Origin: an uncultured Bacteroidota bacterium
Lineage (GTDB): Bacteria > Bacteroidota > Bacteroidia > Chitinophagales > Chitinophagaceae
Length of the DNA stretch: 64,000 bases
Reading direction: 5' to 3'
Assembly: GCA_937928385.1 (NCBI GenBank)
Contig: CALEZD010000079.1
Location: forward strand, 296-64,295
Shown here piece after piece: positions 1 to 64,000 of this stretch. Within the stretch, counting starts at the first letter, position 1. Each line of letters opens with the position of its first letter. A program made the translations under genes and the position numbers. The notes below the pieces were generated by a model. The model had not been told where the DNA came from. It did no database searches and saw only the letters and a program-made list of their open reading frames with translations.

Positions 1-304
1 TTACGCAGATATTTATAGCAAACAAATATTATTTAGGTTTGAAAAAGGGAAAATAATAGCTATACCTTTTGAAGTTTATGATTTATAAATTGCTTGTTAA
101 ATAAGATAGTTAGTTTATCCCGCTGTTGGCGCAGAATACACCTCCACCATTAAATTCCCGCATATATTATTCGTTAATCCGTATTGTGTTGAATTATGCA
201 ACGTTTCTTATATGTTGATAACTTGTGTATTTTGACATGCCCTTAACATTGGCCCTGTGGCATAAGCGGTAAGTTTTCGTTATTTTTGATATAAATCGTG
301 AGAT

Positions 305-1717
305 ATGTATGATGATTTCATGGATGATGACTTGAATTCGCTGGATGATTTACTGAGGAGATACGAGGATGTGAAGAACGGAGAGTCGGCCGGCATAATG
401 GACGAAGAAGACTTTGAACGTGTTATTGAATACTACTTTCAGAACAGTAACGAAGAACAGGCCCTCCTGGCATGTGAAATAGCCCGCACTTATTACCCGT
501 TTTCCACTTCGGTATTATTATTAAGAGCAGAAATACTGGTACAGGCGCAAAAGTATGGCCAGGCAGTACATGCACTGGACGAACTGGAGCAATACGACCA
601 GGGCAACCTGGACGCTACGCTGCTGCGCTCTGATGTATTGGTCAGCCAGTTTAAATACGACCAGGCTGCTTTGTTCCTGGAGCAAAGGGCTGAAAACTTT
701 GAGGGCCGCGACAAAATAGAGGTGCTGCTGGAACTGACGGATGTGTATGACGAATGCGAGGAATTCGACGCGGTATTTGACACACTGCAACGTGTGCTGA
801 AAATTGACCCGCGCAATGAAGAGGGACTGCAAAAAATCTGCTTCTGGGCAGACTTTACCAAGCGTTTTGAAGACAGCATAACCGTACATACTACCATTAC
901 AGAAGAAGACCCTTATAACGCATTGGCATGGTTCAATATGGGTACAGCCTACCAGGGGTTGAAGCTGTATGAAAAAGCGATTGACTCCTACGAGTTTTGC
1001 GTGGCGATAGACGAGAAATTTGAATTTGCCTACCGCAATATGGCCGATGCCTATATGCGCCTGAAATGGTACGAGAAAGCCATAGAGGTGCTGGAAACAC
1101 ACATGGAACTGGCCAAGCCTGAGGATGTGATATTTGAAGCCATCGGCTACTGCTGGGAAAAGAAAAAGAATTTTCAACGGGCGAGGTATTTCTACCGCAA
1201 GGCTTCACAGCTGAGCCCGCAGGACGATAGTATATTCTATAAAATAGGCGAAACATACGCCCGCGAAAAGCAATGGGAAAAAGCGGTGAAAGCCTATTCA
1301 GTAGCATTGCACCTGGATAAGGACAACGCATCATATTGTATGGCTATTGGTAACTGCCTGATGGAAATGGACGCGGAAAACGAAGCATTGGTATGCTACC
1401 TGAACGCTGTAAAGCTGAAGCCGAATAATAAGACTACCTGGATGGCGCTGATAAAGGGCCTGTACCTGGCACACTATTATGATGAGGCGCTGACACAACT
1501 GGAAATAGCCCGCGAAAATTGCGGCGATAAGGCTGATTTCAGGTATTTTCACGCAGCATCTTTGCTGGAGCTGGGGAAATCAAAAGAGGCGTTGATACAA
1601 TTGGAAAAGGCGTTAAAAATTTCGCCGGCTAAAGTAAAAATGTTCACAGCGCTGAACCCTGAATACCTGCGCCGCAGTTCTGTGTCGGAACTGATAGCCC
1701 GGTACAAGAAGAAATAA
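305..1717 (+). CDS. TPR-repeat protein
   Basis: 470-aa ORF. It has repeated 34-residue helical motifs (e.g. ALAWFNMGTAYQGLKLYEKAIDSYEFCVAID, AYRNMADAYMRLKWYEKAIEVLE) typical of tetratricopeptide repeats. A hairpin follows at 1740-1769. Confidence 0.8.
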   Translation: MYDDFMDDDLNSLDDLLRRYEDVKNGESAGIMDEEDFERVIEYYFQNSNEEQALLACEIARTYYPFSTSVLLLRAEILVQAQKYGQAVHALDELEQYDQGNLDATLLRSDVLVSQFKYDQAALFLEQRAENFEGRDKIEVLLELTDVYDECEEFDAVFDTLQRVLKIDPRNEEGLQKICFWADFTKRFEDSITVHTTITEEDPYNALAWFNMGTAYQGLKLYEKAIDSYEFCVAIDEKFEFAYRNMADAYMRLKWYEKAIEVLETHMELAKPEDVIFEAIGYCWEKKKNFQRARYFYRKASQLSPQDDSIFYKIGETYAREKQWEKAVKAYSVALHLDKDNASYCMAIGNCLMEMDAENEALVCYLNAVKLKPNNKTTWMALIKGLYLAHYYDEALTQLEIARENCGDKADFRYFHAASLLELGKSKEALIQLEKALKISPAKVKMFTALNPEYLRRSSVSELIARYKKK

Positions 1718-1739
1718 TTCTCACATCATTTCGGAATAG

Positions 1740-1769
1740 ATAAGCCCCGGTTTTTAAGCCGGGGCTTAT
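1740..1769. terminator. Hairpin between convergent genes (possible bidirectional terminator)
   Basis: ATAAGCCCCGG (1740-1750) pairs with CCGGGGCTTAT (1759-1769) around an 8-nt loop. It lies between the stop of the TPR gene (+) and the stop of the SBP gene (-). There is no clean T-run. Confidence 0.5.
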
Positions 1770-1890
1770 CATTGTGTATGGCGTTAGCCCGATATTTACT
1801 TAGGCTAAAGCCGCCTTGATTAAATCATCTCCCCCTGACTTAAAAGTCAGGGCTATGGAAAAAATTTCATGCACTGCACCTGAAGTGCAA

Positions 1891-3528
1891 CTAATCTTTT
1901 AGCTGTACCCTTTTCAGGTCTATTACATTCATAGGTGTGGCGGCAAAGCCGCTGACACGCGGGCTGATGAAATGCGTCATCTGGTCGTAGAACAGGGGAA
2001 TGACCGGGGCGTTTTGCATTACTAAGCTGTCCATATTGCGGTATAATGTCCAGCGGGTGCTGTCGTTTTGCGCCAGCATAGCCTCATCGTACCAGCTGTT
2101 AAACTGAGGATGGTTGAAACGTGTGTAGTTGGGCGGGGCGGGCAGGTTGCCATTGAAGAATACCAGGTAAGTTTCCGCATCAGGATAATCGGCTATCCAT
2201 TGCCCGCGAAAGAATATGGCTTCCGACTTGCTCATCTGCTGCCGCAGTATATTCGACTGCATGATTTCTACCTCCACAGGTATGCCCACAGCCTGTAGCT
2301 GGTTGGCTACAAAATTTACAATATCTGCATATATATCCGGCGTAAGAACGGTAATGGGCGCTAAACCCTTGCCGCCCGGATAGCCTGCCTGCTCTAATAA
2401 TTCTGCTGCTTTGGCAGGATTATAATGATAGCCATAACTGTGCGCACTGTCGTAGCCGGGCATGCCCGCGGGTATAAAACCCGATGTAGCAGCTATGCCT
2501 ATTCCATTCCTGAAATAGGTGACGATTTTCTGCCTGTCCACAGCGTAGTTCATAGCTTGGCGCACCAGCACATTTTTTACAGGTGAGTTGGTCAGCAGTG
2601 CATTGGTGGTATCGGTGAGGAAACCTAAATATTCGGTATTCAGGTAAGTGCGTTTGCTCAGTACCAGTTTGTCTTTGTATTCTTCTTTCAGCTCACCCTT
2701 TTTTGTCAGCACCAGGTCTTTGAAAGAGCCGTCCAGTTCGTTCACAAAATCCAGTTCGCCCTGCAGGAAGCGGAAAAACTCGCTGGCCTTGCTGGTGGTG
2801 AAGCTGATTTTCACCGCATCCAGGTAAGGCAGGCTTGTGCTGTTATCATCCTGCTCGTGGTAACCGGGGTTTTTGTGCAGTATCAGCATATTGCCTTCAT
2901 CCCATAGTTCGAACATGAAAGGCCCTGTGCCACATGGATGTGTACGGAAGTCTTTGCCCCATTTACCCACCACTTCGTGCGGCACTATGCTGCAATATTG
3001 CATACTCAGTATCTCCGGCAACGGGCGGAAGGGGCGCAGCAGGTGAATGACGAATGTGGTATCATCTATGGCTACAAAGGGATTTTGCGCTGTGACACGG
3101 TCGTTGAATATCCATGCCCCGGGCGATGCGGTGGCGGGGTCAATAACCCGGTTGAAACTGTACACCACATCTGCGGCGGTCATTTTTCGTCCCTTCCCAC
3201 CTTCAAAAGCGGGATTGTCGTGGAAGTACACATCATTGCGCAGGATGAATGTATAGCTAAGGCCATCGGGGCTCATTGTCCAGCTTTTGGCCAGCGAGGG
3301 CACCAGGTGCAGGTTGCTGTCTGTAGCCACCAATGTATTGAACAGCATATTAGCCGTCCACATCATATACTGGTCTTTGGCAAATGCGGGGTCCAGCGAT
3401 TCCAGCGCCTTGCCCGACATATTCATGTGGAATACATTGTGCTCTTTATGCTGGCTACTGCCGCAAGCTGATAGTACCAGCAGTAGCGTCATACAGTAAT
3501 ATATACGGGAGCGAAACATAACACACAA
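1891..3528 (-). CDS. ABC-transporter substrate-binding lipoprotein, family 5 (oligopeptide/nickel type)
   Basis: 545-aa ORF with lipobox LLLVLSAC near the N-terminus. Size and motifs (LVPSLAKSW, AADVVYSF, GTGPFMF) fit the SBP_bac_5 fold. The true start is probably the Met at 3519. Confidence 0.8.
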   Translation of the reverse strand: MCVMFRSRIYYCMTLLLVLSACGSSQHKEHNVFHMNMSGKALESLDPAFAKDQYMMWTANMLFNTLVATDSNLHLVPSLAKSWTMSPDGLSYTFILRNDVYFHDNPAFEGGKGRKMTAADVVYSFNRVIDPATASPGAWIFNDRVTAQNPFVAIDDTTFVIHLLRPFRPLPEILSMQYCSIVPHEVVGKWGKDFRTHPCGTGPFMFELWDEGNMLILHKNPGYHEQDDNSTSLPYLDAVKISFTTSKASEFFRFLQGELDFVNELDGSFKDLVLTKKGELKEEYKDKLVLSKRTYLNTEYLGFLTDTTNALLTNSPVKNVLVRQAMNYAVDRQKIVTYFRNGIGIAATSGFIPAGMPGYDSAHSYGYHYNPAKAAELLEQAGYPGGKGLAPITVLTPDIYADIVNFVANQLQAVGIPVEVEIMQSNILRQQMSKSEAIFFRGQWIADYPDAETYLVFFNGNLPAPPNYTRFNHPQFNSWYDEAMLAQNDSTRWTLYRNMDSLVMQNAPVIPLFYDQMTHFISPRVSGFAATPMNVIDLKRVQLKD

Positions 3529-3719
3529 GATAATAGTAAATTGTTAAGCCATAGTGCAACAGAGCTGCCAACTGTTATACAATACATAATATTCTGTTAA
3601 CTATTCCTGTGATTATTAAGTTATTATGGAATTTTGCAGCCTACCTCATCTAAATAGTACAAGCAATTGCGGGCATAAACAGTTATTTTTGCCGCACATT
3701 TTAAAAAACGGGTGTATAT

Positions 3720-3947
3720 ATGAATCCGGACGAAAGAAGGATACACAATAAGGGCAATGGTTTTCGCGGGGCTGCGCATATCGGCATTGGCCTGCTGTAC
3801 ATTGCGGTGGGTTGCATGGTAGGCTATTATAAAACCTTTGGTGCCATCGTTCTTTCTAATACAGTGGCTTACAGCATAACCGCACTTATGGTGCTCTATG
3901 GAGTATTCAGAATATACCGGGGCTGGATGGATATGAGACGGAGCTAA
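3720..3947 (+). CDS. Small two-TM membrane protein (hypothetical)
   Basis: 75-aa ORF with two hydrophobic helices (IGIGLLYIAVGCMVGYY, AYSITALMVLYGVF), directly upstream of the binding-protein gene. It competes with a low-complexity antisense ORF at 3624-4010. Confidence 0.45.
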   Translation: MNPDERRIHNKGNGFRGAAHIGIGLLYIAVGCMVGYYKTFGAIVLSNTVAYSITALMVLYGVFRIYRGWMDMRRS

Positions 3948-3995
3948 GAATTGACAGAACAGTGACGCCGCTGTTAAATTAATGTTACAAGATAA

Positions 3996-4949
3996 ATGAG
4001 CATAACACATATAAATAAAATAATGCCTAAAATTGCGATTATGAAATCTGGCAGGTTGGTTTTGGCGCTTGGAATTTTGATGCTCTCAGCAATTAGTTGT
4101 GGTGAAGACAAAGCTAAAGACAAACCAACAGATACACTCACAAGCGGCACTATAGATATTTCTGTAGACGAAACTTACCGCCACGTTATACAGGAACAAC
4201 TGGAAGTATTTGACAGCAGCTACCCTGATGCTAAAATAAATGTGCAGTACAAGCCGGAGAGCGAATGTATCAAAGATTTTATGGATGGTAAAGTGAGGAT
4301 GATACTGGTGACACGTGACCTGGGTGCTGATGAAAAGGCAGTACTGGAAGGTAAGAAAATAGTGCCCACATCGCTGGATATTGCCAAAGATGCGGTAGCG
4401 GTAGTTGTAAACAATAAGAATGAAGATACCGTCTTCAGCATAACACAATTGAAAGGCATACTTACAGGGCAGTATAGCAAGAAATACAACGTGGTATTTG
4501 ACAACCCCGGTTCCAGCACGTTGAGGTATATGCTCGACTCGCTGATACCGGGCGAAAAGTTGGGCGATAATGTTTATGCGGCAAAAGGCAATGATTCTGT
4601 GATACAGTATGTAGTGGATAACCCCGATGCTATAGGTTTTGTAAGTGTGAGCCATATCAGTGATTATGAAGACCCCGAAGGGCTGGCGTTTATCAGCAGT
4701 GTGAAGGTAGCCACGATATTCAACGACAGCTTAGACAAAGGCTACAAACCTTACCAGGTTTATATAGCTCCGGAATGGTACCCGTTGACGCGCAAGCTGT
4801 ATTATGTACACCGCGATACCTACTCCGGACTCGCGGCGGGTTTTGCCAAGTTCCTGAGAGAGCAGCGCGGGCAGCTGGTGTTCAAACAGGCGAGGCTGTT
4901 CCCTACCAGGGTGAATATCATCTTCAGGGAAGCAGGCATGAACCAATAA
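3996..4949 (+). CDS. PstS-family (PBP-like-2) periplasmic binding lipoprotein
   Basis: 317-aa ORF with lipobox LSAISCG. Motifs GTIDISVDETY, MILVTRDL and DAIGFVSVSHI are typical of phosphate-binding-protein-like fold. The start may be the internal Met (MKSGRL). Confidence 0.7.
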   Translation: MSITHINKIMPKIAIMKSGRLVLALGILMLSAISCGEDKAKDKPTDTLTSGTIDISVDETYRHVIQEQLEVFDSSYPDAKINVQYKPESECIKDFMDGKVRMILVTRDLGADEKAVLEGKKIVPTSLDIAKDAVAVVVNNKNEDTVFSITQLKGILTGQYSKKYNVVFDNPGSSTLRYMLDSLIPGEKLGDNVYAAKGNDSVIQYVVDNPDAIGFVSVSHISDYEDPEGLAFISSVKVATIFNDSLDKGYKPYQVYIAPEWYPLTRKLYYVHRDTYSGLAAGFAKFLREQRGQLVFKQARLFPTRVNIIFREAGMNQ

Positions 4950-4999
4950 TATTTTTTTAATCAAAAGCGTATATATAAAAAGAACTATACCTAAACAAG

Positions 5000-6628
5000 G
5001 TGTCTAAAAAGATGAAAATGAAACAACTGATAGTAACTATTGCTGCTGCGGCCATGACGATAACCGCCACAGCACAGTCGTTGGAAGAAGGAATGAAAAT
5101 GTACAGGTATGAAAGGTATGCCAGTGCGAAAAAGATTTTACAACCACTATCTGCTACCGATGCTGCAGCTAACTATTACTACGGCCTGTCAGAATTGCAA
5201 CTGGGTAATGCTGATGCGGCGCTCAATGCATTTGTAAAATACCCCGAGGACTATGCCAACATCAGCGGCACGGTGAGGGTGAAGTTTGCTGTAGAAGGCG
5301 AAGCGGCGGGTATGCAGGCAGCACAGGCGCTGGCAGATATGGGCAAGAAAAAAGACTGGATACAGAAAAGATATGCTGCCGATGCCATCAATTATTCAAA
5401 AGGTGGTAATAAGCAACTGGCTGTAGACTGGTATAATGAGGTGCTGGAAAAAATGGTTACACCTGAATTGCTGGTAGCCTCAGGAGATGCCTACCTGCAG
5501 GTAAACGGTGGCGGTGGCCAGGCTATGACCAATTACGAAAAAGCCGTGGAGAAAGACCCGAACAACTCGCTGGCATATTCACGCATGGGTAAGCTGATGT
5601 ATAACGCCCGTAACTACGATAAAGCGCTGGAGCACTGGAATAAAGCACAAGAGGTAGACCCTACCAATCCGCTGCCTTACCGCGATATGGCTTATGCTTA
5701 CACTTACGTAGGAAAATATGAGCTGGCGAAAGAGAATATGGAAAAATATCTTGAATACTCTGATAAGTCTCTGGCGGATCAATATACTTATGCGGAAATA
5801 CTATACCAGGCTAAATATTTCCAGGAAGCGATTAATAAAATCAATGAGCTGAGGGGCCAGGGTTTAAACAAGTTAAGGTCTTATGGTATACTAGCCTACA
5901 GCTATATGGAACTGAAAGATTCAGATGCTGCACAAAAAGCTTTGGAAAATGCGCGTATTTATTTTGGCAACCAGAAGCCTGAAGAAATATTCACTAAAGA
6001 CTACCTGAAACAGGGACAGATATACCTGATGAATAACCTGGGGGACTCTGCAAACATAGCTTTCAGCAAATCGCTGAGCATGGATACAAGTGGTAACAAG
6101 ATAGAAGCCTACCGTGAAATCGCTGAATCATTCCGTAGCAACAGGGACTGGATAAACGCCGGCAAATGGTATGAAAAAATCTACGCAGACCTTGCCGAAG
6201 TAGCTACTGCCAATGATTATTTCTGGGGTGGTTATAGCTATTACCTGTCTATAACTACTGAGGGTATAGATACAGCGGCTATGCTGCAGAAAGCAGATAC
6301 TATTTTCGGAACTATGATAGTTAAGTTTCCTGAGCAGCCTTCGGGCTACTACTGGAGGGGGCGTGTAAATGCTGCGCGTGATGCTGAAGGCGAAAAATGC
6401 CTGGCAGCACCTTATTTTGAAACCTGGCTGGGGCTTGAAGTAGAAGGTGTTAAAAAGTCTGATAAAGATTTGCTGGTAGCCTATCAATACCTTGCATTGT
6501 GCAAATTCAGAACGAGCGTGTATGCAGAAGCTGTAAAATATGCTGACCTTATTTTGGCTATAGACCCCAACAACGAGTTTGGTAAACAGATAAAAGAGCT
6601 GGGTGAAAAGGAAATGAAAAAAGGATAA
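5000..6628 (+). CDS. Secreted TPR-repeat protein
   Basis: 542-aa ORF (GTG start in the track; ATG at 5012 is also possible). It has signal peptide LIVTIAAAAMTITATAQ and multiple TPR-like motifs (NSLAYSRMGKLMYNARNYDKALEHWNKAQEVDP). Confidence 0.75.
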   Translation: MSKKMKMKQLIVTIAAAAMTITATAQSLEEGMKMYRYERYASAKKILQPLSATDAAANYYYGLSELQLGNADAALNAFVKYPEDYANISGTVRVKFAVEGEAAGMQAAQALADMGKKKDWIQKRYAADAINYSKGGNKQLAVDWYNEVLEKMVTPELLVASGDAYLQVNGGGGQAMTNYEKAVEKDPNNSLAYSRMGKLMYNARNYDKALEHWNKAQEVDPTNPLPYRDMAYAYTYVGKYELAKENMEKYLEYSDKSLADQYTYAEILYQAKYFQEAINKINELRGQGLNKLRSYGILAYSYMELKDSDAAQKALENARIYFGNQKPEEIFTKDYLKQGQIYLMNNLGDSANIAFSKSLSMDTSGNKIEAYREIAESFRSNRDWINAGKWYEKIYADLAEVATANDYFWGGYSYYLSITTEGIDTAAMLQKADTIFGTMIVKFPEQPSGYYWRGRVNAARDAEGEKCLAAPYFETWLGLEVEGVKKSDKDLLVAYQYLALCKFRTSVYAEAVKYADLILAIDPNNEFGKQIKELGEKEMKKG

Positions 6629-6647
6629 TACCATCCGGGTAAACTAT

Positions 6648-6691
6648 AAAAAGAGAAAGCGTCCCATATATGCGGGACGCTTTCTCTTTTT
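6648..6691. terminator. Bidirectional rho-independent terminator
   Basis: AAAAAGAGAAAGCGTCCC (6648-6665) and GGGACGCTTTCTCTTTTT (6674-6691) form a perfect 18-nt inverted repeat with an 8-nt loop. A-run/T-run flanks are built in. It sits between the convergent TPR gene and clpC. Confidence 0.85.
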
Positions 6692-6709
6692 ATGAAAAAC
6701 TACTCATTA

Positions 6710-9247
6710 CTACTCTGCTTCTTTAGATTCACTTTTCTTTGAGGGTTTCTCTATTTTGAAAGTGAGTTTGCCTTCTTTTTCATCAAAGTCGGCCACTACA
6801 GTATCGCCTTCTTTTATCTTCTGGTTCAGCAGTTCTTCGGCCAGCGGGTCTTCCAGGTATTTCTGTATAGCCCTGTGCAGCGGCCTTGCACCAAACTGCT
6901 GGTCGTAGCCTTTTTCTGCTATGAACTTCTTAGCTGCCTCTTTCAGGTCCAGTTTGAAGCCCAGCGCCCCCAGACGCTTCAGCACATCTTTCATAATGAT
7001 GTCTATAATCAGCGCTATATGGCTTTCGTCCAGCTGGTTGAAGATAATCACATCATCTATCCTGTTGAGGAACTCGGGTGAGAAGGTACGCTTCAGGGCT
7101 TTCTCTATTACGCCCTTGCTTGCATCTTCTGCATTTTCTGCCCTGGCTGATGTGGTAAAGCCTACGCCTGCGCCAAAGTCTTTTAGCTGGCGTACGCCTA
7201 TGTTCGATGTCATGATGATCATCGTATTCTTAAAGTCTACTTTACGGCCCAGGCCGTCAGTCAGTTGGCCATCGTCCAGCACCTGCAGCAGTATGTTGAA
7301 TATATCCGGGTGCGCTTTTTCTATCTCGTCCAGCAGCACTACAGAGTAAGGCTTGCGGCGTACTTTTTCAGTAAGCTGTCCGCCCTCTTCGTAACCCACA
7401 TAACCCGGAGGCGCGCCTATCAGGCGGCTGAGTGAGAATTTTTCCATGTACTCACTCATATCCACGCGTATCAGGGCATCGTCACTGTCGAACATGTGGC
7501 GTGCCAGTGCACGGGCAAGTTCTGTTTTACCCACACCCGTTGGCCCCAGGAATATAAAGGAACCTATTGGCTTGCGGGGGTCTTTCAACCCCACCCTGTT
7601 TCGCTGTATGGCTTTCACCACTTTGCTTATCGCTTCGTCCTGGCCTATTACTGCACCTTTCAGGTCGTCGCCCATGCGGCGCAGTTTATGGCTTTCAGCC
7701 TCTACCATGCGCATTACCGGTATGCCGGTCATCATGCTGATGACTTCGGCAATATGTTCTTCGTTAATGGGGTAGCGCTTGCTCTTCGATTCTTCTTCCC
7801 ACTCAGCTTTAGCTTTGTCCAGCTCTTCGCCCAGGCGCTTTTCTTTATCGCGCAGTGCGGCGGCTTCTTCAAAACGCTGGCTCTTTACTACTTTATTCTT
7901 CTCTTGTTTGATGTCTTCTATCTTCTTCTCCAGGTCCAGTATGTTCTGCGGCACATTGATGTTCTTCAGGTGTACGCGCGCGCCTACTTCGTCCATTACG
8001 TCTATTGCTTTGTCGGGCAGCAGGCGGTCGGTCATATACCTGTCGCTCAGCTTCACGCAGGCTTCTATCGATTCCTGGTCGTAGTTGACATTATGGAAGT
8101 CTTCGTATTTCGATTTGATATTGTTCAGTATAGTTATGGTTTCTTCCACGCTTGGCGGGTCTACCATCACCTTCTGGAAACGGCGGTCTAAGGCACCGTC
8201 TTTCTCAATATACATACGGTACTCATCCAGCGTAGAAGCGCCTATGCATTGCAGGTCGCCACGCGCCAGTGCAGGTTTGAATATATTGGATGCATCCAGC
8301 GAGCCGGAAGCGCCACCCGCACCTACTATGGTATGTATCTCGTCAATAAAGAGGATGACATCGCGGTTCTTTTCCAGTTCGTTCATGATGGCTTTCATCC
8401 TTTCTTCAAACTGCCCGCGGTATTTGGTACCTGCCACCAATGCAGCCAGGTCCAGGCTGATAACACGTTTGTCGAACAACACACGCGATACTTTGCGCTG
8501 AACAATACGCAGCGCCAGGCCCTCTACTATAGCTGTTTTACCCACGCCGGGTTCGCCTATCAATATAGGGTTGTTCTTTTTCCTGCGGGATAGTATCTGA
8601 GATACGCGTTCTATTTCTTTTTCCCTGCCTACTATGGGGTCCAGGTTGCCCAGCTCTGCCATTTTGGTGATGTCCCTGCCAAAATTGTCCAGTACTGGTG
8701 TTTTTGACTTGGTATTGCCAGCTTGGCGGCGTTGCTGAAATTGGCGACGTTCGTCATCTTCCTCAAATTCCTCAGAGCCCGGGTCGTTGTAATCGCCACG
8801 GGGAGCTTCTCCCTGAACTATGCCCAGTTCGCTTTTGAATTTCTCATAATCCACTTCGTACTGGTGCAATATCTGGGTAGCCACGTTCTCTTTGTTCTTC
8901 AGGATTGACAGCATCAGGTGCTCTGTTTCTACCGTAGGGCTTTTCAGCGCCTTAGCTTCCAGTACTGTAATACGTATTACCTTCTCCGCCTGCTTGGTCA
9001 GGGGCAGGCTGTTGATATTTGCCAATGGCTTGTTGCCTTTGTCGCGGATAGCCATTTCCAGTTCCTTACGGAGGTCAAAGAGGTCTACGTGCAGGGTTTG
9101 CAGCACTTTAACCGCAAGTCCTTCCCCATCTCTTATCAGGCCCAGCAACAAGTGTTCGGTGCCAATGAAATCATTGCCCAATCTCAGCGCTTCCTCGCGG
9201 CTGTAGGAAATGATCTCTTTTACTTTCGGCGAAAAATTCTGATCCAT
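6710..9247 (-). CDS. clpC: ATP-dependent Clp protease ATP-binding subunit ClpC
   Basis: 845-aa ORF. It has duplicated N-terminal Clp_N repeat ([16 protein letters not shown] / [12 protein letters not shown]). There are two AAA+ modules with Walker [10 protein letters not shown] and GPTGVGKTE, a coiled-coil linker and ClpB_D2-small C-terminus. Confidence 0.93.
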
Positions 9248-9424
9248 TAATAAAGTCCTCGCTTTGTTTTTATAAAATTAACGAATAATCCGGTGTAGCT
9301 GGTATTAAGATTGGTTATATTCATATTGCTAACAACACATACTACAATATAAAACAAATAATACCGTGGAAATGTTATTTTTAATTAATGCTATTTTACA
9401 CTCCTGTTACTTAAACTACATTTT

Positions 9425-9799
9425 ATGGAGTTCAAATTTGATACCAAAACAACATATACGGTAATAACACCACAGACGGATGTGCTGGATAATAATTTGA
9501 CTGGCAAGCTGGCAGAGTTAATTAAAGCAGATTACGGCATTGACAGTAATAACTTCATTATTGACCTACAACATTGTATATCAGCCGACAATACGTCATT
9601 GGGAGGCTTGTTGCAGGTACACGATGATTGTTATGCCGCGCTGCGCTCTTTTGTACTCACCGGTACCCAACCCGAAGTATTGAAATTATTACAAAGCAAT
9701 GACGCTGCAGATAAACTAAACATTGCCCCTACCATGCAAGAGGCGGTAGATATCATCAGTATGGAAATACTGGAGAGGGATTTGTTGAGCGAAGAATAG
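9425..9799 (+). CDS. STAS-domain protein (anti-sigma-factor-antagonist-like)
   Basis: 124-aa ORF. The pattern IIDLQHCISADNTSLGGLL ... VLTGTQPEVLKLLQSNDAADKLNIAPTMQEAV matches the STAS beta-alpha layout. Confidence 0.55.
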   Translation: MEFKFDTKTTYTVITPQTDVLDNNLTGKLAELIKADYGIDSNNFIIDLQHCISADNTSLGGLLQVHDDCYAALRSFVLTGTQPEVLKLLQSNDAADKLNIAPTMQEAVDIISMEILERDLLSEE

Positions 9800-10050
9800 A
9801 CATTTATCGTATTTTTTTAAACAAAAACGGCTAAAATTGCATAATCAGGAAAAATGCGCGATTTTGCTGTACTTCCATTCTATAACTGTAACGCCCTGTT
9901 AATCTGTAGTTTTTTGGTATAAGGCGTTGATATGAAACGAGGATATAAGAGTTCAGGTTTTGCACTCAGGGAAATAAAGATTGGGCGGTTTTACATTTTA
10001 CTAAGCTTCCGCGGGTACCATCTGGCCGCTGGAAAGAAAATTGTTGTCAG

Positions 10051-10953
10051 ATGAATGTAACCATACTGGGAAATAACTCTGCATTACCGGCATTTGGCCG
10101 CAACCCAACAGCACAGGTGGTATCGGTATATGGTGAGCATCTGTTGATTGATTGCGGCGAAGGCACGCAGGTGCAGATGCAAAAGCACGGTATAAAGTGG
10201 AGTAAGCTGAATCATATATTCATCAGCCACCTGCATGGCGACCATTACTTCGGCTTGCCCGGGCTTATCAACAGTATGAGCTTGCTGGGCAGGCAGGCGG
10301 ACTTGCACCTGTACGCCCCTGCACCCATCATGCCCATGTTGCAAAATATACTCGATTGGGCCGATACGGTACTGACTTACCGGTTGCACTTTCACCCCAT
10401 GCCGGAGGGAAACGAATTATTGGTAGAAACTGATAATTTCAAAGTCACCTGCTTCCCTGTAGAGCACCGCATCGCCTGCCATGGTTTTTTGGTAGAAAGC
10501 AAAACCCGGGGAAGGAAAATTTTGCCCGCACAGTGCCGCGATTATGAGATACCCCGCTATTATTATGATAAGTTGAAGCAAGGAGAAGACTACGAGCACA
10601 AAGACGGTACGATTATTAAAAATGAATGGGTAACTACCGAAGGCCCTGAAGTGAAGAAATACGCTTTTTGCGCAGACACCCTGTTTACGGATTCTTTTAT
10701 ACCTTATATACAGGGTGTGGATACCATTTACCACGAAACCACCTACCTGCATGAAGATGCTGAGAAAGCCAAAGCGCGCTACCACAGTACACCCGTGCAG
10801 GCGGCTGAAGTGGCTAAAATGGCCGGCGCCAAACAGTTGCTTATAGGCCATTTCTCATCCAAGTACCGCGAGTTAGCCCCCTTTCGTGAACAGGCTATGA
10901 CAGTGTTCCCTAATACCCTGGTAGCAATAGAGGGGAATTGTTATGATATATAA
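10051..10953 (+). CDS. rnz: Ribonuclease Z
   Basis: 300-aa metallo-beta-lactamase fold with the HxHxDH motif (SHLHGDHYFGLPGL) and C-terminal LLIGHFSSKY. Length and layout are typical of short RNase Z. Confidence 0.85.
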   Translation: MNVTILGNNSALPAFGRNPTAQVVSVYGEHLLIDCGEGTQVQMQKHGIKWSKLNHIFISHLHGDHYFGLPGLINSMSLLGRQADLHLYAPAPIMPMLQNILDWADTVLTYRLHFHPMPEGNELLVETDNFKVTCFPVEHRIACHGFLVESKTRGRKILPAQCRDYEIPRYYYDKLKQGEDYEHKDGTIIKNEWVTTEGPEVKKYAFCADTLFTDSFIPYIQGVDTIYHETTYLHEDAEKAKARYHSTPVQAAEVAKMAGAKQLLIGHFSSKYRELAPFREQAMTVFPNTLVAIEGNCYDI

Positions 10954-11017
10954 GACATAACCGGGAGTTAGGTCACTACTATAAAAATGATACTTTTGAC
11001 GCCGATATATAGCCAGG

Positions 11018-11737
11018 ATGAAACAACTGTTGAAAAGAATACTGAAATCTATACCTATAGACTTTACTAAAAACCAGCAATATGACAGCCAGACCAAAAA
11101 GGTGATAGCTGAAGCGTGCGGTAAAGATAGTTGCTGTATAGACATAGGCGCGCACAAGGGCGAAGTGCTGGATATAATGCTGAAGCGTGCCCCCGGAGGC
11201 ATACATTATGCTTTTGAACCTATTCCGGATATGTACGAAGCGTTGGTTAAAAAATACACCGGGAACACTCATTGCAACATAAATAGCTATGCACTCAGCA
11301 ATCAAAAGGGCACTGCTACTTTCAACTATGTGGTGTCCAATCCATCCTATAGCGGGCTGATAAAACGTAAATACGACAGGCCTAATGAACAGGATACTAC
11401 AATTGAAGTACAGACCGAACTGCTGGACGATATACTGCCTGCAGGCTACAAGCCTGATTTGATAAAAATAGATGTGGAAGGCGGGGAACTGCTGGTGCTG
11501 GAAGGGGCTGTAAATACTTTAAAAACACACAAGCCGGTTGTTATATTCGAACACGGCCTGGGTGCGTCCGACTTTTATGGTTCCACCCCTGAGAAAGTGT
11601 ATGAGCTTTTTGCCTCCTGCACCATGCGTGTATCCACCATGCAACGCTGGCTGAATAACCGCCCGTCACTGCGCAAAGAAGAATTTGCAGCACATTATTA
11701 CCAAAAGAAGGATTATTATTTTATCGCCTATCCCTGA
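11018..11737 (+). CDS. FkbM-family SAM-dependent methyltransferase
   Basis: 239-aa ORF with IDIGAHKGE (SAM motif I), FEP, and LIKIDVEGGELLVLEGA, characteristic of FkbM-family methyltransferases. Confidence 0.75.
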   Translation: MKQLLKRILKSIPIDFTKNQQYDSQTKKVIAEACGKDSCCIDIGAHKGEVLDIMLKRAPGGIHYAFEPIPDMYEALVKKYTGNTHCNINSYALSNQKGTATFNYVVSNPSYSGLIKRKYDRPNEQDTTIEVQTELLDDILPAGYKPDLIKIDVEGGELLVLEGAVNTLKTHKPVVIFEHGLGASDFYGSTPEKVYELFASCTMRVSTMQRWLNNRPSLRKEEFAAHYYQKKDYYFIAYP

Positions 11738-11804
11738 TATTTACTGCGAACCAGGCTGGCCAGCAGCCGCAGTTGCCTCTGTAGTGAGGAAATATTGCAA
11801 CCAC

Positions 11805-11844
11805 CAAAAAAAAGCAGCCCCTGCTTGTGGCTGGGACTGCTTTA
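11805..11844. terminator. Possible bidirectional terminator
   Basis: An A8 run precedes GCAGCCCC (11814-11821), which pairs with GGGACTGC (11833-11840) with one mismatch, followed by TTTA. It sits between convergent FkbM and NifU genes. Confidence 0.45.
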
Positions 11845-11862
11845 TACTAACCACTAAAAATA

Positions 11863-12453
11863 TTATTCTGATTCGGCTACTACTTCTTTCACCTCGGGTA
11901 TCATGCGTTTCATCATGCCTTCAATGCCAGCTTTCAGCGTAATCATAGAAGAAGGGCAGCCTGAGCAAGAGCCCTGCATCATGAGTTTCACCACACCGGC
12001 GTCGTAGCCCTTGAAGCTGATAGCACCGCCATCCATTTCCACGGCAGGTTTTACGTAGTTTTCCAGCAGTTCTTTGATGCGCTTCACCACATCGGTATCA
12101 TCTTCATTTATCGTATTGCTTTCTTCTTTTTTCACCACCTGGTCTTCGTTCAACACCACTTTGCCCTCTTCCAGGTATTGCTTCAAAAACTCGCGTACAG
12201 ACGGAATGACTTCTTCCCACTGAGTATCGGGTGTTTTGGTCAACGTTACAAAGTTGCTGGCTATAAACACACCGCGTATAAAAGGAAATGCAAATAATTC
12301 TTTAGCCAGGGGCGAAGGTGCCGCACTGGTCTCATCAGGAAAGTCGATGCTTTTGCCTGGATACAACAGCTTGTTGGCTACAAACTTCATTGTCTCCGGG
12401 TTAGGAGTCATTTCCGTATAAATGCTCACGATGGTATTTCCTGTTTTCAACAT
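11863..12453 (-). CDS. NifU/Nfu-type Fe-S cluster assembly protein
   Basis: 196-aa ORF. It has an N-terminal Nfu_N-like domain (TPNPETMKF) and a C-terminal NifU domain with CxxC (GSCSGCPSS). Confidence 0.85.
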   Translation of the reverse strand: MLKTGNTIVSIYTEMTPNPETMKFVANKLLYPGKSIDFPDETSAAPSPLAKELFAFPFIRGVFIASNFVTLTKTPDTQWEEVIPSVREFLKQYLEEGKVVLNEDQVVKKEESNTINEDDTDVVKRIKELLENYVKPAVEMDGGAISFKGYDAGVVKLMMQGSCSGCPSSMITLKAGIEGMMKRMIPEVKEVVAESE

Positions 12454-12565
12454 TATTCAATCAGTTTTGTTAGCAAAAATAGACAATTAACCGCCCACCA
12501 CCAATCAAAAGCCCATATACGGCTATAATACAAATGCATTATTCAGAGATAAAAATTTACATGTT

Positions 12566-12760
12566 ATGAAAAATTCAATATTGATTTTCAGCTTAGCTAT
12601 TATTTGTTGTGGTACAAGTTCCTGTTCTTCAACCAGGGATACGAAAAAGGCTGACCCCAGGGCTCAGAGGTATATACCGGAAAGGCATAAAAACCAGGAT
12701 GAAGACGCTAACGCACCGGGACACCAGAAAGATGAAGTAAGGGAGGAGCATGCAAAGTAG
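12566..12760 (+). CDS. Small charged lipoprotein (hypothetical)
   Basis: 64-aa ORF with lipobox-like IICCGTSSC followed by a highly charged, low-complexity tail. Confidence 0.4.
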   Translation: MKNSILIFSLAIICCGTSSCSSTRDTKKADPRAQRYIPERHKNQDEDANAPGHQKDEVREEHAK

Positions 12761-12877
12761 GGCTTTAACATAGTTTTTTAAAACTATTAGCCTTATGCTG
12801 TGTTGTATCAAGTGTAAAGTTCTTAAAACGTAAGCAAGGGCAATAAGAACATATTGTTAACCAAAAATTGATAAGTT

Positions 12878-13489
12878 ATGAGAACGAAAATAGTAATGCT
12901 GGCACTGGGCCTGGGATTTTTACTGCCTGGTGCATACGCACAGAAAAGTAAATACGACATTAATTACCCTGTATGTAAAGCGGGTGGTGATTATGTAGTA
13001 TGTGATAAAGATGATGCAATGCGTAGCGCACAGCATTTGTCTTCAGGCAGGAATGTTCCTGCAAAGGGATATACAGAGCCTGACTGCAAAACTACCGTAG
13101 TGTATGTGAACAAGAGCAACCAGGCAAACGAAGCCCTGACAGTTACCTACGAAATGCCTAATGACGAGCATGCCATATTGGAACCCGAATGTACGGCAGC
13201 GTTGGCGTACCCTACCAGCACTACACAATATGGTAAGAACCCCAAAGTGTGTGACAATACGGTGGTGTGTCTGAAACATCAGAAAAAAGACATCAAGCCC
13301 GTAGCCGTGGTAAGTGCTAAGAAGAATCCCCGCATTACCGCTACTTACGACATGCCCGGCGATTTATATGCCGGTGAGGAAGTAATGTCTAACGATGGGG
13401 TAGAAAAAAACAGAAAACGTAATATTAATTACCTGGATTTTGGCCCTTCAAAGGTGCCTAATGATGGGGGCTTAGCTACCAGGTACTAA
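12878..13489 (+). CDS. Secreted Cys-containing protein with internal duplication (hypothetical)
   Basis: 203-aa ORF with signal peptide MLALGLGFLLPGAYAQ. Two modules each carry a C-x(n)-VVC motif and a TY(E/D)MP(N/G)D motif. A strong terminator follows. Confidence 0.6.
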   Translation: MRTKIVMLALGLGFLLPGAYAQKSKYDINYPVCKAGGDYVVCDKDDAMRSAQHLSSGRNVPAKGYTEPDCKTTVVYVNKSNQANEALTVTYEMPNDEHAILEPECTAALAYPTSTTQYGKNPKVCDNTVVCLKHQKKDIKPVAVVSAKKNPRITATYDMPGDLYAGEEVMSNDGVEKNRKRNINYLDFGPSKVPNDGGLATRY

Positions 13490-13513
13490 CAAGTGCCGTG
13501 TAGGCCAAGCAGG

Positions 13514-13542
13514 AAAAGTGCCGCTATTATAGCGGCACTTTT
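13514..13542 (+). terminator. Rho-independent terminator
   Basis: AAAAGTGCCGCT (13514-13525) and AGCGGCACTTTT (13531-13542) form a perfect 12-bp stem with a 5-nt loop, followed by a T-rich tail. Confidence 0.8.
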
Positions 13543-13597
13543 ATTATTACGGCAACATAGCCCCCCGTTTAATTGTTAAATAGGTAGTAACAGAAAG

Positions 13598-14536
13598 ATG
13601 AGCGCACTGAAATATTATTGGCGTATGCTGAAGGAAACAGCAAATGAGTTTGTAGATGACAACGTTACCAAGCTCAGCGCATCTCTTGCATATTATACGG
13701 CGTTTTCATTAGGCCCCTTGCTGCTGGTTGTTATTTCCGTCACGGGGCTTTTCTTCGAAACAAACGATGTGATGTGGAGTGTGTATTGGCAAATGGAGGA
13801 CCTGGTAGGAAAATCCAGCGCCGATCAGTTGTTTACTATCATTCAGCAACTGCGCGACCAGAACGCAAAGACATTCAGCATCATTGGCATAGGTATATTG
13901 ATATTCGGCGCTACTACCGTATTTGCAGATATACAGGATTCCATCAACTATATATGGTCTATTAAAGCAAAGCCACAACGTGGCTGGCTGAAATATCTTC
14001 AAAACAGGCTTTTGTCCTTCTCGCTGGTGCTGGGCATTGCCTTCCTGCTCATCGTATCATTGTTCGTCAGCTCGCTTACCGATATATTGTCCAAAAGCTT
14101 GTTTCGCACTTTGCAAGACGACTTGGTGGTACTCATTCAAATATTCAACCTGCTGTTTAATTTTGTTATTATTACACTGTTGTTCGCCTCTATATACAAA
14201 TTCTTACCCGATGCCATTATCAGGTGGAAGGATGCACTACGCGGGGCATTTTTTACGGGACTGTTATTTATGCTGGGCAAATACCTCATCGGCCTGTACA
14301 TATCATCGTCTGAAATGGACAATACCTACGGAGCGGCTGCATCTATTATTATCATTTTGTCCTGGGTATACTATACGGCTATCATTTTGTACTTCGGAGC
14401 GGAGTTTACAAAAGTATATGCCATGAGGGCGGGGGGCAAAATACAACTGAAGGGCAGTGCTGTGTTTATAGTAAAAAATGAATCGGAACTACTGCCTAAA
14501 GACGAAGCGGCAAACCTGGAAAAACTAAAGAAATAA
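13598..14536 (+). CDS. YihY/BrkB-family membrane protein
   Basis: 312-aa ORF with about 6 TM helices and the N-terminal signature LSASLAYYTAFSLGPLLLV typical of the YihY/virulence factor BrkB family. Confidence 0.8.
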   Translation: MSALKYYWRMLKETANEFVDDNVTKLSASLAYYTAFSLGPLLLVVISVTGLFFETNDVMWSVYWQMEDLVGKSSADQLFTIIQQLRDQNAKTFSIIGIGILIFGATTVFADIQDSINYIWSIKAKPQRGWLKYLQNRLLSFSLVLGIAFLLIVSLFVSSLTDILSKSLFRTLQDDLVVLIQIFNLLFNFVIITLLFASIYKFLPDAIIRWKDALRGAFFTGLLFMLGKYLIGLYISSSEMDNTYGAAASIIIILSWVYYTAIILYFGAEFTKVYAMRAGGKIQLKGSAVFIVKNESELLPKDEAANLEKLKK

Positions 14537-14543
14537 TAAAGCG

Positions 14544-15983
14544 CTACTTCGTCATCAGGGCTCTAACCGATGCCAGCGATACAAACCTGAACAGGAATAT
14601 CAGCACCAACCCAAATAACGCATACAGCAGCATGGCATACAGCCAGTTAATCTGCAATAGTGTACAGGAATAACCCGCAGCACCCAACAGCAGCACATAA
14701 CCTATATGCGCAGCTACCAGCTTTATCCCCTTATCCAGTTGCAACTTCTTGCCTGAGAAAAATATATACATAAAGGCCAGGGTAGTTTGTGTAATGAAAG
14801 CCACCTGCGCCGCACCCAGGGCCTGTCGCTCAGGTATCAGCCACAGGTTCAGCGATAGGTTGATAACTACACCTGCTATGGCTACTTTGTTCAATAAAAT
14901 AAGATTGCCATTGGCGGTGAGCAGGGTAGAGTAGATGTACATGATGCAATAGGCCGGAAAACAAGCCATCAGCCATGCGAATACCTGTCCGCTGTATACA
15001 TTCATATCTGTGTAGAGCCATTGCATAATATCGGTGCCGAAGAACACTGCTGCGCCTGTAGCTATAAAAGCAAGAGGCAGCAAGATGTTAACAGATAACC
15101 TGACGATGGGTTGAATGTCCTGTTTTTGCGATAGCAGCCGCCCGAACATGGGCAATAGCATGCCAGAAAACAAAATGCCGAACATATTGCCTACATCCAG
15201 CAGGCGATAGCCGGCAGCATATATTCCCGCAAAGTTTTTACTATCCGGCCCGCTGATGCGCTCTATCAGTATCGTATCGGCCCGCGTATGTACTGCCATC
15301 AGGAACACAAGCGTGGCGTAGGGAATGCTTTTCCTGATGATAGCGCCCACCTGCTTTATGTTGAGCGACGGGGTGAAGGACACCGAAGCCATCCGGCGCA
15401 TGATGTACAATGCCAGTACTATAGCCACCGCATAACAGGCTATCTGCGCCAGTATAAACCATTCAATCTTAAACTCCGGCATTCCGGGCCAAAACAGCAG
15501 CACACTGCACAAGGCTATCATCAGCAACCTGTCTGTGACAGACAGAAGGGCATCGAGCCTGAACTTGTGCAGGGCCGATACATTGCTGCGCAGGAAGAGC
15601 ATCAGAGAGTTGAGCGACTGTATGGCGATAATACCCCCCAGCAGCAGCATTTCCGCATTAGTAAAGCCAATGGCCCACCCGGCCACAAATACTACCACTG
15701 CATAAGCCACCACCAGCACCAGCCTGGCCGACAGCATTGCAGGAAACAAACTGCGCAACTTGCCCGGAGAGCCCGATATAATATGTGTATTATAATATGT
15801 AAGCCCAAAATCGAGGATAATATTGAATATCAGCCCCAGGTTGACCAATGCCTGGTAGGTACCATAACCTGCATGGCCCACCCTATTCTGCACCGTCCTG
15901 TCTATGAGGAACACCCACAGGGGCTTCACCAGCAGGTTGACGGCTATTACAAACAAGAGGTTTTTTACAAAAAATCGGCGCAT
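14544..15983 (-). CDS. MOP-superfamily oligosaccharide flippase (Wzx-like)
   Basis: 479-aa polytopic membrane ORF with about 12-14 hydrophobic segments. Its layout matches polysaccharide-biosynthesis (Polysacc_synt) proteins. It is divergent from a GT4 gene. Confidence 0.75.
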   Translation of the reverse strand: MRRFFVKNLLFVIAVNLLVKPLWVFLIDRTVQNRVGHAGYGTYQALVNLGLIFNIILDFGLTYYNTHIISGSPGKLRSLFPAMLSARLVLVVAYAVVVFVAGWAIGFTNAEMLLLGGIIAIQSLNSLMLFLRSNVSALHKFRLDALLSVTDRLLMIALCSVLLFWPGMPEFKIEWFILAQIACYAVAIVLALYIMRRMASVSFTPSLNIKQVGAIIRKSIPYATLVFLMAVHTRADTILIERISGPDSKNFAGIYAAGYRLLDVGNMFGILFSGMLLPMFGRLLSQKQDIQPIVRLSVNILLPLAFIATGAAVFFGTDIMQWLYTDMNVYSGQVFAWLMACFPAYCIMYIYSTLLTANGNLILLNKVAIAGVVINLSLNLWLIPERQALGAAQVAFITQTTLAFMYIFFSGKKLQLDKGIKLVAAHIGYVLLLGAAGYSCTLLQINWLYAMLLYALFGLVLIFLFRFVSLASVRALMTK

Positions 15984-16038
15984 CCGGCTATTATTGGTTG
16001 GCTGTGTTGGGTAAAATTATATTTTTGTCGCCATTACT

Positions 16039-17163
16039 ATGCGTATAGGTGTTAATACCAGGCTTTTATTGAAAGGAAAGTTGGAAGGAATAGGATGGTT
16101 TACCTACCAGACATTAGAAAGGATGGTACATCAGCATCCTGAGCACGACTTTTTCTTTTTTTTCGACCGCCCCTACGATGAATCCTTTGTGTTTTCATCT
16201 AACGTGACCCCTATAGTAATACCCCCGCAGGCAAGACACCCTGTATTGTTCACGCTTTGGTTCGACTGGACACTGCCTTATGTACTGAGGAAGTATAAAA
16301 TAGACGTATTCCTGTCGCCCGACGGATATTGCTCGCTACGCACACAAGTGCCCACCTGCCTGGTTATTCACGACCTGGCTTTTGAGCATTACCCCGAACA
16401 TTTCAAGCTGAGCCACAAATACTACTGGAAGTTTTTCCAGCCCCGCTTTGCGCGCAAAGCCAAGCGCATAGTTACGGTATCCGAATATTCCAAGCTGGAT
16501 ATCATCAGCCACTATGGCATAGATGCCGCCAAAATAGATGTGGCCTGCAACGGTGCGCACGAAGCATACCGCCCCCTGCGCTGGGATGAGAAAGAAGCCG
16601 TGAAAAAGAAGTATGCCGATGGCTGCGAATATTTTGTATTTGCCGGCGCGCTGCACCCTCGCAAGAATATCGTGAACCTGCTGAAGGCTTTTGTGGCCTT
16701 TAAGAAAATGCAGCGTAGCGATATGAAGCTGGTGATAGTAGGCCGCCTGGCGTGGAAGTATGACGAGGTGCTGGAAATGAAAGAGAACATGCCCTATAAA
16801 GATGATGTGAAATGGGTGGGTTATATGAACGTGGATGAGCTGAGCCAGGTAACCGGTGGCGCGTATGCTATGGTGTACCCTTCCTACTTCGAGGGCTTTG
16901 GCATACCCATACTCGAGGCGCTGAAGTGTGACGTGCCTGCCATCGTCGGCCATACATCATCTATGCCCGAGGTAGCGGGAGAGGCCGGACTGCTGGTGGA
17001 CCCCACAAACGTGGATGATATAGCCGCAAAAATGGAGCAGCTCTATAAAGACGAGAACCTCCGTGCCAAACTGATAGCTGCTGCCCCTGCACAGGTAAAA
17101 AAATTCACCTGGGAAAAAGCCGCTGATGTGCTTTGGGATAATATTGTAAGGTGTTTGAAGTGA
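16039..17163 (+). CDS. Glycosyltransferase family 4
   Basis: 374-aa ORF with a C-terminal GT-B motif YPSYFEGFGIPILEALKCDVPAIVGHTSSMPEVAG (E-x7-E). Confidence 0.85.
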   Translation: MRIGVNTRLLLKGKLEGIGWFTYQTLERMVHQHPEHDFFFFFDRPYDESFVFSSNVTPIVIPPQARHPVLFTLWFDWTLPYVLRKYKIDVFLSPDGYCSLRTQVPTCLVIHDLAFEHYPEHFKLSHKYYWKFFQPRFARKAKRIVTVSEYSKLDIISHYGIDAAKIDVACNGAHEAYRPLRWDEKEAVKKKYADGCEYFVFAGALHPRKNIVNLLKAFVAFKKMQRSDMKLVIVGRLAWKYDEVLEMKENMPYKDDVKWVGYMNVDELSQVTGGAYAMVYPSYFEGFGIPILEALKCDVPAIVGHTSSMPEVAGEAGLLVDPTNVDDIAAKMEQLYKDENLRAKLIAAAPAQVKKFTWEKAADVLWDNIVRCLK

Positions 17164-17216
17164 TAAACCGCTTTTAGCTCATTTTTTTCAGGTAGGTTAA
17201 GGGAGTCCCGTACTAG

Positions 17217-17954
17217 TTAATCATCTAATCGTTTCCAATCTCTGTCAAATAAAATTTTCAATTCGTTCTTGAAGTCGAAGGAAAGAATTTCTTTTGGTTC
17301 GGATTCTTTGTCTACTATTATTTCGAAAGCCATTATCTCATCTTTGTCATCAAACGTTTTATTATTATCGCTGTCTTTTTGGGCGGTCAATATTACCTTA
17401 TCGAGTGATTTTATGTATTGCCAATTCCGCAAGTTGTAACCGCCAGGCGAAATTTGTCTGAAGTGGTTTCCTTCCTTATCGGAAATGAAAAGATATACCG
17501 GGTCTTGTTGTGTTAGCTTTTTGTCTCTATCATAGTCGTCTATGGTTGCTGTGTAAAATATATAATTGACCTTGAGCTCTGTATGCAATCTATAGTCGTC
17601 ACCGTATTTCAGATGGTGCTCTCTGATTAATATCTTCTTATCAGTTAACAGGTGATATTCATTGGTTTTGCCGTTAAAGAAAATAATATTCCAGTAACTG
17701 TTATACGGAATTTCCTTGTAAGACGACCTGTCCGAGTATTTTGCCGACTCCCCCGTTGTGAGCGGAAGCATAAGAATTCCTGAACTGTCGATTTCTGTAA
17801 AATTGCTGATTTGAAGATTTATTCTATTCTTTGGGTCATTCAGAATTGTGGTTGAGTCAGTTGTATTGCCGGCTGTTTCCGCGCCGGTTGGTTTATTTTG
17901 CTGACAGGAAACTAAGAATGAAAACAGCGGTAGTATAAGCAAGTACTTTTTCAA
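17217..17954 (-). CDS. Lipoprotein (hypothetical)
   Basis: 245-aa ORF with lipobox LFSFLVSCQQ. I recognised no family. It is the last gene of the Hpt operon. Confidence 0.6.
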   Translation of the reverse strand: MKKYLLILPLFSFLVSCQQNKPTGAETAGNTTDSTTILNDPKNRINLQISNFTEIDSSGILMLPLTTGESAKYSDRSSYKEIPYNSYWNIIFFNGKTNEYHLLTDKKILIREHHLKYGDDYRLHTELKVNYIFYTATIDDYDRDKKLTQQDPVYLFISDKEGNHFRQISPGGYNLRNWQYIKSLDKVILTAQKDSDNNKTFDDKDEIMAFEIIVDKESEPKEILSFDFKNELKILFDRDWKRLDD

Positions 17955-17982
17955 ATGTCCTCCTTAATTTTAAGATAATAAT

Positions 17983-18360
17983 CTATTTACCCTCTTTTTC
18001 CAGGTTATCTATTGCTTCACGCATAGACTCCATGTCACCCATGTTTTCCCAGCCTATCATGCTTCCGATGTATATAAAATATGCCACACATAGCAAGGAG
18101 AATACTAAACCTATAATCGCACATATACGGCCGGCATTCAGGTTGTTAAAAGATGCTTTGGTGTACATATAAGGGTTGGTTTTGTACAGTTTTATATCCT
18201 TAGCTGCCAACACTAATGCTATTATGGCCAGAATAGCACCTATCCCCCAACAGCAGCAGGTAATAATGCCTATAATACCTAATACCAATACAGCAGTAGC
18301 ATTGGGTAGCGCTACCTGGGGCTGGTTAATATCCTGCTGTGGTTGGGTATAGTCTGTCAT
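17983..18360 (-). CDS. CCC-motif small membrane protein
   Basis: 125-aa ORF with two TM helices. The first contains IIGIITCCCWGIGAIL, as in the Bacteroidota CCC-motif/DUF4190-like membrane proteins. Its start overlaps the upstream stop by 4 nt. Confidence 0.6.
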   Translation of the reverse strand: MTDYTQPQQDINQPQVALPNATAVLVLGIIGIITCCCWGIGAILAIIALVLAAKDIKLYKTNPYMYTKASFNNLNAGRICAIIGLVFSLLCVAYFIYIGSMIGWENMGDMESMREAIDNLEKEGK

Positions 18361-18677
18361 ATCAGTTGATGGTTTAGAATTTTATAAAAATAGTTAACCG
18401 CCATTACAGCTACTGTAATTATAAACAATATTTTTAGAATATAAGCGCCATGTTTAAAGCTGAATGTCAAATGAAGCAGCAGGAATATCAGTGTAACTAA
18501 TACAAACAGTGTAGGCGGATATAAATTCCAGGATGATGCGATATCCCCCTTAATTAACGCCAGCAAAGAGCGTTGCAACCCACAACCGGGGCAGTCCAGG
18601 TAAAAGAATTTTTTTGACGGGCAGGTGAGTAAATATTGTTCAACCCCACTGATATTTGCAACTGATATTAGCATCAT
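18357..18677 (-). CDS. DUF2752-like membrane protein
   Basis: 106-aa ORF with N-terminal CPSKKFFYLDCPGCGLQRS (a C-x-x-C pair) followed by TM helices, the hallmark of DUF2752. Confidence 0.65.
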   Translation of the reverse strand: MMLISVANISGVEQYLLTCPSKKFFYLDCPGCGLQRSLLALIKGDIASSWNLYPPTLFVLVTLIFLLLHLTFSFKHGAYILKILFIITVAVMAVNYFYKILNHQLI

Positions 18678-19057
18678 GACGCGGCTTTGTTCTTTTCGTA
18701 TTCGGCCATCAGCAAGGGGCGTGCCTGCAGGTAGGTAGCTGATATATGCCCGGACAGTTCAGCAATTTCATCTTTACCTGCTGTAGTTCTGGCTTCAGCT
18801 ATATCCCTGCCCAAGGTTTCTATTTTCAGTAGCCCCTCGTACATATCCTTTACCTTTACAATACCCGCACTGGATTTTAAAGCATGAGCCTGCTTGTATA
18901 TAGCATCGTAATCAATAGCCTCTTCTGTTAACTGCTGCAAATTGCTTAAGCCATTATCTACAGTATTCAGAAATATTTCCAATAACTCATATTTGTATTT
19001 AGGGTCGCCACCTGATAATTCTTCTAACAAACTAAAATCTACTAATTGCTCCTTCAT
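18674..19057 (-). CDS. Stand-alone Hpt (histidine phosphotransfer) domain protein
   Basis: 127-aa four-helix-bundle-like ORF with the phospho-accepting motif QAHALKSSAG. Confidence 0.75.
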   Translation of the reverse strand: MKEQLVDFSLLEELSGGDPKYKYELLEIFLNTVDNGLSNLQQLTEEAIDYDAIYKQAHALKSSAGIVKVKDMYEGLLKIETLGRDIAEARTTAGKDEIAELSGHISATYLQARPLLMAEYEKNKAAS

Positions 19058-19273
19058 ATTATAAAATGATTAATATTATTGAAAATAACGCCGATACTAA
19101 CAAAAATATAAAAGATGGCACGGTATTTTCTGTGTATCAATAAATTATTAAGGAATAAAAAATTACATAATATAAATATACGTTTGTTGTTGATATGCAT
19201 TCAATTGCAATTCTTGCATGAATGAAAACATCAAATAAATAACAAAAGATGCAATAAAACATTTAGTATTTGT

Positions 19274-19281
19274 TAGATTTG
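19274..19281 (+). promoter_or_regulatory. Candidate Bacteroidota -7 promoter box (TAnnTTTG)
   Basis: TAGATTTG lies about 100 nt upstream of the capD-like ATG, in an AT-rich divergent intergenic region. I saw no clear -33 TTTG. Confidence 0.3.
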
Positions 19282-19380
19282 CGTTGGAAAACAGAGAGAT
19301 AGAAACCGGATTATATGGTATTTGTAGCTGTATATAAATAGTTGTTACAGCAATAGATATCGCTAGATTAAACAAAAAAC

Positions 19381-21321
19381 ATGCAATATAAAATACGTAT
19401 CCTGCCGCGTTGGTTTATCTTCCTGCTGGACCTGGCCTGCATACAACTTTGCATTTTCTTTTCATTTATACTACGATTCAACTTTAACCTTGAAGAGGTA
19501 GCTCATTACAATATCTCTTTCATACTCATTGCATCCCTATTGTTGAATGGTATATTATTTTACCTGTTGAAAAGCTATGCAGGGATTATCCGCTACACAA
19601 ATATTGAAGATACCTTCAGGTTGCTGATAGTAAATTCTATAGCAGCCATATTTTATTTCTCTATCAACTTTGGCGTCAACTTCTTTGCCGGGGATGTAAA
19701 CCTGTTCCCTACATCGGTAGTAGTTATCAACTTTTTCATTACCAACTTTGTGCTGATTACCTACAGGCTGCTGGTGCGCTATACTTTCAACTATTATAAG
19801 GCCACGCAAAGTGAAACTGTAAAAGTACGTGCCGCTGTGTTTGATACAGGAGAGTACGGGTTGCAAACTAAAAAGGTAATCAACAACTTCCCCAGCAGTA
19901 ATATACAGGTAGTAGCTTTTATAGATGACTTACTGAGCAGAAGCGGAAAGCTGATGGAGAATATTCCTATTTACAATACGGATGACCACAGCTTTCAGCG
20001 CCTGAAAGAAGAGGGTGTAGAGCTATTGATAATCGCCAACAGGAATATATCTAAAGAGCAACTGGTACACCTGGTAGATACGGGCCTGAAATATGGTATG
20101 AAGGTACAGCAGGTGCCGCCCATACGCGAGTGGTTGAATGGCCAGCTGGGTGCACAGCAACTCAAGGATATAAAAATTGAAGACCTGCTGGAGCGCGAGG
20201 TAATAAAAATACATAACGATAAAATACACTTCGAGCTGAAGGGTAAGCGGATACTGGTAACCGGTGCAGCCGGCTCTATAGGCAGCGAGCTGGTAAGGCA
20301 ACTGGTTAATTACAGGCCATCGCTGATAATAATGTGCGATAAGGCCGAAACCCCTATGCACGACCTGCACCTGGAAATACTGGAAAATTACAAACATGCC
20401 AGCGTAAAAACCTACCTGGGCGATATAACAGACCGCATCAGGATGGAGCACTTGTTTGAGATATATAACCCTGAAGTAGTATTTCACGCTGCCGCATATA
20501 AGCACGTGCCGCTGATGGAAGACAATCCCTCGATAGCTGTGCTGAACAATGTGCTGGGTACAAAAAACCTGGCAGAACTGGCTGTAATCAACGGGGTGGA
20601 AAAATTTGTAATGGTATCAACCGACAAAGCAGTGAACCCCACCAACATTATGGGTGCTACCAAGCGGATTGCAGAAATATTTACCCAGAGCTACTACAAA
20701 GACCTGGTGAAAGTACAGACCGATAGTAGCGATAAGCATAAGATTACCAAGTTTGTGACTACACGCTTCGGCAATGTGCTGGGTTCTAACGGATCGGTAA
20801 TACCGAGGTTCAAAAAGCAACTGGACAAAGGCGGGCCTATTACCGTTACCCACCCTGAAATAACGCGATTCTTTATGACAATACCCGAAGCCTGTCAATT
20901 GGTAATTGAAGCAGGTGTAATGGGACAAGGCAGTGAGATATTTGTGTTTGATATGGGTAAAGCGGTGAAGATTGTAGACCTGGCACGCCGCATCATAAAG
21001 CTGGCCGGTAAAGAACCGGACGTGGATATAAAAATAGAATATACAGGCCTGCGCCCGGGCGAGAAACTGTACGAAGAGCTGCTGAACGATTCGGAAAACG
21101 TGATGCCTACTTACCATGACAAAATCATGATAGCCAAGGTGGCGGAATATGACTTTGAGCTGGTTCGGGAAAAGATAAGTACGCTGATAGCCAGTGCCAA
21201 GCAACACTATACACTGGAAACAGTGGGATTGATAAAGGACCTGGTACCCGAGTATGTCAGCAACAACTCTGCCTATCAGACTAATAGCCACGCTGACAAA
21301 AAACTCTCGCAGGGGGGATAA
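19381..21321 (+). CDS. Membrane-anchored NDP-sugar 4,6-dehydratase/epimerase (CapD/WbpM/PglF family)
   Basis: 646-aa ORF with four N-terminal TM helices. It has a Rossmann motif VTGAAGSIGSEL and the catalytic region AAAYKHVPLME ... VSTDKAVNPTNIMGATKR. Confidence 0.9.
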   Translation: MQYKIRILPRWFIFLLDLACIQLCIFFSFILRFNFNLEEVAHYNISFILIASLLLNGILFYLLKSYAGIIRYTNIEDTFRLLIVNSIAAIFYFSINFGVNFFAGDVNLFPTSVVVINFFITNFVLITYRLLVRYTFNYYKATQSETVKVRAAVFDTGEYGLQTKKVINNFPSSNIQVVAFIDDLLSRSGKLMENIPIYNTDDHSFQRLKEEGVELLIIANRNISKEQLVHLVDTGLKYGMKVQQVPPIREWLNGQLGAQQLKDIKIEDLLEREVIKIHNDKIHFELKGKRILVTGAAGSIGSELVRQLVNYRPSLIIMCDKAETPMHDLHLEILENYKHASVKTYLGDITDRIRMEHLFEIYNPEVVFHAAAYKHVPLMEDNPSIAVLNNVLGTKNLAELAVINGVEKFVMVSTDKAVNPTNIMGATKRIAEIFTQSYYKDLVKVQTDSSDKHKITKFVTTRFGNVLGSNGSVIPRFKKQLDKGGPITVTHPEITRFFMTIPEACQLVIEAGVMGQGSEIFVFDMGKAVKIVDLARRIIKLAGKEPDVDIKIEYTGLRPGEKLYEELLNDSENVMPTYHDKIMIAKVAEYDFELVREKISTLIASAKQHYTLETVGLIKDLVPEYVSNNSAYQTNSHADKKLSQGG

Positions 21322-21342
21322 ACAAACTAAAAACTTATACTG

Positions 21343-21373
21343 ATAGCCGCACTTAACGTGTGGCTATTTTTTT
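21343..21373 (+). terminator. Rho-independent terminator of the capD-like gene
   Basis: ATAGCCGCAC (21343-21352) and GTGTGGCTAT (21358-21367) form a 10-bp stem with one G-U pair, followed by a T-run of about 7. It overlaps the 3' end of the converging sugar-transferase CDS. Confidence 0.7.
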
Positions 21374-21943
21374 GATGGTAAGCGCGATGATGCGCAGATA
21401 ATTGAATAAGGTGGGGGATGAAATATAAGCCTGGTTGAGCCTTATCTTTTCAGGCATCACCTGCTCTATATAATACCTCTCCGGCTCGGGCTGCGCTGCC
21501 AGCAGGTTGTTCTCGTCTATAAATGTTATGGAAGCTATATCAGTAATGCCGGGTTTTACATTTAATATTTTTCGCTGTTCGGCGGTGTACAGGTCTGTGT
21601 AGCGTTTCACCTCAGGGCGCGGCCCTACAATGCTCATATCACCAATCAGCACATTGAATAGCTGGGGTAACTCATCTAACTTATACTTGCGGAGGAAGGA
21701 ACCGAAAGGGGTAATACGCGGATCGTCACCGCCATAGGTCAGCAGGTCTACCTTGTCGGAATCGGCACGCATAGTACGGAACTTGTACAGGTAAAATTCC
21801 TTGCCGTATTTGCCCACCCGCTTTTGCTTGTAAAATACATTGCCGCATGTATCCGTTTTGATGCGGATAGCAATATATAAGATGAGCGGACTTAGTATTA
21901 TCAATCCTGATAAGGAAAACAGGACGTCAATCAATCTTTTCAT
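21353..21943 (-). CDS. Undecaprenyl-phosphate sugar-phosphate transferase (PglC/WcfS-like small bacterial sugar transferase)
   Basis: 196-aa ORF with a single N-terminal re-entrant helix. It carries the signature YKFRTM ... [21 protein letters not shown]. Confidence 0.9.
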
Positions 21944-23157
21944 GAAACCACCTCAATGTACGCTTTTTCTACCTGTTCCTCAACATAGGCGCAATCCTCA
22001 TCGGTAAGCTGTACATAGATAGGCAGTGAAATTTCGCAGGCATAATTCCTGTAGGTGTCGGGATAATCTTCCAATTTATACCCACGCTCTTTATACACTG
22101 TAAGCATAGGCAACGGCAGGAAATGCACGTTGACACTCACACCCGATGCCATTATTTTTTCTATAATGTTGTCGCGTTGGTCTTCAGAGATACCTTTTAT
22201 ACGCAATTGGTACAGGTAGTGCGATGAAGCTTTATGGTTGTTGTAGCCGGGAGGAATGATAGCCCAGTCTTTATCCTTAAAGAAATTAGTATAGTGGTCA
22301 TATACCCGCCTTCTTTCCGGCAGCATAAAATCAGGGTACTTGCGCAGTTGTGCCAGGCCTATCGCTGCACATACATCTGTCAGGTTGGCCTTGATACCAT
22401 CTGTAACTATATCATACCGCCAGTTTCCAGTCTTCTTTTTGGCGAAGGCGTCTTTATCCTGACCGTTCATAGAATTCAGCTTCAGCCATTTGTACACTTC
22501 TTCGTTGCTGAAAGGCGCAGGCAGGTTCAGGCAGATGATACCGCCTTCGGCAGTAGTCACATTTTTCACGCTGTGCATGGATATAATAGATATATCAACA
22601 AATTGCACCGCAGGCTTACCATTATACACAGCACCTATAGAGTGGGCTGCATCAGCAATCACTACCGGTCGGCCGAATTGCTTTTGTATATCATTTGAAG
22701 GCTGAAAATGTTTAATCACATCGTCAGCCGACATGAGCGGATTGATAGTATCATAATCACATGGCCATCCGCCTATATCCACACAAAGTATAGCTTTGGT
22801 GCGTGGGGTAATAGCCTGTTTTATTTTTTCGGGGTCGATGTTGAAATCATCCTGCACATCCACCATCACGGGCGTGGCACCGGTATGCAATACACTCAAC
22901 CCCGTAGCTGCAAAAGTATATGCGGGAATAATCACTTCATCTCCGGGCCCAATGCCCAGCCATTTGAAAACCAAAGCTGCACCGGATGACCATGAGTTGG
23001 TACACACAGTTCTCTCCAGCCCGAACATGCGGGCAGTAAGTTCTTCCAGTTCACGCACTTTTGGGCCGGAGGTAATCCAACCAGACCTTAGTGTTTCCGT
23101 AACAGCCGCTATCACATCATCGTCAATATATGGCGGCGCAAAATCTATTTTCCGCAT
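21940..23157 (-). CDS. DegT/DnrJ/EryC1/StrS-family PLP aminotransferase
   Basis: 405-aa ORF with N-terminal SGWITSGPKVRELE and catalytic-Lys region SMHSVKNVTTAEGG. There is a 4-nt overlap with the sugar-transferase gene. Confidence 0.9.
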   Translation of the reverse strand: MRKIDFAPPYIDDDVIAAVTETLRSGWITSGPKVRELEELTARMFGLERTVCTNSWSSGAALVFKWLGIGPGDEVIIPAYTFAATGLSVLHTGATPVMVDVQDDFNIDPEKIKQAITPRTKAILCVDIGGWPCDYDTINPLMSADDVIKHFQPSNDIQKQFGRPVVIADAAHSIGAVYNGKPAVQFVDISIISMHSVKNVTTAEGGIICLNLPAPFSNEEVYKWLKLNSMNGQDKDAFAKKKTGNWRYDIVTDGIKANLTDVCAAIGLAQLRKYPDFMLPERRRVYDHYTNFFKDKDWAIIPPGYNNHKASSHYLYQLRIKGISEDQRDNIIEKIMASGVSVNVHFLPLPMLTVYKERGYKLEDYPDTYRNYACEISLPIYVQLTDEDCAYVEEQVEKAYIEVVS

Positions 23158-23158
23158 C

Positions 23159-24175
23159 TTAATTCTTTAGGGCGTATATACGTTCTATTATGTCCACCAC
23201 CTTTGTCCCTTCCAGGACATTGGTCGTTATCTCCGACCTGCCTTTAAGTACGTCCACCACATTCTGTATAACAAAATGGTGGTTGGCCTTAGCAGCTGTA
23301 TAACCTGCAACCTGTTCAACAGGCGAAGATATACTTTCCTTTAATTCATAGTCTTTTATATGGCAATATTCTAATTTGTCCATATACTGCCCGCCTATTT
23401 TCACTGTTCCTTTCTCGGCTACTATTACCATAGTACTTTCCATGTTCCTGTCCCATACGGACGTAGAATAGCTGAGCGAGCCCATGCCCCCATTGACGAA
23501 GCTGAAACTGATAGCTGCGCTATCCTCAAAATCTATCATGCCCTTATGGTTGTTGTTGGCAAAACGGGCGGTTATCCCATGTACATCGCCAAATAGCCAG
23601 TACAGCAAATCGATATAATGGCTGAACTGAGTAAACAAGGTTCCCCCGTCCAGGGCGGCTGTGCCATGCCAGGTATTGCCTGTATAGTATCGTTCATCCC
23701 TGTTCCAATAGCAATGGACGTCTATCATGTATATATCGCCCAGTTTGCCTTCCTCCATCAGTCCTTTCAGCCATTGCATGGCAGGCGAGTAACGGTTTTG
23801 CATGACACAAAATACCTGTTTACCGGTGGTACGGGCACATTGCAGTATGGCATCACAATCTGTGGTTGTCAGTGCAATCGGTTTTTCAATGACCACATCG
23901 GCACCGGCGTTCATACATGCTATGGCTTGTGCGGCATGCAGGGCATTGGGGGTAGCAATACATATTATATCGGCTGAAATGCCTGATTGCAGGAAACTAT
24001 CCAACGAGGCGAAAAAAGGTACGGAGTAAGTACCGGCTGCTTTTACTTCCAGGATGGGGTTTTCATCAATTATGGCTATCAGCTCAGCTTCAGGATGAGC
24101 AGCCACCATGTCAGCATGGCGGGTGCCTATATGCCCCAGCCCCAGTATTGCAAAACGTATCTGCTTATCTCCCAT
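23159..24175 (-). CDS. Gfo/Idh/MocA-family oxidoreductase (WbpB/WlbA-like)
   Basis: 338-aa ORF with N-terminal Rossmann FAILGLGHIGTRHA, then EKP and FCVMQNRYSP. The layout resembles UDP-GlcNAcA 3-dehydrogenases. Confidence 0.8.
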   Translation of the reverse strand: MGDKQIRFAILGLGHIGTRHADMVAAHPEAELIAIIDENPILEVKAAGTYSVPFFASLDSFLQSGISADIICIATPNALHAAQAIACMNAGADVVIEKPIALTTTDCDAILQCARTTGKQVFCVMQNRYSPAMQWLKGLMEEGKLGDIYMIDVHCYWNRDERYYTGNTWHGTAALDGGTLFTQFSHYIDLLYWLFGDVHGITARFANNNHKGMIDFEDSAAISFSFVNGGMGSLSYSTSVWDRNMESTMVIVAEKGTVKIGGQYMDKLEYCHIKDYELKESISSPVEQVAGYTAAKANHHFVIQNVVDVLKGRSEITTNVLEGTKVVDIIERIYALKN

Positions 24176-24187
24176 CTATCTACACGA

Positions 24188-24910
24188 TTATTTCCTCGCC
24201 ACAGTAAAAGCGATGTATTTGCTACCCGGAGGCAGTAAAGGCTGCAAACACCTGTTAATCATATACATCGTATTATTGACTGCTTTGTTTGAAAAAAAGG
24301 TTGGTAAAATACCAAATGTTTTGGTTTGCACAAGGCTGAAGGGGCCGAATAATTTATCTAACTCTGATAAGGAGAGGTAATACCATCCTTTACTTCCTTT
24401 CAGCCTATGGCGCATATAACGGTTGAGGATGCCACCCTGCAGGTTTTCGGCAGAAAAAAAATATCCACCGGGCTTTAATAGCCGGTGGATATGCTGCATA
24501 GCTTGTTCAAGTGCCTCGAAATTGCGGGATGAAGATCTGCCCCGGGTGGGTTTTACCCCGCCGATTACAGATTTGCCGATGATAACATCAAACTGTTCCT
24601 GCGGCCATTCATCATTTACTATGTCGAGTCGTTTGTATTCAATTCTGTCGGTTACTCCATGTTTTTTGTGCAGGGCTGAGGCGGATGCGGCAATGTCTGT
24701 AATATCTGTACAGGTGACGTGGAAACCCATCAATGCCAGCCAGAGGGACAACCCCCCGTTTCGTTCGCCTATTGCCAGGACTTTACCGTCATGGGGCAGT
24801 TGTTCCAATACAGGCTGCCAGTAATGCATCAACCGCGACCAGTTGCGTACATCCCATTCAATTATATCCTGTACGGGAAAATCATTTGTTGCCTTGCCTG
24901 CCAATATCAA
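24188..24910 (-). CDS. Class I SAM-dependent methyltransferase
   Basis: 240-aa ORF with motif I VLAIGERNGGLSLWLALMG and post-I TCTDI. The start is uncertain (29-nt overlap with wecB). Confidence 0.75.
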   Translation of the reverse strand: MILAGKATNDFPVQDIIEWDVRNWSRLMHYWQPVLEQLPHDGKVLAIGERNGGLSLWLALMGFHVTCTDITDIAASASALHKKHGVTDRIEYKRLDIVNDEWPQEQFDVIIGKSVIGGVKPTRGRSSSRNFEALEQAMQHIHRLLKPGGYFFSAENLQGGILNRYMRHRLKGSKGWYYLSLSELDKLFGPFSLVQTKTFGILPTFFSNKAVNNTMYMINRCLQPLLPPGSKYIAFTVARK

Positions 24911-25985
24911 GTAGTGTTTTTACAATACGCTGTGCCGTTTTGCCATCCCATAGGTCGGGGATAGCGCCCTGCTTCCAGTTACCTGTAAAAATACTATTCA
25001 AAGCGGATTCCAGTTTATTTAAATCATCCCCTACCAATTCATTAGTTCCGATAGTTACCGTTTCGGGACGTTCGGTGTTGCTGCGCAGGGTAATGCAGGG
25101 CACACCCATCACGGTGGTTTCCTCCTGTATGCCACCCGAATCGGTAACTACAGCCTTGCAATGGCTGACTAGGTATATAAAGGAGAGGTAGCTCAGGGGT
25201 TCTGTTACCAATAATTTTGGGTGAGTGAAGCCCGAAGCCTCCAACGACTTCATGGTGCGGGGGTGTATAGGAAATATAATATGGTAACCCGGATTGTTTT
25301 TTACCAGTGTTTCCAATATGGCTTTCAGCTTTGCAGGGTCGTCGGCATTGTGCGGGCGGTGCAATGTCAATACCAGGCATTTTGATAAATCAAGCCCGTA
25401 TTGACTAACTAACTGAGGCTCTATAAGGCGGTGCCTGTTCATATACAGGCTGTCTATCATAATATTGCCTACATAATAAACATGTGCAGCGTTGACACCT
25501 GTACGCATCAGGTTTTCATTAGCAGTTTCAGTAGGTGTGAAAAAGTAATCAGAGATAGAGTCTGTAACTATACGGTTAATCTCTTCGGGCATGGTCATAT
25601 CAAATGAGCGGATACCCGCCTCTACGTGCGCTACCTTTATATTCAACTTTTTGGCTACAATGCTGCATGCCAGCGTTGAATTGACATCACCTACTACTAT
25701 CACTATATCACAAGGGTTCTCCAGCAGTTCCTGCTCAAAGCCAATCATAATATTGGCCGTTTGCACAGCCTGTGTTCCGGAGCCTGCATTAAGATTGACA
25801 TCCGGCAAAGGTATCTCCAGTTCATCGAAGAATATACGGCTGAGATTATCATCGTAATGCTGGCCCGTATGCACCAGGCGATAACCAATCTCCCCGCCTT
25901 CATCACGCACACGTACTATCTCCCTGATCAATGGAGCTATTTTCAGAAAATTTGGTCGTGCACCTGCTACTATCGTTACCTTCAT
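24882..25985 (-). CDS. wecB: UDP-N-acetylglucosamine 2-epimerase (non-hydrolysing, WecB/WbpI type)
   Basis: 367-aa ORF with RPNFLKIAPL, HTGQHYD, GSGTQAVQT and HVEAGIRSFDMTMPEEINR signatures. Confidence 0.9.
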   Translation of the reverse strand: MKVTIVAGARPNFLKIAPLIREIVRVRDEGGEIGYRLVHTGQHYDDNLSRIFFDELEIPLPDVNLNAGSGTQAVQTANIMIGFEQELLENPCDIVIVVGDVNSTLACSIVAKKLNIKVAHVEAGIRSFDMTMPEEINRIVTDSISDYFFTPTETANENLMRTGVNAAHVYYVGNIMIDSLYMNRHRLIEPQLVSQYGLDLSKCLVLTLHRPHNADDPAKLKAILETLVKNNPGYHIIFPIHPRTMKSLEASGFTHPKLLVTEPLSYLSFIYLVSHCKAVVTDSGGIQEETTVMGVPCITLRSNTERPETVTIGTNELVGDDLNKLESALNSIFTGNWKQGAIPDLWDGKTAQRIVKTLLDIGRQGNK

Positions 25986-27187
25986 TATTCTCCTTTGAGC
26001 AAAAACTGGTTGAGGTGTTCTACCTGTATTTCCCGGTTGAACACATTCCTTGCTGCCTTAATGCAATTTGCTTTTATCTTGTTCAATTGTTCCATATTCA
26101 TAGCTGCAACCTCTTTTATCTTCGTTGATATTTCAGTATAATCACCGGGGGTACACGTCCAACCGGTATAGTATTCGTGGATGATGCGCTCTCCTTCGCC
26201 CCCACCTGAAAATATTATGGGTAGGCCTGCAGCCATAGCCTCGTATATCTTGGAAGGGATAGCTCCATAAATCGGTGTTACCAACGGTATTAAAGTTACG
26301 TCATACTGCATCAATGTTGCCGGTATGGCTTCGCGCGATACGCTTTTGTGCAGGAAGATTCCCCGCTGCGGGTTTTTATTTATAAATTCCCGGATGTCAT
26401 TTTTCTGTGAGCCTTCGCCGTATATATGCAACTCGGCACCAAGCGCTGCAAAATCAACATGTGTGCAAATATCTTTTACCCCCTGTGCAATGCCTAACAG
26501 GCCTGCATATACTATGCGCAACTTAGTTGATGGCGCCGTTACTACCGTGTCTCTTATTTGTTCAAAGCGATTGAAGTCAACACCATTTCGAAAGAGTATG
26601 GTTCGTTTGCTCCCGGTTATCTCCAGCCTGTCAGTTATTTCCGACGACTGGCCCATGCAGGCAAATGAACGACGATAGAGGTAGCGTTCCAGTTTCTCCA
26701 GCCGTTTATACATATAGCCTTCTGATATAGCACCCAGGCGTAATGCAGATAAGGGCCAGATGTCGGACACATTCATGATGTGTTTTGCCCCTGCAATACG
26801 AGCCAATGCAAGCCCTGTGAGTCCGAGTGTAAGCGGTGGTGACTCCGTAATAATATACGCGGGTTTAAAGGCCCTGACACGAGCTAAAGAAAACATAGCT
26901 GTAAAGCCGAAGGATAACATACTAACGATGCGGGGGAAAGATTTTTTGGAATGAGATGCATACAATGCATACCGCCTGATATCAATTCCATCTTTTTCAT
27001 CCTTCATTACAAACAACCCACGATAGCCATCGAATACGCGGCCGGTAGGGTAGTTGGGCATAGCCGTGATAATGAGTATTTCCCAGCCACGTTTTTGCAG
27101 CCCAATCACCGTTTCATAAAGACGGGATTGCGGCGCACCCATTTCGGGCGGAAAATATTTAGTGAGCAGTACTAGTTTTTTGTTCAA
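25985..27187 (-). CDS. Glycosyltransferase family 4 (WbuB-like)
   Basis: 400-aa ORF with N-terminal LTKYFPPEMGAPQSRLYE ... PNYPTG, typical of WbuB-like GT4 enzymes, and a C-terminal GT-B domain. Confidence 0.85.
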   Translation of the reverse strand: MNKKLVLLTKYFPPEMGAPQSRLYETVIGLQKRGWEILIITAMPNYPTGRVFDGYRGLFVMKDEKDGIDIRRYALYASHSKKSFPRIVSMLSFGFTAMFSLARVRAFKPAYIITESPPLTLGLTGLALARIAGAKHIMNVSDIWPLSALRLGAISEGYMYKRLEKLERYLYRRSFACMGQSSEITDRLEITGSKRTILFRNGVDFNRFEQIRDTVVTAPSTKLRIVYAGLLGIAQGVKDICTHVDFAALGAELHIYGEGSQKNDIREFINKNPQRGIFLHKSVSREAIPATLMQYDVTLIPLVTPIYGAIPSKIYEAMAAGLPIIFSGGGEGERIIHEYYTGWTCTPGDYTEISTKIKEVAAMNMEQLNKIKANCIKAARNVFNREIQVEHLNQFLLKGE

Positions 27188-28491
27188 ATCAGTTCCGAAT
27201 AAAAATGTTTCAGCTTTCCTGATGCAGGGCGTTCTATATATTGTACCCTGTTCAGTATGATGTCCAGTCCGGGCTCAAGATATAAGCTAATTTTCTGTTT
27301 TACCAATTCCCTCTCTTCAGTTGTCAAATCGCGGTCGGCAACAATATCAAATATGAATTGGTGGCTTTTAGTTTGCCTGATGATAAATTCTTTTAATACA
27401 CCACTGGATTCCAAAACACTGCGGGATATATAATAAAAAGTAAGGCCTGCCGCTTTTTTACCCGAGGGCAGTATTATCATATCGTTGGTGCGGCCATGCA
27501 ACTGTTGCAGGTTTCGGTGTATGCCAATCCTTGTATTATCTATAACGCCTACATCGCCGGTTTCGTACCGTATCATAGGCAGAGCGGTATTGTATAATGA
27601 CGTGGACAGTATTTTCCCCACGTGTGTTTCTGTCAGCAGGGTTTCTTCGGTCAGTTTCCAGTTACCATCGGGTGCATCAAATGCGGTAATGCAGGTTTCT
27701 GATAAGCCATACTCGCGTATATGCGGCACTCCGAACCCCTTTGTCAGTATCTCGTGGTCTTCAGGCGCTGCTGTTTCTGAAGTGCTGATACAGATATTGA
27801 CAGAGGGGCAAATTTCCTTTATAGTTATACCCTTGCTGATAAGATAACGGGCAAACATGACTAACGCGCTTGTGTAACCATATATGTAATCAAACCTGTT
27901 ATTACGGAAGCGGTAAATGAATTGCTCCATAGCTTTATCCGACAGATCAAATACACTGAATCGCTCCCTGTTCATCAGCCTGTCTTTCAGCAGCTCTGCT
28001 TTGTGGGCCAAAAATTCTTTTGGTATACCGTAGAAACGTGCTTGCCTGGAAGCTAATGTCAACCCATACCACCTATACCTGTCGTCTATCACTGCCCACG
28101 TCATGGCATGGGCCATCTTATCCTTAGCATAAAAGAATGGCGTGCCGGTGGAACCGGATGTATTACTGGTATGGCAGTCTCTAAGGGTTACACCATTTGT
28201 GATGATGCTGTTTAAAGGTTGCTGTAAATCTTTCTTAGTGACAATGGGTAAGTCTTCCCACCTGTCGGGCAGTATATTGCTTGTAAGTTTTCTGTACAAG
28301 GGATTGTGCCGATAATGAAAATGCACTTGTTGCCATGCTTTTTCCTGCTGCCAATTAATGAACTCGTCCGCGCTCATAGATTGCAGCCTGGCCAACTCAG
28401 CTTTAGCCTGTGCAAAGGGATAACCTTTAAGTTGTAATATTTTCTCAAACAGGCTCAGGATGCTGCAATTGAATTGAACAGTTTTTGCCAC
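27184..28491 (-). CDS. CapK-like adenylate-forming enzyme (phenylacetate-CoA ligase / F390 synthetase family)
   Basis: 435-aa ORF with AMP-binding P-loop-like TSNTSGSTGTPFFY, plus YETGD and a C-terminal GKLKHF. Confidence 0.8.
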   Translation of the reverse strand: MAKTVQFNCSILSLFEKILQLKGYPFAQAKAELARLQSMSADEFINWQQEKAWQQVHFHYRHNPLYRKLTSNILPDRWEDLPIVTKKDLQQPLNSIITNGVTLRDCHTSNTSGSTGTPFFYAKDKMAHAMTWAVIDDRYRWYGLTLASRQARFYGIPKEFLAHKAELLKDRLMNRERFSVFDLSDKAMEQFIYRFRNNRFDYIYGYTSALVMFARYLISKGITIKEICPSVNICISTSETAAPEDHEILTKGFGVPHIREYGLSETCITAFDAPDGNWKLTEETLLTETHVGKILSTSLYNTALPMIRYETGDVGVIDNTRIGIHRNLQQLHGRTNDMIILPSGKKAAGLTFYYISRSVLESSGVLKEFIIRQTKSHQFIFDIVADRDLTTEERELVKQKISLYLEPGLDIILNRVQYIERPASGKLKHFYSELI

Positions 28492-29495
28492 TTACCTTTT
28501 ATAATGCACCAGTCAAATTGTTCCGCATATTTACGTGCATTTAGGCTGACAGATGCCGAGAGCTCCTCATTATGTATCAGTTGTTGAATAGCATCAGACA
28601 TTTCACTCACTTCTCCGGGATTTACCAGTAACCCATTTTGCTTATCCTTTATGATATACGGGATGCCACCCACATTAGTAGATACTACAGACAGGCCTAG
28701 CGCCATCGCTTCCAACACACTTACCGGCAGGTTATCGTAGTTAGTGGTATTGATGAAAATATCTTTTTCCCGTGCCAGCGTAGTCCATTCCTCTTTACTC
28801 AGCTTACCTGTAAATGTTATTTGTTGCTCTACACCTAATTCTGTACTAAGTAGGTTACATTTTTTCATGCTGCCGTCCACATCAGGGCCTACCATAGTTA
28901 AGTGAACACCGGGGTAATGTTGCTTCAATTCATGAACAACATGGATAGCCATCTGCGGGTTATAAGTTTCATGAAAAGAACGTACCCATAATAGTTGTGG
29001 TTGCAAATCTGTACGCTGCTTGAACGTATACGCATTCAAAGAGATACTATTTTCGATAACAGTTCCCTTATATCCGGCCTGCTCCAGGTAATGCAACAGA
29101 TAAGGAGAAACTGCTATGTTGGTGACACTGTTGCCAAAAACAGTTTTGCATTTGTCGGGAGAACGCTGAAACCGTGCCGGCAGGTTGCCGCCATGCAGGA
29201 TAGGTATATATTTTATGCCCAGCCACGCACACAGTTTTGCAGACATCCATGCATAATAAAATGCTGTAGTGCTATAAGCGTCTATTACAACCAGGTCAAC
29301 TAGTTTCCTGTATTTCCATATACGATATAACATATCCCGCAAACGAGCGGACTGCTTCAGCTTGTTGCTGGCATAGTAGAGTGTATGGCCCTCCTGTTCC
29401 AGCAATGGGCCGAGCGTATCGATAGATGTGGGCGTTCTGCCATGCACAGCCAGTTTGTTTCCTATATACAATATGCGCAGTTTATTGTCCGGCAC
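28455..29495 (-). CDS. Glycosyltransferase family 4
   Basis: 346-aa ORF with motif NYDNLPVSVLEAMALGLSVVSTNVGGIPYII. Confidence 0.85.
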   Translation of the reverse strand: MPDNKLRILYIGNKLAVHGRTPTSIDTLGPLLEQEGHTLYYASNKLKQSARLRDMLYRIWKYRKLVDLVVIDAYSTTAFYYAWMSAKLCAWLGIKYIPILHGGNLPARFQRSPDKCKTVFGNSVTNIAVSPYLLHYLEQAGYKGTVIENSISLNAYTFKQRTDLQPQLLWVRSFHETYNPQMAIHVVHELKQHYPGVHLTMVGPDVDGSMKKCNLLSTELGVEQQITFTGKLSKEEWTTLAREKDIFINTTNYDNLPVSVLEAMALGLSVVSTNVGGIPYIIKDKQNGLLVNPGEVSEMSDAIQQLIHNEELSASVSLNARKYAEQFDWCIIKGKWQKLFNSIAAS

Positions 29496-30840
29496 GTGTC
29501 TTTCTTATATATACGGGGATAGCTGCCAGTACATAGCAAACGATAGTAGTATTGGTACGCATGGCAGAGTGCATTGAGGTAAGTAATGCCATACAAAACA
29601 ATGCCGCGCTTATACCCATCCACAACCTGTACCGTTGTTTGCGTAGCCAGTAAACAGGAAACAACAGTAACACAATGGCCGCCAGCAAACCACCTAAGCC
29701 GTGCTCGCTCATCAGGCGTGTCACCTCAGTATGTGCGGCTGAATCGGGTGGCGCGCCATAACGGGTCCGTAAATCTTTTGCTCCACCGGGCCCGGCGCCA
29801 AACAGGAAATACTCTTTAAATATATTCCAGTCGGCAGTAATGAGCGTCGTACGGCCTGATGTAACCTTATTCCATGTTTTCTCCTGTTCACCCGAAATGG
29901 TGGCGATGGTTTCTCCGCTATAACGTTGTGTGAGTTTATGCCCGGTCAGTTCATCTACCTTATTAAAAACAAATACTCCCAGTGCAGCGAAAACAATCAT
30001 GATGGCAGAATAGCGGATAAATGTTTTTCGATTGACTATCATAGCAAAACCAATAGCTACATATACAGATGCTACTGCTGTAAATACACCACCACGCGAA
30101 AAAGTAAGAAAGCTGCGGAAAAACAGGAACGCAATGAGCAGGTAACATGCCCAGCGTGCTACTATTGGCCTTTTGAGCAGGAGCAGCAACATGGTGTATA
30201 ATATTCCCAATCCTAATACGGTAGCCACCTGGTTGGTGCCACCACCCGCCGCCTTGAAGTTGGCCCCCAGCATAAAGTTAACACTGCTGATAGCAGGCGT
30301 TTTCAGTATGAGGTACATAACAACAAATACTATGGGCATCAACCCAAACTGCAGTGTCTTGGCAAATCTTTCAATATCCCATCTTTCACGGGCTGCCAGC
30401 ATCAACAGGAATGCGAGTTCTAATGTGGGCAGAATGTTGAATACCCATTGGTCGAAGCTAAACCCGGCCAGGTTAACGATGAGGCTCGGTAATAATAATA
30501 CCACTATTAACGACCCTGTTTTATACAGAGGTTTGTTAGAAGCAGTTTTTATATGATGCAGTAATATAGCAGCTATGGCAAAGAGCAGGTAATATTTACC
30601 AATCTCATCAGGTACAACGGCACCTTTTACCATACGCGCCCATACCTCCACTATTGGCGATGCCGCGATACAATACCATATCCAGTCCTGCCTGCCGGAT
30701 ACTAAGGCAGCCAATGTGATGAGAAATACAGCAGCCCATACAGCCGTTACCAGCAGGGGTACATAACACGCAACCGTGCCGATTGCCACCAATGCAGCTA
30801 CCTGTAGTATGTTGAGCTTATTTGCTTTGTATGCGCTCAT
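29482..30840 (-). CDS. O-antigen polymerase/ligase-family membrane protein (Wzy-like)
   Basis: 452-aa ORF with at least 10 TM segments and a large loop region (about residues 300-390, containing SAAHTE). This is typical of the Wzy_C/O-antigen ligase family. Confidence 0.7.
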   Translation of the reverse strand: MSAYKANKLNILQVAALVAIGTVACYVPLLVTAVWAAVFLITLAALVSGRQDWIWYCIAASPIVEVWARMVKGAVVPDEIGKYYLLFAIAAILLHHIKTASNKPLYKTGSLIVVLLLPSLIVNLAGFSFDQWVFNILPTLELAFLLMLAARERWDIERFAKTLQFGLMPIVFVVMYLILKTPAISSVNFMLGANFKAAGGGTNQVATVLGLGILYTMLLLLLKRPIVARWACYLLIAFLFFRSFLTFSRGGVFTAVASVYVAIGFAMIVNRKTFIRYSAIMIVFAALGVFVFNKVDELTGHKLTQRYSGETIATISGEQEKTWNKVTSGRTTLITADWNIFKEYFLFGAGPGGAKDLRTRYGAPPDSAAHTEVTRLMSEHGLGGLLAAIVLLLFPVYWLRKQRYRLWMGISAALFCMALLTSMHSAMRTNTTIVCYVLAAIPVYIRKTRAGQ

Positions 30841-31982
30841 TCATCAACATTGTACACCTTAGCCATACGTTGCCTGAAACGTTCGTACGTGAATAGCCTG
30901 CTCATTTCAATAGTATTTTGACTAATACCCGAAAGTTGAGCATTGCCAGCTACACGATTAAGCGTTTCTATTATACTATGTGGTGTATTATCAGTCATCA
31001 GGAAACCATTAACCCCATCAGTTATCTGCCGTGTTATGGCAGACAGCGATGTGGTAACCGGTATACAGCCATAGGCAGCAGCTTCTGCAACCACCTTCGG
31101 GAAACTCTCTGAACTGCTGGGGAGTACCAGGAAATGGGCGTCTGCATATAATTTATTCAATACCTCCCTGCTGATATCGCCTGCCACAGTAATTCGTAAT
31201 TTTTTATTAGCCTTCGCGCTTTCTTTTACTTCATCTAACAACCTGCCGCCTCCGGCAATATGTAATTGTGTATAACACGTATTGAGTTTTTCACTCTGTA
31301 GTGCGTCCAATAACTGCATGATACCCTTAGTAGGCATCAGGTTGCCGACAAACAACAGGTGCAATTCTTTGCTGAAGTTTTTTTGCAGGCCGACGGCATT
31401 CATTGCTTCTATTTCGTGCCCATATATGCATGGGTTTTGCATATCGTGCACGTTTGCAGATTCCTCTTCGTTCTTACCGCTGATAATCACTTTAATATTA
31501 GGCTTACGTACCCGTTTCAGCAAACTTCTCTGTACCCGGTAGGTGAACGGAATGTTTTTGTCCGTCCACTCCCCGGCATATTTGTGCGCGTATATTCTTT
31601 TTTTATCCAACAATGAAAGTAATATCATCAGGAATGCAGGATGCGAAGGCCCACGTGTATGTACATGGGTAGCATGGGGCAAATACTTTAATATCCTGAA
31701 CAGGAAGACAGGATATGCCGCTAGTACGAAGAATATATTTTTCCAGCCGTTGCGACTGACGCAAGGTAACATCTCTGCATGTATCTTATTACTGTCAACC
31801 GGTTTCAGCGTAGCCTTTTTATGTAAAGTTCTTGCACCCAACCAAATGATATTGTCGAACATATCGCCTACGACCTTTAACTCGCGCAATACGGGATCGA
31901 AGACCAACAATTGGCCAGCATCATAATACATGGCGGTATCAGATACTACTAAGAGTGTACGCTTTTGTATATCTCCAGGCAC
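30837..31982 (-). CDS. Glycosyltransferase (GT-B, family 4/1-like)
   Basis: 381-aa ORF with motif LPSSSESFPKVVAEAAAYGCIPVTT. Confidence 0.8.
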   Translation of the reverse strand: MPGDIQKRTLLVVSDTAMYYDAGQLLVFDPVLRELKVVGDMFDNIIWLGARTLHKKATLKPVDSNKIHAEMLPCVSRNGWKNIFFVLAAYPVFLFRILKYLPHATHVHTRGPSHPAFLMILLSLLDKKRIYAHKYAGEWTDKNIPFTYRVQRSLLKRVRKPNIKVIISGKNEEESANVHDMQNPCIYGHEIEAMNAVGLQKNFSKELHLLFVGNLMPTKGIMQLLDALQSEKLNTCYTQLHIAGGGRLLDEVKESAKANKKLRITVAGDISREVLNKLYADAHFLVLPSSSESFPKVVAEAAAYGCIPVTTSLSAITRQITDGVNGFLMTDNTPHSIIETLNRVAGNAQLSGISQNTIEMSRLFTYERFRQRMAKVYNVDE

Positions 31983-32971
31983 CTGTTAATATAATCTTCG
32001 GGGTTGAACTTCTTTTTATATACTTCGCGCATTTTGTCCGGCAATTCAGTGTCAGTAATTATTTCCCGGATGCGTTGTTCCCATTGTGATTGTTCAAAGT
32101 TCTGCATAAGCAGTTGAGGCAATTCAGCTGACACTGTTTCTGCCGCACTGCCTGTTTTGTGAGCGATAAATGGTAAACCAGCGGCCAGGTATTCTATCAA
32201 CACCAGTGGCCCTGTTTCCTTAGGTGAACAGTGTATGGCAAGATTGTATTGCTGATAAAGCTGTGAAAAATCAGTTATACCGTTAATGATACGAATGCTT
32301 CCGTCATTGCCTGACAGAGCAAGTAACATATGATAATAGTCCTGTTCAATAATATTGCCGTAAATATCAAGTTGCCATCCCATACGCCTGCACAATTCAA
32401 TAGCAAACTCAATATTTTTCACTTGCCTGATATTGGCAACTATCATGGCTTTTTTACCGTTCGCCTTAATTGTTGAGCGTCTGATTTCAGGCATGGCAGT
32501 ATTTTCAAGAAGGAAAACATTTTGTTTGGCAATCTCTATTGTATTTTCCGCCCAGGTGGTTTGCTCCTTATTAACACCTATATAATATAGTGGCTTGAAA
32601 ATGCCCTTGAGTCGCACAGGAATATCAATAGTAGCGGCGGCATGGTCGTGGAGTATAAGTTTGTACTTGCCACCAAACAGCAATTGCGCTAACCTGATGT
32701 AAGCATATACATGCCTGAGGTGGGTGTGCACTATATCGTAACTGCTGCATATTCTATGTGCTTTATACAAAGTGAAAGGGTTGAATTTATTACCCCTGTT
32801 CAGCACATGAATTTTCAGCCTGCTGTCTAATTCTTTATCCAACGCACTACCTGCCGTAAAAAGTAATACGCCGGTATGAGCATTGCGTTCTGCAAGCAGC
32901 CCCGTGAGATTGACGAACAGTCGTTCAGCCCCACCTGTTTCCAACCTGTCTATAACATGCAGTACTTTCAT
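31949..32971 (-). CDS. Glycosyltransferase family 4
   Basis: 340-aa ORF with N-terminal KVLHVIDRLETGGAERL and C-terminal PKETGPLVLIEYLAAGLPFIAHKTGS. Confidence 0.8.
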   Translation of the reverse strand: MKVLHVIDRLETGGAERLFVNLTGLLAERNAHTGVLLFTAGSALDKELDSRLKIHVLNRGNKFNPFTLYKAHRICSSYDIVHTHLRHVYAYIRLAQLLFGGKYKLILHDHAAATIDIPVRLKGIFKPLYYIGVNKEQTTWAENTIEIAKQNVFLLENTAMPEIRRSTIKANGKKAMIVANIRQVKNIEFAIELCRRMGWQLDIYGNIIEQDYYHMLLALSGNDGSIRIINGITDFSQLYQQYNLAIHCSPKETGPLVLIEYLAAGLPFIAHKTGSAAETVSAELPQLLMQNFEQSQWEQRIREIITDTELPDKMREVYKKKFNPEDYINRCLEIYKSVHS

Positions 32972-34587
32972 TGTGCTGCTCTTCGTTTGGCCAATTCTTC
33001 GTTGGCGATAGCCAGGTTGGTTTTATATCCTTTACGCAATGCCGGTATCTTATACAAAAGGAACAGTAAACGCGCGATTTTCTTCATGATATTTCCGTTG
33101 ATGATAAGCTGGTTCATATACTTGATACGCACATGGCTTTTCAACTGTTTGTCGGAAAAGTATTTTTTTGCAATAAATATTTCGCTGGGACCGGGGTTCA
33201 GAACTTTAGTAATGGTGTTTTTAGTCATGAAGTTGGTCACAACTCTTGCATTGTGTGCCCTCAGTCCGCCTGATGGTGCACGGTGATGGCCTATTTCAGC
33301 CGAAGGATCGAATATCATTAAGGCACCATTCAAATGGCAGCGCATAGCCAGGTCGTGGTCGGCCTTTACATTCCGGTTAAAAAACATATCCATTTTCCCC
33401 GCCTGTTCCACTACCGACTTTTTGATTAGTGTAATTGGAAATGTATCGGACATATAATAATGATAGTTAGGTTCGCCATACACTATGCCTTTTTCCCTTA
33501 CGTTGGATGCTACCATGTCGGCATCGAAGCGTTGCATGGTTTGCAACATTTTTTCAATGAGTGCAGGTTGTATATCATAGGCATCGTCGCCAAAAAAGAA
33601 AATATATTCCCCGGTGGCTTCATCTATCAGTTTGTTCCAGGCCAGGCATTGTCCTTTTTCATCTTGCGGAAAATAGCGGACAGTAAGATTCGGATACTTC
33701 CCGAAATCAATTTGTTGCCTTCGTTCTTTGTCAGTCTGGTCGGTAATTAATACTTCGTGCGGGAGTATAGTTTGTTCATTCAACTCACGCAGTTCCTCTT
33801 CCAGGTAAGGATACCTGTCAAGTGTGGGTGCCAGTACTGAAACAGTAGCATATTTTACAGGCGTATTTGTTTGTACAGATGAATGTAAAGCAGGTAGCGC
33901 CTGAATAGATTTTATATTTTTTGTACTACGCCAGGCTTTTAAGTTTTCGAAAAAGCCAGGTTTATTGAACAATATCCATCCTTGCCATTTTTTAGTAAAA
34001 AACCGGCGGGCGAATACCCATTCATCTTTGAGAGGTATGTTGACAATATCTGTTACGGATTTGTTTAGCAGCGCGGCATGATACCGGATAATACCACCTT
34101 GTTTCAGTACCTGGTAGCCATAGGCTATACCTGCCATTTCCAGGGTGTCATACTCTATTGAAAACAAGCCGGTCTTTTTAAGTACATCCGTCCTGATAAG
34201 GCACACACGAAAACTCAACCGGAAATTACTGTGTATTCTCTCATCTGTGCCATCAACATTATACATCCATGTAGGGTGTACATAGTTGAGTACATCCGGC
34301 AGGCCACGCGTACCTAAACGTAAGCCTGCATGAAATGCGTCCACTGGACTTGTTGCCAGTTGTTGTATCAATTCAGTATCGGGTGCTCCTAATGCAAAGT
34401 CCCAAAAAACTATCCATTCGGCGTCAGTAGTTGCAATAACCTCGCTGACAATTTCATGCAGCTTTCGAACAGTTAGTTCCGATGAATACGATTTCCCGTA
34501 TGGCCATTGCACGTTGGCAGCATCTTCAGAAAAATATACCAGGTCGGCCCTAATGTCCATTATGCAATAGCCTGTAAAAGGCTTCAA
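32968..34587 (-). CDS. Glycosyltransferase family 2 with extra N-terminal domain
   Basis: 539-aa ORF. The C-terminal half has GT-A motifs (VSVLAPTLDRYPYL, ITDQTD, FFFGDDAY). The roughly 250-aa N-terminal half resembles a degenerate GT-A C-lobe. Confidence 0.7.
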   Translation of the reverse strand: MKPFTGYCIMDIRADLVYFSEDAANVQWPYGKSYSSELTVRKLHEIVSEVIATTDAEWIVFWDFALGAPDTELIQQLATSPVDAFHAGLRLGTRGLPDVLNYVHPTWMYNVDGTDERIHSNFRLSFRVCLIRTDVLKKTGLFSIEYDTLEMAGIAYGYQVLKQGGIIRYHAALLNKSVTDIVNIPLKDEWVFARRFFTKKWQGWILFNKPGFFENLKAWRSTKNIKSIQALPALHSSVQTNTPVKYATVSVLAPTLDRYPYLEEELRELNEQTILPHEVLITDQTDKERRQQIDFGKYPNLTVRYFPQDEKGQCLAWNKLIDEATGEYIFFFGDDAYDIQPALIEKMLQTMQRFDADMVASNVREKGIVYGEPNYHYYMSDTFPITLIKKSVVEQAGKMDMFFNRNVKADHDLAMRCHLNGALMIFDPSAEIGHHRAPSGGLRAHNARVVTNFMTKNTITKVLNPGPSEIFIAKKYFSDKQLKSHVRIKYMNQLIINGNIMKKIARLLFLLYKIPALRKGYKTNLAIANEELAKRRAAQ

Positions 34588-35770
34588 ACTTTTTCAATTG
34601 TTCCTCAATAGTGAAATTATCTGTCACGTGCTGCCTGCCGAGCTTACCTATTGCGAGAAGGAGTACCTTATTATTATAGCACCATTCTAATTTTTCAGCT
34701 ATTGCTTTTACATCATAAACAGGCACAACGAAGCCTGTTACGCCGTTCTGAACATTTTCTGACAGGCCATCTGCATTAGTAGTAACAACGGGTAGTTCCA
34801 TAGCCTGGGCTTCCAGTACGGCATTGCTGAACCCTTCTGATATAGCAGGGTGCAGAAACACATGCGCTTCCTCCAGGTGCTGTTTTACATCTTCCGAAGT
34901 ATGTGCAGGTATTATACGAACCTCCTCTTCAAGCCCTAACTCTGAAATAGCGAACAGTACTGGTTGCTTGTAATTGCCATCAGCAATTATCCGGTACTCA
35001 ACAGGTATGCCTTTTCCCTTTAACAGCGCTACAGCTTGTATACCATATTCATATCCTTTTTTCCATGCCAGCCGGCCAACGCTTACTATGGTAAATTTAT
35101 AGGAAGACTTAGTGTTCCCGGACGGCGTAAAAAAATCAGTATCAATACCCGGCGGGATTAAGGTTTCAATTCTGTTGGGTTGATAGCCACGTTTTATAGC
35201 TCGTGTTTTCAGATCATTGCCCAGGAAGTGGAAGGCGTCAAAATTCTGCCATACCTTTTTATAATAATTTTTGTCTTCAAGCCCGGTATAATTTATATCA
35301 TAACCCCGGAAACTGACGCTCGTTTTACAACGTACATAATCTTTTATATCGCTGAATTGGTGGGCCAGCGTGCCGTATTCAAAGTGTATGATGTCAGGCT
35401 GTAAATACAGTATTGGGAAGTACAAACTAAACCGTGTAAATACTTTCCGGTAATTCCATCCGTGATTTTTAATAAGCCTGAACAGTAAAGGCCAACTGAT
35501 TTGTGGAGCAAAAATTAACCCGGCGAGGTTTTTGAATAAGATCCTAACTATATTCTTTGTATCCAGTTTTTCGTAAAACAGGTGAATGTGTCTGGACGGT
35601 AGTTTATTAGTGTACTTCTGGTAAAACAATTTTCTATTTGCATTACTGTCCCAACAAATAAAATGAACATTGAACTTTTGAGACAGGCCAAATAGCTTAT
35701 ACTTCAGGAAATCAGTAGCAGGTAATGGAACTGAATTTGCAACCAGTAGTATTTTCAGCTTTCTGCTCAT
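34550..35770 (-). CDS. Glycosyltransferase family 4
   Basis: 406-aa ORF with WKKGYEYGIQA and HPAISEGFSNAVLEAQAMELPVVTTNADGLSENV. It is a paralogue of the 44297-45445 product. Confidence 0.85.
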   Translation of the reverse strand: MSRKLKILLVANSVPLPATDFLKYKLFGLSQKFNVHFICWDSNANRKLFYQKYTNKLPSRHIHLFYEKLDTKNIVRILFKNLAGLIFAPQISWPLLFRLIKNHGWNYRKVFTRFSLYFPILYLQPDIIHFEYGTLAHQFSDIKDYVRCKTSVSFRGYDINYTGLEDKNYYKKVWQNFDAFHFLGNDLKTRAIKRGYQPNRIETLIPPGIDTDFFTPSGNTKSSYKFTIVSVGRLAWKKGYEYGIQAVALLKGKGIPVEYRIIADGNYKQPVLFAISELGLEEEVRIIPAHTSEDVKQHLEEAHVFLHPAISEGFSNAVLEAQAMELPVVTTNADGLSENVQNGVTGFVVPVYDVKAIAEKLEWCYNNKVLLLAIGKLGRQHVTDNFTIEEQLKKFEAFYRLLHNGH

Positions 35771-37023
35771 AGTTTTAACAAAGCTTCTTTGAATTTCTCA
35801 TCCAGCTTTTCTTTAAAATCACCGGTTATCCCAAACCTGTGCTGGAACCACTTTACTTCATAGCCGCCTTCTGCAATATGTTTGTCGGCAGGCAGATATA
35901 TTCTTGTGCCTGCAAGGCAGCCTATCTTTAGGGTTGGGTAGTTGTTCAATGCCGCAGCAACAATGTCTTTATATTCCGCCAATACTTCAGCTGAAACGCC
36001 TATAAACTGAATATTATCCGCAAAACTCAACTTCCTGAAGTCAATATTATGGGTATCGTCCTCACCAATTATTTCATTTAGCGGCAGCTTGTATTGTGTG
36101 GTTGAAAGTTTTGTAACAGGTGTATTAGTTGATGATTTCAATACTGCTTTTGTTTCTTTCCACAATAAGCCAATCCACTCCAGGTAGTGGCTGGTGGATG
36201 GGAAACGTGTGTATTTAGGCCCAAACTGGAAAAAGTAATTAATCCTGTCTTTGAGACGAGTGTGTGTGATCGGTGTTACATCCGGCTTTATATTTCCTGC
36301 AAACCCGATAAAGAAGACAACAGACAATTTTTCATTCTGCAGGTAACCTCTCAGTTCATTTCTTATCAGCCCGGGAAAATCGGCAGATACCTGGCTGCGG
36401 TGCCTGAACCCGACAGGATGACAGGCATAGTTCCATAATACCATTTCGGATTGACCTGATTCATTTTTCAGGTGTATGAAATGGATGTCATCATCCTTCA
36501 CCCCATCATAGTCAGGGTACATCAAGGTTTTCCAGTATAATTTGAGCCCGCCTTTAGGCCGTAATAGTTTTTTACGCCGGTTGACATTTAAAGATGATTT
36601 GCCAGTTCCGTACGATACAGAAACCTTTTTATAATCCGCTGTCAACGTGTTTTGTGTCAGATGTTTTAATTTTTCTGTCACCAACTTATAATAATCTTCG
36701 TCCACTCGTCCGAGACCCGGCTTTTCCCTATCTAATCCCGGTGCGAAATGTGTATGGGATGCAGCCATCCATATATCCTTCTCCTGAAGATTGTATTGAG
36801 CACCGAATTGCTTTATTATTATCTGTGTAAACTCTTCCGGTACAAATAAGGTGTCGATAGAGTATAGCAAAACATATTTTCCTTCCTGCTGTAGCACAGC
36901 CAGGTTGATTTCCAGCCTGTCATGTATTTTGCTGTAAGCGCCGTGACGCTCCGCAAATCCGGCAAGGGCAATAGGCTTGTCCGGGGTTATATCAATATTA
37001 CCTGCTGAAAGGAATAAGTCCAT
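35767..37023 (-). CDS. Neutral/alkaline-ceramidase-like hydrolase domain protein
   Basis: 418-aa ORF. The N-terminal pattern GNIDITPDKPIALAGFAERHG..KIHDRLEINLAVL ... MAASHTHFAPG parallels the ceramidase_alk catalytic-domain pattern (DIT..GY..GIH..L.ARA ... THTHSGPG). Confidence 0.55.
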   Translation of the reverse strand: MDLFLSAGNIDITPDKPIALAGFAERHGAYSKIHDRLEINLAVLQQEGKYVLLYSIDTLFVPEEFTQIIIKQFGAQYNLQEKDIWMAASHTHFAPGLDREKPGLGRVDEDYYKLVTEKLKHLTQNTLTADYKKVSVSYGTGKSSLNVNRRKKLLRPKGGLKLYWKTLMYPDYDGVKDDDIHFIHLKNESGQSEMVLWNYACHPVGFRHRSQVSADFPGLIRNELRGYLQNEKLSVVFFIGFAGNIKPDVTPITHTRLKDRINYFFQFGPKYTRFPSTSHYLEWIGLLWKETKAVLKSSTNTPVTKLSTTQYKLPLNEIIGEDDTHNIDFRKLSFADNIQFIGVSAEVLAEYKDIVAAALNNYPTLKIGCLAGTRIYLPADKHIAEGGYEVKWFQHRFGITGDFKEKLDEKFKEALLKL

Positions 37024-37026
37024 GAA

Positions 37027-38793
37027 TTATTGTTTACGTTTTATGATGTAGTTACCTATTACCAGCGCGTCAATTTCAGAGTTCAGCAATACGTCAATAG
37101 CCTGTTCGCTATTGGCGACTATCGGGTAGCCGTGCAGGTTAAATGATGTGTTGAGCACGCAGGATATACCTGTTAGCTTTTTAAATTCACTGATGATGGC
37201 ATATAGTTCAGGGCTTCTTGCTTTGGTTACGGTTTGTGCCCTTGCGGTAAAATCTGCCTGGTGAATACCGCAGGTTATTTTGTCCCTTGCTGCTTCCCTG
37301 GTGTCAAATGCAAACATCATATAGGGAGAGCCTTGCTTTTGTAAAGATGCGGGAATTTCTATCATGGTTGCTGCATCCTCCCAAAGCATTGCCGGTGCGA
37401 ACGGCATCCAGAAGTCGCGTTTCTTTACGCTCCTGTTTATCTTATTGACATTCTGCATGCGCGATGGATTGGCGAGTATGGAACGGTTGCCTAATGCTCG
37501 CGCGCCGAACTCCATCTTTCCGCTGCAATGGGCAACGATCAAGTTGTTGCTCAGCATAGTAGCTACGCTGTTTGCTATATCAGATGAATTTTCTATTGTT
37601 ATTTGGCTACTATATTTATCTAAAGCCACAGACAAATCATTTGAACATTCCGGACCGAGCGTATAAGTATTCAATAAGTCACAGGCTTTGGCATACTTAC
37701 TGTTGTATACATGGAATGCAGCACCGAAGATATTTGACTCATCACCACAGGAGGGGAATATATCTATATATTCTATTTCGGATAATTGAGAGAGTAGTTT
37801 ATTCAGTTTCACATTCATGAAAACACCTCCAGAACACAGTATTTTTTTAATACCATATTTCCTGGTATTGCCCTTTACCCAACGCACGACAATATCTTCC
37901 GCAAAAGCCTGTAATCCGGCTGCTATATTATCAAACCGCGCACCGGTCAGGTTTTTTATTACTTCTGCAAAGAATACAGAATGGTTGATAAAATAAGGAT
38001 TAGCAAATTCGGTATCGTCATTTACCAATTTCAGGTAGTGTTCGAAAAAGGCCTTGTATTTTTCCGCATAGTCCGGGTTCACATAAGGTGCCAGCCCCAT
38101 TAGTTTGTATTCATGTTCGTGACTGCGAAAACCCAGGTGATGTGTTATAGCGGAATATATATTACCAACAGAGTATTCATTTCCGGCTGATTTCCTTTCA
38201 ATCTTTCCCTGGTGACCGATACTCACAGTAGAGCGCAGGTTATCTCCACCCCCATCCAGCGTGAAGATGAGGTATTGCTCATCCGTATTTTCTGCCAATC
38301 CGTAATATACCGAAGCTGCATGACAAAGATGATGCTCTACATGTATCACCTTATTTATGTCTAACCCGTAGGTTTCAAGTTTTTTATATAACTGTTCGTT
38401 GAAACTTTTATCAGCTTTTTGTTCTTCTTTAGCCTGTATGTATGATTTATATAAGCCTGCTGACTTCAGTTTGTTTTTAATATCCAGTTTGGTGCGTTCC
38501 AGCTTGACGTTATATGCCAGCAGTTTTCCATAGTTATAATGGTAACCGTAACGCTTGTAAAATTTATCGCGGGAGATATCGCTTAGTATCTCATCGCATA
38601 CCGCAATGTCTGTTAAATCACCCGGGTTGAAATAGCCTTGTCCTATGAGATACTGTAGGGCCTGCTCCGGAAATCCAAACCAGTTTTTAATCCTGTTGAA
38701 GCGTTCCTCTTCCACACAAATAACAGGTCGCCCATCCCTGAACAATCCGACTGAACTGTTTATACCTGCATTTATAGCTAATATCAAACTCAA
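37027..38793 (-). CDS. Carbamoyltransferase (NodU/CmcH family)
   Basis: 588-aa ORF with N-terminal ILAINAGINSSVGLFRDGRPVICVEEERFNRIKN and HHLCHAAS, plus a C-terminal carbamoyltransferase domain (NTSFNLHGYPIV). Confidence 0.85.
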   Translation of the reverse strand: MSLILAINAGINSSVGLFRDGRPVICVEEERFNRIKNWFGFPEQALQYLIGQGYFNPGDLTDIAVCDEILSDISRDKFYKRYGYHYNYGKLLAYNVKLERTKLDIKNKLKSAGLYKSYIQAKEEQKADKSFNEQLYKKLETYGLDINKVIHVEHHLCHAASVYYGLAENTDEQYLIFTLDGGGDNLRSTVSIGHQGKIERKSAGNEYSVGNIYSAITHHLGFRSHEHEYKLMGLAPYVNPDYAEKYKAFFEHYLKLVNDDTEFANPYFINHSVFFAEVIKNLTGARFDNIAAGLQAFAEDIVVRWVKGNTRKYGIKKILCSGGVFMNVKLNKLLSQLSEIEYIDIFPSCGDESNIFGAAFHVYNSKYAKACDLLNTYTLGPECSNDLSVALDKYSSQITIENSSDIANSVATMLSNNLIVAHCSGKMEFGARALGNRSILANPSRMQNVNKINRSVKKRDFWMPFAPAMLWEDAATMIEIPASLQKQGSPYMMFAFDTREAARDKITCGIHQADFTARAQTVTKARSPELYAIISEFKKLTGISCVLNTSFNLHGYPIVANSEQAIDVLLNSEIDALVIGNYIIKRKQ

Positions 38794-40040
38794 TGTATCG
38801 TATTTTGTTTTGCCAACATGGTGTCTAACACTTGTTGCATCAACGCAGCAGTGAACTTTTCAGCCCCCTCAATATTCAGATGCTCCGGGTCAAATACATT
38901 CCCCGGCCAGATGTAATCAAGCTGCGAAAGGTTATTCTCTTGCAGGTCTGACACATCAATGTAAGTAATGTTTTCATGGCGTAATTTGGCTATTTCCTTG
39001 TCAAACCATGAATGCCCGCCGGTATTCAATACTATATCGTTGTATATGGACTGTGGCAATTTTACTAGTACCAGTTTACAGCCTTTTTTTTGGAGAAAGC
39101 CAGCCAAATTTACTATTTCTTCTATCCTCGCTTCGTCAAATGTATTATCCTTAATGTTAACAACTGCCGCAGATTGCAAATATTTTATGAATTCTGTTTC
39201 GTTATCCAGGTATTTTTTGTCTATGGATTTCCGGTACATATTTCCACCTCTGAACCAATCATCGTATTTGTTCTTCAAAGTAGTTGTTACATCGTAACGC
39301 AACTGGGGCATGCATAGGTACTGTTCTATCAATTGGTCAAAAGAGGGTTTTTCTTCCCTGCTTTTTATCGCTTCTTTCACATACTCATGGCTGTGTTGGT
39401 TTTTATAGCTCTCCAGCATTTCCACCTTGTTCATTCCATATAGCACTACCGTTCCGGGTTTAAACGTTAAACCGATAGAATCAGCATAGCGCATAAACCA
39501 TGATGCTATGAAAGGAGTGTTATTTCCAGTAGTGAAATCCAATAAGTATTTGTCCGGGTGCTTTTCGTAAAATACCTGTCTGCTGAAGTCACAAAAGAAG
39601 ATAGAACTGCCCAGCAGTATTAAATCGGGTGCATGGTGTTTCCACAATTCATATCGTAGCCCCGGGTGTTCCCTTAATATATGTGGTTGACATTTATACC
39701 TGAATTGCGGTAAAGTAAACTCGGCGGATGTGGGTGTAGAAACGGGATAGTCATTATTGAGAATTATACTGTCATACATACCGTACATCCTGTTTAGGAT
39801 GATTTTTCCATGTTCAGTCTGCCGTTCCATGAACTTAAGGCGGTACGTTTCTTCATTAATTATGCTGATCTGTTCAGGACGTATGCTTAGTTGATTGGGG
39901 TAAATAGTATAGTACACTTTATTCGCAACTAATAACAATGCTAACGGCGAAAATAATATGATGACTACAAGTCTGTACCGCAAGTTGTCAAAAATTAAAA
40001 TATAGAAACTGCGGGTTATCTCCGAGTAACACCACCGCAA
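38790..40040 (-). CDS. DltD/AlgJ-like SGNH-type partner of the MBOAT acyltransferase
   Basis: 416-aa ORF with an N-terminal TM anchor, a candidate Ser block LILLGSSIFF and a C-terminal DPEHLN (D-x-x-H). It sits immediately downstream of the MBOAT gene. The start is uncertain (53-nt overlap). Confidence 0.5.
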   Translation of the reverse strand: MRWCYSEITRSFYILIFDNLRYRLVVIILFSPLALLLVANKVYYTIYPNQLSIRPEQISIINEETYRLKFMERQTEHGKIILNRMYGMYDSIILNNDYPVSTPTSAEFTLPQFRYKCQPHILREHPGLRYELWKHHAPDLILLGSSIFFCDFSRQVFYEKHPDKYLLDFTTGNNTPFIASWFMRYADSIGLTFKPGTVVLYGMNKVEMLESYKNQHSHEYVKEAIKSREEKPSFDQLIEQYLCMPQLRYDVTTTLKNKYDDWFRGGNMYRKSIDKKYLDNETEFIKYLQSAAVVNIKDNTFDEARIEEIVNLAGFLQKKGCKLVLVKLPQSIYNDIVLNTGGHSWFDKEIAKLRHENITYIDVSDLQENNLSQLDYIWPGNVFDPEHLNIEGAEKFTAALMQQVLDTMLAKQNTIH

Positions 40041-41454
40041 ACAGGAACAATGAGTATATCCAGATAACCCTTCCTGTTCTCAATTGGCTATTCAATAATA
40101 TTTCCTGCGAATTTTTGAAAAATACTGCAAGCACAAAAAATACCCCGAGGTACAATAATATACGGTTGGAATAAAAAGGCTTCTCCAGCAAAGTACTGTT
40201 CCATTCGCCAAAAGATACTATGCCTGAACGGGCTAAGACACTAATCTTTTGCAAGCCTTCGGGCAATACTATACCCGTCATACCTGACATTCCTTTCAAT
40301 ACTTTTATGGCATCTTCCCAACTGTTCGCCCTGAAGAACACCCATGCAGCATTTACAAATCCAAACGTGAGCGCCCAGGAAACGAATATTGGTAGGTTCA
40401 CTTTTGTCAGCCTGAACAAACGTTCCACTATAATAGCCATACCATGCAGAAAACCCCAGAAGACAAATGTCCATGCTGCCCCGTGCCATAGCCCGCCTAG
40501 AATGAATACCACCAGGAGGTTGTACAATTCTCTGCCGAAGCCTCTTTTATTACCTCCCAATGGTATGTACAGGTAGTCGCGCAAAAACCTGCTGAGTGTA
40601 ATATGCCATCTCCTCCAGAAGTCAGCTATACCCGTTGCTTTGTATGGCGAATTGAAGTTGACCGGTATCCTGATATTGAACATCAATCCCAATCCCACTG
40701 CCATATCGCAGTATCCGCTGAAGTCATAATAGAGTTGGAAGGTATAAGACAGTGATGTTATCCATGCTTCAGCGAAGTTGAGTACAGGTGCGGTGTCAAA
40801 ACCATTGTTGGCCCATATGGCAAATGTATCTGCAATCACTACTTTCTTTACCAACCCCATCATTACCAGCAAACTGCCTCGCACCAGGTTTTCATAATTA
40901 ATATACCTGTTTTCTTTTTGTGCGAATTGTGGCAACATCTCGCCATGGTGCACAATAGGCCCGGCTATCAGTTGTGGAAAAAATGTTACGAACAATGAAT
41001 AGTTTACCAGGCTATACTCTTTTGTTTGGCCTTTGTAGCAATCTACAAGGAACGCAATGGTTTGGAAAGTAATAAAGCTGATGCCCAGTGGTAGTATTAT
41101 ATCCTGTACGCGGAATGAAGTATTCAACAGGTGATTAGCGTTATCAATAAAAAAGTTGCAATACTTATAGTACCCCAGCAATGACAGGTTAACTATCACC
41201 CCAAATATCAACAAGGCTTTCCTGCTGAGTGTTGTTTTATTTAGAGATAGCTGCCTGCCTACAATAAAATTGAACATTATGGTGAACAGCAACAGAAATA
41301 CATATACAGGGTTCCACCAACCATAAAAAACAAAAGAAGCCAACAACAGGAAAAACTTCCCATTCTCAAACGAGGTATATTTATTCAATAAGAAATAAAT
41401 AATCCACGTGAGCGGAAGAAAGACCAGTAAGAACCCGTACGAATTAAAGAGCAT
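39988..41454 (-). CDS. MBOAT-family O-acyltransferase (AlgI/DltB-like)
   Basis: 488-aa polytopic ORF with conserved FWRRWHITLSRFLRDYLYIPLGGN and WHG motifs. Confidence 0.9.
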   Translation of the reverse strand: MLFNSYGFLLVFLPLTWIIYFLLNKYTSFENGKFFLLLASFVFYGWWNPVYVFLLLFTIMFNFIVGRQLSLNKTTLSRKALLIFGVIVNLSLLGYYKYCNFFIDNANHLLNTSFRVQDIILPLGISFITFQTIAFLVDCYKGQTKEYSLVNYSLFVTFFPQLIAGPIVHHGEMLPQFAQKENRYINYENLVRGSLLVMMGLVKKVVIADTFAIWANNGFDTAPVLNFAEAWITSLSYTFQLYYDFSGYCDMAVGLGLMFNIRIPVNFNSPYKATGIADFWRRWHITLSRFLRDYLYIPLGGNKRGFGRELYNLLVVFILGGLWHGAAWTFVFWGFLHGMAIIVERLFRLTKVNLPIFVSWALTFGFVNAAWVFFRANSWEDAIKVLKGMSGMTGIVLPEGLQKISVLARSGIVSFGEWNSTLLEKPFYSNRILLYLGVFFVLAVFFKNSQEILLNSQLRTGRVIWIYSLFLFAVVLLGDNPQFLYFNF

Positions 41455-43167
41455 TTACTTAAATACTTTATCAAGAAATACGGCAAACGTCAGTAGCATG
41501 GAAACAGCATAGCCGTTTGCCGCTATAGGGCGATTGTGTAAATCATCCAGCAATTCTTTTATTTTATATCCAGGTACTAGTTCGCTCAACAATTTATTGC
41601 CTAACAATCTCTGCTCCAGGTTTATCTTTCCGTTTGGGTTCAGGTAAAATACTTCCCAGTTTCTTTGTACCGGTTTGGTTTTAGTTATAGTCCTTTGAAT
41701 TTTTTTTACAGCCCTGTACGCAACATTCCTGTTATTGAAATATTTGTAGTTATACAAATCCGCATCATACTCCTGCCAGGTAATTCTTGCCAGGTCTTCA
41801 TGATGCTGTTTCAGATAGGCTATCTGCAGTTCACGGTTCTTTGCCAAATCGCCAGGAATGGTGCAAAACAAGTCAACAATACGTTTATCGTAAAATGGCA
41901 GTACAGGCATAACAGCTGCCTGGTACATACGCAAGCTGGCAGCCGTCCACCGGAAAGACCATTGGTCAGTCTTATATATTTTCATCAGGAAGTCCGCACT
42001 GTCGATGTGGCTGTATTGCGATACGAAGGATTGAAAATAGTCGTTCAGATATGCGGAACTGTCTTTAACATGCTGCTGACAAATATTGTCCAACAGCCAT
42101 TGCGAACCTTTTTTAATGATTTTTTTTTGAAAAGCCGGAACTAAATCAGCTTTCTCCTCAATATTCATACTATCCATCCATACATCGCCCCAATGGCCGC
42201 CTACCACCACGTCGGCGTTATGTTTCAACCAATCTGTAGCAGATGCCTGACGCGTACCATCTACATACTGGAATAACTCAACCGCCTCAGCAATTTCATC
42301 CAGTTGTTCAAACAAATAATCAGGCAATTGATATGAATGTATAGGTAAATTCCTTGCTTTGGCTATTTGCCTCCCTATCTGTATTTCAGGTGAATCGGCA
42401 GTATAGCCATAACAAAGCGCCTGGAGGCTTTTATAGTGCCAACCACCTCTTGATGTCAATTCACCCGCAAGCAAACGACTGTCTAATCCCCCCGATACTG
42501 GAATGACTGTACGCTTATTGTCTGTAGCAATAGTCAAGGAGGAGTGCAGAATGCCCTTTAATTCATTAATAGAACTTTCAGCCGGTTTTTCTGTTGGCTG
42601 ATAATCCCATTGCCACCAGCGTTTTTTTTCTAACAGGTTCAGGTCAGAATCAAAGTGATAATAGCATGCGGGCTCAAATATGTTTATGCCTTGTAAGTAA
42701 GTAGTATCATTGGGGAAATAGCCCATTGCCATGAAGCCTGTAATGCCTTCCCAATTTAGTTTTTTATTCGTTTTTGCTTTTGCCAACGCCAGGTAGTTGG
42801 TGGATATGATTTTATCTTTAGACCAATATGCGTGATAACTACCCATCCGGTTGGTAAACACATATACATCGCCGGATGTTATGGCAGTAACGAATATGAT
42901 ATAGTGCCCTGCAGGGTCATTGTATTTGTTGTCAGGATTGTGGATAAAATTGACACACCTGTTGAGCAACTCCGGTTTGTCAATCTTTTCATATAACTGA
43001 CCTATCAGGACCAGTTTATGTTTTTCGTTTTCAACTTCTGTAATGAAGTCGCTATTGCCGGGCAAACTGAGCCAGGTATTGCCTGATATATGGTGCCAAT
43101 CATTATTACTACCTCGCTTGTACGATGGTGCATTACCGCCTATCCATATATCGTAAAAGGCACTCAT
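41455..43167 (-). CDS. Asparagine-synthetase-B-family amidoligase lacking the N-terminal catalytic Cys
   Basis: 570-aa ORF with PP-loop VIPVSGGLDSRLLAGE in the central domain. The N-terminus is MSAFYD rather than the MCG expected of class II glutamine amidotransferases. Confidence 0.7.
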   Translation of the reverse strand: MSAFYDIWIGGNAPSYKRGSNNDWHHISGNTWLSLPGNSDFITEVENEKHKLVLIGQLYEKIDKPELLNRCVNFIHNPDNKYNDPAGHYIIFVTAITSGDVYVFTNRMGSYHAYWSKDKIISTNYLALAKAKTNKKLNWEGITGFMAMGYFPNDTTYLQGINIFEPACYYHFDSDLNLLEKKRWWQWDYQPTEKPAESSINELKGILHSSLTIATDNKRTVIPVSGGLDSRLLAGELTSRGGWHYKSLQALCYGYTADSPEIQIGRQIAKARNLPIHSYQLPDYLFEQLDEIAEAVELFQYVDGTRQASATDWLKHNADVVVGGHWGDVWMDSMNIEEKADLVPAFQKKIIKKGSQWLLDNICQQHVKDSSAYLNDYFQSFVSQYSHIDSADFLMKIYKTDQWSFRWTAASLRMYQAAVMPVLPFYDKRIVDLFCTIPGDLAKNRELQIAYLKQHHEDLARITWQEYDADLYNYKYFNNRNVAYRAVKKIQRTITKTKPVQRNWEVFYLNPNGKINLEQRLLGNKLLSELVPGYKIKELLDDLHNRPIAANGYAVSMLLTFAVFLDKVFK

Positions 43168-44285
43168 CGGTGTTTCATCAACTTGCTATACAACGCTTCA
43201 AATTTTTGCACTTCTTTCTGAATGGTATATTCTCCATATACTTTATCCAGTGCTCTTTCAGCCAGCTCTTTCGGGTAAGATGGTTTATTGATGAACTCTC
43301 GCAGGCAATCAGCCAATGCATCTGCTTTTTCAGGTTTGAATACTAAGCCTGTTTTGCCGTGCTGTATCAAATCACGATTGCCGGCAACGTCGCTTACTAT
43401 GCAGGGCGTACCAGCTGCCATGGCCTCTAATACAGAAACCGGGCAGCCTTCTTCATGGCCCATGTAAGTAGAAGTAGGCAGTACAAAGGCATTGCTGGCA
43501 TTCAGTAAGCTATTCACATTACTATAATGACCTGCTATTTTCACCCTGTCCTGCACCCCCAGTTTTTTTATTAACGCATCCAGTTCAGCTTTGTATTCAT
43601 TATCTCTTATTGCACCAGCTATGATTACATAGGTTTGTTCCACTTTGGCAGCCGCTTTTATTAAAGTCGCCTGGTCTTTAGCACGTACTAACTGTGCTAT
43701 GCAACTTACCATTAATGCCCTGTCCGGAATGCTAAATTCCTGCCTTGCAGACATGTCATACCCGGGTTTGAACTGCTCCGTATCCACACCCCCATGTATT
43801 AAATGTGACTTGCGCTTGTATCGCTTTGATGCAAAGAATGTTTCGAACATGGTAGTATTGCGTGCCACTACTGCGCTGGAAAGCATAGTTTTTGTTTTCC
43901 ATGCTTTTCGTCCCCAGTTCATGTTCTTTTTTACATACAGGTATTTTGCACCTGCCCAGCGCGCTACCAGCGCTTCTGAAAAATCTGAAGACCAGTTGAA
44001 CGACTGCCATATATCAAAGTCAAGCGACCTGAAGTCGCGGGCGTATGCCCTTGCACTTCTTATTTTATTTGCCAGGCTGGCCTGTTCGTCCGCTACAAAG
44101 GGTTGCACCACTATGGGCATCTTTTTTGCTATCACTTCATCAAACAGTTCGCCCCCTACCTGTTGCACGCCTATCCATGCTTCAAAAAGATTCTTGTCCA
44201 GGCGCTCCGCGATATTCAGCATTTCTCTGCCGCTGCCTGCTGTAGTTAAGTTGGGCAACGCAAACAGTACTTTTATTTTTTCCAA
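43164..44285 (-). CDS. Glycosyltransferase family 4
   Basis: 373-aa ORF with motif HEEGCPVSVLEAMAAGTPCIVSDVAGNRDLI. Confidence 0.85.
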   Translation of the reverse strand: MEKIKVLFALPNLTTAGSGREMLNIAERLDKNLFEAWIGVQQVGGELFDEVIAKKMPIVVQPFVADEQASLANKIRSARAYARDFRSLDFDIWQSFNWSSDFSEALVARWAGAKYLYVKKNMNWGRKAWKTKTMLSSAVVARNTTMFETFFASKRYKRKSHLIHGGVDTEQFKPGYDMSARQEFSIPDRALMVSCIAQLVRAKDQATLIKAAAKVEQTYVIIAGAIRDNEYKAELDALIKKLGVQDRVKIAGHYSNVNSLLNASNAFVLPTSTYMGHEEGCPVSVLEAMAAGTPCIVSDVAGNRDLIQHGKTGLVFKPEKADALADCLREFINKPSYPKELAERALDKVYGEYTIQKEVQKFEALYSKLMKHR

Positions 44286-44296
44286 TTATTAACCGG

Positions 44297-45445
44297 TTAG
44301 TAATTATAGAATTTTCTGAAAGAATCCACAAATGCTTGCCTGTTGTGTTGTTCTACAACTATTTTTTTCGCTTCAGTTGCCATAGCAAATCGTTGTTCTT
44401 TATTCAAAGAATACAAATTGCTTAATGCTTCTTTCAATGCGTGTATATCTCTGGCAGGCACTACATATCCTGACTTGCCTCTTTGTATTACTTCTGCTAT
44501 ACCACCCACACCTGTTGAGATGACAGGTGTACCTGAAGCCATAGCTTCCAGCACTGCATTGGCTATTCCCTCTTCCACACTAGGCAGCAACAACACGTCA
44601 TGCTTTTCTATTTCTTTCAAAACATCATTATGCGGCAACCCATTTACTATGTGTACCTCATCATTTATATCTTGTTGATGTAGCTGGTATTGAATACTTG
44701 CAGGCGTCTTTCCTTCTGCAATCAGAGTATAGGTAAATGGGATTCCTTCTCTTTTTAACATTCCTAGCGCATCCAGGGCATATTCATATCCTTTCTTCCA
44801 AAAGAAACGCCCGACAGAAATAATACGTAACTCCGGGTGGGGTGTTTTGGGCTGTATTTCTTTTTGCAGCAATTTGTCATCCACAAAGGAATAGATGATA
44901 TTGGTAGCCTCCGGCCTTGCTCCATATTGTGCTGCCTCATTCGCAATAGCTTTGCTCACTGCATGAAACCGATGTACCCTGGGAAACAGCCGCATGTAGC
45001 TCTCTTTTATTTCCGGTGTTGTGATAGGCGTGTAGTTGATATGCGCGCCGCGCAAGCTTACTAATATTTTATGGGGATATAAATCGAACAACAAATCCCT
45101 GTTATGAATAAAGGCTGCCCACTGCACATGTATCCTGTCCGGCTTTGAATATATTATTGGCAGGTAGAACAGTAAATCGTTATACAATTGCATAATCCCC
45201 CTGCTGCTCTTTACAATCCCCACAAAATGCCTGAATCCTGTCGCTAACAATAGTCTGATAATAAACAATACTTTGGCAAACACGCGTTCAGGGATCACGA
45301 TTACCGTTACATTCTGGTGATATTTAAAAGCTCCTGTCTTTTTGCCTATGATGGTAATGTCAAAACCGTCTTCTGCCATAGCATTGACCTGTGCGTCAAT
45401 GAAAGTGGTAGAAGGAACCGAGCCTGTTAGTACAGTTATATTCAT
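44297..45445 (-). CDS. Glycosyltransferase family 4
   Basis: 382-aa ORF with WKKGYEYALDA and PSVEEGIANAVLEAMASGTPVISTGVGGIAEVI. Confidence 0.85.
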   Translation of the reverse strand: MNITVLTGSVPSTTFIDAQVNAMAEDGFDITIIGKKTGAFKYHQNVTVIVIPERVFAKVLFIIRLLLATGFRHFVGIVKSSRGIMQLYNDLLFYLPIIYSKPDRIHVQWAAFIHNRDLLFDLYPHKILVSLRGAHINYTPITTPEIKESYMRLFPRVHRFHAVSKAIANEAAQYGARPEATNIIYSFVDDKLLQKEIQPKTPHPELRIISVGRFFWKKGYEYALDALGMLKREGIPFTYTLIAEGKTPASIQYQLHQQDINDEVHIVNGLPHNDVLKEIEKHDVLLLPSVEEGIANAVLEAMASGTPVISTGVGGIAEVIQRGKSGYVVPARDIHALKEALSNLYSLNKEQRFAMATEAKKIVVEQHNRQAFVDSFRKFYNY

Positions 45446-46944
45446 GCGCTATGTATGCCGTATATCCTGTTGAAAGGTTGTTGCGCTTTAGGAAAGGTAG
45501 CGGCAAGAAAATATGAAATGGTTTTAAGTTCTTTTGGAAAGAGAAGTTTTACAAACAGGTTATATACAAGTATAACAGCAATAGCTACTATAGCTATTAT
45601 CCAAAGTGGGTATATCCCTTCAAAGATAGCAGACACATAACTGCCCGTAATTCCTAAAACAGCCACTACAGCTATAATGCTCAGGAAATAAGGATAAAGG
45701 TCTTTGTACCACCGCATGTTGGGTAATTCAACCGCGTTCATAGTCAATCTTATACGCCAGTTGTAAAATACGGCACGTACAATTACTAAAGATAAAGCCA
45801 CACCAACAATACCACCATAATAAGCTCCTATGGCAGAACCAACCAGGTGCACGGGCGTAAAAAATAAGTTGACCTTAAAAGATTCTTTATTTCTGTGGTA
45901 AGCATTCATCACGATACTGAATGAACTGGTGACTGTACGCAATGCTGAATATATTATGAGTATCTGCATGGGCAATACAGCGTCTACCCACTGTGGGCCA
46001 TACATCAGTAGTATTATAGGCTTGGCTGTCAGTAGCATGATACCCAGGAAAGGCAGCAATACGAACGAGAATGTTTTCAGGAAACTCATATAGTGATGAT
46101 AGAACTTACTTTTATCATTCACGTATTTAGGCAATACAGACGACAGGATATTATTAGACACCATTATCAGTTGCGTGGTGAAAAGTTCTGCCATCTGCAT
46201 GGCAATGTTGTAAATACCCAGCATACTCAGCCCAAGCATTTTACTTAGGATAAATTTATCTCCATGGTCAGCCATACGCCTTAACAGCCCGGAGCCTATG
46301 AGATGTTTCGTGAAGTGGTATATTTCTTTCCAGCGCTCTGTGTACAGCCTCGTACCCGGTTTTAATTTAGTTGCCCTGTAAAACACCCATGTTTGTATGG
46401 GCGTGAGCAGCAGGGTAGGTAGAATAAGACTGTATACCCCAAACCCGGCAAAAACTGCCACCAGTTTGCCTAAGGGAATAAGTATGATAAACGGAGTTTG
46501 TATCCTTACCTGTTTATCAAACATCATGTTCCTGCTCAACCATGTTTTAGGAATAACAGCCAATTGCGAAAACACGAATATCCCACCTACTATAAAACTG
46601 ATGTCTCTTATCCGAGGTTCGTTTTGAAATACTGTCCATAAAGGCACTATGAGCAGGAAAACCCCAAGCACAACAAGCGTTATGACAATATTGAACCAAA
46701 ATGCCGCCCTGAATGTTTCCTTTACATCATCTTTACGGTATGCCAGCAGATATTCGCTCAGGCCTGTAGTGCCGAATACAGATACAAGGTACAGCAATAC
46801 TTCGGTAATGCTGACCAGCCCAAAGTCGTAGGGTGTTAGCTCACGTGCCAGCACAACGATGGTGGTCAGGCCCATCAGCTTTTCCAGCATGTTGCGCTGC
46901 AATATTTTTACAAATCCTTTTGCTGCTTTTTTCCCGATACTCAT
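45442..46944 (-). CDS. MOP-superfamily polysaccharide flippase (Wzx)
   Basis: 500-aa ORF with about 12-14 TM segments and the Polysacc_synt layout. It lies inside the operon between GT and sugar-nucleotide genes. Confidence 0.8.
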   Translation of the reverse strand: MSIGKKAAKGFVKILQRNMLEKLMGLTTIVVLARELTPYDFGLVSITEVLLYLVSVFGTTGLSEYLLAYRKDDVKETFRAAFWFNIVITLVVLGVFLLIVPLWTVFQNEPRIRDISFIVGGIFVFSQLAVIPKTWLSRNMMFDKQVRIQTPFIILIPLGKLVAVFAGFGVYSLILPTLLLTPIQTWVFYRATKLKPGTRLYTERWKEIYHFTKHLIGSGLLRRMADHGDKFILSKMLGLSMLGIYNIAMQMAELFTTQLIMVSNNILSSVLPKYVNDKSKFYHHYMSFLKTFSFVLLPFLGIMLLTAKPIILLMYGPQWVDAVLPMQILIIYSALRTVTSSFSIVMNAYHRNKESFKVNLFFTPVHLVGSAIGAYYGGIVGVALSLVIVRAVFYNWRIRLTMNAVELPNMRWYKDLYPYFLSIIAVVAVLGITGSYVSAIFEGIYPLWIIAIVAIAVILVYNLFVKLLFPKELKTISYFLAATFPKAQQPFNRIYGIHSA

Positions 46945-46964
46945 ATGTATCGTTAAAGAGAGAA

Positions 46965-47537
46965 TTATTCCAGGCGGATTACTTTACCACCTTCAAGTTT
47001 ATATAGCTGTTTGCTTTCCGGGCAAACAGCAAAACCGTTATTGTCAAACTCCAGTTTGTGCCCGTACTCGCTCATCCAGCCGGATTGCCTTGCCGGGTTG
47101 CCGATTACCAGTGCATAGGGCGGTACGTCTTTAGTAATAACTGCGCCTGCGCCTATAAAGGCATATTCACCTATATTGTTGCCGCATACTATGGTTGCGT
47201 TGGCACCTATCGTTGCGCCCTTGCCTACAAATGTTGTTTCATACTTATCCCTGCGTGCCACGGCACTACGCGGGTTAGTAATATTGGTAAATACGCAGGA
47301 GGGCCCCAGAAAAACATCATCGCCGCAGGTAACCCCGGTGTATATAGATACGTTGTTCTGCACTTTTACATTGTTGCCCAACACCACACCGGGAGATATT
47401 ACTACGTTTTGGCCAATGTTACAGCCATTACCTATTGTGCTCCCGCTCATGAGATGAGAGAAGTGCCAGATTTTTGTATCAGCACCTATACTGCAATTAT
47501 CATCAATAACTGCTGTAGGATGTGCAAAAAAACTCAT
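46965..47537 (-). CDS. Left-handed beta-helix N-acetyltransferase (WbpD/WlbB-like)
   Basis: 190-aa ORF with hexapeptide repeats. Conserved strings are TKIWHFSHLMSGSTIGNGCNIGQNVVISPGV, FTNITNPRS and GNPARQSGWMSEYG, characteristic of UDP-GlcNAc3NA N-acetyltransferases. Confidence 0.85.
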   Translation of the reverse strand: MSFFAHPTAVIDDNCSIGADTKIWHFSHLMSGSTIGNGCNIGQNVVISPGVVLGNNVKVQNNVSIYTGVTCGDDVFLGPSCVFTNITNPRSAVARRDKYETTFVGKGATIGANATIVCGNNIGEYAFIGAGAVITKDVPPYALVIGNPARQSGWMSEYGHKLEFDNNGFAVCPESKQLYKLEGGKVIRLE

Positions 47538-47546
47538 TAATATAAA

Positions 47547-48839
47547 TTACAATCTTGAATCTACCTGCGACCGGTCCAGGCAGCCCTTTACATCGTAAAT
47601 GATGCCACCCGGTGCCAGCCACGCTTTCCAGTCTGTACCCAGGAATTCATTATGTGCTACTGCCAGTACCACCGCATTGTATTGTCCCTGCTCGGGTAAT
47701 TCAGTAGTGGTAGTTACACCATACTCGTGCATTACTTCATCGGTGCTTGCCCACGGATCATATACGGTCAGTGCGATGTCGTATGATTTGAGTTCAGCAA
47801 TGATATCTACCACCCGCGTGTTGCGTACATCGGGGCAGTTCTCTTTGAAAGTGATGCCCAGTACAAGTATTTTAGAGTCTTTAACCGGCATATCCCGCTT
47901 TATCATCTGCTTCACCACCTCATTGGCTATGTAGCCACCCATGCTATCGTTCAGCCTGCGGCCGGCCAGTATTATTTCCGGATGGTAGCCTACTTCCTGT
48001 GCTTTTTGCGCCAGGTAGTACGGGTCAACACCTATGCAGTGGCCGCCTACCAGTCCGGGTTTAAACGGCAGGAAATTCCATTTGGTGCCTGCCGCTGCCA
48101 ATACATCAGATGTGTCAATACCCATGCGGTTGAAAATCTTAGCCAGTTCGTTTACAAAGGCTATATTGATATCCCTCTGGGCGTTTTCAATCACTTTAGC
48201 GGCTTCAGCTACTTTTATACTTGCAGCCTTGTGCGTACCGGCGGTGATGATACTTTTATACAGTTGGTCTACCTTTTCAGCCACTTCGTCATTTGACCCC
48301 GAAGTAACTTTTTTGATTTTCGTTACGGTATGGTTTTTATCGCCGGGGTTGATGCGCTCGGGTGAATAGCCACAATAAAAATCGGTATTAAATTTCAGGC
48401 CGGATATTTTCTCTAATACAGGCACACACTCGTCTTCGGTAACACCCGGGTAAACGGTAGATTCGTACACCACAATATCACCTTTGGCTAATACTTTACC
48501 TACAGTTTCACTCGCCTTATACAATGGTGTAAGGTCGGGGCGGTTGTATTTATCCACCGGGGTGGGCACTGTCACTATATAAAAATTGCAATCAGCGATA
48601 TCTTCCAGCTTATTGGTGCAGTACAACCCTTTGTCAGAAGGTGGTGTTGATACTATGACTGCCTGCAACTCATTATCTTCTACCTCCAGTGTATTATCCT
48701 TTCCGGCCTGAAGTTCTGCAATGCGTTTCTGGTTGATGTCAAAACCTAAAGTTGGAAACTTTTTAGCAAATTCTGCCGCCAGTGGAAGGCCCACATATCC
48801 AAGGCCAATTACTGCAATTCTAATATTATTGTCTGCCAT
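47547..48839 (-). CDS. UDP-N-acetylhexosamine 6-dehydrogenase (TviB/WbpO/WbpA family)
   Basis: 430-aa ORF with N-terminal [46 protein letters not shown] and catalytic-Cys region [14 protein letters not shown]. Confidence 0.9.
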
Positions 48840-48863
48840 TGTTCAGAGTGTATATTGCCTGTG

Positions 48864-51248
48864 TTATGCTTTCTTGTTAAGCTTGTTTTTCAATTTATTA
48901 AGTACCCCTTTGCCTTTGCCATCTTCAAAATAATCGGCACCATAGCTTCCATACCCATACCCATATACGCCTCCTTTACTTTTCATATCGTTGACAACAA
49001 GGTTCATTTTCTGCATCTTGCCTGTACGCATCAGCTCATCTGCATTTCGCAACTGTTCTTTATATGTATAGTTCATCCTGCATACATACAATACTGTATC
49101 TGAGTATTTACCCAACAGTTGTGCATCTGTTACCAGGCCTACCGGTGCAGAGTCAACAACAATATAGTCATATTCTGATTTCAGCGTGTCAAAAAGCTCA
49201 TTAAGCTTTTTGGACGAAAGTAGTTCGGACGGATTGGGCGGCACAGCCCCCGACGGCATTACGTATAATGAAGGGGCAACACCTGACGGTTGTATTATCT
49301 CTCTTATGCCTGCCTGCCCTATTATGTATTGGGTAAACCCTTTTTTGTTTATAAAACCCAACGCTTCTGAAATCTTTGGTTTGCGCAGGTCGAGTTCCAG
49401 CAGTGCTACCTTCTCTCCTGAGAGGGAAAGCGTAACTGCAAGATTGAGGGCAACAAAAGATTTTCCCTCTCCGCTCATGCTGGATGTCATTAGTATTACT
49501 TTTTCATCTTCGCTGGCCAGTAAGAATTGCATATTGGTGCGCAGTGCCCTGAATTGTTCTGCAATTACTGTTTTACTTTCTTTAAAGACCACTACCTCCT
49601 CTCCTGTGTCGCTATGCCCTATTTCCGCAATGATACTCATGGAGGTCAGATTCTTTATCTCATCCTTACTGCCGATTTTTACGTTGAAAATCTCCTTAAT
49701 AAAAATCCAAAGGCCGGGAACAATAATGCCCAAAGCAAATGCAGCCAGGTATATACGCATAGGCTTGGGCGAATATGGTACTGTATCGCTTTTCGCAGGG
49801 TCTACTATGCGAGCATTTGCCACGGTAGATGATTTGGATATAGCGTTTTCTTCCCTCTTCTTTAGCAAAAAGAGGTATAATTCCTGTTTGATGTTCTGCT
49901 GGCGCGAGTATTCCAGATAGATACGCTCCTCTTCGGGTACCTGCCTGATTTGGTCATCAACAAATCCTGCACGGCTCTCAAGTTCTTTTATCGATACTTT
50001 TATGCCTTGCTTCATGATAGAGAGTGACCGTACCAGGTCTTCGCGAATATTCTCCAGTTGCTTGTCCAGGTTCATTACAAATGGGTTATTCTCGGTATTG
50101 GTCATCAGCAGCGCAGCTTTTTTGAGCTGCAGGTCGTTATAGCTTTTCATGGCGTTCATAGCGGCATCATCTTCTACCAGCAGCGACGATGGAACTATCC
50201 TGTCTTTGTTCCTGTCGTCATTCAGGTATTGCTCCAGCGATTCTACCACACGCAGCTTTACTTCTTTTTCAGTCAATTGCCGTGCATACTCACTGGTATA
50301 GTCCAGCAGCATTTTCGATTGTTCAGACAAATCTGTCAGCTTACGGCTGCTTTTGAATTGTTCTATATTTTTTTCAATGCCTGACAATTCATAAGTAACA
50401 CCTTTCAGGCGCTCATCTATGAATTCTACCGTAGCGTCAAGTGTCTTATTCCTGTCGTCAATATTGGCTTGCAGGTATGCTTTAATAAGTTCGTTCAGAA
50501 TATCTTCTCCCCGCTCGGGCAACACATCTGAAATGGAAAGTTGCAATATAGATGCCTTACTAACCGGGTCAACGTCCAACTGGCGCAGGGTTTTTATAGC
50601 CTGGTATTCAGTGGCTTTTATTTCTATACTGCAATTTGTCAGGTCGTAAGCCGGGTTAGCCAGCTTCCTCCTGTCTTTTATTATCACAGGGCCGATAGGC
50701 AGGTTAACAGTGTCTCCCCAAACTCCCTTCCATGAATTCTTTTTGTCAGTTATCACAAAACCTTCGTCACCCTTCGTTTCCAGCTGGTATTTATACCTGA
50801 GTGGCACATTGCCGTTATCAAACAACGGCACGAGCCTGAATGGTAAATCTGTATAATAATATTCGCTGGTTTTTATTCTGCCCGGTGCGTAGTAGTGTAT
50901 GTTCAATTGCAGCTCATCCACTACTCTTTTCATTAGTGTACGGCTTTTGAAAATCTCTACCTCGTTCTCTATATTGGCAGCAGTTGTTTGCAGCCCAAGC
51001 TCTTGCAGCAGTTGCCCTTCGCCTATACTACCCGATTTCTTTTCGTCTTTTATCAATACCTTGGCATAGGTCATGTACCTGGGCGTAGCGTAGCGTAGAT
51101 ATATATATGCTGATAGCATAGCAATTACTACACATACTGCCATTACCGGCCAATAAGACAATACAACTGATAACAGCCTTTCAGTTTTGATACTGTTATC
51201 ACTGCCCTTCCGCTCTTCTTTAAATATCGGCTCAAGGCTATCCTGCAT
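48864..51248 (-). CDS. wzc: Polysaccharide co-polymerase / BY-tyrosine kinase (Wzc/GumC family)
   Basis: 794-aa ORF. It has an N-terminal Wzz-like domain with two TM helices and a coiled-coil periplasmic region. Walker A is SSMSGEGKSFVALNLA, Walker B is IVVDSAP, and the C-terminal Tyr cluster is VYGYGYGSYGADY. Confidence 0.9.
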   Translation of the reverse strand: MQDSLEPIFKEERKGSDNSIKTERLLSVVLSYWPVMAVCVVIAMLSAYIYLRYATPRYMTYAKVLIKDEKKSGSIGEGQLLQELGLQTTAANIENEVEIFKSRTLMKRVVDELQLNIHYYAPGRIKTSEYYYTDLPFRLVPLFDNGNVPLRYKYQLETKGDEGFVITDKKNSWKGVWGDTVNLPIGPVIIKDRRKLANPAYDLTNCSIEIKATEYQAIKTLRQLDVDPVSKASILQLSISDVLPERGEDILNELIKAYLQANIDDRNKTLDATVEFIDERLKGVTYELSGIEKNIEQFKSSRKLTDLSEQSKMLLDYTSEYARQLTEKEVKLRVVESLEQYLNDDRNKDRIVPSSLLVEDDAAMNAMKSYNDLQLKKAALLMTNTENNPFVMNLDKQLENIREDLVRSLSIMKQGIKVSIKELESRAGFVDDQIRQVPEEERIYLEYSRQQNIKQELYLFLLKKREENAISKSSTVANARIVDPAKSDTVPYSPKPMRIYLAAFALGIIVPGLWIFIKEIFNVKIGSKDEIKNLTSMSIIAEIGHSDTGEEVVVFKESKTVIAEQFRALRTNMQFLLASEDEKVILMTSSMSGEGKSFVALNLAVTLSLSGEKVALLELDLRKPKISEALGFINKKGFTQYIIGQAGIREIIQPSGVAPSLYVMPSGAVPPNPSELLSSKKLNELFDTLKSEYDYIVVDSAPVGLVTDAQLLGKYSDTVLYVCRMNYTYKEQLRNADELMRTGKMQKMNLVVNDMKSKGGVYGYGYGSYGADYFEDGKGKGVLNKLKNKLNKKA

Positions 51249-51265
51249 AGATGATGAACCCTATG

Positions 51266-52081
51266 TTAGTTTAATCTTGTAATCAGGGTTACAGCAGTCA
51301 AAGATACTGTAATAACCCCAAGCATCAGGGTCACAAACCTGGTGGAACGCTCGTCGGTAGTGCCCGCTCTTGCAAATGCTTTCAGCGGCTCCACATAAAT
51401 CTTATCTCCCGACTGCAAATAGTAATATTTTGAATTGACGATATCAGTGGAGTTAATATTAACCCGGGTAAAAACAGATTCTCCATTCTCTTCCCTGATA
51501 ACTATTATATTATCCCTTTTACCTCCTAAAGTCATATCGCCGGCAAGCCCCAGTGCATCAATAATATTTATTTTTTCATTGGCCACTACAAACAGGCCGG
51601 GGCGTTTAACCTCACCCAATACGGTAATGTAAAAGCTTGCTATCCTTACATTAATAAGAGGGTCTTTATAATATTTCAACGCTTTCGACCGCACTAATTC
51701 TTTCACTTCCATAGTTGTGAGGCCTTCTACTGCCAGTTTACCTAATATAGGTATTTCCACCATCCCGTTTTTATCTACCATGTACCCTTTTATTTGGGTG
51801 GTAGATGCGGTTGATTCCTCTCCTTTGGCCTGCTGTACAGCAGTGATGCCCCCTATGTTAGCATCTATGGTAGTTACTTCAATGTTTAATATATCACCTT
51901 TGTGTATCACAGGTTCGCGGTATTCAGCATTCCGGACACGTTTCTCCACAGCAATACTGTCTGCTACGTCTTGAAAATATGCTACTTGTTTTGCGCTGTT
52001 ACATGCTGAAAAAGCTATGATAACAGCCAGCAGCGATATAAATGCAACACGGGTATGAATTCCTGGCATAAACAATTTCAT
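51266..52081 (-). CDS. wza: Polysaccharide export outer-membrane lipoprotein (Wza/BexD family)
   Basis: 271-aa ORF with lipobox IIAFSAC, a Poly_export motif (IHKGDILNIEV) and an SLBB-like domain (GEVKRPG). It has a C-terminal hydrophobic helix. Confidence 0.85.
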   Translation of the reverse strand: MKLFMPGIHTRVAFISLLAVIIAFSACNSAKQVAYFQDVADSIAVEKRVRNAEYREPVIHKGDILNIEVTTIDANIGGITAVQQAKGEESTASTTQIKGYMVDKNGMVEIPILGKLAVEGLTTMEVKELVRSKALKYYKDPLINVRIASFYITVLGEVKRPGLFVVANEKINIIDALGLAGDMTLGGKRDNIIVIREENGESVFTRVNINSTDIVNSKYYYLQSGDKIYVEPLKAFARAGTTDERSTRFVTLMLGVITVSLTAVTLITRLN

Positions 52082-52176
52082 TGTAAACGTGATATTTTGC
52101 CCAAATGTAGTGAAAAAGACAGGCGATTTATATAATTGGCCATTACTATTCTATAAATGCTATTTTCCGGCATATA

Positions 52177-52671
52177 CTACTTCCCGGCCTTACTCAGCGA
52201 TTGTAACGGCAATTTTGCCGTCATATTCAGCCCAAGCGTACGCAAGTGAAGAATAGCTTTATTCCCTTTTATCATCAGTATCTTTCCTTCAGCATCCTTC
52301 AGCGGCCCTTCTGTTACTCTTATATTCTGGCCTGTCTTTAGCTCTACGGTTATTTCTGCGTCTTTATAATCATTCAGAAAGCTTTTAATAGCCTGTATTT
52401 CACCGCTCCTTACCACTCCCGGCGCTCCATTCCACCATAAAAACCGGACAACACCCGGGGTAAGTAATACCTCTATGCTATCTTTTTTATAGTCTTCGAG
52501 CTGTACAAACACATAAGATTTAAAAACAGGTTCAGCCACTTTTTTCTTGCGGTCGCTCCATTGTCTTACCTCCTCTTTCAGCGGGCAATACACATCAATA
52601 CCTTTTTCGATAAGTAGTGCCGTGACTTTTTTTTCATTTCGGGGTTTGGTATATAATACGTACCATTTCAT
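52177..52671 (-). CDS. UpxY-family (NusG-like) transcription antiterminator
   Basis: 164-aa ORF with NGN domain start KWYVLYTKPRNEKKV and a C-terminal KOW-like GPLKDAEGKILMIKGNKAILHL. Confidence 0.85.
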   Translation of the reverse strand: MKWYVLYTKPRNEKKVTALLIEKGIDVYCPLKEEVRQWSDRKKKVAEPVFKSYVFVQLEDYKKDSIEVLLTPGVVRFLWWNGAPGVVRSGEIQAIKSFLNDYKDAEITVELKTGQNIRVTEGPLKDAEGKILMIKGNKAILHLRTLGLNMTAKLPLQSLSKAGK

Positions 52672-52676
52672 AGTTC

Positions 52677-53213
52677 TTAGCCTTTATGCTCCCACAATAA
52701 CAGGTGTGCGCTGATTTCGTCCGAGGTGTTTTTTTCTTCCCATTCAGCCACATCGTATATTATAAATCTCACTTTTTTATTTATCATCTTCTCAGCCTTG
52801 CTCACCATATCCAACAGGTATTTTTTGTCTATCTCTCCTACAAATGTCAGGTCTATTATACCGGAGTCCCTGCCCAGTGCGTAATCTCCTGTCAGGTACA
52901 CCTTTTCCAGTTTACCCATCCGCTCAATTATAGCATCTATTATCTTATCAACACCTATGTACTTCAGCAATATGCTATGAATATCCCTGAACAGTGGGTG
53001 GCTATCATTTGCTTTATACATTTTTTTATTGCCTTTGTTCTCCGACAACAACATATTCGCTTCCTCAAACCGGTTTAACTCTACGCGTACACTATTAGTG
53101 CTTTCGTCAAACTCCTCGGCCAGTCCACGTAAATAGGCCGTAGTGCCCGGATTGAGGAACAACCGCAACAGCAGTTTTATCCTGGTGCGCGATGATATTA
53201 GTGTTTCCAGCAT
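52677..53213 (-). CDS. Winged-helix (ArsR-like) regulator with C-terminal nucleotidyltransferase-like domain
   Basis: 178-aa ORF. The N-terminus (RTRIKLLLRLFLNPGTTAYLRGLAEEFDESTNSVRVELNRFEEANML) has a wHTH layout. The C-terminal LTGDYALGRDSGIIDLTFVG resembles the minimal NTase G-S/x ... D-x-D motif. Its stop is 5 nt from the upxY start. Confidence 0.55.
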   Translation of the reverse strand: MLETLISSRTRIKLLLRLFLNPGTTAYLRGLAEEFDESTNSVRVELNRFEEANMLLSENKGNKKMYKANDSHPLFRDIHSILLKYIGVDKIIDAIIERMGKLEKVYLTGDYALGRDSGIIDLTFVGEIDKKYLLDMVSKAEKMINKKVRFIIYDVAEWEEKNTSDEISAHLLLWEHKG

Positions 53214-53281
53214 GTCATTATTTTTAAGAGCTATTTGCCTTTGGGCATGGCTTCGCCATTGTCAGCCACATAAGACGACAA

Positions 53282-53310
53282 CAGGTTGAGTAAAATAATT
53301 ACTCAACCTG
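53282..53310. terminator. 11-bp perfect inverted repeat (terminator of upstream gene or 5'-leader structure)
   Basis: CAGGTTGAGTA (53282-53292) and TACTCAACCTG (53300-53310) flank a 7-nt loop. There is no adjacent T-run on either strand. Confidence 0.4.
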
Positions 53311-53313
53311 TAA

Positions 53314-53321
53314 CAAAAATA
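53314..53321 (-). promoter_or_regulatory. Candidate -7 promoter box (TAnnTTTG) for regulator-upxY-wza transcript
   Basis: The minus strand reads TATTTTTG, immediately upstream of the 53282-53310 hairpin and about 100 nt upstream of the regulator start. Confidence 0.3.
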
Positions 53322-53359
53322 TGAATAAAAAATGCTAAAGTAAAGGGGTGCAGCCTCGT

Positions 53360-54412
53360 TTATAAGGCTAAGGTTTTGATGTCTTCCTGGGCTTTTACGA
53401 AGTCATTGTGCTTACCGATATCCAACCAGTACCCAAGTATCGGGAAGGAAACCAGCTTTTTGCCCTGGCTGATGATGGAATCCATCAGGTCGGTCACATT
53501 GTAAAATTCGTTATGCGGAACTAATGACAACAACTCTTTTTTGATGATATAAATGCCTGCATTTGAATAATAGGTGTAGCAAGGTTTCTCTTTCAATGCG
53601 TTTACAAAGTTTCCGTTGTCCACTTCCATCACTCCATAAGGCACTTCGACACTATACATAGTAGTGGCTACTGCCATATCGGCCCCGGACCTGAGAAATG
53701 CCTGGAAAAAACCATTGAAATCTATATCTGTCAGCAGGTCAGAGTTCATCACCATCACATAGTCGTGCTCCAGTTCTTCTACCATTTTTACCGAACCCAG
53801 GGTACCCAGCGGCTTATCTTCATGTACATAGCTGATAGACACACCCTTATCGCTGCCGTCTTTAAAGTAATCCTGTATCTGTTCGGCCAGGTAGTTAACG
53901 CTCAGGTAAATGTTTTTGATGCCGAATTTCACCAGCCTGTCAATATTATGCTCCAGTATAGGTTTATCGCCTACCTGCAACATGGGCTTGGGGGTATCTG
54001 CTGTCAAAGGCATCAGGCGCTGGCCACGGCCACCGGCCATTATAAATACATCTGCCGGTACTACCGATTGTATTTCAGATAAATTCAGGATTTTAACTAC
54101 TTTCCGGTCCCTGTCTACTACCGGTATCACCATGAAGTTCCTCAACCTCATGTTGTTGAAATCCGTCTTATGTATTTCGTCCTGGTACACAAACAGCGGG
54201 TCGGGCTGAAGGTAATCCATCAGTGAGTTATCGAAGGTCAGCCCTTTGATAAATCCGCGGCGCAGGTCGCCGTCCGTCAGCGAGCCAATGAGCTTTTCCT
54301 GCTCATCTACCACTATCAGGATGGTATTTTTCTTCAGGTCGTTCAGCTTTATCAGCGCGTCCCGCACTGTTTCGTAGCTGTATAAAATGTGTTTCTTGTC
54401 TGTGTTGTACAT
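53360..54412 (-). CDS. CBS-domain sugar-1-phosphate nucleotidyltransferase (PtmE-like)
   Basis: 350-aa ORF with an N-terminal CBS pair (LIGSLTDGDLRRG). The C-terminal NTP-transferase domain has IMAGGRGQRLMPLTADTPKPML. Confidence 0.85.
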   Translation of the reverse strand: MYNTDKKHILYSYETVRDALIKLNDLKKNTILIVVDEQEKLIGSLTDGDLRRGFIKGLTFDNSLMDYLQPDPLFVYQDEIHKTDFNNMRLRNFMVIPVVDRDRKVVKILNLSEIQSVVPADVFIMAGGRGQRLMPLTADTPKPMLQVGDKPILEHNIDRLVKFGIKNIYLSVNYLAEQIQDYFKDGSDKGVSISYVHEDKPLGTLGSVKMVEELEHDYVMVMNSDLLTDIDFNGFFQAFLRSGADMAVATTMYSVEVPYGVMEVDNGNFVNALKEKPCYTYYSNAGIYIIKKELLSLVPHNEFYNVTDLMDSIISQGKKLVSFPILGYWLDIGKHNDFVKAQEDIKTLAL

Positions 54413-54558
54413 AGTGTTTTCTTTTTCTCAGTCCTTATACTGGTTGCAAAGTATAACCGCAGTAGTATATAGCGGAAAAAAGCTAATGGGATAACATCAG
54501 GACAACATGGTGATAACAAACGATTTACATTTCGGAAAGCCCCCGGTTAGTGATGCCA

Positions 54559-54622
54559 TTTAACTCGTTAGTGAATGTTTTTTTATTTGCCTCGTTGAGA
54601 CCGCTATCGCTAAGTTTGTATC
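54559..54622 (+). repeat. Copy 1 of 64-nt direct repeat (137-bp period)
   Basis: TTTAACTCGTTAGTGAATGT...GCCTCGTTGAGACCGCTATCGCTAAGTTTGTATC is near-identical to 54696-54759. Confidence 0.9.
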
Positions 54623-54642
54623 ATTTTGTATCGTTTTGTATC
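54615..54642 (+). repeat. Three 10-bp-phased TTTGTATC iterons
   Basis: TTTGTATC occurs at 54615-22, 54625-32 and 54635-42, exactly one helical turn apart. The TGTATC core recurs at 54754-59 and 54785-90. Confidence 0.85.
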
Positions 54643-54695
54643 GCCACAGGGGGTATCGCAGGATTTTATATTCCTGTTACGATGGAGCAGGCTGT

Positions 54696-54759
54696 TTTAA
54701 CTCGTTAGTGAATGTCTTTTTTATTTGCCTCGTTGAGATCGCTATCGCTAAGTTGTATC
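54696..54759 (+). repeat. Copy 2 of 64-nt direct repeat
   Basis: Same sequence as copy 1 apart from a few substitutions or indels. It is followed by the 16-bp perfect palindrome CCCCGCCGCGGCGGGG (54759-54774) and a second TGTATCGCCACAGGGGTATC (54785-54804; compare 54637-54657). Confidence 0.9.
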
Positions 54760-55641
54760 CCCGCCGCGGCGGGGCAGGCTGTTGTGTATCGCCACAGGGG
54801 TATCAGCCTGAAGTTTTTCTGCCAAGCGGGGAAAAGACTGTACAGCCGGGGGCGGGGCTACGGTATCGCCGTCCTCCGTTTCTGCTTCTTCTTCCTGCGC
54901 ACCCTCGCCGGCATAGTAGCCCGATTCTTCCAACTGCTCATCGGCAAATTTTTTCAGCTCGCGCCATTTCTCGTAATTACGCGTCTGCTCCTCTTCCATC
55001 CTTTTGATATCTTCATTTGTAGGCACATAGTCCAATACCCGCAGCCCCTTTTCTGCATATTCGCGGGCCATGTACGGGTTGTCACGTACTGTTTTTGCGC
55101 GCATGCCGGGGTTGTAGTCCGGGCCATAGCGCATCTCGTTATATTCTTCCAGTTCATTTACAAACTGCCTATAGGATGGGGTTTGGGATTTCGGCTTTTC
55201 GCCAACCGGTTCATCACCAGGCTGCCCCTTGCGGCTGTACCAGTCGTTGGCCAGTTTGGTATCGGCCTCTATAGCGCGTATGATCATAAAGGGCGGCATA
55301 TCAGTTTCCACCATTTCCAGCCTGTCTTTTACCCGGTAGTGTCTTTTTATTTTCACTTCACCCGCTATGATGGCCCGCAGTTGGCGGCGTTTCAGCAGCA
55401 TGGTAGCATACTCCTGCTCTGCCAGCCGCTGTTCTTCTTCGTGGTAGCGGTTAACGGCTTCCTGCTGGGTGGCTGCGAGCCGCTCGCTGATGTATTGCCT
55501 GACATCGGGGTGGTTGGCCAGCCTGCGGGCGGCAATTTTGAGCGCCTCGCCTGTGGCATGGGGGTAGGCAGCTTTGTAGGCTTGGTCTTTATCGCCCGAG
55601 AGGAGGTAATGGTGGGCGAAGAGTTCATGTTCTATTTTCAT
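54748..55641 (-). CDS. Terminase-small-subunit-like (Terminase_2/HTH) protein, orphan
   Basis: The ORF track gives 54748-55740. I prefer Met34 (55641), where MKIEHELFAHHYLLSGDKDQAYKAAYPHATGEALKIAARRLANHPDVRQYISERL matches the TerS N-terminal HTH pattern (F..EYL..gn...AA..AGYs...A...a.rLL.np.V...I). The C-terminal tail is acidic. Confidence 0.5.
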   Translation of the reverse strand: MKIEHELFAHHYLLSGDKDQAYKAAYPHATGEALKIAARRLANHPDVRQYISERLAATQQEAVNRYHEEEQRLAEQEYATMLLKRRQLRAIIAGEVKIKRHYRVKDRLEMVETDMPPFMIIRAIEADTKLANDWYSRKGQPGDEPVGEKPKSQTPSYRQFVNELEEYNEMRYGPDYNPGMRAKTVRDNPYMAREYAEKGLRVLDYVPTNEDIKRMEEEQTRNYEKWRELKKFADEQLEESGYYAGEGAQEEEAETEDGDTVAPPPAVQSFPRLAEKLQADTPVAIHNSLPRRGGDTT

Positions 55642-55805
55642 AGTGATGGCTATTGCGGCCCATCCCGAGGGAAAGGCCGGGTTTTCCGATAATACAAATA
55701 TAGCAATTTTATACGAAATCAGCAATATTTGTGAATTCAAAATTCAAAACTCAAAATTCAAAAGAGGTGTTGTGTGTCCGGCGCGAAAGGCTCCCGGCCC
55801 CTCCA

Positions 55806-55850
55806 CTGGCGCCGGTCTTCCGAAGGGTGACCTGTGTCAGATTAAGTCAC
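55806..55850 (+). repeat. 45-nt REP-like element, copy A
   Basis: CTGGCGCCGGTCTTCCGAAGGGTGACCTGTGTCAGATTAAGTCAC contains a 7-bp stem (GGGTGAC at 55825-31, GTCACCC at 55846-52). It is followed by the palindrome CCGGTCTGAGACCGG (55851-55865). Confidence 0.85.
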
Positions 55851-55912
55851 CCGGTCTGAGACCGGCATTATTTGTTTGTCAGCTTAATAATATATTCGTT
55901 GAAAAATAGCAT

Positions 55913-56464
55913 ATGTCAGGCAGGTACAAAGTCAGGGAGAGTTTCAAGCCTCATTTCGTTACGAGTACAGTAGTGGGTTGGGCGGACGCAATCAGCAGGC
56001 CGGAATACAAAGACATCATACTGGATAGCCTGCGTTATTGCCGTCAGCATAAAAACCTGTTGATACATGCCTGGGTAATTATGAATAACCATATTCACCT
56101 GATAGTAAGTGCAGCCAATGATGCGGACCTACCGGATATTATCCGGGATTTTAAGAAATACACCAGCGGCAGGTTGATTGAAGCCATTTCATCCAACACG
56201 ACTGAAAGCAGGAAGAAATGGTTGCTGAATATGTTTTTGTTTGCAGGGAAAGGTAATCATGATAATGAGCGCTACCAGTTTTGGCAAAAAGATTATCATC
56301 CGATTGAATTGAGCAATGATACTTTATTCCAGCAGAGGTTGGACTATCTGCATGAAAACCCGGTGCGTGCGGGTATAGTGCGTGAGCCGCAACATTATTT
56401 GTATAGCAGCGCTATAGACTACTATGAACAGAAGCCGGGCTTACTTGCCCTGGATATGTTTTAG
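55913..56464 (+). CDS. rayT: REP-associated tyrosine transposase (RayT; IS200-like Y1 transposase)
   Basis: 183-aa ORF with the HUH motif (NHIHLIV), preceded by FVTSTVVGWADAISRPEYKD, and a C-terminal Tyr region (NPVRAGIVREPQHYLYSS). Confidence 0.85.
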   Translation: MSGRYKVRESFKPHFVTSTVVGWADAISRPEYKDIILDSLRYCRQHKNLLIHAWVIMNNHIHLIVSAANDADLPDIIRDFKKYTSGRLIEAISSNTTESRKKWLLNMFLFAGKGNHDNERYQFWQKDYHPIELSNDTLFQQRLDYLHENPVRAGIVREPQHYLYSSAIDYYEQKPGLLALDMF

Positions 56465-56490
56465 TGCTTTCATCTGCTTTTGGTACTCTG

Positions 56491-56512
56491 AATGCCGGTC
56501 AGAGACCGGGTA
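56491..56512 (+). repeat. Right inverted REP arm downstream of rayT
   Basis: AATGCCGGTCAGAGACCGGGTA has the hairpin core CCGGTC-aga-GACCGG (56495-56509). It matches the reverse complement of 55848-55869 at 19 of 21 positions by eye. Confidence 0.8.
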
Positions 56513-56855
56513 AACTAGCAGACACGGATGCCCGCCCGGATGAACCCCGCCAGAATGAACTTGTCGGGCTGGCGTTCGGACGGGCCCTGCTGAACATCCG
56601 CGCCAGTGGGGAAACCATGACAATTAGATTAGCGACCAATTAAATTTTAGCCACACACTGTAATATCTATAATTTGTAAGGTGTACATTTTCAATACCTG
56701 TAATTTTTATGAAAAAAGTAAACGAGAAAAACACCCCCCTTTTGTAAGGATAATGTTTTATAACATTGTTTACAAGTTTGAAGAACCGGTTCAACATTTG
56801 TATGCGTTAGCTGAAAAGCAGAAATAGAGTAGGCATTAACCATAAATTTTAAAAT

Positions 56856-57212
56856 ATGAAAAAAATTATTATGGCAGCATCTTTGCTTGCCTTAATACTT
56901 AGCACCAATGTTACTTATGCTAAGGAAATACGATATCAATCCAAGACGTCATATACTAATAGGAATTTTGAAACTGTTGAGGCAACTGACGATAAACCAC
57001 CAGGTGCCAGATGCCCGGATGTGCCAGGCACTTGCTCAATAACTGTTATTATCTACGATGACTTTACCGGCGATATTGAGATGGAAGCAATGGTTATACC
57101 ATTTAATGACCCTAATCCAAATCCAACTCAAGAATCAACTGATGCTATCCTTAACGATATTTGTATGATCGTTGAAAGCAATGGTGTCATTTATAATGAC
57201 TATCAACCTTAA
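56856..57212 (+). CDS. Small secreted protein (hypothetical)
   Basis: 118-aa ORF with signal peptide MAASLLALILSTNVTYA. It is AT-rich with a Pro/Asn-rich patch NDPNPNPTQ. I recognised no family. Confidence 0.55.
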   Translation: MKKIIMAASLLALILSTNVTYAKEIRYQSKTSYTNRNFETVEATDDKPPGARCPDVPGTCSITVIIYDDFTGDIEMEAMVIPFNDPNPNPTQESTDAILNDICMIVESNGVIYNDYQP

Positions 57213-57257
57213 TAAATACATCTATAATGTGCGTTAATGGCATATAGTTAAAATGAT

Positions 57258-57287
57258 CAGGCTGCCTTGATATTCTAAGGCAGCCTG
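57258..57287 (+). terminator. Intercistronic hairpin (attenuator/terminator)
   Basis: CAGGCTGCCTT (57258-57268) and AAGGCAGCCTG (57277-57287) form a perfect 11-bp stem with an 8-nt loop, between the 118-aa and 477-aa genes. Confidence 0.55.
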
Positions 57288-57309
57288 TATCGTTAATAGT
57301 TATAATAAA

Positions 57310-58743
57310 ATGAAAGTAGTTACATTATTTTTTGTCGCAATCCTAATTTTTACTAATCAAAGTCTGGCACAATGCTTCGTACTAAAAGCAAATATGCGTG
57401 ATTGTGCATTATGCGTTGTGGGTATCTCTAGTTTCAATCCTGTAAAAACAGGGTTACCCGCTTTTGCGATTTTCAATGAATCAAACAGAGAAGATAGTGC
57501 TGATATTGAATATGCCGGTAAGTTTTCTGAACGCGGTATAAAACTTCTGTTCAACGATAACTGGAATGATAAATTAAATTGCGACAACAGCTTGTCATGT
57601 GTTTTTGGGCTAAATAAAGAGGGTAAAGCAGTTTACAAATCATCACTAAAATCAATAGACTCTGCACAGCTTAGCACTTTCCTGTCAAACAATGCGGCAG
57701 AAAAAAGTGCACATAGTAAGCAGAGAGATTCGTTTTTATATACAAACAATGATTTTGGCACAATCAAGATCCTTAATGCCGTAGATAAGCAGTTGATAAA
57801 TACCATAAGTTTCGCCGATTTCGACCTTCAATTGCTGGCCAACAAAATGCATGGGGTAGAAAAGCAAAGGTTTGAAAAATATGGTACCATAATTAACAAA
57901 AGAACTAGTGCCCTCTTGGGGAAATTTCAGAACTTCAGAGTTGACAATATGGGGAACTTATACGTAAAGATATTATTTCATAATACCATGGATAGCCTTA
58001 CCGCTAATATTACAGATGAGCACGCTATTGCCCATTACGATGCCAGGGGTAATTACAAAGATGTTTACCTAATAGAAGTACCCGAAACTGTTTCTTTTCA
58101 TGACTATGATTTTTTACAGGCTAATGAAGATACGCTGTATGCGCTGACTTACGACCGTACTAAGCATAGAGAGCCTGAAAAGCCAATGAGCGAAATCAAT
58201 TTTATTGGCCGCTATGTGAAAAATAGCGGAAATTACCGGTTCTCCGGTTTTGTGCAGTTTAAAATGCCGTATATATATCAATTGAAATTTGGGTATTCTT
58301 ATTTAGGTTCCGGAATTTCCACATATCCATTATTTGTCTCTAAATTCTCTAATTCAGTTTATAACATAGAAACAAATAAATCGGTATTGATTATTGATAG
58401 TGCACAATACATTGCAGGTATAGATACATCATCCTTTAACCCTGAAAAATCTATTGAAACACATGAAAAACTCGATGTACGTGGTATAAAGCCAGTGTAT
58501 GATAAGTCTGATTTATATGCTATGCCTTATTTATACGACGGCAGACTTTATATTAATTATTACACAGCCAACCTGGAAAAAAAACATACCTATCATTGGG
58601 GAGAGGCTACTATAGGGGGCAAACCAATTGTTTCTGCGGCTATAAAAGATGGACAGGATGTCTTTTCTGTAATTTATGCTGATAAACATAAAACATGGAA
58701 ATCCGTCGCAATCCCGATGAGTCTTTTCTATCCCGGGACATAA
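57310..58743 (+). CDS. Secreted protein with N-terminal CxxC, possibly beta-propeller-like (hypothetical)
   Basis: 477-aa ORF with signal peptide FFVAILIFTNQSLAQ and an early CALC motif. It is beta-rich and Asn/Tyr-rich (e.g. VDNMGNLYVKILF), reminiscent of Bacteroidota 6-bladed propeller lipoprotein families. That assignment is not secure. Confidence 0.55.
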   Translation: MKVVTLFFVAILIFTNQSLAQCFVLKANMRDCALCVVGISSFNPVKTGLPAFAIFNESNREDSADIEYAGKFSERGIKLLFNDNWNDKLNCDNSLSCVFGLNKEGKAVYKSSLKSIDSAQLSTFLSNNAAEKSAHSKQRDSFLYTNNDFGTIKILNAVDKQLINTISFADFDLQLLANKMHGVEKQRFEKYGTIINKRTSALLGKFQNFRVDNMGNLYVKILFHNTMDSLTANITDEHAIAHYDARGNYKDVYLIEVPETVSFHDYDFLQANEDTLYALTYDRTKHREPEKPMSEINFIGRYVKNSGNYRFSGFVQFKMPYIYQLKFGYSYLGSGISTYPLFVSKFSNSVYNIETNKSVLIIDSAQYIAGIDTSSFNPEKSIETHEKLDVRGIKPVYDKSDLYAMPYLYDGRLYINYYTANLEKKHTYHWGEATIGGKPIVSAAIKDGQDVFSVIYADKHKTWKSVAIPMSLFYPGT

Positions 58744-58754
58744 TAAGACCTTTT

Positions 58755-58799
58755 CTGGCGCCGGTCTTCCAATGGGTGACCTGTGTCAGATCAAGTCAT
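58755..58799 (+). repeat. 45-nt REP-like element, copy B
   Basis: CTGGCGCCGGTCTTCCAATGGGTGACCTGTGTCAGATCAAGTCAT is in the same orientation as copy A and matches it at 41 of 45 positions by eye. Confidence 0.85.
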
Positions 58800-59010
58800 C
58801 TGCACCGAAGCCCAGCCTCTTTCTCCCGTCACTACGAGGCACGAAGCAGTCTCGCCAAATGAGGAGTGGGTTCGGTGTTACGCGAGATTATCTCGTTCAT
58901 TATATCTTGTCATTTGCCTCAATGATTGCTTCGCAGTTGCTTCCGCCATAACGCAACGGGCGTTACTATGTCGCAATGACCCCGCCTTGACGGACGGGGC
59001 AGGCAGCTAG
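58800..59010. repeat. Cluster of short GC-rich imperfect palindromes (REP/BIME-like intergenic filler)
   Basis: It contains GTCACTACGAGGCACGAAGCAGTCTCGC, CGAGATTATCTCG, GATTGCTTCGC...GTCGCAATGAC and CCCCGCC-ttgacg-GACGGGG (58980-58999). These motifs resemble the widespread Bacteroidota ...CGCAATGAC / GATTGCTTCG... intergenic repeats. Confidence 0.5.
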
Positions 59011-59032
59011 TAGGAAATGCCTACTCTATATA

Positions 59033-60175
59033 TCAAGGCCTGTAGCTACTGGGGATATTCACCACACGGTCTTCCAGCCATTCTGAATTACTCAAATCGC
59101 TGCACTGGCAGTGGCTGAACATGGGGAGTTTATTCATCAGCCGCCATATAGGGCGTGTCATTACGCCGCTGTTGTTGGTTGCTTCAAGGAAGGCGTTTCT
59201 TTCCTCAAGGTTATTCAATACTACACAGTTGAGCCAGTAGTTGGCAATGCTGCCGGGTTGCTCAGTAACAAACCCGATATCCGTATTTGAAAAGTATTGA
59301 CGGTATGATTCTGCAAGGTTGCGTTTATTGGCCAATATATTTTCCAGTTGTTCCAGTTGCGCGCAGGCCAGTGCTGCATTCAGGTTAGGCATCCGGAAGT
59401 TGTAGCCTATTTCATCATGCACAAACTCCCAGGGGTGGGGCACCTTTGCGGTGGTAGATATATGTTTGGCGTGTTTGGCCAGCGCTTCATCATTAGTAAC
59501 AATAGCTCCGCCACCGCCGCAGGTAACTGTTTTATTACCGTTAAAACTGAACGTGCCTAATTTACCGAAGGTGCCGGTATGTATGCCTTGGTAATAGCTA
59601 CCCAGCGATTCTGCTGCATCTTCTACCAGTACTATATGCCAGCGTTCGCATATTGTCACCAGTTCATCAATACGGGCAGGAAAACCGAATGTATGCATGG
59701 GTATGCAGGCGGCTATTTTTCTGCCGGTTGTTTTGTTGTAAGCCGCACCGTCTTTTACTACCGCATGTTCCTGCAGAAATTGTTCCAGCGCATCGGGCGA
59801 CATGCCCATGGTATCCCTGTCCACATCAATAAATACAGGTATAGCGTTGCTGTGTACTATAGCATTGGCAGTGGCCACAAAAGTGAGCGGCTGTGTTATT
59901 ACTTCATCTCCGGCCTTTACGCCCGCTACCACCAGCGATAGTTGTAAAGCAACAGTGCCATTGGTAGTGGCTACCGCATATTTGGCGCCGGTTATTTCGG
60001 CCATCATTTCTTCAAAACGATTGACATAAGCCCCAACTGAAGACACAAAAGTGGAATCAATAGTATCTGCCAGGTACTTTTTTTCGTTACCGCCAAAGTA
60101 TGGGGCATGCAACGGTACAAAGCCTTCAGGGGCATTGAATACCTCCCTGATGTATTGAATAACGGGACTAAACAT
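59033..60175 (-). CDS. LegC-family PLP aminotransferase (DegT superfamily)
   Basis: 380-aa ORF with N-terminal PLHAPYFGGNEKKYLADTIDSTFVSSVGAYVNRFEE ... GAKYAVATTNGTVALQLSL and the Lys region FSFNGNKTVTCGGGGAI. Confidence 0.85.
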   Translation of the reverse strand: MFSPVIQYIREVFNAPEGFVPLHAPYFGGNEKKYLADTIDSTFVSSVGAYVNRFEEMMAEITGAKYAVATTNGTVALQLSLVVAGVKAGDEVITQPLTFVATANAIVHSNAIPVFIDVDRDTMGMSPDALEQFLQEHAVVKDGAAYNKTTGRKIAACIPMHTFGFPARIDELVTICERWHIVLVEDAAESLGSYYQGIHTGTFGKLGTFSFNGNKTVTCGGGGAIVTNDEALAKHAKHISTTAKVPHPWEFVHDEIGYNFRMPNLNAALACAQLEQLENILANKRNLAESYRQYFSNTDIGFVTEQPGSIANYWLNCVVLNNLEERNAFLEATNNSGVMTRPIWRLMNKLPMFSHCQCSDLSNSEWLEDRVVNIPSSYRP

Positions 60176-61145
60176 TTTTATACTTGCTGTCGTCAGGGTT
60201 CAGAATAAAGCCGGCGTCCAGCACTTCCTTTATTTGCCTGATGCCATCAGGAACTGTGAACATCAGTTCAAAGCCCAGTTTTTCCTTGATTTTTGAAAAA
60301 TTAACCCTGTAATCGCGTGGGTCTTCATTTTTAGATACATACTTCACTTTAGCACCGGGTATCTGTTTTATGATTTCATCCACTATCATTTGCTTCTGAT
60401 AGTTTTCTGCTGTATCACCTACATTAAATACATCAAAGGCTACCTTTTCTTCGGGCGACTCGATTACTTTTACTACCGAACGGGCCAGGTCGTACACATG
60501 GCAATACGGCCTCCAGAATTGCTCGCCAAATACCACCAGTTCCCTGCCCAGTGCCAGCTCTTTGGTAAACTCATTCACCGTCAGGTCGAACCTTGGCCGT
60601 AATGATAAACCGTATACCGTGGAGAAACGCAGGCAGGTAGGTTTGCAGGTGTTGGTTTTTGGTTGCGATAATAAATATTGTTCGGTGGCTACTTTTGTTT
60701 CAGCATACAAGGATACGGGTGCCAGTGCAGAATCTTCGTGTACAAAAGCTTCCGGGTCGTCCATCTTACCATAGTTGCTACAGGTAGAGGCGAATATGAA
60801 TTTCTTCACGCCCTTTTCATTAGCTACATCGTACAGCAGTTTGCTACCTTCCAGATTGGTGCTTTTTGATAATTCAGGGTCCTGGGCACATGCCGGGTCG
60901 CCCACTATGGCTGCCAGGTGCGCCACACAGTCCATGCCTGCTACCGCCTTTTCTACATCAGCCCTATTGCGGACATCCCCTTTTATAAATTCAAAATTCG
61001 GGTAGTTAAACATATCGATGATGGGTTCTCCTCCATACATCAAGCTGTCCATTACACGTACATGGTATCCCTTCTCTAATAACTGCCGGGTTAATACAGA
61101 ACCTATATAACCTGCACCTCCGGTAACTAAAACTTTTTCAGACAT
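60168..61145 (-). CDS. NAD-dependent NDP-sugar 4,6-dehydratase/epimerase (LegB-like extended SDR)
   Basis: 325-aa ORF with VLVTGGAGYIGSVLTRQLLEKGY, the catalytic YAETK, and RFSTVYGLSLRPRFDLTVNEF. It overlaps the aminotransferase gene by 8 nt. Confidence 0.85.
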   Translation of the reverse strand: MSEKVLVTGGAGYIGSVLTRQLLEKGYHVRVMDSLMYGGEPIIDMFNYPNFEFIKGDVRNRADVEKAVAGMDCVAHLAAIVGDPACAQDPELSKSTNLEGSKLLYDVANEKGVKKFIFASTCSNYGKMDDPEAFVHEDSALAPVSLYAETKVATEQYLLSQPKTNTCKPTCLRFSTVYGLSLRPRFDLTVNEFTKELALGRELVVFGEQFWRPYCHVYDLARSVVKVIESPEEKVAFDVFNVGDTAENYQKQMIVDEIIKQIPGAKVKYVSKNEDPRDYRVNFSKIKEKLGFELMFTVPDGIRQIKEVLDAGFILNPDDSKYKNV

Positions 61146-61253
61146 AAATATTATTTCACGTGTTGATAAGCGCGTAAATATATATCATAAAGTTTAGGCT
61201 TAGCCTATGGACTAAGGCTATTGACTATCAATAACTTCCGCTTAACGGTTAGA

Positions 61254-62039
61254 TTAAAATTGAATTAAAGGGTTCCTCAGGGGTTTGCTTTGCAACAGGG
61301 CCATTATATCCTCTTTCCGGGTGATGTTTTGCACCACTTCCGTATGCCTCAGGTTATGCATATCCGTTCCCACATAATCATACATCCCCATCGCAAACAG
61401 TTTTTCGGCCACCTGTTTCACCGGTTTGCCGTAATAACCCATGAGTGAATTGATATTCATTTGCAGATAACAGCCCCTGTTTTTCAATTCTTCGTACTTG
61501 TCCAGGTCATGGTGATAGTACATATACCTTTCAGGATGCGCCATGATAGGTTGGTACCCTCTTGAGGTAAGCCTGAATATAATTTCACCAAGTTGTATAG
61601 GCTCAAACATGAATGATATTTCCACCAGTACCTCGTTCTTCCATACGGTAAGCAGTTGTTCCGTATCCAGCAGTTGCAGGAAGTAATCATCTATATAATA
61701 TTCTGCCGCCGCGTGTATGGGCATATCTATGCCACGTTCGGTAAGCGCGCTTTTTACTTCGGCAAGTTGATTAAGTATGATTGCGGGTGTATTAGGGTAA
61801 TTATCTACTTTGATATGCGGGGTGGTTACTATGCGTTTATACCCCAGTTGCTTCATCTGTGTGATTAGTTCTATGCTTTCTTCCATGGTCTGTGCACCAT
61901 CGTCTATGCCGGGCAAAAAATGAGAGTGCATATCGGCTCCCAGGAAAGACATGTCGTGTACAAGCGGCTGTCCGTTATAAGCCACTTCAATTTTTTCCTT
62001 TTTTTTCGAGCCAAACAATCTTGAAAACATATAAAGCAA
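61254..62039 (-). CDS. cpsB: PHP-family protein-tyrosine phosphatase (CpsB/CapC/YwqE type)
   Basis: 261-aa ORF with metal-binding motifs DMHSHFLPGIDDGA, TPH and AHPERY. The start may be Met4 (62030). Confidence 0.8.
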   Translation of the reverse strand: MLYMFSRLFGSKKKEKIEVAYNGQPLVHDMSFLGADMHSHFLPGIDDGAQTMEESIELITQMKQLGYKRIVTTPHIKVDNYPNTPAIILNQLAEVKSALTERGIDMPIHAAAEYYIDDYFLQLLDTEQLLTVWKNEVLVEISFMFEPIQLGEIIFRLTSRGYQPIMAHPERYMYYHHDLDKYEELKNRGCYLQMNINSLMGYYGKPVKQVAEKLFAMGMYDYVGTDMHNLRHTEVVQNITRKEDIMALLQSKPLRNPLIQF

Positions 62040-62144
62040 TGCAGTTTTTGCCGGTATAAAAGTACATTATAGCTATAACAAAAGCGATGGGGCAGACCAG
62101 ATTACCATAATCTTCACAATTGTATATCTTACCATATATTACAT

Positions 62145-63641
62145 TTGCACTTTATGGGCATCGTATTTCGCCAGTCGGTAAAAACTACTATTGTCACATT
62201 TACGGGGGCAGGCCTTGGCGCGATTATAGTGCTGGTAAGCCCTATGCTGATGGAAAAGGCAGAGGTTGGTTTCGTCAGCACTTTAACTTACCTGGCCGCC
62301 ACTGTTCAGCTATTGGTCATGATGGGTACTTCGGCCCTGGTGGCTGTTTACACACAGCGTTACGGGCATTTTGACGAGCGCCGCAAAGCCTTGCTTACCA
62401 TCGGCATGTTGGTTACTGTTATCAGCAGCCTCATATTCAGTATCGCTTTCTTTGCGTTGAGGGTCCCCATTATAGGCTTGTACAATGCATCTGACCAGGC
62501 ATTGATAAGCAAGTACTATCATTTTATTCCCTTTGTTGTACTCTTCATGGCATTGGGTAATATTATAGAGCATTACCTGGTAGCAAATATGAAGGTAGCG
62601 CAGTCTGCTTTTGCCAAAGAGATCGTTCTCAGGTTGGTCAACTTATCGCTGCTGGGGCTTATTTATGCAGGGTATATCGGTTTCGGGCAATATATAGTCG
62701 GGAATGTATTCATGTATATGGTCCCCCTGCTGCTGTTCTTCATTTTTGCATCTAGGGTAAAAGGTTTTGGCTTTACACGAAACCTGAAGGTATTCAGCCT
62801 TGCAGAATATAAAGACATGCTGCATTTCTCCTGGTATCACCTGCTGGTAGGTTCTACACTTACCTTGCTGGGGTATATTGATACACTGATGATAGCTCCG
62901 CTGGATAATAACGGGCTGGAAGCAACTGCCATATATGCTATAGCTGTTTTTATCACATCTTTTATGTTCATGCCATACAGGTCAATGGCTACAGCTTCAT
63001 CCCCTATACTCAACCAGGCATATATTGATAAGGATATGCACAAAGTGCGCGACCTGTTTGCCCGTGCCGGGGTCAATATTTTTATTGCCGGAACGGGCAT
63101 GTTTGTGCTTATCGGGGTCAACCTGGATAACCTGGTTGCCGTGTTGCCACCGGGTTACGAACCTGTAAAGTATATCGTTTTAATACTTATGATCGGCAAG
63201 CTGGCTGATATGGCTACAGGCTTAAACAATGAACTTATCAGCATATCCCGGCACTATAAATTCAATTTCAGGCTGTCCGCTTTACTCTTGCTGATGGTTG
63301 TTGTACTCGATTGGGTATTCATACCTGTTTATGGTATTTATGGTGCTGCATGGGTGGCCAGTTGCACACTCGTTTTTTTTAATATAGTGAAGATGATTTT
63401 CCTGTATAATAAGCTGAAATTGAAGCCATTTACAGGCAAAACATGGTTGGTTCCTGTTGCCGGGCTATGCGCAGGACTGGCGGGGTATTTCTGGCCTTAC
63501 CTTATTAACCCCTATATAGATGCAGTAACCCGTACGTTTGTCGTAATGATTGCATACGTATCTGCATTGCTGTTGCTCAAACCGTCGGCGGACCTGAATA
63601 GCTACCTGGCCACGATAAGAAAGGACAAAAAACTGTTTTAA
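62145..63641 (+). CDS. MOP-superfamily polysaccharide flippase (third Wzx-like gene)
   Basis: 498-aa polytopic ORF with the Polysacc_synt layout, divergent from cpsB. Confidence 0.8.
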   Translation: MHFMGIVFRQSVKTTIVTFTGAGLGAIIVLVSPMLMEKAEVGFVSTLTYLAATVQLLVMMGTSALVAVYTQRYGHFDERRKALLTIGMLVTVISSLIFSIAFFALRVPIIGLYNASDQALISKYYHFIPFVVLFMALGNIIEHYLVANMKVAQSAFAKEIVLRLVNLSLLGLIYAGYIGFGQYIVGNVFMYMVPLLLFFIFASRVKGFGFTRNLKVFSLAEYKDMLHFSWYHLLVGSTLTLLGYIDTLMIAPLDNNGLEATAIYAIAVFITSFMFMPYRSMATASSPILNQAYIDKDMHKVRDLFARAGVNIFIAGTGMFVLIGVNLDNLVAVLPPGYEPVKYIVLILMIGKLADMATGLNNELISISRHYKFNFRLSALLLLMVVVLDWVFIPVYGIYGAAWVASCTLVFFNIVKMIFLYNKLKLKPFTGKTWLVPVAGLCAGLAGYFWPYLINPYIDAVTRTFVVMIAYVSALLLLKPSADLNSYLATIRKDKKLF

Positions 63642-63899
63642 TACGGTTTCAAACACCCGTTTTACCCGTCCGTCATATATATTTTGGCTCGAGGTATATT
63701 TTCAATAATTTGCATGTATTATCGTTATTAATGCTGAAAGCCTTACGGGCCAACATTCAGCGATATAAAAATTAATTAACGGTTGCATAATTGTCACAGG
63801 ATTGAAATTTATTATGCAACTGTAGTGAGGTAAATGGCAGACAGGGATACTTATTTTATATTTATAGACTGTTTGGCCGTATGATTTAAGAGGTAACAA

Positions 63900-64000
63900 A
63901 TGAACAGACAATTACGATACGCAAAATCAACTATACTGCGCCATATCCTTTTTATTATTGGTTTCGTGCTGATATTGCCCTACAGTAGTAAGGCTACACA
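63900..64000 (+). CDS. 5' fragment of a secreted/membrane protein gene (runs off the window)
   Basis: The ATG at 63900 opens MNRQLRYAKSTILRHILFIIGFVLILPYSSKAT..., a signal-peptide-like sequence. The frame is open to the window end. Confidence 0.3.
   Translation, partial: MNRQLRYAKSTILRHILFIIGFVLILPYSSKAT

Follow-up and report, generated by a model that had tools for sequence, protein, structure and literature searches.

Which modifications do five adjacent non-glycosyltransferase genes bring to a bacterial polysaccharide, and do these genes belong together as one functional unit? This question is raised by a locus within the 64,000-nucleotide stretch of DNA analyzed here (the window), for which an initial annotation had proposed a module of five tailoring enzymes between GT4 glycosyltransferase genes. 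The five open reading frames are contiguous and co-directional on the minus strand (41455-43167, 39988-41454, 38790-40040, 37027-38793 and 35767-37023), and the families guessed for them are borne out at the superfamily or fold level by Pfam, family profiles, Foldseek and motifs. The reading as a single module did not hold. Instead, it is fairly probable that the five genes are a tailoring island that sits at a single fixed insertion point of its host operon and acts in the stepwise pathway outlined below.

The island is hosted by a Wzx/Wzy-dependent polysaccharide operon (21353..52671, minus strand), recognized by Pfam and NCBIfam matches and by synteny with other Chitinophagales. This operon is of the capsule or exopolysaccharide type and is conserved across Chitinophagaceae; the window is nearest to Flavipsychrobacter MAGs. 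Its first part comprises genes for UpxY/NusG-like, Wza and Wzc proteins, a TviB/WbpA-like UDP-GlcNAc 6-dehydrogenase, a hexapeptide acetyltransferase, Wzx and two GT4 enzymes. The island is followed by GT4, GT2, two GT4, Wzy, GT4, CapK-like, GT4, WecB-type 2-epimerase and methyltransferase genes, and a GFO/IDH/MocA oxidoreductase, a DegT aminotransferase and a small phosphoglycosyl transferase complete the operon. The dehydrogenase reaches 575.7 bits against the TviB UDP-GlcNAc 6-dehydrogenase model, which points to a supply of uronic acid for the polysaccharide. Two further early assignments have support: the CapK-like adenylating gene (27184-28491) shows weak PaaK-type matches and PF27533 (CapK_C) is present on its homologs, while the SAM methyltransferase gene (24188-24910) is supported by Pfam.

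The insertion site is bounded by two backbone GT4 genes on the minus strand, one upstream (43164..44285; Glycos_transf_1, 121 bits), next to a second flanking GT4 gene (44297-45445, minus strand), and one downstream (34550..35770; Glycos_transf_1, 114 bits). With these flanking genes included, mechanically called open reading frames give junctions of -4, 0, -53, -4, +3 and -4 nt. The 53-nt overlap of the MBOAT and SGNH genes stems from an extension of the latter to the most upstream TTG; once its start is corrected to 39983 (see below), all junctions most likely lie at -4 to +4 nt. Gaps and overlaps of 0-53 nt had been taken to imply co-translation. Here, the tight packing stands, the long overlap is an artefact of gene calling, and the spacing suggests a possible translational coupling.

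The first island gene encodes an AsnB-like PP-loop adenylating or amide-forming enzyme of 570 aa (41455..43167, minus strand), identified by its PP-loop SGGLDS (residues 225-230) and by profile matches. As a single sequence it stays below threshold for PF00733 (18.7 bits, threshold 21) and below the cutoff of TIGR01536 (34.8 bits); PF00733 matches most of its homologs, and the family profile A3 retrieves the structure 7YLZ at an E-value of 4e-9 as well as CarA (1Q15). The N-terminus reads MSAF and lacks Cys2, a feature conserved in the family. Since the glutaminase nucleophile is missing, the protein is no standard glutamine-dependent amidotransferase, and the proposed AsnB-family amidoligase is retained for its PP-loop and superfamily profile but not for this cysteine.

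How the island arose was revealed by a comparison of about 25 Chitinophagales loci. All of them carry a backbone of approximately 16 Wzx/Wzy-type genes that includes the AsnB-like gene, which is a backbone gene and not an accessory one. It is always preceded by the GT4 gene corresponding to 43164..44285 and in at least 15 species directly followed by the one corresponding to 34550..35770. The site after it occurs in three states: empty (at least 15 GTDB species with the backbone), occupied by the ceramidase-like gene alone (two lineages, L005/L014 and L006/L024), or occupied by the MBOAT, SGNH, carbamoyltransferase and ceramidase-like genes (the window, L001, L003 and L008-L011). Trees of the AsnB-like protein and of GT4_c+GT2 both place the five-gene loci in a single clade, and the inserted genes resemble the backbone in GC and GC3. 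The island is a conserved core gene with add-ons that were gained stepwise at one fixed point, and the MBOAT, SGNH and carbamoyltransferase genes are a trio that entered in a single clade.

Alternatively, all five genes, or at least the trio together with the ceramidase-like gene, might form one interdependent functional module, in which, for example, the ceramidase-like protein strips the N-acetyl group from an amino sugar and this same residue is then re-decorated by the remaining enzymes. Within this backbone the trio is never found without the ceramidase-like gene, and the close junctions fit such a module as well. However, since all trio-positive loci are one clade, this co-occurrence represents one evolutionary event and no repeated evidence; moreover, the ceramidase-like gene occurs without the trio in two lineages and the AsnB-like gene without any of the other four in at least 15 species. 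Two divergent loci bear on this point. In L092, a ceramidase-like gene (32% identity) adjoins an MBOAT with the C-terminal motif FxYxxF (34% identity) as well as a protein with a TM anchor and the motifs GSS...DxxH, and a carbamoyltransferase (29% identity) lies 5.5 kb off in a differently arranged locus. However, this is a single case among seven sampled contexts, and the 289-aa protein of L092 is not significantly related to the SGNH partner (ORF3; hhalign E-value 0.053). In L091, a relative of the SGNH partner (30% identity) adjoins an FxYxxF MBOAT ending in FLYYSF in reversed gene order, and its 4.6 kb contig holds neither a carbamoyltransferase nor a ceramidase-like gene. An obligate module is unlikely in our view, and a stepwise assembled tailoring island is preferred.

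The gene that came to this site without the trio in two lineages encodes a protein of 418 aa (35767..37023, minus strand), classified by profile and Foldseek as a neutral-ceramidase-fold protein; it is short, predicted to be cytoplasmic and a putative Zn amidohydrolase. Its single sequence scores 23 bits (threshold 32.1), and the family profile matches the neutral ceramidases 4WGK and 2ZWS at an E-value of about 1e-12. The AF2 model (pLDDT 96) matches only neutral ceramidases in Foldseek (TM 0.77, E-value 1e-21) at 10-12% identity. H90, H92, R150, H202, E346, Y376 and Y388 align with H97, H99, R160, H204, E411, Y448 and Y460 of 2ZWS, of which we take H97, H204, E411 and Y448 to be the Zn ligands, and all seven positions are fully or almost fully conserved across 51 homologs. 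The protein consists of the catalytic domain without the C-terminal domain, and a search for a signal peptide or TM segment found none. At such low identity, the reaction could differ from that of the ceramidases.

Many Bacteroidota synthesize sphingolipids, and neutral ceramidases also catalyze the reverse condensation reaction. A true lipid ceramidase or N-acyl-lipid amidase, or a reverse, acyl-CoA-independent N-acylase acting on a sphingolipid or another lipid, might be considered, its place in the operon being incidental or due to a lipid anchor of the glycan. The exclusively ceramidase-type structural relatives and the retained catalytic positions would agree with this. Against it stand the low identity and the lack of signal peptide, TM segment and C-terminal domain, unlike the secreted ceramidases of 630-690 aa. 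Furthermore, the gene shares 4 nt with the GT4 gene that follows it within a glycan operon, and of seven distant homologs sampled, five are encoded in loci for amino-sugar polysaccharides, among DegT, GFO, hexapeptide, FemAB-like, PIG-L, WbqC and Wzx genes; the other two (L007, L093) have no obvious glycan locus. A lipid target is distinctly improbable, and a glycan-directed amidohydrolase remains our preferred reading. In the literature searched, nothing links a ceramidase-fold enzyme to a bacterial glycan locus, and this uncharacterized enzyme family recurring in glycan loci is the main novelty of the island.

The carbamoyltransferase (588 aa; 37027..38793, minus strand) belongs to the NodU/CmcH/TobZ family, with 129.6 bits for Carbam_trans_N and 198.6 bits for Carbam_trans_C. 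It scores 110.8 bits against the NodU equivalog model (cutoff 1000), and a search for TM segments gave none. NodU-family enzymes also have non-sugar substrates, which counts against a sugar assignment.

The MBOAT protein (488 aa; 39988..41454, minus strand; PF03062, 136.5 bits) is a PatA/AlgI-type acyltransferase. Its best NCBIfam and PDB matches are DltB (E-value 1.5e-26 against the structures), and FWRRWH (His284) and LWHG (His324) align with the His motifs of DltB. The last six residues, F483-L-Y485-F-N-F488 (FLYFNF), fit the C-terminal acyl-shuttle motif FxYxxF, which as a fused peptide on extra helices marks the acyl-CoA-using PatA, AlgI and WssH types and stands in for DltX (PMC12148441). 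An assignment as DltB was rejected, as the protein carries this motif itself and reaches 160.6 bits against the DltB equivalog cutoff of 375.

Its partner is a membrane-anchored SGNH-fold protein, identified by predicted fold and motifs. The mechanical reading frame extends to 40040; a TTG at codon 20 (39983), 4 nt past the MBOAT stop, aligns with the start M(K/N)(F/Y)KRV of homologs, which are called at 397-398 aa with a gap of 3-5 nt. From the alignment, the true gene is most likely 38790..39983 (minus strand), encoding 397 aa. One TM helix (residues 5-23) is preceded by two Arg. Pfam, NCBIfam and PDB sequence searches gave no match. The AF2 model (pLDDT 88.8) finds PAF-AH, RGAE, DltD, PatB and OatA-C in Foldseek, all of SGNH type, with a match restricted to the core (query-normalized TM about 0.3). 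GSS (S126/S127), GNN (N155) and H368 in DPxH are invariant across relatives of 24-30% identity; conservation of the block III Asn does not extend to the wider family. Membership in the DltD or AlgJ family was rejected by sequence, as neither the DltD Pfam model nor any other family model matched; of the annotated "DltD/AlgJ-like" partner, the SGNH fold persists. Neither this protein nor the ceramidase-like one falls into an unrelated family, as their predicted SGNH and neutral-ceramidase folds indicate. With 25 matches among 1.84 billion cluster representatives, the SGNH partner is a rare family without an existing model; together with the literature result above, this agrees with the early view that the block is no common, characterized cassette.

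That MBOAT and SGNH partner conduct a Dlt-like aminoacylation with D-alanine or another amino acid activated by the CapK-like protein, instead of O-acetylation, deserves very little credence, as the DltB matches, the near-full-length DltD match and an adenylate-forming CapK/PaaK-like gene in the operon are set against the low DltB score, the fused peptide of acyl-CoA-using enzymes (PMC12148441), a packing of the five-gene block that leaves no room for a carrier-protein or DltX-like gene, a CapK-like gene that is backbone and present in loci without MBOAT, and a DltD match of TM 0.33-0.35 with no DltD Pfam match.

For the preferred tailoring pathway, we infer every substrate, product and the order of the steps, starting from what was observed directly, namely the family or fold to which each gene product belongs, the catalytic motifs that are conserved, the nested history of the insertions and the pairing of MBOAT and SGNH genes in divergent loci. 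The repeat unit would be assembled on undecaprenyl phosphate by the small phosphoglycosyl transferase and eight glycosyltransferases, and its sugars would include an N-acetyl-hexosaminuronic acid. At the cytoplasmic face, the AsnB-like protein would adenylate a carboxylate, most likely the uronate C6, and amidate it with ammonia or some other amine, and the ceramidase-fold protein, as a Zn-dependent amidohydrolase, would remove an N-acyl group, probably N-acetyl, from an amino sugar; both substrates are guesses from fold and context. The NodU/TobZ-type enzyme would transfer carbamoyl from carbamoyl phosphate and ATP to a sugar hydroxyl, or possibly to the freed amine, resulting in N- instead of O-carbamoylation. 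After flipping or polymerization, the MBOAT would use acyl-CoA to acylate (probably acetylate) its own Tyr485, from where the acyl group would pass to the Ser of the periplasmic SGNH partner and onto the polymer as an O-acyl group. Such a relay from Tyr to an SGNH protein is the mechanism of PatA/PatB (PMC12148441). From these gene contents, it is reasonable to predict a heavily decorated polysaccharide.

Among known systems, PatA/PatB, AlgI/AlgJ/AlgX (alginate) and WssH/WssI (cellulose) come closest: their MBOAT, like the one described here, has the invariant His and ends in an FxYxxF peptide with the Tyr shuttle. As in PatA/PatB, the separate extracytoplasmic SGNH-fold protein is held by one N-terminal TM helix, the genes are adjacent, and a carrier protein is missing, implying an acyl-CoA donor. 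In contrast, the SGNH partner matches none of the models of PatB, AlgJ, AlgX or WssI, and a long helical stretch of about 115 residues is inserted between its strands 3 and 4. In AlgJ and AlgX, Asp-His precedes Ser in the sequence, the opposite of the order seen here. The predicted acceptor is a Wzx/Wzy-made heteropolysaccharide instead of peptidoglycan or a synthase-made homopolymer. Compared to the teichoic acid D-alanylation system DltB/DltD (with DltX, DltC and DltA), DltB is the closest solved MBOAT, and DltD is the sole near-full-length structural match of the SGNH partner, with similar size (about 390 aa), TM anchor and Ser...Asp-x-x-His order. However, DltC and DltA were not found, and DltX is not needed, since the MBOAT carries its own shuttle peptide.

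The carbamoyltransferase resembles NodU, NolO, CmcH and TobZ in both Pfam halves, the Kae1-like N-terminal and the YrdC-like C-terminal one, with strong scores, and the expected chemistry would proceed from carbamoyl phosphate and ATP via carbamoyl-AMP to a hydroxyl. It is no NodU ortholog, and its gene resides in a capsule or exopolysaccharide operon and not in a Nod-factor or antibiotic cluster. The AsnB-like protein was compared with glycan enzymes (WbpS-type uronamide amidotransferases and the XrtA/PEP-CTERM EPS amidotransferase TIGR03108) and with natural-product enzymes (carbapenam synthetase CarA, beta-lactam synthetase and TsnB9, 7YLZ). It shares the SGGxDS ATP-pyrophosphatase domain of the superfamily and, with the glycan enzymes, the setting in a polysaccharide locus making uronic acids. 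It stays far under every family-specific cutoff and, lacking the Cys nucleophile and a recognizable GATase domain, is nearer to CarA and beta-lactam synthetase than to glutamine-dependent AsnB and WbpS. Finally, the ceramidase-like family shares the catalytic-domain fold and the aligned Zn-ligand and catalytic positions of the neutral/alkaline ceramidases (Pseudomonas PaCD, 2ZWS/2ZXC; human ASAH2, 4WGK). It differs in its length of 418 aa instead of about 630-690 aa, in the lack of a C-terminal beta-sandwich domain and of a signal peptide, which predicts a cytoplasmic location, and in its place in glycan operons, where it is predicted to act on an N-acyl amino sugar instead of ceramide.

In the history of this locus, the AsnB-like gene belongs to a conserved core, the ceramidase-like gene is an accessory of patchy occurrence, and a single insertion placed the trio of MBOAT, SGNH partner and carbamoyltransferase genes between the two. 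This conclusion follows from the states of the insertion site, from the gene trees and from base composition. Loci were located in GTDB species genomes through the AsnB-like family, and all operon proteins were mapped by tblastn and HMMs. A backbone is common to approximately 25 Chitinophagales loci, in the order Wzc, DH, AcT, Wzx, GT4, GT4, AsnB-like, GT4, GT2, GT4, GT4, Wzy, GT4, CapK-like, GT4 and epimerase. The insertion site, which lies after the AsnB-like gene and before the next GT4 gene, is found in three states among the surveyed loci. It is empty in at least 15 species (L012, L013, L015-L019, L021, L023, L025-L027, L032, L047 and L050), it holds only the ceramidase-like gene in L005/L014 and L006/L024, and it carries the MBOAT, SGNH, carbamoyltransferase and ceramidase-like genes in the window, L001, L003 and L008-L011. 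The five-gene loci group as a single clade in NJ trees, both of the AsnB-like protein and of GT4_c+GT2, and in the sister group of this clade the ceramidase-like-only loci intermingle with those whose site is empty. Beyond the five-gene clade, AsnB-like proteins are found in many phyla, unaccompanied by the other four genes. No sign of a recent transfer of the trio was seen in per-gene GC and GC3, which in the inserted genes agree with those of the backbone. The initial annotation had read the five genes as one module, a view that is not borne out, given three site states and a trio limited to one clade.

The nearest GTDB locus to the window is that of a Flavipsychrobacter MAG (L008), with 81-98% protein identity. 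The Wzx/Wzy locus of approximately 30 kb (21353-52671 of the window) is present in the same order in approximately 25 species-level Chitinophagales genomes (L001, L003, L008-L027, L047 and L050), across which the identity of the AsnB-like protein is just 46-86%. Wzx/Wzy loci are usually hypervariable. Since the gene order has been kept in spite of this, the locus may encode a polysaccharide common to the whole family.

By its gene content, the wider operon is a capsule or exopolysaccharide locus of the classical Wzx/Wzy-dependent kind. It is headed by a NusG/KOW (UpxY-like) antiterminator gene (52177-52671, minus strand) directly before Wza (51266-52081, minus strand) and Wzc, and an antiterminator gene of this kind likewise heads the operon in Bacteroides capsule loci. 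Wzc is followed by a UDP-GlcNAc 6-dehydrogenase (575.7 bits with the TviB model), a hexapeptide acetyltransferase and Wzx. The middle of the operon contains seven GT4 genes, one GT2 gene, Wzy and a CapK/PaaK-like adenylating enzyme, and its end a WecB-type 2-epimerase, a SAM methyltransferase, a GFO/IDH/MocA oxidoreductase, a DegT aminotransferase and a small phosphoglycosyl transferase. The five ORFs described initially are present in this long minus-strand operon at exactly the coordinates reported, with GT4-family glycosyltransferase genes on both sides, and the CapK-like enzyme and the SAM methyltransferase that had been listed with them are both among its annotated genes. An additional GT4 glycosyltransferase (16039-17163, plus strand) lies on the opposite strand outside the main operon.

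Convergent with the 3' end of the operon, a CapD/PglF/WbpM-type Polysacc_synt_2 4,6-dehydratase (19381-21321, plus strand; 384 bits) adjoins the small phosphoglycosyl transferase and DegT genes. This arrangement points to an initiating sugar of the bacillosamine or QuiN4N type. All five enzyme types of the UDP-ManNAc3NAcA route (WbpA/B/E/D/I-like) are also present in the window. A firm assignment of this precursor was dropped, as there is one DegT gene only and as the CapD/PglF-like dehydratase beside the small phosphoglycosyl transferase suits a bacillosamine-type pathway equally.

The junctions of the block genes were called at -4, 0, -53, -4, +3 and -4 nt. The 53-nt overlap reported initially is an artefact of ORF calling, the frame having been extended to the most upstream TTG. 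The SGNH partner most likely starts at TTG 39983, 4 nt past the MBOAT stop and aligned with the start of its homologs, which are 397-398 aa long and separated from the MBOAT gene by 3-5 nt. Promoter-like sites across the block occur in a number close to the shuffled expectation, with a sigma-70 scan model that is unsuited to Bacteroidota. Terminator-like sites on the minus strand (44038-44024, 41673-41656, 41416-41403, 39618-39606 and 34744-34722) all lie within coding sequence. Upstream of the operon head are an unassigned 178-aa ORF (52677-53213), a CBS-nucleotidyltransferase (53360-54412) and, just outside the head, an IS200-like Y1 transposase ORF (55913-56464, plus strand; PF01797, 33 bits), around which GC shifts from 0.49 at 54-56 kb to 0.38 at 56-58 kb. 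Two ORFs of approximately 330 aa each (54712-55692, plus strand, and 54748-55740, minus strand) overlap almost totally on opposite strands in a GC-rich stretch, and the plus-strand one has no Pfam match.

Within the trio, the designation of the MBOAT protein (39988-41454) as an O-acyltransferase holds at the level of the family (Pfam PF03062, 136.5 bits against a threshold of 27), acyl transfer itself being predicted. The nearest solved structure is DltB (E 1.5e-26), and in the alignment the histidine motifs FWRRWH284 and LWH324GAAW correspond to FWNRWH and FWHGITW of DltB. The score with the DltB equivalog TIGR04091 is 160.6 bits, below the cutoff of 375. Furthermore, the C-terminus reads F483-L-Y485-F-N-F488, an FxYxxF acyl-shuttle motif, which is also present in the MBOAT proteins of the loci L091 (FLYYSF) and L092 (FIYFQF). 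In PatA, this motif is auto-acetylated on the tyrosine and the acetyl group is passed to the SGNH protein PatB, whereas DltB has no fused FxYxxF motif and is served instead by the microprotein DltX and the carrier protein DltC (Anderson et al., PMC12148441). No carrier-protein gene is found within the five-gene block, which is packed too tightly to conceal one. Since the MBOAT protein carries the shuttle motif in its own chain, unlike DltB, the enzyme is of the PatA/AlgI/WssH type and not a DltB.

The SGNH partner (38790-39983) matches nothing among Pfam, NCBIfam and PDB sequences, in single-sequence and family-profile searches alike, and its fold was resolved by structure prediction only. The AlphaFold2 model is confident (pLDDT 88.8, pTM 0.85), and its best 46 Foldseek matches in the PDB are of SGNH fold, a few designed scaffolds (9hi4-9hi6) being set aside. 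The matches include PAF acetylhydrolase, rhamnogalacturonan acetylesterase (RGAE), DltD, PatB and OatA-C, with a target-normalised TM of approximately 0.5. In relatives at 24-30% identity, no variation is seen in GSS (S126/S127), GNN (N155) and H368 of DPxH, and very little in D365; in the strand and helix order of the model these motifs are placed as SGNH blocks I, II and V. The Asn of block III in SGNH enzymes is not conserved among these relatives. The protein has one strong transmembrane helix preceded by two Arg, and is thus predicted to be anchored at its N-terminus.

The label DltD/AlgJ-like given to this ORF therefore stands for the fold and the motifs, but not for membership of either family. 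The DltD Pfam model does not match it, and DltD (6PFX, 7DXM), the sole near-full-length structural match with 372-383 columns, reaches a TM of just 0.32-0.35. The ALGX model PF16822 of the AlgJ/AlgX family matches neither the protein nor its close family; distant relatives give sub-threshold matches only, to Lipase_GDSL_2, DUF1574, ALGX and SGNH. The family comprises 43 clusters at 90% identity, every one from Chitinophagales, and 25 matches at E <= 0.001 among 1.84 billion representatives. A metagenome scan for divergent relatives gave three loci, of which one is informative. In this locus, L091, a 30%-identical relative directly adjoins the MBOAT gene in reversed order, so the pairing of MBOAT and SGNH genes has outlived both divergence and rearrangement. 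Taken together, the structural model, the conserved motifs and the pairing mark the protein as a bona fide MBOAT partner from an SGNH family for which no sequence model exists.

For the carbamoyltransferase (37027-38793), the assignment to the NodU/CmcH group is confirmed by both of its domains, PF02543 with 129.6 bits and PF16861 with 198.6 bits, each above threshold. The score with the NodU equivalog NF041651 is 110.8 bits and lies so far under the cutoff of 1000 that the protein is to be regarded as a family member and not as a NodU ortholog.

For the core AsnB-like protein (41455-43167) and for the ceramidase-like protein, single-sequence PDB searches gave nothing, and family profiles were required. 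For the former, the profile reaches 7YLZ (E 4e-9) and the carbapenam synthetase CarA, the PP-loop SGGLDS (residues 225-230) is invariant in the family, and most homologs carry PF00733. This part of the proposed AsnB-family amidoligase is upheld, but the protein itself stays below the curated cutoffs (PF00733, 18.7 bits against 21; TIGR01536, 34.8 bits against 267) and lacks the Cys nucleophile of class II glutaminases, the N-terminus being a family-conserved MSAFYD. No GATase_6 or GATase_7 domain was detected in it. The protein is predicted to adenylate its substrate and to form an amide, with no canonical use of glutamine. At its C-terminus (41455-41520 of the window), a conserved hydrophobic stretch, NGYxVSMLLTFAxFL, has a Kyte-Doolittle value of 1.62 over 19 residues and might hold the enzyme at the membrane, close to substrates that are lipid-linked. 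A second association of the AsnB-like and carbamoyltransferase families is seen in a Rhodothermales MAG (L028, 4-3300), where an AsnB-like homolog (41% identity) is immediately followed by a carbamoyltransferase homolog (26% identity).

The ceramidase-like protein (35767-37023) on its own scores 23 bits with PF04734, below the threshold of 32.1 and over residues 7-251 only. A precomputed match to this model exists for approximately one third of the homologs listed, and PF04734 often matches partially (PMC4443539). A profile of 51 homologs finds human and Pseudomonas neutral ceramidase at E of approximately 1e-12, and the structural model (pLDDT 96) retrieves 2ZWS, 4WGK and 2ZXC, neutral ceramidase structures from the same sources, at E 1e-20 to 1e-21 with a query-normalised TM of 0.72-0.77, the rest being noise. 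In the profile alignment, H90, H92, R150, H202, E346, Y376 and Y388 correspond to H97, H99, R160, H204, E411, Y448 and Y460 of 2ZWS, which we take to be the zinc ligands and catalytic residues, and across the 51 homologs each of the seven is either invariant or conserved to at least 90%. Fold, profile and aligned active-site residues thus agree with the ceramidase-like designation, and the protein is a putative hydrolase. It differs from neutral ceramidases in length (418 aa against 630-690 aa), the alignment stopping with the catalytic domain, and in having no C-terminal tail domain. Furthermore, neutral ceramidases are secreted, whereas here the N-terminus opens at the first core strand without a hydrophobic leader. 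Since neither a signal peptide nor a transmembrane segment is present, the protein is predicted to be cytoplasmic.

Distant homologs of the ceramidase-like protein sit within amino-sugar polysaccharide loci in five of seven sampled cases and elsewhere in the other two. The neighbors in those five loci are DegT, GFO/IDH/MocA, hexapeptide and FemAB-like acyltransferases, PIG-L, WbqC, AsnB and Wzx. Two Bacteroidales-type loci (L087, 2413-10327, and L094, 7674-11348) share a recurring sub-block of PIG-L, WbqC, other genes, the ceramidase-like gene and an unannotated protein of approximately 360 aa, and each also carries a canonical Cys-type AsnB. In L093 (8001-10134), outside an obvious glycan locus, the homolog and the beginning of a hexapeptide acyltransferase gene share 8 nt, which would fit two enzymes that first deacylate and then reacylate.

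A functional link among the four accessory functions is best supported by one of the seven sampled cases, L092 (583-9242), an independent and differently organized glycan locus at approximately 30% identity. It encodes a carbamoyltransferase, an SxtJ-like protein, CotH, an MBOAT protein, a 289-aa TM-anchored protein and a ceramidase-like protein. The ceramidase-like gene adjoins those of the MBOAT and 289-aa proteins. The identities are 32% for the ceramidase-like protein, 34% for the MBOAT protein and 29% for the carbamoyltransferase, which is 5.5 kb away. The 289-aa protein has IGSSM and DAVH motifs (GSS...DxxH); its likeness to the SGNH-partner family is at the motif level only, the hhalign comparison being not significant (E 0.053).

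From these assignments, a sequence of modifications can be proposed. On the cytoplasmic face, the AsnB-like enzyme would amidate a uronate carboxylate, the ceramidase-fold zinc amidase would take the N-acyl group off an amino sugar, and the carbamoyltransferase would act on a hydroxyl or possibly on the freed amine. After export, the MBOAT protein would load an acyl group from acyl-CoA onto Tyr485, and the anchored SGNH partner would hand it on to the polymer. Of the five steps, only those of the MBOAT protein and the SGNH partner draw on a characterized homologous mechanism together with several conserved diagnostic features.

On a wider scale, a tentative reading, possible rather than probable, is that the short signal-less ceramidase-fold proteins are a new class of cytoplasmic glycan-tailoring amidases, which swap N-substituents on surface polysaccharides. 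They might act as N-deacylases on nucleotide- or undecaprenyl-linked amino sugars or, in reverse, as CoA-independent N-acylases, with hexapeptide, FemAB-like, AsnB-like and carbamoyl-transfer enzymes as partners. Carbamoylation of the freed amine or of a neighboring hydroxyl might follow in the Flavipsychrobacter clade, where the PatA-type MBOAT protein and the new SGNH family might also O-acylate the polymer. In the literature searched, nothing was found that ties ceramidase-fold enzymes to glycans, and nothing on the SGNH-partner family or the short signal-less ceramidase-fold family.

The clean nested series of locus states is new and makes the assignment of genes to modifications testable. 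It is a natural comparative series on one backbone, with the site empty or filled by one gene or four, and a comparison of polysaccharide chemistry along it would assign each modification to its gene. No major paradigm is changed by this; the environmental Bacteroidota concerned are uncultured or have been little studied.

MBOAT-SGNH pairs, NodU-type carbamoyltransferases and AsnB-like enzymes are already familiar from glycan or natural-product pathways. By comparison, two families are new: that of the SGNH partner, for which no model exists, and the widespread ceramidase-fold family, which lacks a signal peptide and turns up repeatedly in glycan loci. Through the MBOAT-SGNH pair, the Tyr-shuttle mechanism, which was established recently, would come to include a Wzx/Wzy heteropolysaccharide and a new family of SGNH partners. 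If the ceramidase-like family were a sugar N-deacylase, the ceramidase fold would gain a role outside sphingolipid metabolism, and the PIG-L/LmbE, CE4 and LpxC types of cytoplasmic or periplasmic glycan de-N-acetylase would be joined by a fourth structural class.

Follow-up and report, generated by a model that had tools for sequence, protein, structure and literature searches.

Results

Genes and features of the locus

The window, the whole 64,000-nt stretch analysed here, carries on its minus strand a cpsB-SDR-aminotransferase unit and a CBS-domain nucleotidyltransferase gene, separated by an insert of ~4.5 kb (about 4.48 kb; Table 1). Open reading frames were found at the positions given in the preliminary description, and its spot counts of G+C (37/60 at 55441-55500 and 18/60 at 57841-57900) proved exact. 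Its view of the island as a mosaic was also borne out, as the TerS-like gene, the REP-associated transposase and the cargo slot are three modules with separate histories. Against a window mean of 43.7% G+C, the cargo has 30-37%, and the TerS-like gene has 54.6%. TerS-like genes lie 4-11 G+C points over their host sequence and homologues of the cargo gene o477 lie 5-6 points under it; these offsets travel with the gene families. All genes are under purifying selection.

Table 1. Features of the insert and its flanks (window positions).
Feature	Position	Strand	Evidence or remark
CBS-domain sugar-1-phosphate nucleotidyltransferase, PtmE position	53360-54412	-	Pfam CBS and NTP_transferase
Native leader of nucleotidyltransferase gene, outside insert	54413-54527 (115 nt)	-	Aligns with L002 empty-site spacer; more loosely with L005-L007
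Tandem duplication of TerS-like 3' end, period ~138 nt	54559-54800	-	54559-54652 and 54696-54800
TerS-like ORF, 330 codons	54748-55740	-	Terminase_2 21.7 bits, under 26.1 cut-off; phrog_51 E 2e-6
TerS-like upstream region	55695-55763	-	Promoter-like motif TATATTTG (55695-55702); 7-nt tandem repeat array (55734-55763)
REP copy 1, compound hairpin	55803-55869	+	In divergent region between transposase and TerS-like genes
REP-associated tyrosine transposase (RAYT), Y1	55913-56464	+	NCBIfam NF047646, 107 bits vs. cut-off 80
REP copy 2, palindrome core	56491-56609	-	Directly 3' of transposase gene; inverted vs. copies 1 and 3; 54-nt internal insertion
DUF805b-type RNA motif, candidate cis-regulatory leader of cargo genes	56801-56835	+	Rfam RF02914, 37.4 bits vs. 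gathering score 35.6
o118, cargo gene: small protein, N-terminal signal-peptide-like sequence	56856-57212	+	Translation
Strong hairpin between the cargo genes	57258-57287	+	dG -16.4 kcal/mol, z = -5.8
o477, cargo gene: predicted secreted protein, beta-propeller body	57310-58743	+	AF2 pLDDT 64; generic propeller matches
REP copy 3, bounds cargo on legC side	58755-58798	+	Direct repeat (93%) of 55806-55849
LegC-proximal insert end	58799-59010	-	GC hairpin ~58980-59004 starting GCCTGCCCCG; palindrome GTAACGCCCGTTGCGTTA 58949-58966
Second small hairpin	59009-59025		Native spacer past legC stop, just outside insert
LegC-family sugar 4-aminotransferase, PLP-dependent (DegT/LegC family)	59033-60175	-	TIGR04181, 553 bits vs. 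cut-off 420
Extended SDR	60168-61145	-	TIGR04180 LegB, 90.5 bits vs. cut-off 475
cpsB, PHP-type tyrosine phosphatase	61254-62039	-	Pfam CpsB_CapC, 158 bits

The insert occupies a short ancestral spacer

An island spanning 54413-59032 had been proposed. The segment is indeed an insertion, as the predicted empty site is present in 14 related Chitinophagaceae genomes (L002 and 13 more), where the gap between the aminotransferase and nucleotidyltransferase genes is 103-239 nt; the relatives are mostly metagenome-assembled genomes, in which strain mixtures could blur the pattern of presence and absence. The true limits, however, are ~54528-59010, the remaining nucleotides on the nucleotidyltransferase side being native leader. 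In L002 the spacer measures 136 nt and the empty-site junction reads TTTCCTA/ATTGTAAAC, the slash marking the joint. All 13 outgroup genomes (nucleotidyltransferase 63-84% identical in amino-acid sequence) are empty, and their spacers align with one another and with that of L002 across the junction. The right junction is the same in every occupied genome, and in L003 the locus break falls at the aminotransferase/nucleotidyltransferase junction.

The LegC-proximal end of the insert is missing in L002 and in part common to L001, L003 and L085. The hairpin reported after legC exists (~58980-59004); it lacks a T-tail, the 73-nt stretch containing it has a fold z of -2.4, and the window holds just two exact copies of GCCTGCCCCG. 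As marks of the original insertion, a recombinase, a tRNA gene and clear terminal repeats were not found, and the case for an 8-nt target duplication (TTTCCTAA/TTTCCGAA) is weak. In simple neighbour-joining trees built from ~2 kb per flank, empty-site L002 nests among occupied genomes on both sides. Flank divergence relative to L085 is unequal (89% left, 96% right).

A solitary small-terminase-like gene is maintained next to the nucleotidyltransferase gene

The TerS-like reading frame probably starts at Met34, giving a protein of ~297 aa (gene 54748-55641, minus strand). An opposite-strand ORF of 326 aa (54712-55692) yielded no matches and was dismissed as a shadow ORF. The N-terminal half of the TerS-like protein is modelled with a small-terminase fold comprising an HTH, a long helix and a beta-hairpin (AF2 pLDDT 77), and its best structural matches are the SF6 small terminase (3zqq and 4zc3; TM 0.83, DNA-binding domain) and small terminases in BFVD. 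The C-terminal half is specific to the TerS-like family. Relatives recovered by profile search matched Terminase_2 in 10 of 10 sampled cases, and neither a set of 50,697 phage records nor IMG/VR gave a match to the protein. Distant homologues in three further chromosomal contexts are likewise solitary, with no gene for a terminase large subunit, capsid or integrase within 8 kb.

The gene had been described as an orphan, a label that does not hold: it has the same exact position in L004, L085, L086, L087 and L088, and at least six related genomes have it immediately 5' of the nucleotidyltransferase gene. Its dN/dS of 0.13-0.20 in three comparisons indicates purifying selection; in L004 it is frameshifted. 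The one unusual part of the insert is this stand-alone phage-type small-terminase gene held at the same position in relatives.

The upstream promoter-like motif, of the Bacteroidetes TAnnTTTG type, is also conserved 5' of the family members in L085, L088, L090 and L094. At the other end of the gene, the tandem duplication noticed earlier is real. In the proximal copy a GC hairpin (~54759-54779) rewrites the TerS-like C-terminus, and the distal copy retains the triple 10-nt phased repeat of the family (54615-54644), which across 1.74 Mb of loci is confined to TerS-like genes. The 3' region is single-copy in L085, L086 and L088 and double in L004.

REPs, a RAYT transposase and a variable cargo slot

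The proposed Y1 transposase with REP hairpins was confirmed by a score above the RAYT cut-off and by inverted REPs on both sides of the gene. The protein has the HUH motif (NNHIHLIV) and the Tyr, is 98% identical in amino-acid sequence to its L001 counterpart and has a dN/dS of 0.045. REPs occur within the 64 kb as three copies, all in the island. The equivalent of copy 2 in L001 is free of the interruption, and copy 3 is also found in L085, L004 and L088. REPs also build up passively in intergenic DNA.

Between REP copies 2 and 3 lies a slot that is filled differently in each relative examined. Five different cargos were seen: o118/o477 in the window, ORFs of 79 and 224 aa in L001, a 1269-aa Kelch/T9SS protein in L085, three small ORFs in L088 and a 278-aa ORF in L004. 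Adjacency suggests that REPs or the transposase may take part in the exchange.

The cargo of the window has a counterpart at L084, where the DUF805b-type motif, the sole Rfam match in the 64 kb, also stands upstream of the homologous gene pair, an o118-homologous ORF precedes the o477 homologue, and the inter-cargo hairpin is kept with one change on both arms. The AT-rich o477 (36% G+C; dN/dS 0.13-0.18) has an apparent signal peptide, as judged from the N-terminus, and falls into none of the Pfam, NCBIfam, PHROG or PADLOC families. Its homologues number only 16 and sit at unrelated loci of other Chitinophagaceae (L081 and L084 among them), and a 102.8-kb contig on record encodes an identical protein.

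The sugar cassette is split, with its genes intact

Upstream of the insert, cpsB, which is syntenic in all close relatives, is the first gene of the cpsB-SDR-aminotransferase unit. As had been recognised, the island splits a conserved cassette encoding the SDR, the LegC-family aminotransferase and the CBS-nucleotidyltransferase. Of the names first given to these genes, LegC was upheld by the curated TIGR cut-off, and LegB was not, since the SDR falls far below the cut-off of its model. PtmE-like is apt for the nucleotidyltransferase, which shares 43-56% identity with the PtmE-position gene of NeuB/NeuC-bearing clusters and 55% with the L020 gene that follows NeuC. Among solved structures it comes closest to GDP-mannose pyrophosphorylase and HddC-type enzymes, and it is probably a guanylyltransferase. 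The SDR is 25-28% identical to the dehydratases of canonical clusters, which form another family; its closest solved relative is PDB 6vo6 (39% identity over 307 residues at E 4e-66, with E 3e-56 in a separate comparison; YxxxK motif in both), and it is probably either an NDP-sugar C4 oxidase or a 4,6-dehydratase.

The cassette is physically split yet not inactivated: each of its genes is intact and under strong constraint (dN/dS 0.035 for the SDR vs. L002; ~0.05 for the aminotransferase; 0.015 for the nucleotidyltransferase, with 98.6% amino-acid identity to L002), and the nucleotidyltransferase gene retains its native leader. Most likely the three enzymes still supply the polysaccharide with a GDP-linked 4-amino sugar, from what would now be separate transcripts. 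The regulator-UpxY genes have their own promoter-like TAnnTTTG motif upstream (53314-53321, minus strand), so that this downstream operon probably never relied on read-through from legC.

The late legionaminic-acid genes had been reported missing from the window, and indeed no NeuB, NeuC or NeuD homologue was found in the whole 64 kb, nor a LegF/CMP-transferase domain in Pfam scans of the locus ORFs. Likewise, none of the 18 Flavipsychrobacter-like clade relatives (L001-L017 and L019), empty or occupied, carries NeuB or NeuC within a 10-kb distance. The absence of these genes from the window and from the relatives points to an NDP-4-amino sugar as the end product instead of a nonulosonic acid.

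Discussion

Taken together, these data make it likely that 54528-59010 is a lineage-specific composite insertion in the short aminotransferase-nucleotidyltransferase spacer of a Flavipsychrobacter-type polysaccharide locus. The site is an ordinary strain-variable hot spot at the head of that locus. The ancestral state, as seen in empty-site relatives, is a tight SDR-aminotransferase-nucleotidyltransferase cassette directly upstream of regulator-UpxY-wza-wzc and without late legionaminic-acid genes. A unit with the solitary small-terminase-like gene, its own promoter-like motif and the phased 10-nt repeat array may then have inserted ~115 nt 5' of the nucleotidyltransferase gene and been maintained under purifying selection. 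REPs and the transposase would later have colonised the gap between the aminotransferase and TerS-like genes, which behaves as a cargo slot with different content in each genome examined. The window's cargo is a self-contained unit (DUF805b-type leader, small secreted protein, hairpin, beta-propeller protein) acquired from another part of the Chitinophagaceae gene pool. Recombination could swap cargos, acting either between the palindromic repeats or through the conserved flanks.

Could the segment instead be a decayed prophage or phage-satellite remnant, with the TerS-like gene a dying leftover amid random debris? The small-terminase fold, the weak Terminase_2 and phrog_51 matches, the deviant composition and the L004 frameshift would suit such an origin, which we nevertheless consider unlikely given the low dN/dS in all three comparisons, the fixed position in at least six genomes, the solitary homologues in three more contexts free of nearby phage genes, the lack of matches among the phage collections and the conserved promoter-like motif and 3' repeat array. 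It is very improbable that the occupied state is ancestral in the clade and that empty sites arose by repeated deletion: the nesting of L002 inside the occupied group makes at least one loss or allelic replacement plausible, but with all 13 outgroup genomes empty and their spacers alignable across the junction, many independent precise deletions would be needed.

That the island took the place of late genes (LegH/G/I/F equivalents) once located between legC and the ptmE-like gene, as the preliminary description had offered, is barely credible. In other lineages NeuB does lie within 10 kb of LegC (44 of 80 LegC-bearing loci overall), and L020 has NeuD, NeuB and NeuC between LegC and the CBS-nucleotidyltransferase, so that a longer cluster is conceivable in deep time. 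Yet in 14 of 14 empty-site relatives nothing lies between the two genes, and these relatives also lack the late genes, which makes the three-gene cassette ancestral; together with the clade-wide absence of NeuB and NeuC and the different SDR family, this argues that the short cassette is older than the island. An assembly chimera, finally, would fit a source that seems to be an uncultured or draft genome and abrupt changes in composition, and its likelihood is negligible: each junction is reproduced in independent assemblies, with the legC-side sequence common to L085 and L001, the REP-transposase-REP-TerS-like order also in L001, the TerS-like/nucleotidyltransferase junction common to L085, L086, L088 and L004, and the recorded 102.8-kb contig encoding an identical o477 protein.

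Surface-polysaccharide loci of bacteria are known for strain-variable insertion hot spots and islets. The composite insertion described here shares with them one fixed junction with different accessory genes per strain, deviant composition and signs of recombination in the flanks. Unlike them, it has no integrase, tRNA gene or IS element, interrupts a biosynthetic cassette instead of lying at the edge of the locus, and has its slot marked by REP-type palindromes. Well-studied REP/RAYT cases are from Proteobacteria; the host here belongs to the Bacteroidota. In REP/RAYT systems, REP-associated tyrosine transposases are accompanied by flanking REPs or REPINs (PMC3116915, PMC5581495). The window likewise has an HUH/Y1 transposase over the RAYT cut-off, inverted palindromic REPs flanking it and another REP nearby; unlike REPINs as described, its REPs enclose 2.1 kb of gene cargo and delimit a slot that varies in content between strains.

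The TerS-like protein is closest to the SPP1/SF6-type small terminase G1P (Terminase_2; PDB 3zqq, 3zqm, 4zc3). Its N-terminal HTH superposes on the SF6 DNA-binding domain (rmsd 1.6 A at the TM score given above), and its helix and beta-hairpin core matches the oligomerisation domain. Unlike G1P, it is encoded by a solitary chromosomal gene away from a large terminase or other phage genes, has an additional conserved C-terminal half of ~150 aa, was not found in the phage collections searched and scores under the Pfam cut-off.

The sugar cassette recalls the GDP-linked legionaminic-acid route of Campylobacter jejuni and Tannerella forsythia, which proceeds through PtmE, LegB and LegC and then LegH/G/I/F (PMC5378307). 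Common to both are the LegC-family aminotransferase and the CBS-nucleotidyltransferase homologue at the PtmE position, as well as an SDR gene that immediately precedes the aminotransferase gene and overlaps it in the 4-bp style. In contrast to that pathway, the window's SDR fails the LegB model, and NeuD, NeuB, NeuC and CMP-transferase genes are missing from the window and, within 10 kb, from every clade relative. The nearest solved structure to the SDR, PDB 6vo6/6vo8, is entered as a 'putative sugar-nucleotide epimerase/dehydratase', which we take to be C. jejuni Cj1427, a GDP-heptose C4-dehydrogenase. If the SDR works like Cj1427, C4 oxidation would proceed without 6-deoxygenation, and the product would be a 4-amino-4-deoxy rather than a 4,6-dideoxy sugar.

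A composite insertion at a conserved junction

The preliminary description held that an island separates legC, encoding a LegC-family aminotransferase, from a CBS-nucleotidyltransferase gene, and predicted that close relatives would carry the junction empty. When the aminotransferase protein was scanned against one genome per species, 80 loci were recovered, the closest of which are labelled Flavipsychrobacter or Chitinophagaceae. The empty site was present in L002, L005-L013, L015-L017 and L019, all from a Flavipsychrobacter-like clade (L001-L017 and L019). A tblastn synteny map of these loci gave the common order (cpsB)-SDR-aminotransferase-nucleotidyltransferase; in most, a 178-aa gene, UpxY, wza and wzc come next. 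The aminotransferase and nucleotidyltransferase genes are separated by only 103-239 nt. In a nucleotide alignment, the L002 junction lies between ...GTTTTTCCTA and ATTGTAAACCGTTTGTTATC...; the window has TTTCCTA up to 59011 and TAAATCGTTTGTTATC again from 54527. This alignment delimits the insert to approximately 54528-59010 (4.48 kb), and leaves 54413-54527 as the leader native to the nucleotidyltransferase gene. The right junction is identical in every occupied genome.

The observation of an island was thus confirmed, with ORF coordinates across the locus as originally listed and single-line G+C counts (37/60 and 18/60) that proved exact. As for its interpretation, insertion, mosaic structure, the LegC assignment and homology at the PtmE position stood, and a LegB assignment, replacement of late pathway genes and the orphan status of a small-terminase-like (TerS-like) gene did not. 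The mosaic resolves into three modules: the TerS-like gene, a transposase with its REPs, and a slot for cargo bounded by legC on one side and by the transposase or TerS-like gene on the other. Conserved synteny of the same intervening genes in relatives would have spoken against an island; slot content differs in every genome examined (see the table). G+C content is 54.6% in the TerS-like gene, 30-37% in the cargo and 43.7% in the window. TerS-like genes exceed their hosts by 4-11 G+C points, and o477 homologues fall 5-6 points short of theirs; such offsets belong to the gene families and not to the site. The hairpin noted directly after legC exists (fold z = -2.4 for a 73-nt stretch), although at 58980-59004 it has no T-tail and was not flagged by a terminator scan.

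A classical integrative genomic island was considered and rejected. Searches of Pfam, NCBIfam and PHROG families found no integrase domain, the window contains no tRNA gene that could serve as a target, and the only candidate target-site duplication, of 8 nt, was too weak to be claimed, as were inverted repeats at the ends of the original insertion.

Features of the locus and of related loci (window positions unless another locus is named)
Feature	Locus	Position	Strand	Evidence or content
cpsB	window	61254-62039	-	CpsB_CapC, 158 bits
Extended SDR	window	60168-61145	-	family searches
DegT-type, LegC-family aminotransferase (legC)	window	59033-60175	-	family searches
REP, third copy	window	58755-58798		
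o477 (slot)	window	57310-58743	+	no family
o118 (slot)	window	56856-57212	+	no family
DUF805b RNA motif (RF02914)	window	56801-56835	+	37.4 bits, gathering threshold 35.6
REP inverted arms	window	55803-55827/56585-56609		
REP inverted arms	window	55849-55869/56491-56511		
REP-associated tyrosine transposase	window	55913-56464	+	NF047646, 107.4 bits, cut-off 80
7-nt tandem repeat AATTCAA	window	55734-55763		4.3 copies
TerS-like ORF, 330 codons	window	54748-55740	-	Terminase_2 21.7 bits; phrog_51 E 2e-6
TAnnTTTG	window	55695-55702	-	upstream of TerS-like gene
Tandem duplication, period ~138 nt	window	54559-54652 and 54696-54800		
Triple 10-nt repeat	window	54615-54644		
Triple 10-nt repeat	L085	10847		
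Triple 10-nt repeat	L086	1129		
Triple 10-nt repeat	L088	3281		
Triple 10-nt repeat	L004	14190		
Triple 10-nt repeat	L090	8907		
Triple 10-nt repeat	L092	9237		
CBS-nucleotidyltransferase	window	53360-54412	-	CBS at 11-52, NTP_transferase at 124-346
TAnnTTTG	window	53314-53321	-	upstream of 178-aa gene and UpxY
178-aa gene	window	52677-53213	-	
TAnnTTTG	window	52102-52109	-	upstream of wza
Slot content	L001			79-aa and 224-aa ORFs
Slot content	L085			1269-aa Kelch / T9SS protein
Slot content	L088			three small ORFs
Slot content	L004			278-aa ORF
Slot content	L003	11143-21140		locus stops after legC; Abi_alpha gene, 48%-identical REP-type transposase, purK, purE

The flanking sugar cassette is short and ancestral

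The three genes bordering the insert had been likened to legB, legC and ptmE of the legionaminic-acid pathway. The aminotransferase matches TIGR04181 over its full length (20-377) with 553.2 bits, against a cut-off of 420. The SDR falls outside the LegB family: it scores 90.5 bits against a TIGR04180 cut-off of 475, with that model ranking under GalE and RmlB, and its orthologues in L002 and L040 likewise fall short. Identity to the dehydratases adjoining LegC in canonical clusters is no more than 25-28%, and the closest solved relative of the SDR (39% identity) is 6vo6, which we take to be C. jejuni Cj1427, a GDP-heptose C4-dehydrogenase.

For the nucleotidyltransferase, domain architecture and homology agree with PtmE, and the predicted use of GTP derives from its relatives. 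The protein is 43-56% identical to CBS-nucleotidyltransferases that follow NeuB/NeuC in L020, L022, L033 and other loci, including 55% identity to the gene after NeuD-NeuB-NeuC in the Pedobacter cluster L020, and its best solved and NCBIfam relatives are guanylyltransferases. PtmE has GTP specificity with GlcN-1-P, and the legionaminic-acid pathway of C. jejuni and Tannerella forsythia uses GDP-sugars (PMC5378307). Given the TIGR04181 match and the homology among CBS-nucleotidyltransferases, the linkage of a LegC-family gene to a gene of the PtmE position is real.

Late legionaminic-acid genes had been reported absent, and no NeuB, NeuC or NeuD homologue was found in the 64-kb window (LegF was judged solely from Pfam scans of window ORFs). 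NeuB lies within 10 kb of LegC in 44 of the 80 loci; within the clade, neither NeuB, NeuC nor NeuD was found within 10 kb in L001-L017 or L019, empty or occupied. This rules out a complete legionaminic-acid pathway around the LegC-family gene. It also disposes of the suggestion that the island replaced the late genes, as the empty-site relatives lack NeuB within 10 kb too: the three-gene cassette is ancestral and nothing was replaced. All three genes are intact, with dN/dS of 0.015-0.05, and the nucleotidyltransferase retains 98.6% protein identity to its L002 counterpart at a dS of 0.59; the cassette has thus stayed functional despite being split. Its likely product, we infer, is a GDP-linked 4-amino-4-deoxy or 4-amino-4,6-dideoxy hexosamine. 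The prediction is thus of a GDP-linked 4-amino sugar made by a short ancestral cassette, and not of a damaged legionaminic-acid pathway.

The SDR that is paired with the LegC-family gene belongs to a distinct subfamily, with members 72-75% identical in L040, L046 and L061; L040 and L061 are without NeuB. In several Bacteroidota, the SDR-aminotransferase pair may thus serve as a module that makes a 4-amino sugar of non-nonulosonic type. Elsewhere in the polysaccharide locus (21353-25985 and 46965-48839, minus strand) is a WbpA/B/E/D/I-like set comprising a UDP-sugar 6-dehydrogenase, GFO oxidoreductase, DegT aminotransferase, hexapeptide acetyltransferase and 2-epimerase. The locus further encodes a small initiating transferase resembling PglC and, at 19381-21321, a divergent dehydratase of the WbpM/PglF type. 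These genes suggest that the locus makes a di-N-acetylated uronic acid and has another route to an amino sugar, neither depending on the split cassette.

A transposase with REPs and a variable cargo

A Y1 transposase with REP hairpins had been described within the island. The protein passes the family cut-off for REP-associated tyrosine transposases, carries an HUH motif (NNHIHLIV) and a catalytic tyrosine (FWQKDYHP), and is flanked on both sides by inverted REPs. REP motifs occur in three copies in 64 kb, all inside the island. A metagenome scan with a REP 16-mer returned 120 stretches, which were dismissed as chance matches because none extended to REP similarity and their median G+C was 65%. 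L001 has the same REP-transposase-REP layout beside its TerS-like gene, with a transposase of 98% amino-acid identity; L088 retains a truncated transposase remnant, and L004 the REPs alone.

The cargo in the window is bracketed by REP-type palindromes (copies 2 and 3, inverted), and the Kelch gene of L085 by a second palindrome type; such palindromes may mediate cargo exchange. REPs, however, also build up passively in intergenic DNA. In L003, the polysaccharide locus ends at this junction, which is therefore also a rearrangement break-point. PADLOC matched no cargo ORF in five genomes, and the slot is thus not demonstrably a defence island.

The window cargo is a self-contained unit. The DUF805b motif, the only Rfam match in 64 kb, with one of four stem pairs non-standard, lies 20 nt upstream of o118; no DUF805-family gene follows it, o118 being without any Pfam match. 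Between o118 and o477 lies a strong hairpin (z = -5.8); the predicted model of o477 is a generic beta-propeller. Motif (7535-7570), small ORF homologous to o118, hairpin and o477 homologue occur together in L084, an unrelated locus, and L081 has an o477 homologue alone, after pntB. By our reading of the sequences, both proteins start with probable signal peptides. An exact-sequence look-up of the aminotransferase and the o477 protein (P0001) returned no record. The 3′ tail of the DUF805b motif (ATAGAGTAGGCATT) is repeated exactly, in inverted orientation, over 14 nt at 59016-59029, immediately past the legC stop codon.

The history of the site was examined with neighbour-joining trees of both flanks. 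Empty-site L002 falls inside the occupied group and the empty loci L005-L007 fall outside; identities to the window are 85-87% for L002, 78% for L004 and 82% for L086 and L088. With L002 nested among occupied genomes, presence or absence of the insert does not follow the flanks, a pattern that needs one of three events: allelic replacement, precise loss in L002, or homologous recombination that spread the occupied allele. Recombination is also indicated by two other comparisons: the left and right flanks are 89% and 96% identical to those of L085, and the transposase gene is 95% identical to that of L001 at the nucleotide level versus 87% for the flank.

Transcription across the junction

The three plus-strand island genes face legC, and read-through from legC would run antisense over ~3.3 kb. 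TAnnTTTG, the -7 promoter motif of Bacteroidetes, is strongly depleted across the window, with 38 occurrences against 65 +/- 7 expected, which fits selection against spurious promoters. Because one occurrence lies upstream of the 178-aa gene and UpxY, the downstream operon is probably transcribed from a start of its own, whether the island is there or not. A sigma-70 promoter scan, whose consensus type is not right for Bacteroidota, showed no enrichment (17 versus 15.6 expected). The 178-aa gene, previously labelled a regulator and at most a putative one, precedes the UpxY/NusG-like gene throughout the clade; it has no family, with only weak matches to DUF7342 and phrog_18520.

A solitary small-terminase homologue with a repeat array

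The TerS-like gene had been called an orphan. It lies directly upstream of nucleotidyltransferase-178aa-UpxY-wza-wzc, on the same strand, in L085-L088, and a frameshifted copy holds the same position in L004; with its position so kept, it is a conserved neighbour. Its dN/dS is 0.13-0.20. The true start is probably Met34 (MKIEHELFAHHY...), where all homologues begin. A 326-aa plus-strand ORF at 54712-55692 was rejected as a shadow ORF, as it has no match in three libraries and the opposite strand carries the conserved family.

The Terminase_2 score is under the Pfam gathering cut-off of 26.1 bits. An AlphaFold model built from the family alignment (pLDDT 77) has an HTH domain, a 48-residue helix, a beta-hairpin and additional helices. 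Its top PDB matches are all SF6 (SPP1-like) small terminases (3zqq, E 2e-3), its DNA-binding domain aligns to 4zc3 with a TM of 0.83, and of eight BFVD matches at E <= 1e-3 five are named small terminase. As modelled, the protein has the small-terminase fold, an HTH DNA-binding domain with a helical/beta oligomerisation core.

The homologues of the TerS-like protein make up a small family: 25 were recovered, every one from a Chitinophagales-type source. Profile searching among 1.84 billion representatives gave 292 relatives, of which only ~8 clusters are full-length, the remainder matching the N-terminal ~135 residues; 10/10 sampled relatives match Terminase_2, 4/10 above the cut-off. More divergent members, at 34-48% identity, likewise stand alone, in three chromosomal contexts unrelated to one another. 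Membership in a phage or prophage packaging module was rejected: no large terminase adjoins the gene, no phage genes lie within 8-10 kb in seven contexts examined, and neither 50,697 phage records (tblastn) nor an IMG/VR scan contained a match.

Family members share a promoter-like motif (TATATTTG) upstream and a triple 10-nt phased repeat (GCGATACAAAAyGATACAgAAyGATACAA) at or just past the 3′ end. In 1.74 Mb of fetched Bacteroidota loci, every one of the 11 occurrences of the triple repeat accompanies a TerS-like gene and is on the coding strand; the repeat may be a protein-binding array. The repeat is coding in some members and past the stop codon in others (L090). The AATTCAA repeat just upstream of the promoter-like motif is conserved in L085.

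The tandem duplication previously noted is present, and parts the gene from its array. The proximal copy contains a GC hairpin that rewrites the TerS-like C-terminus, and the distal copy retains the array; the unit occurs once in L085, L086 and L088 and twice in L004. Distant TerS-like genes are followed by tandem duplications of 150-190 nt (L092, ~9330-9590; L094, ~9690-9900), and the L092 unit has a GC hairpin (GCCTGCCCCGACACATTCGGGG) resembling both window hairpins. The family may have a common downstream architecture.

Two functions can be considered. The gene and triple repeat could be a minimal packaging-initiation module at the head of the polysaccharide locus, and the gene does point into some 33 kb of that locus. 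If so, the TerS-like protein, bound to the array, would bring in the large terminase from an infecting phage. Headful packaging would begin at the array and proceed into the polysaccharide locus, leading to its high-frequency transduction; capsules could then be switched by a route resembling that of satellites or lateral transduction. We regard this as very improbable. In a milder reading, the protein could be a DNA-binding factor of terminase descent that has been domesticated to regulate the genes downstream.

Relation to known elements

Taken together, the feature is a strain-variable composite insertion, a kind of element already known. A fixed junction in a polysaccharide locus holds differing accessory genes in each close relative, beside a REP-associated transposase, and provides a clean case for asking if REP systems aid gene exchange. 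Its one unusual part is the domesticated-looking solitary small-terminase homologue with a repeat array at the head of the locus. It represents an undescribed small Chitinophagales family whose members are stand-alone homologues of small terminases and carry a promoter-like motif and phased repeats. If members of this family bind their own repeats, they would represent a new type of regulator or a packaging device.

What the first reader, a model, noticed from the sequence alone, without database searches (positions are those of the whole stretch)
54559..54810. 137-bp tandem duplication with helically phased TTTGTATC iterons abutting the TerS-like gene
A 64-nt segment (54559-54622) is repeated almost exactly at 54696-54759. 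The 20-nt TGTATCGCCACAGGGG(G)TATC is repeated at 54637-57 and 54785-804. Copy 1 carries three TTTGTATC motifs at exact 10-bp spacing (54615, 54625, 54635). In copy 2 that spacer is replaced by a perfect 16-bp palindrome, CCCCGCCGCGGCGGGG (54759-54774). Copy 2 overlaps the last roughly 20 codons of the TerS-like ORF. Phased short direct repeats are the classic signature of cooperative DNA-binding sites such as iterons and pac/cos R-sites bound by small terminases. The adjacency to an orphan TerS-like HTH protein suggests a cognate binding array or a relic packaging or att site.
Basis: seen in the sequence. Interest (0 to 1): 0.6.

Follow-up and report, generated by a model that had tools for sequence, protein, structure and literature searches.

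The report
Conserved GATACA array behind TerS-like gene
The repeat is real: it is a reshuffled, doubled 3' end of a small-terminase-like chromosomal gene, and its 10-bp-phased GATACA motifs travel with this rare gene family whether or not they are translated, so they are probably a DNA site that the protein itself binds.

Summary
All genes here lie on the minus strand. The repeat is the 3' end of the TerS-like gene (55641->54748) plus what follows it.

It is a mosaic of modules, not a clean 137-bp duplication:
- "pre", the DTPxAIQN codons;
- 10-bp GATACAAAAY units (R);
- a GC hairpin, which is old coding sequence (SLPRRGGD);
- a 55-nt block, U.

Relatives carry U at two, one or neither site, so U is gained or lost on its own.

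The main result is comparative. Across 171 kb (window plus 19 related loci), GATAYA-N4-GATAYA occurs only at the 3' end of these genes, on the gene strand. This holds in homologues of 42-54% identity beside unrelated genes, where the array lies partly or wholly after the stop codon. The array is therefore conserved as DNA.

The gene is under purifying selection (dN/dS about 0.1). Its N-terminal 135 residues are a true Terminase_2 module. No family member was found on phage contigs.

Best reading: a cognate binding array for a domesticated small-terminase-like protein. Binding and purpose are untested. An att site, an island edge and plasmid-type iterons are rejected.

The parts
54748..55641 (-). 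TerS-like gene (297 aa). It has an N-terminal HTH, a long helix and a beta-hairpin (the small-terminase core), then a helical domain and a disordered acidic tail.
   Evidence: ORF. Pfam Terminase_2 scores 22.2 bits, below the 26.1 cut-off. PHROG_51 terS E 4e-6. AF2 model pLDDT 78. Foldseek's top PDB hit is the SF6 small terminase 3zqq, and the top viral hits are nearly all small terminases. Profile relatives pass the Terminase_2 cut-off. dN/dS 0.10-0.17.
54785..54804 (-). Codons DTPVAIH of the expressed tail, containing GATACC and one R-like unit, GATACACAAC.
54759..54774 (.). 16-bp GC palindrome ('post' hairpin). Here it is coding (PRRGG within SLPRRGGDTT*).
   Evidence: Unique in the window. 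Homologous DNA or peptide is found in L015/P0009, L006/P0010, L002/P0004 and the distal copy of L008. L012 has a non-coding hairpin of similar sequence downstream of its array; homology there was judged by eye only.
54697..54752 (-). U2, the proximal copy of the 55/56-nt block U (CTTAGCGATAGCGATCTCAACGAGGCAAATAAAAAAGACATTCACTAACGAGTTAA). It supplies the gene's TAG stop codon.
   Evidence: Absent at this site in metagenome contig X1; present in L015, X4 and X7.
54658..54696 (-). 38-nt spacer with the hairpin CAGGA-N8-TCCTG (54659-54676). In U-less relatives it encodes the end of the tail (..EQPAPS*).
54637..54657 (-). It is no longer translated.
54613..54642 (-). R array: GATACAAAAC GATACAAAAT GATACAAACT on the gene strand, at exact 10-bp phase. 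It lies 106-135 nt after the stop codon.
   Evidence: The array is conserved in family members of 41-88% identity, whether coding or not.
54560..54614 (-). U1, the distal copy of block U. On the plus strand, together with the first R unit, it reads TTTG-N21-TAAGTTTG (54586-54618), a perfect Bacteroidetes -33/-7 consensus.
   Evidence: Absent at this site in L015 and X1.
54486..54518 (-). D array: GTTATCACCAT GTTGTCCTGAT GTTATCCCAT at 11-bp phase (GATAACA on the opposite strand). It sits just upstream of the promoter-like TTTT../TACTTTG of the CBS-nucleotidyltransferase operon.
   Evidence: Nearly invariant in the close relatives. Also present behind the TerS-like gene of L016, where the next gene is a response regulator.

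Best explanation
The repeated stretch is the modular 3' end of a domesticated, chromosomal small-terminase-like gene. This genome carries two versions of that end in tandem.

Shown: structure
- The expressed version is pre - one R unit - GC hairpin - one R unit - U2, and encodes ..AIHNSLPRRGGDTT*.
- Behind it lies a no-longer-translated remnant of the other tail type: pre - three R units - U1. In relatives this type encodes ..AIQNDTERYK..
- Block U is present or absent on its own at each site.

Shown: conservation
- The R array (consensus GATACAAAAY, 2-4 units, exact 10-bp phase, always on the gene strand) sits at the gene's 3' end throughout the family, independent of reading frame.

Inferred: function
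- The R array is the cognate DNA site of the protein's N-terminal HTH.
- Small terminases form rings with the HTH domains on the outside. Sites spaced one helical turn apart would let neighbouring subunits dock along one face of the DNA and wrap it.
- This nucleoprotein complex most likely has a host regulatory role. It could autoregulate the gene or control transcription running into the co-directional downstream genes, here the polysaccharide operon. A second, 11-bp-phased GATAACA array lies next to that operon's promoter.
- A role in phage packaging is less likely.

Inferred: origin of the duplication
- It arose by recombination or gene conversion between the short GATACA units of different alleles or paralogues. 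It is a by-product of the repeats, not a functional design.
For: Duplication relative to kin:
- L001 4835-4945 aligns to both window copies.
- The intergenic gap is 335 nt here against 143-150 nt in L001, L002 and L004.

Module states:
- No U at either site in X1, which skips 54561-54616 and 54697-54754.
- Proximal U only in L015.
- Both U copies in the window, X4 and X7.
- The type-A tail occurs with U (P0001) and without it (P0006, P0007).
- U1 carries GCGGTCTC like L001, L002, L004, L008 and L010; U2 carries GCGATCTC like L015. U1 is therefore not a fresh copy of U2.

Array specificity:
- GATA[CT]A-N4-GATA[CT]A has 25 hits in 171 kb on both strands. Twenty-four lie within about 130 nt of the 3' end of a TerS-like gene, on the gene strand. 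The twenty-fifth (L017) is also on the gene strand but 940 nt downstream, inside the next ORF. There are no other hits.

DNA-level conservation:
- L019 (47% identity): array 45-74 nt after the stop codon.
- L016 (54%): array 48-77 nt after the stop codon.
- L012 (42%): the stop codon lies inside the array and the third unit is untranslated.
- The distal arrays of the window and L015 are untranslated.
- By visual count on the arrays, about 25 of 27 array bases match between the window and L002 or L012. Synonymous sites of the gene differ at pS 0.42 against L002.
- Unit-specific differences (unit 1 ..AAAAY, unit 2 ..AGAAY) are kept across lineages.

Tie to the gene, not the locus:
- The next gene differs between contexts: lysS, transhydrogenase, response regulator, DUF4290 and others.

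Protein:
- TerS fold and transitive Terminase_2 homology.
- The HTH region holds most of the invariant residues.
- dN/dS 0.10-0.17.

Analogy:
- The SPP1/SF6 pac region holds sets of direct repeats next to terS (PMC4737164).
Against: - Binding was not tested.
- For the SF6 small terminase, the isolated DNA-binding domain showed little sequence specificity for its repeats (PMC4737164). Repeats beside a terS gene therefore need not be specific sites.
- The array is degenerate or absent in some members (L018, L020; only one unit in L006) whose HTH is still conserved.
- In L017 the array lies 940 nt downstream, inside another ORF.
- Simple 10-nt tandem arrays of nearly the same sequence arise in unrelated viral contigs, so slippage alone can make such arrays.
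- The D array is limited to the close clade plus L016.
- No expression data exist for this organism: no public run holds this strain.
Confidence: 0.55

Rival explanations
1. Pac-like packaging site. The TerS-like protein binds the R array and recruits the large terminase of an infecting or resident phage. Headful packaging would then start at this chromosomal site. The outcome could be transduction of the adjacent polysaccharide locus, or a decoy that spoils phage packaging.
For: - True TerS core fold and homology.
- Recognition sites of pac phages lie within or beside terS (SPP1: PMC4737164).
- Satellites carry their own pac mimic or TerS (PMC11417361).
- The long disordered acidic tail could be a TerL-binding tail.
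- The downstream genes are always co-directional.
Against: - No terL, portal or capsid gene appears in the gene calls of any locus examined (+/-2.5-4 kb).
- No family member was found in 50,697 phage genomes or in IMG/VR, so no candidate helper with a matching TerS/TerL pair is known.
- The gene has been inherited vertically in one place across a genus-level clade.
- No PADLOC defence model matches it.
Confidence: 0.15
2. The conservation is at the peptide level only. A C-terminal motif, IQNDT(E/K)R, is selected, and the DNA periodicity is a side effect of its codons.
For: Many family members end in ..IQNDTE..QNDTKR....IQIDTV or ..QNNTG. In the close relatives the array is translated.
Against: - The arrays are entirely behind the stop codon in L016, L019, the window and L015. 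The third unit is untranslated in L012.
- A 10-nt unit is read in three different frames, so a peptide motif cannot explain three identical DNA units.
- The tail is predicted to be disordered, with pLDDT below 50.
Confidence: 0.07
3. A neutral, slippage-prone 10-nt minisatellite and local recombination hotspot with no function. The tandem structure is just replication or recombination noise at the end of a gene.
For: - Unit number varies from 2 to 4.
- The tails are reshuffled in nearly every lineage.
- L012 and L008 have their own downstream duplications.
- Near-identical 10-mer arrays exist in unrelated giant-virus and phage contigs.
Against: - The array persists across homologues whose synonymous sites are saturated, and keeps unit-specific differences.
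- There are no background hits to the two-unit pattern in 171 kb.
- It is always on the gene strand at the 3' end.
Confidence: 0.1
4. An RNA-level element, or a promoter module. The array could act in the 3' UTR or operon leader as a single-stranded A/C-rich platform. Alternatively, block U could be a small promoter cassette that fires antisense into the TerS-like gene.
For: - The plus strand at 54586-54618 is a perfect TTTG-N21-TAnnTTTG.
- This same 32-45 nt part of U recurs with unrelated flanks in contigs from X3 and X6.
- The R array is unpaired in the predicted fold.
Against: - No Rfam match at E up to 5.
- The fold z-score is only -1.7.
- The promoter pattern is expected 1.3 times per window by chance. 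By visual reading of the aligned sequences, it is perfect only in the window's U1 and in L002/L003.
- No RNA data are available.
Confidence: 0.08
5. An att site or island boundary left by an integrative element.
For: Direct repeats overlap a gene's 3' end, as att sites do. A Y1 (RAYT-like) transposase gene and strain-specific genes lie upstream of the TerS-like gene.
Against: - Only 38 nt lie between the copies.
- No integrase is present.
- Synteny from the TerS-like gene to the nucleotidyltransferase is unbroken in all relatives.
- The variable DNA lies on the other (5') side of the gene.
Confidence: 0.03

Closest known systems
SPP1/SF6 small terminase G1P (Pfam Terminase_2) with its pac region (boxA/B/C direct repeats)
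   Same: - The N-terminal HTH, oligomerisation helices and beta-hairpin match by fold and by transitive profile homology.
- Sets of short direct repeats lie next to the terS gene (PMC4737164).
   Different: - There is no terL or other virion gene.
- The gene is chromosomal and vertically inherited, and twice the usual length, with an extra helical domain and an acidic tail.
- The array is at the 3' end, not at the promoter or 5' end.
- The units are 10 bp and strictly phased.
- The family is absent from phage collections.
Lambda cosB R sites bound by gpNu1, and the 3' end of T4 gene 16 bound by its own product gp16 (from general knowledge, not tested here)
   Same: Several short sites for the small terminase, on one side of or inside the terminase gene. 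They assemble a bent nucleoprotein complex.
   Different: Those act with a cos/pac cleavage site and TerL in a phage genome. No such partner is present here.
Phage satellites (SaPI/PICI, PLE) that carry their own TerS or a pac mimic
   Same: A non-phage element holds a terS-type gene and/or the matching recognition sequence (PMC11417361).
   Different: Satellites are excisable islands with an integrase, replication genes and regulators. This is a single gene embedded among housekeeping or polysaccharide genes, with no mobility genes of its own.
Plasmid iterons
   Same: Directly repeated, phased protein-binding sites next to the gene of the binding protein.
   Different: Iterons are about 17-22 bp, lie in an origin with an AT-rich unwinding element, and go with a Rep initiator. 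None of this is present.
Operator arrays of phased direct repeats for oligomeric regulators, such as OmpR/PhoB-type 10-11-bp direct repeats (general knowledge)
   Same: Two to four direct repeats one helical turn apart. In the close clade a second, 11-bp-phased array abuts a promoter.
   Different: The presumed binder has a terminase-type HTH ring architecture, not a response-regulator winged helix. The main array sits behind the gene, not in a promoter.

Membership tests
Small terminase, Terminase_2 / SPP1 G1P type (the protein) | Sequence match to the family model above the curated threshold | tested here: inconclusive
   The window protein scores 22.2 bits against a cut-off of 26.1, and PHROG_51 terS gives E 4e-6. 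However, the family profile retrieves 134-167-aa proteins at E 1e-34 to 1e-12, and 6 of 10 of these pass the cut-off.
Small terminase, Terminase_2 / SPP1 G1P type (the protein) | N-terminal HTH, then oligomerisation helices and a beta element | tested here: met
   In the AF2 model residues 1-140 have pLDDT above 89. The Foldseek PDB top hit is 3zqq, the SF6 small terminase, at E 1.7e-3. The BFVD top hits are nearly all small terminases, E from 6e-5.
Small terminase, Terminase_2 / SPP1 G1P type (the protein) | Works with an adjacent large terminase in a virion-assembly module | tested here: not met
   No terL, portal or capsid gene appears in the gene calls around any locus examined (+/-2.5-4 kb). 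No family member was found on phage genomes or viral contigs.
pac/cos recognition site (the array) | Located in or beside the terS gene | tested here: met
   The array is at or within about 130 nt of the 3' end of the gene in most loci.
pac/cos recognition site (the array) | Bound by TerS and cut by TerL, defining the ends of packaged DNA | not testable with these tools
   This needs binding assays and sequencing of particle DNA.
Plasmid iterons | 17-22-bp repeats in an origin next to a rep gene, with an AT-rich unwinding region | tested here: not met
   The units are 10 bp. The neighbouring genes are the TerS-like gene and a nucleotidyltransferase.
att site / integrative-element boundary | Direct repeats flank inserted DNA that includes a recombinase, and synteny breaks at the repeat | tested here: not met
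   The spacer is only 38 nt. Synteny is unbroken across the repeat in L001, L002, L004, L010 and L015.
Dispersed intergenic repeat (REP/MITE-like) | Many copies at unrelated sites in the genome | tested here: inconclusive
   - R array: no copy elsewhere in the 64-kb window or in the flanks of 19 loci.
- U: none elsewhere in the window or loci, none in IMG/VR, none in JGI metagenome contigs.
- But 32-45 nt of U occur with unrelated flanks in four contigs from runs X3 and X6.

The most novel reading that the evidence does not exclude
A host-domesticated small terminase with its own conserved recognition array works as a chromosomal packaging-initiation platform or packaging decoy. On phage infection it would recruit the phage's large terminase to the GATACA array. 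Headful packaging would then run into the co-directional downstream DNA, here a >40-kb surface-polysaccharide locus. This would either spread that locus by transduction or sabotage phage assembly. A second, smaller novelty is also not excluded: the 55-nt block U may be a mobile module that lands next to GATACA units and carries an outward promoter.
Probability: 0.12. Interest if true: 0.85.

Novelty: new variant of a known kind. Interest (0 to 1): 0.45.

Why it matters
Small terminases are known as phage, satellite or GTA parts. This is a small family of cellular genes: about eight full-length 50%-identity clusters among 1.8 billion representatives, found so far only under Chitinophagales names.

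It keeps the terminase DNA-recognition core under purifying selection. It also keeps, right behind the gene, a strictly phased DNA array that survives even where it is not translated.

That pairing gives a ready, testable protein-site couple for two questions. How does a ring of HTH domains read phased sites? What does a terminase subunit do once a cell has captured it?

For genome annotation, the case shows that the conspicuous "tandem duplication" is only a strain-level reshuffle of the gene's modular tail. It is not an origin, an att site or a prophage scar.

Tried and rejected
Tools unavailable or without result:
- Rfam on 53800-56600 at E up to 5 gave nothing.
- Two scans of JGI metagenome contigs, one for the U core and one for the conserved intergenic block, gave no matches.
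- No public run holds this strain; the best word share was 0.14. Read-level checks used relatives' contigs only.

Ideas tested and dropped:
- The palindrome as a REP element of the neighbouring RAYT gene. It is unique in the window and turned out to be coding sequence shared with paralogues.
- A viral-contig scan for the R array gave 9 hits. None lies beside a family homologue. Most are AT-rich giant-virus minisatellites. One is a cos-type phage, which is an analogy only.
- The U core has no hit in viral contigs.
- PADLOC and NCBIfam have no model for the protein.
- A PDB sequence-profile search gave only a spurious hit at E 0.044.
- The RNA fold of the region is not more stable than shuffled sequence.
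- The idea that the gene's own promoter contains an R site was dropped. The TTTGTAT there is the ordinary Bacteroidetes -7 box TAnnTTTG.
Full report
**1. The observation**

- A roughly 64-nt stretch at 54559-54622 recurs at 54696-54759.
- TGTATCGCCACAGGGG(G)TATC recurs at 54637-54657 and 54785-54804.
- Three exact TTTGTATC lie at 54615, 54625 and 54635.
- CCCCGCCGCGGCGGGG lies at 54759-54774.

The repeat finders agree. The long words occur nowhere else in the 64-kb window, with about 0 matches expected. The palindrome is unique in the window. The offsets differ between parts: 137/138 nt for one and 148 nt for the other.

**2. Orientation and neighbours**

All genes here are on the minus strand. 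In order they are:
- the TerS-like ORF (55641->54748);
- the repeats;
- a CBS-nucleotidyltransferase (54412->53360);
- a winged-HTH/nucleotidyltransferase-like protein;
- a NusG/UpxY-like protein;
- Wza- and Wzc-like exporters.

Read on the gene strand, the "iterons" are GATACAAAAC GATACAAAAT GATACAAACT. Copy 2 is the end of the coding sequence (..DTPVAIHNSLPRRGGDTT*).

**3. Relatives**

Homologues come only from Chitinophagales-type sources; the names given are Taibaiella, Flavipsychrobacter and "Chitinophagales bacterium".

Close relatives (76-88% identity) keep the same order, TerS-like gene then nucleotidyltransferase then the rest of the locus. Their intergenic gap is only 143-150 nt, against 335 nt here. 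In several of them a legC-like gene lies upstream, as in the window. The gene therefore holds a fixed place inside this polysaccharide locus across the clade. It is not a strain-specific island edge.

L001 positions 4835-4945 align to both window copies. This proves a duplication relative to that relative.

**4. What the repeated modules are**

In the close relatives, the three GATACA units and the block after them are translated..AIQNDTERYK(L)SDSGLNETN...

The palindrome is not a replacement for iterons. It encodes PRRGG within SLPRRGGD. The same tail is found in:
- P0009/L015 (AIQNSLPRRGGDTT);
- the 58%-identical paralogue P0010/L006 (TIQNSMFRRDGD);
- the very end of P0004 and P0008 (HLPRHCGDT*).

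The window thus has a "type-B" tail in frame. Behind it lies the untranslated remnant of a "type-A" tail.

**5. Block U comes and goes**

U is the 55-nt block CTTAGCGATAGCGGTCTCAACGAGGCAAATAAAAAAACATTCACTAACGAGTTAA. It always directly follows a GAYAC(A/C)AA unit.
- A soil-metagenome contig (X1) has the window's layout but lacks U at both sites. It skips 54561-54616 and 54697-54754, with 1-2 other letters in their place.
- The Flavipsychrobacter MAG L015 has only the proximal U.
- The window and contigs from two other metagenomes (X4/X5, X7) have both.
- Type-A tails also exist with U (P0001) and without it (P0006, P0007).
- U1 and U2 differ at a site where U2 agrees with L015 and U1 agrees with the type-A relatives. 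U1 is therefore not a recent copy of U2.
- L008 has its own, different duplication of the same modules.
- Four contigs in runs X3 and X6 carry only 32-45 nt of U with unrelated flanks. Part of U is thus dispersed in relatives' genomes.

**6. The array is conserved as DNA**

I scanned the window plus 19 loci (171 kb, both strands) for GATA[CT]A-N4-GATA[CT]A. There were 25 hits and no background hits. Twenty-four lie at the 3' end of TerS-like genes on the gene strand. The twenty-fifth, in L017, is on the gene strand but 940 nt downstream of the gene.

Distant homologues sit beside unrelated genes: lysS, a transhydrogenase, a response regulator, an AlkD-like gene and DUF4290. They still carry the array:
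- L012 (42% identity) has GATACAAAAT GATACAGAAT GATACAATTG, with the stop codon inside the array and the third unit untranslated.
- L019 (47%) has three units 45-74 nt after the stop codon.
- L016 (54%) has three units 48-77 nt after the stop codon.
- L014 has two translated units.
- L020 (38%) has a recognisable but decayed version.
- L018 has none.

Thirty-eight units give the consensus GATACAAAAY.

For comparison, synonymous sites of the gene differ at pS 0.42-0.44 against L002 and L004. By my visual count on the arrays shown, about 25 of 27 array bases match between the window and L002 or L012. A 10-nt unit is read in three frames, so a peptide motif cannot explain the periodicity.

**7. 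The protein**

- dN/dS is 0.10-0.17 against five relatives, so this is a working gene.
- The AF2 model (pLDDT 78) shows an HTH, a 49-residue helix, a beta-hairpin and further helices. The tail from residue 242 is disordered.
- Foldseek's best PDB match is the SF6 (SPP1-like) small terminase. The best viral matches are almost all small terminases.
- Pfam Terminase_2 is just below threshold for this protein.
- An exhaustive profile search finds 330 cluster representatives. Only about eight are full length. The rest share the first ~135 residues. Six of ten short ones that I tested pass the Terminase_2 cut-off.
- No family member occurs in 50,697 phage genomes or in IMG/VR.
- No defence-system model matches.

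**8. Interpretation**

The phased array and the terminase-type HTH gene are inherited as a pair. The simplest mechanism is that the array is the protein's own binding site. Sites one helical turn apart would suit neighbouring HTH domains of a ring oligomer.

Direct repeats beside terS are known for SPP1/SF6. There, however, the isolated domain bound with little specificity (PMC4737164), so binding here must be tested.

I favour a host regulatory complex over packaging for two reasons. No phage partner is evident, and the gene is vertically inherited.

The close clade has a second array, 11-bp-phased, which reads GATAACA on the other strand. It sits at roughly -40 to -75 of the downstream operon's promoter-like TTTT/TACTTTG. 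The same array follows the gene in L016, ahead of a different operon.

The window's duplication is best seen as recombination between the short repeats of two tail types. It is a structural by-product. Its consequences are a shorter tail (297 aa against 313-324) and an array that now lies 106-135 nt behind the stop codon.

**9. Limits**

- No binding, expression or particle data exist.
- The strain itself is in no public run.
- The copy census of U and of R arrays in the whole genome could not be run.
- The antisense promoter reading of U rests on one consensus match, which chance gives 1.3 times per window.

Noticed in passing
window 54486-54518 (minus strand): A second phased triple, GTTATCACCAT GTTGTCCTGAT GTTATCCCAT (11-bp period), lies in a nearly invariant intergenic block just upstream of the promoter-like TTTT/TACTTTG of the CBS-nucleotidyltransferase operon. 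The same array follows the TerS-like gene of L016, where the next gene is a response regulator.
   Followed up: partly
L012 2971, L016 2929, L019 2954-2978; window 54494: The motif TTATC[CG][CT]ATT (the last D-array unit) also occurs 1-3 times in the 5' UTR of distant family members. Only 3 background hits were found in about 177 kb. It may be a second operator type for the same protein.
   Followed up: partly
window 54586-54618 (+): U1 plus the first R unit reads TTTG-N21-TAAGTTTG, a perfect Bacteroidetes -33/-7 consensus pointing antisense into the TerS-like gene. Exactly this part of U (32-45 nt) recurs with unrelated flanks in contigs from runs X3 and X6.
   Followed up: partly
window 52677-53213 (-): The 178-aa winged-HTH/nucleotidyltransferase-like protein upstream of the NusG/UpxY-like gene matches the candidate defence family PDC-M05A in PADLOC (E 3.5e-24). 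It is conserved in all relatives' loci.
   Followed up: no
window 55734-55763: Four copies of the 7-bp unit AATTCAA (TTTTGAA on the gene strand) lie upstream of the TerS-like promoter and are conserved in L001. Similar TTTTGA(A/C) runs lie downstream of the gene in L020 and L012.
   Followed up: no
L012 4340-4600: Behind its GATACA array, the distant homologue has its own tandem duplication of about 132 bp. Each copy holds the hairpin CCTGCCCCGACACATTCGGGG, which resembles the window's GC hairpin module.
   Followed up: no
L008 2781-3926 and L006 3001-3978 (both from MAG UBA6221): This genome has two paralogues. The one at the polysaccharide locus is frame-broken (two ORF pieces) and has a 190-nt insert between duplicated tail modules. 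The one elsewhere is intact.
   Followed up: partly
L017 4887-4926: Four phased units (GATACAAAAC GATACAAAAC GTAACAAAAT GATACGGCTG) lie 940 nt downstream of the TerS-like gene, inside the C-terminal part of an AlkD-like (DNA_alkylation/HEAT) ORF. They are read there as ..SIQNDTKRNKM..
   Followed up: no
L029 1709-1745: In an unrelated cos-type phage contig (GpA-type large terminase), four ATACAAAACG units at 10-bp phase lie about 670 nt upstream of the likely small-terminase gene. This is an analogy in motif and position only; the proteins are not homologous.
   Followed up: partly
window 55913-56464 (+) and L002 1643-2012, L009 2083-3098: A Y1/RAYT-like transposase gene (Pfam Y1_Tnp) lies divergently upstream of the TerS-like gene. 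Whole or fragmentary copies sit at the same place in several relatives, so it is an old neighbour.
   Followed up: no
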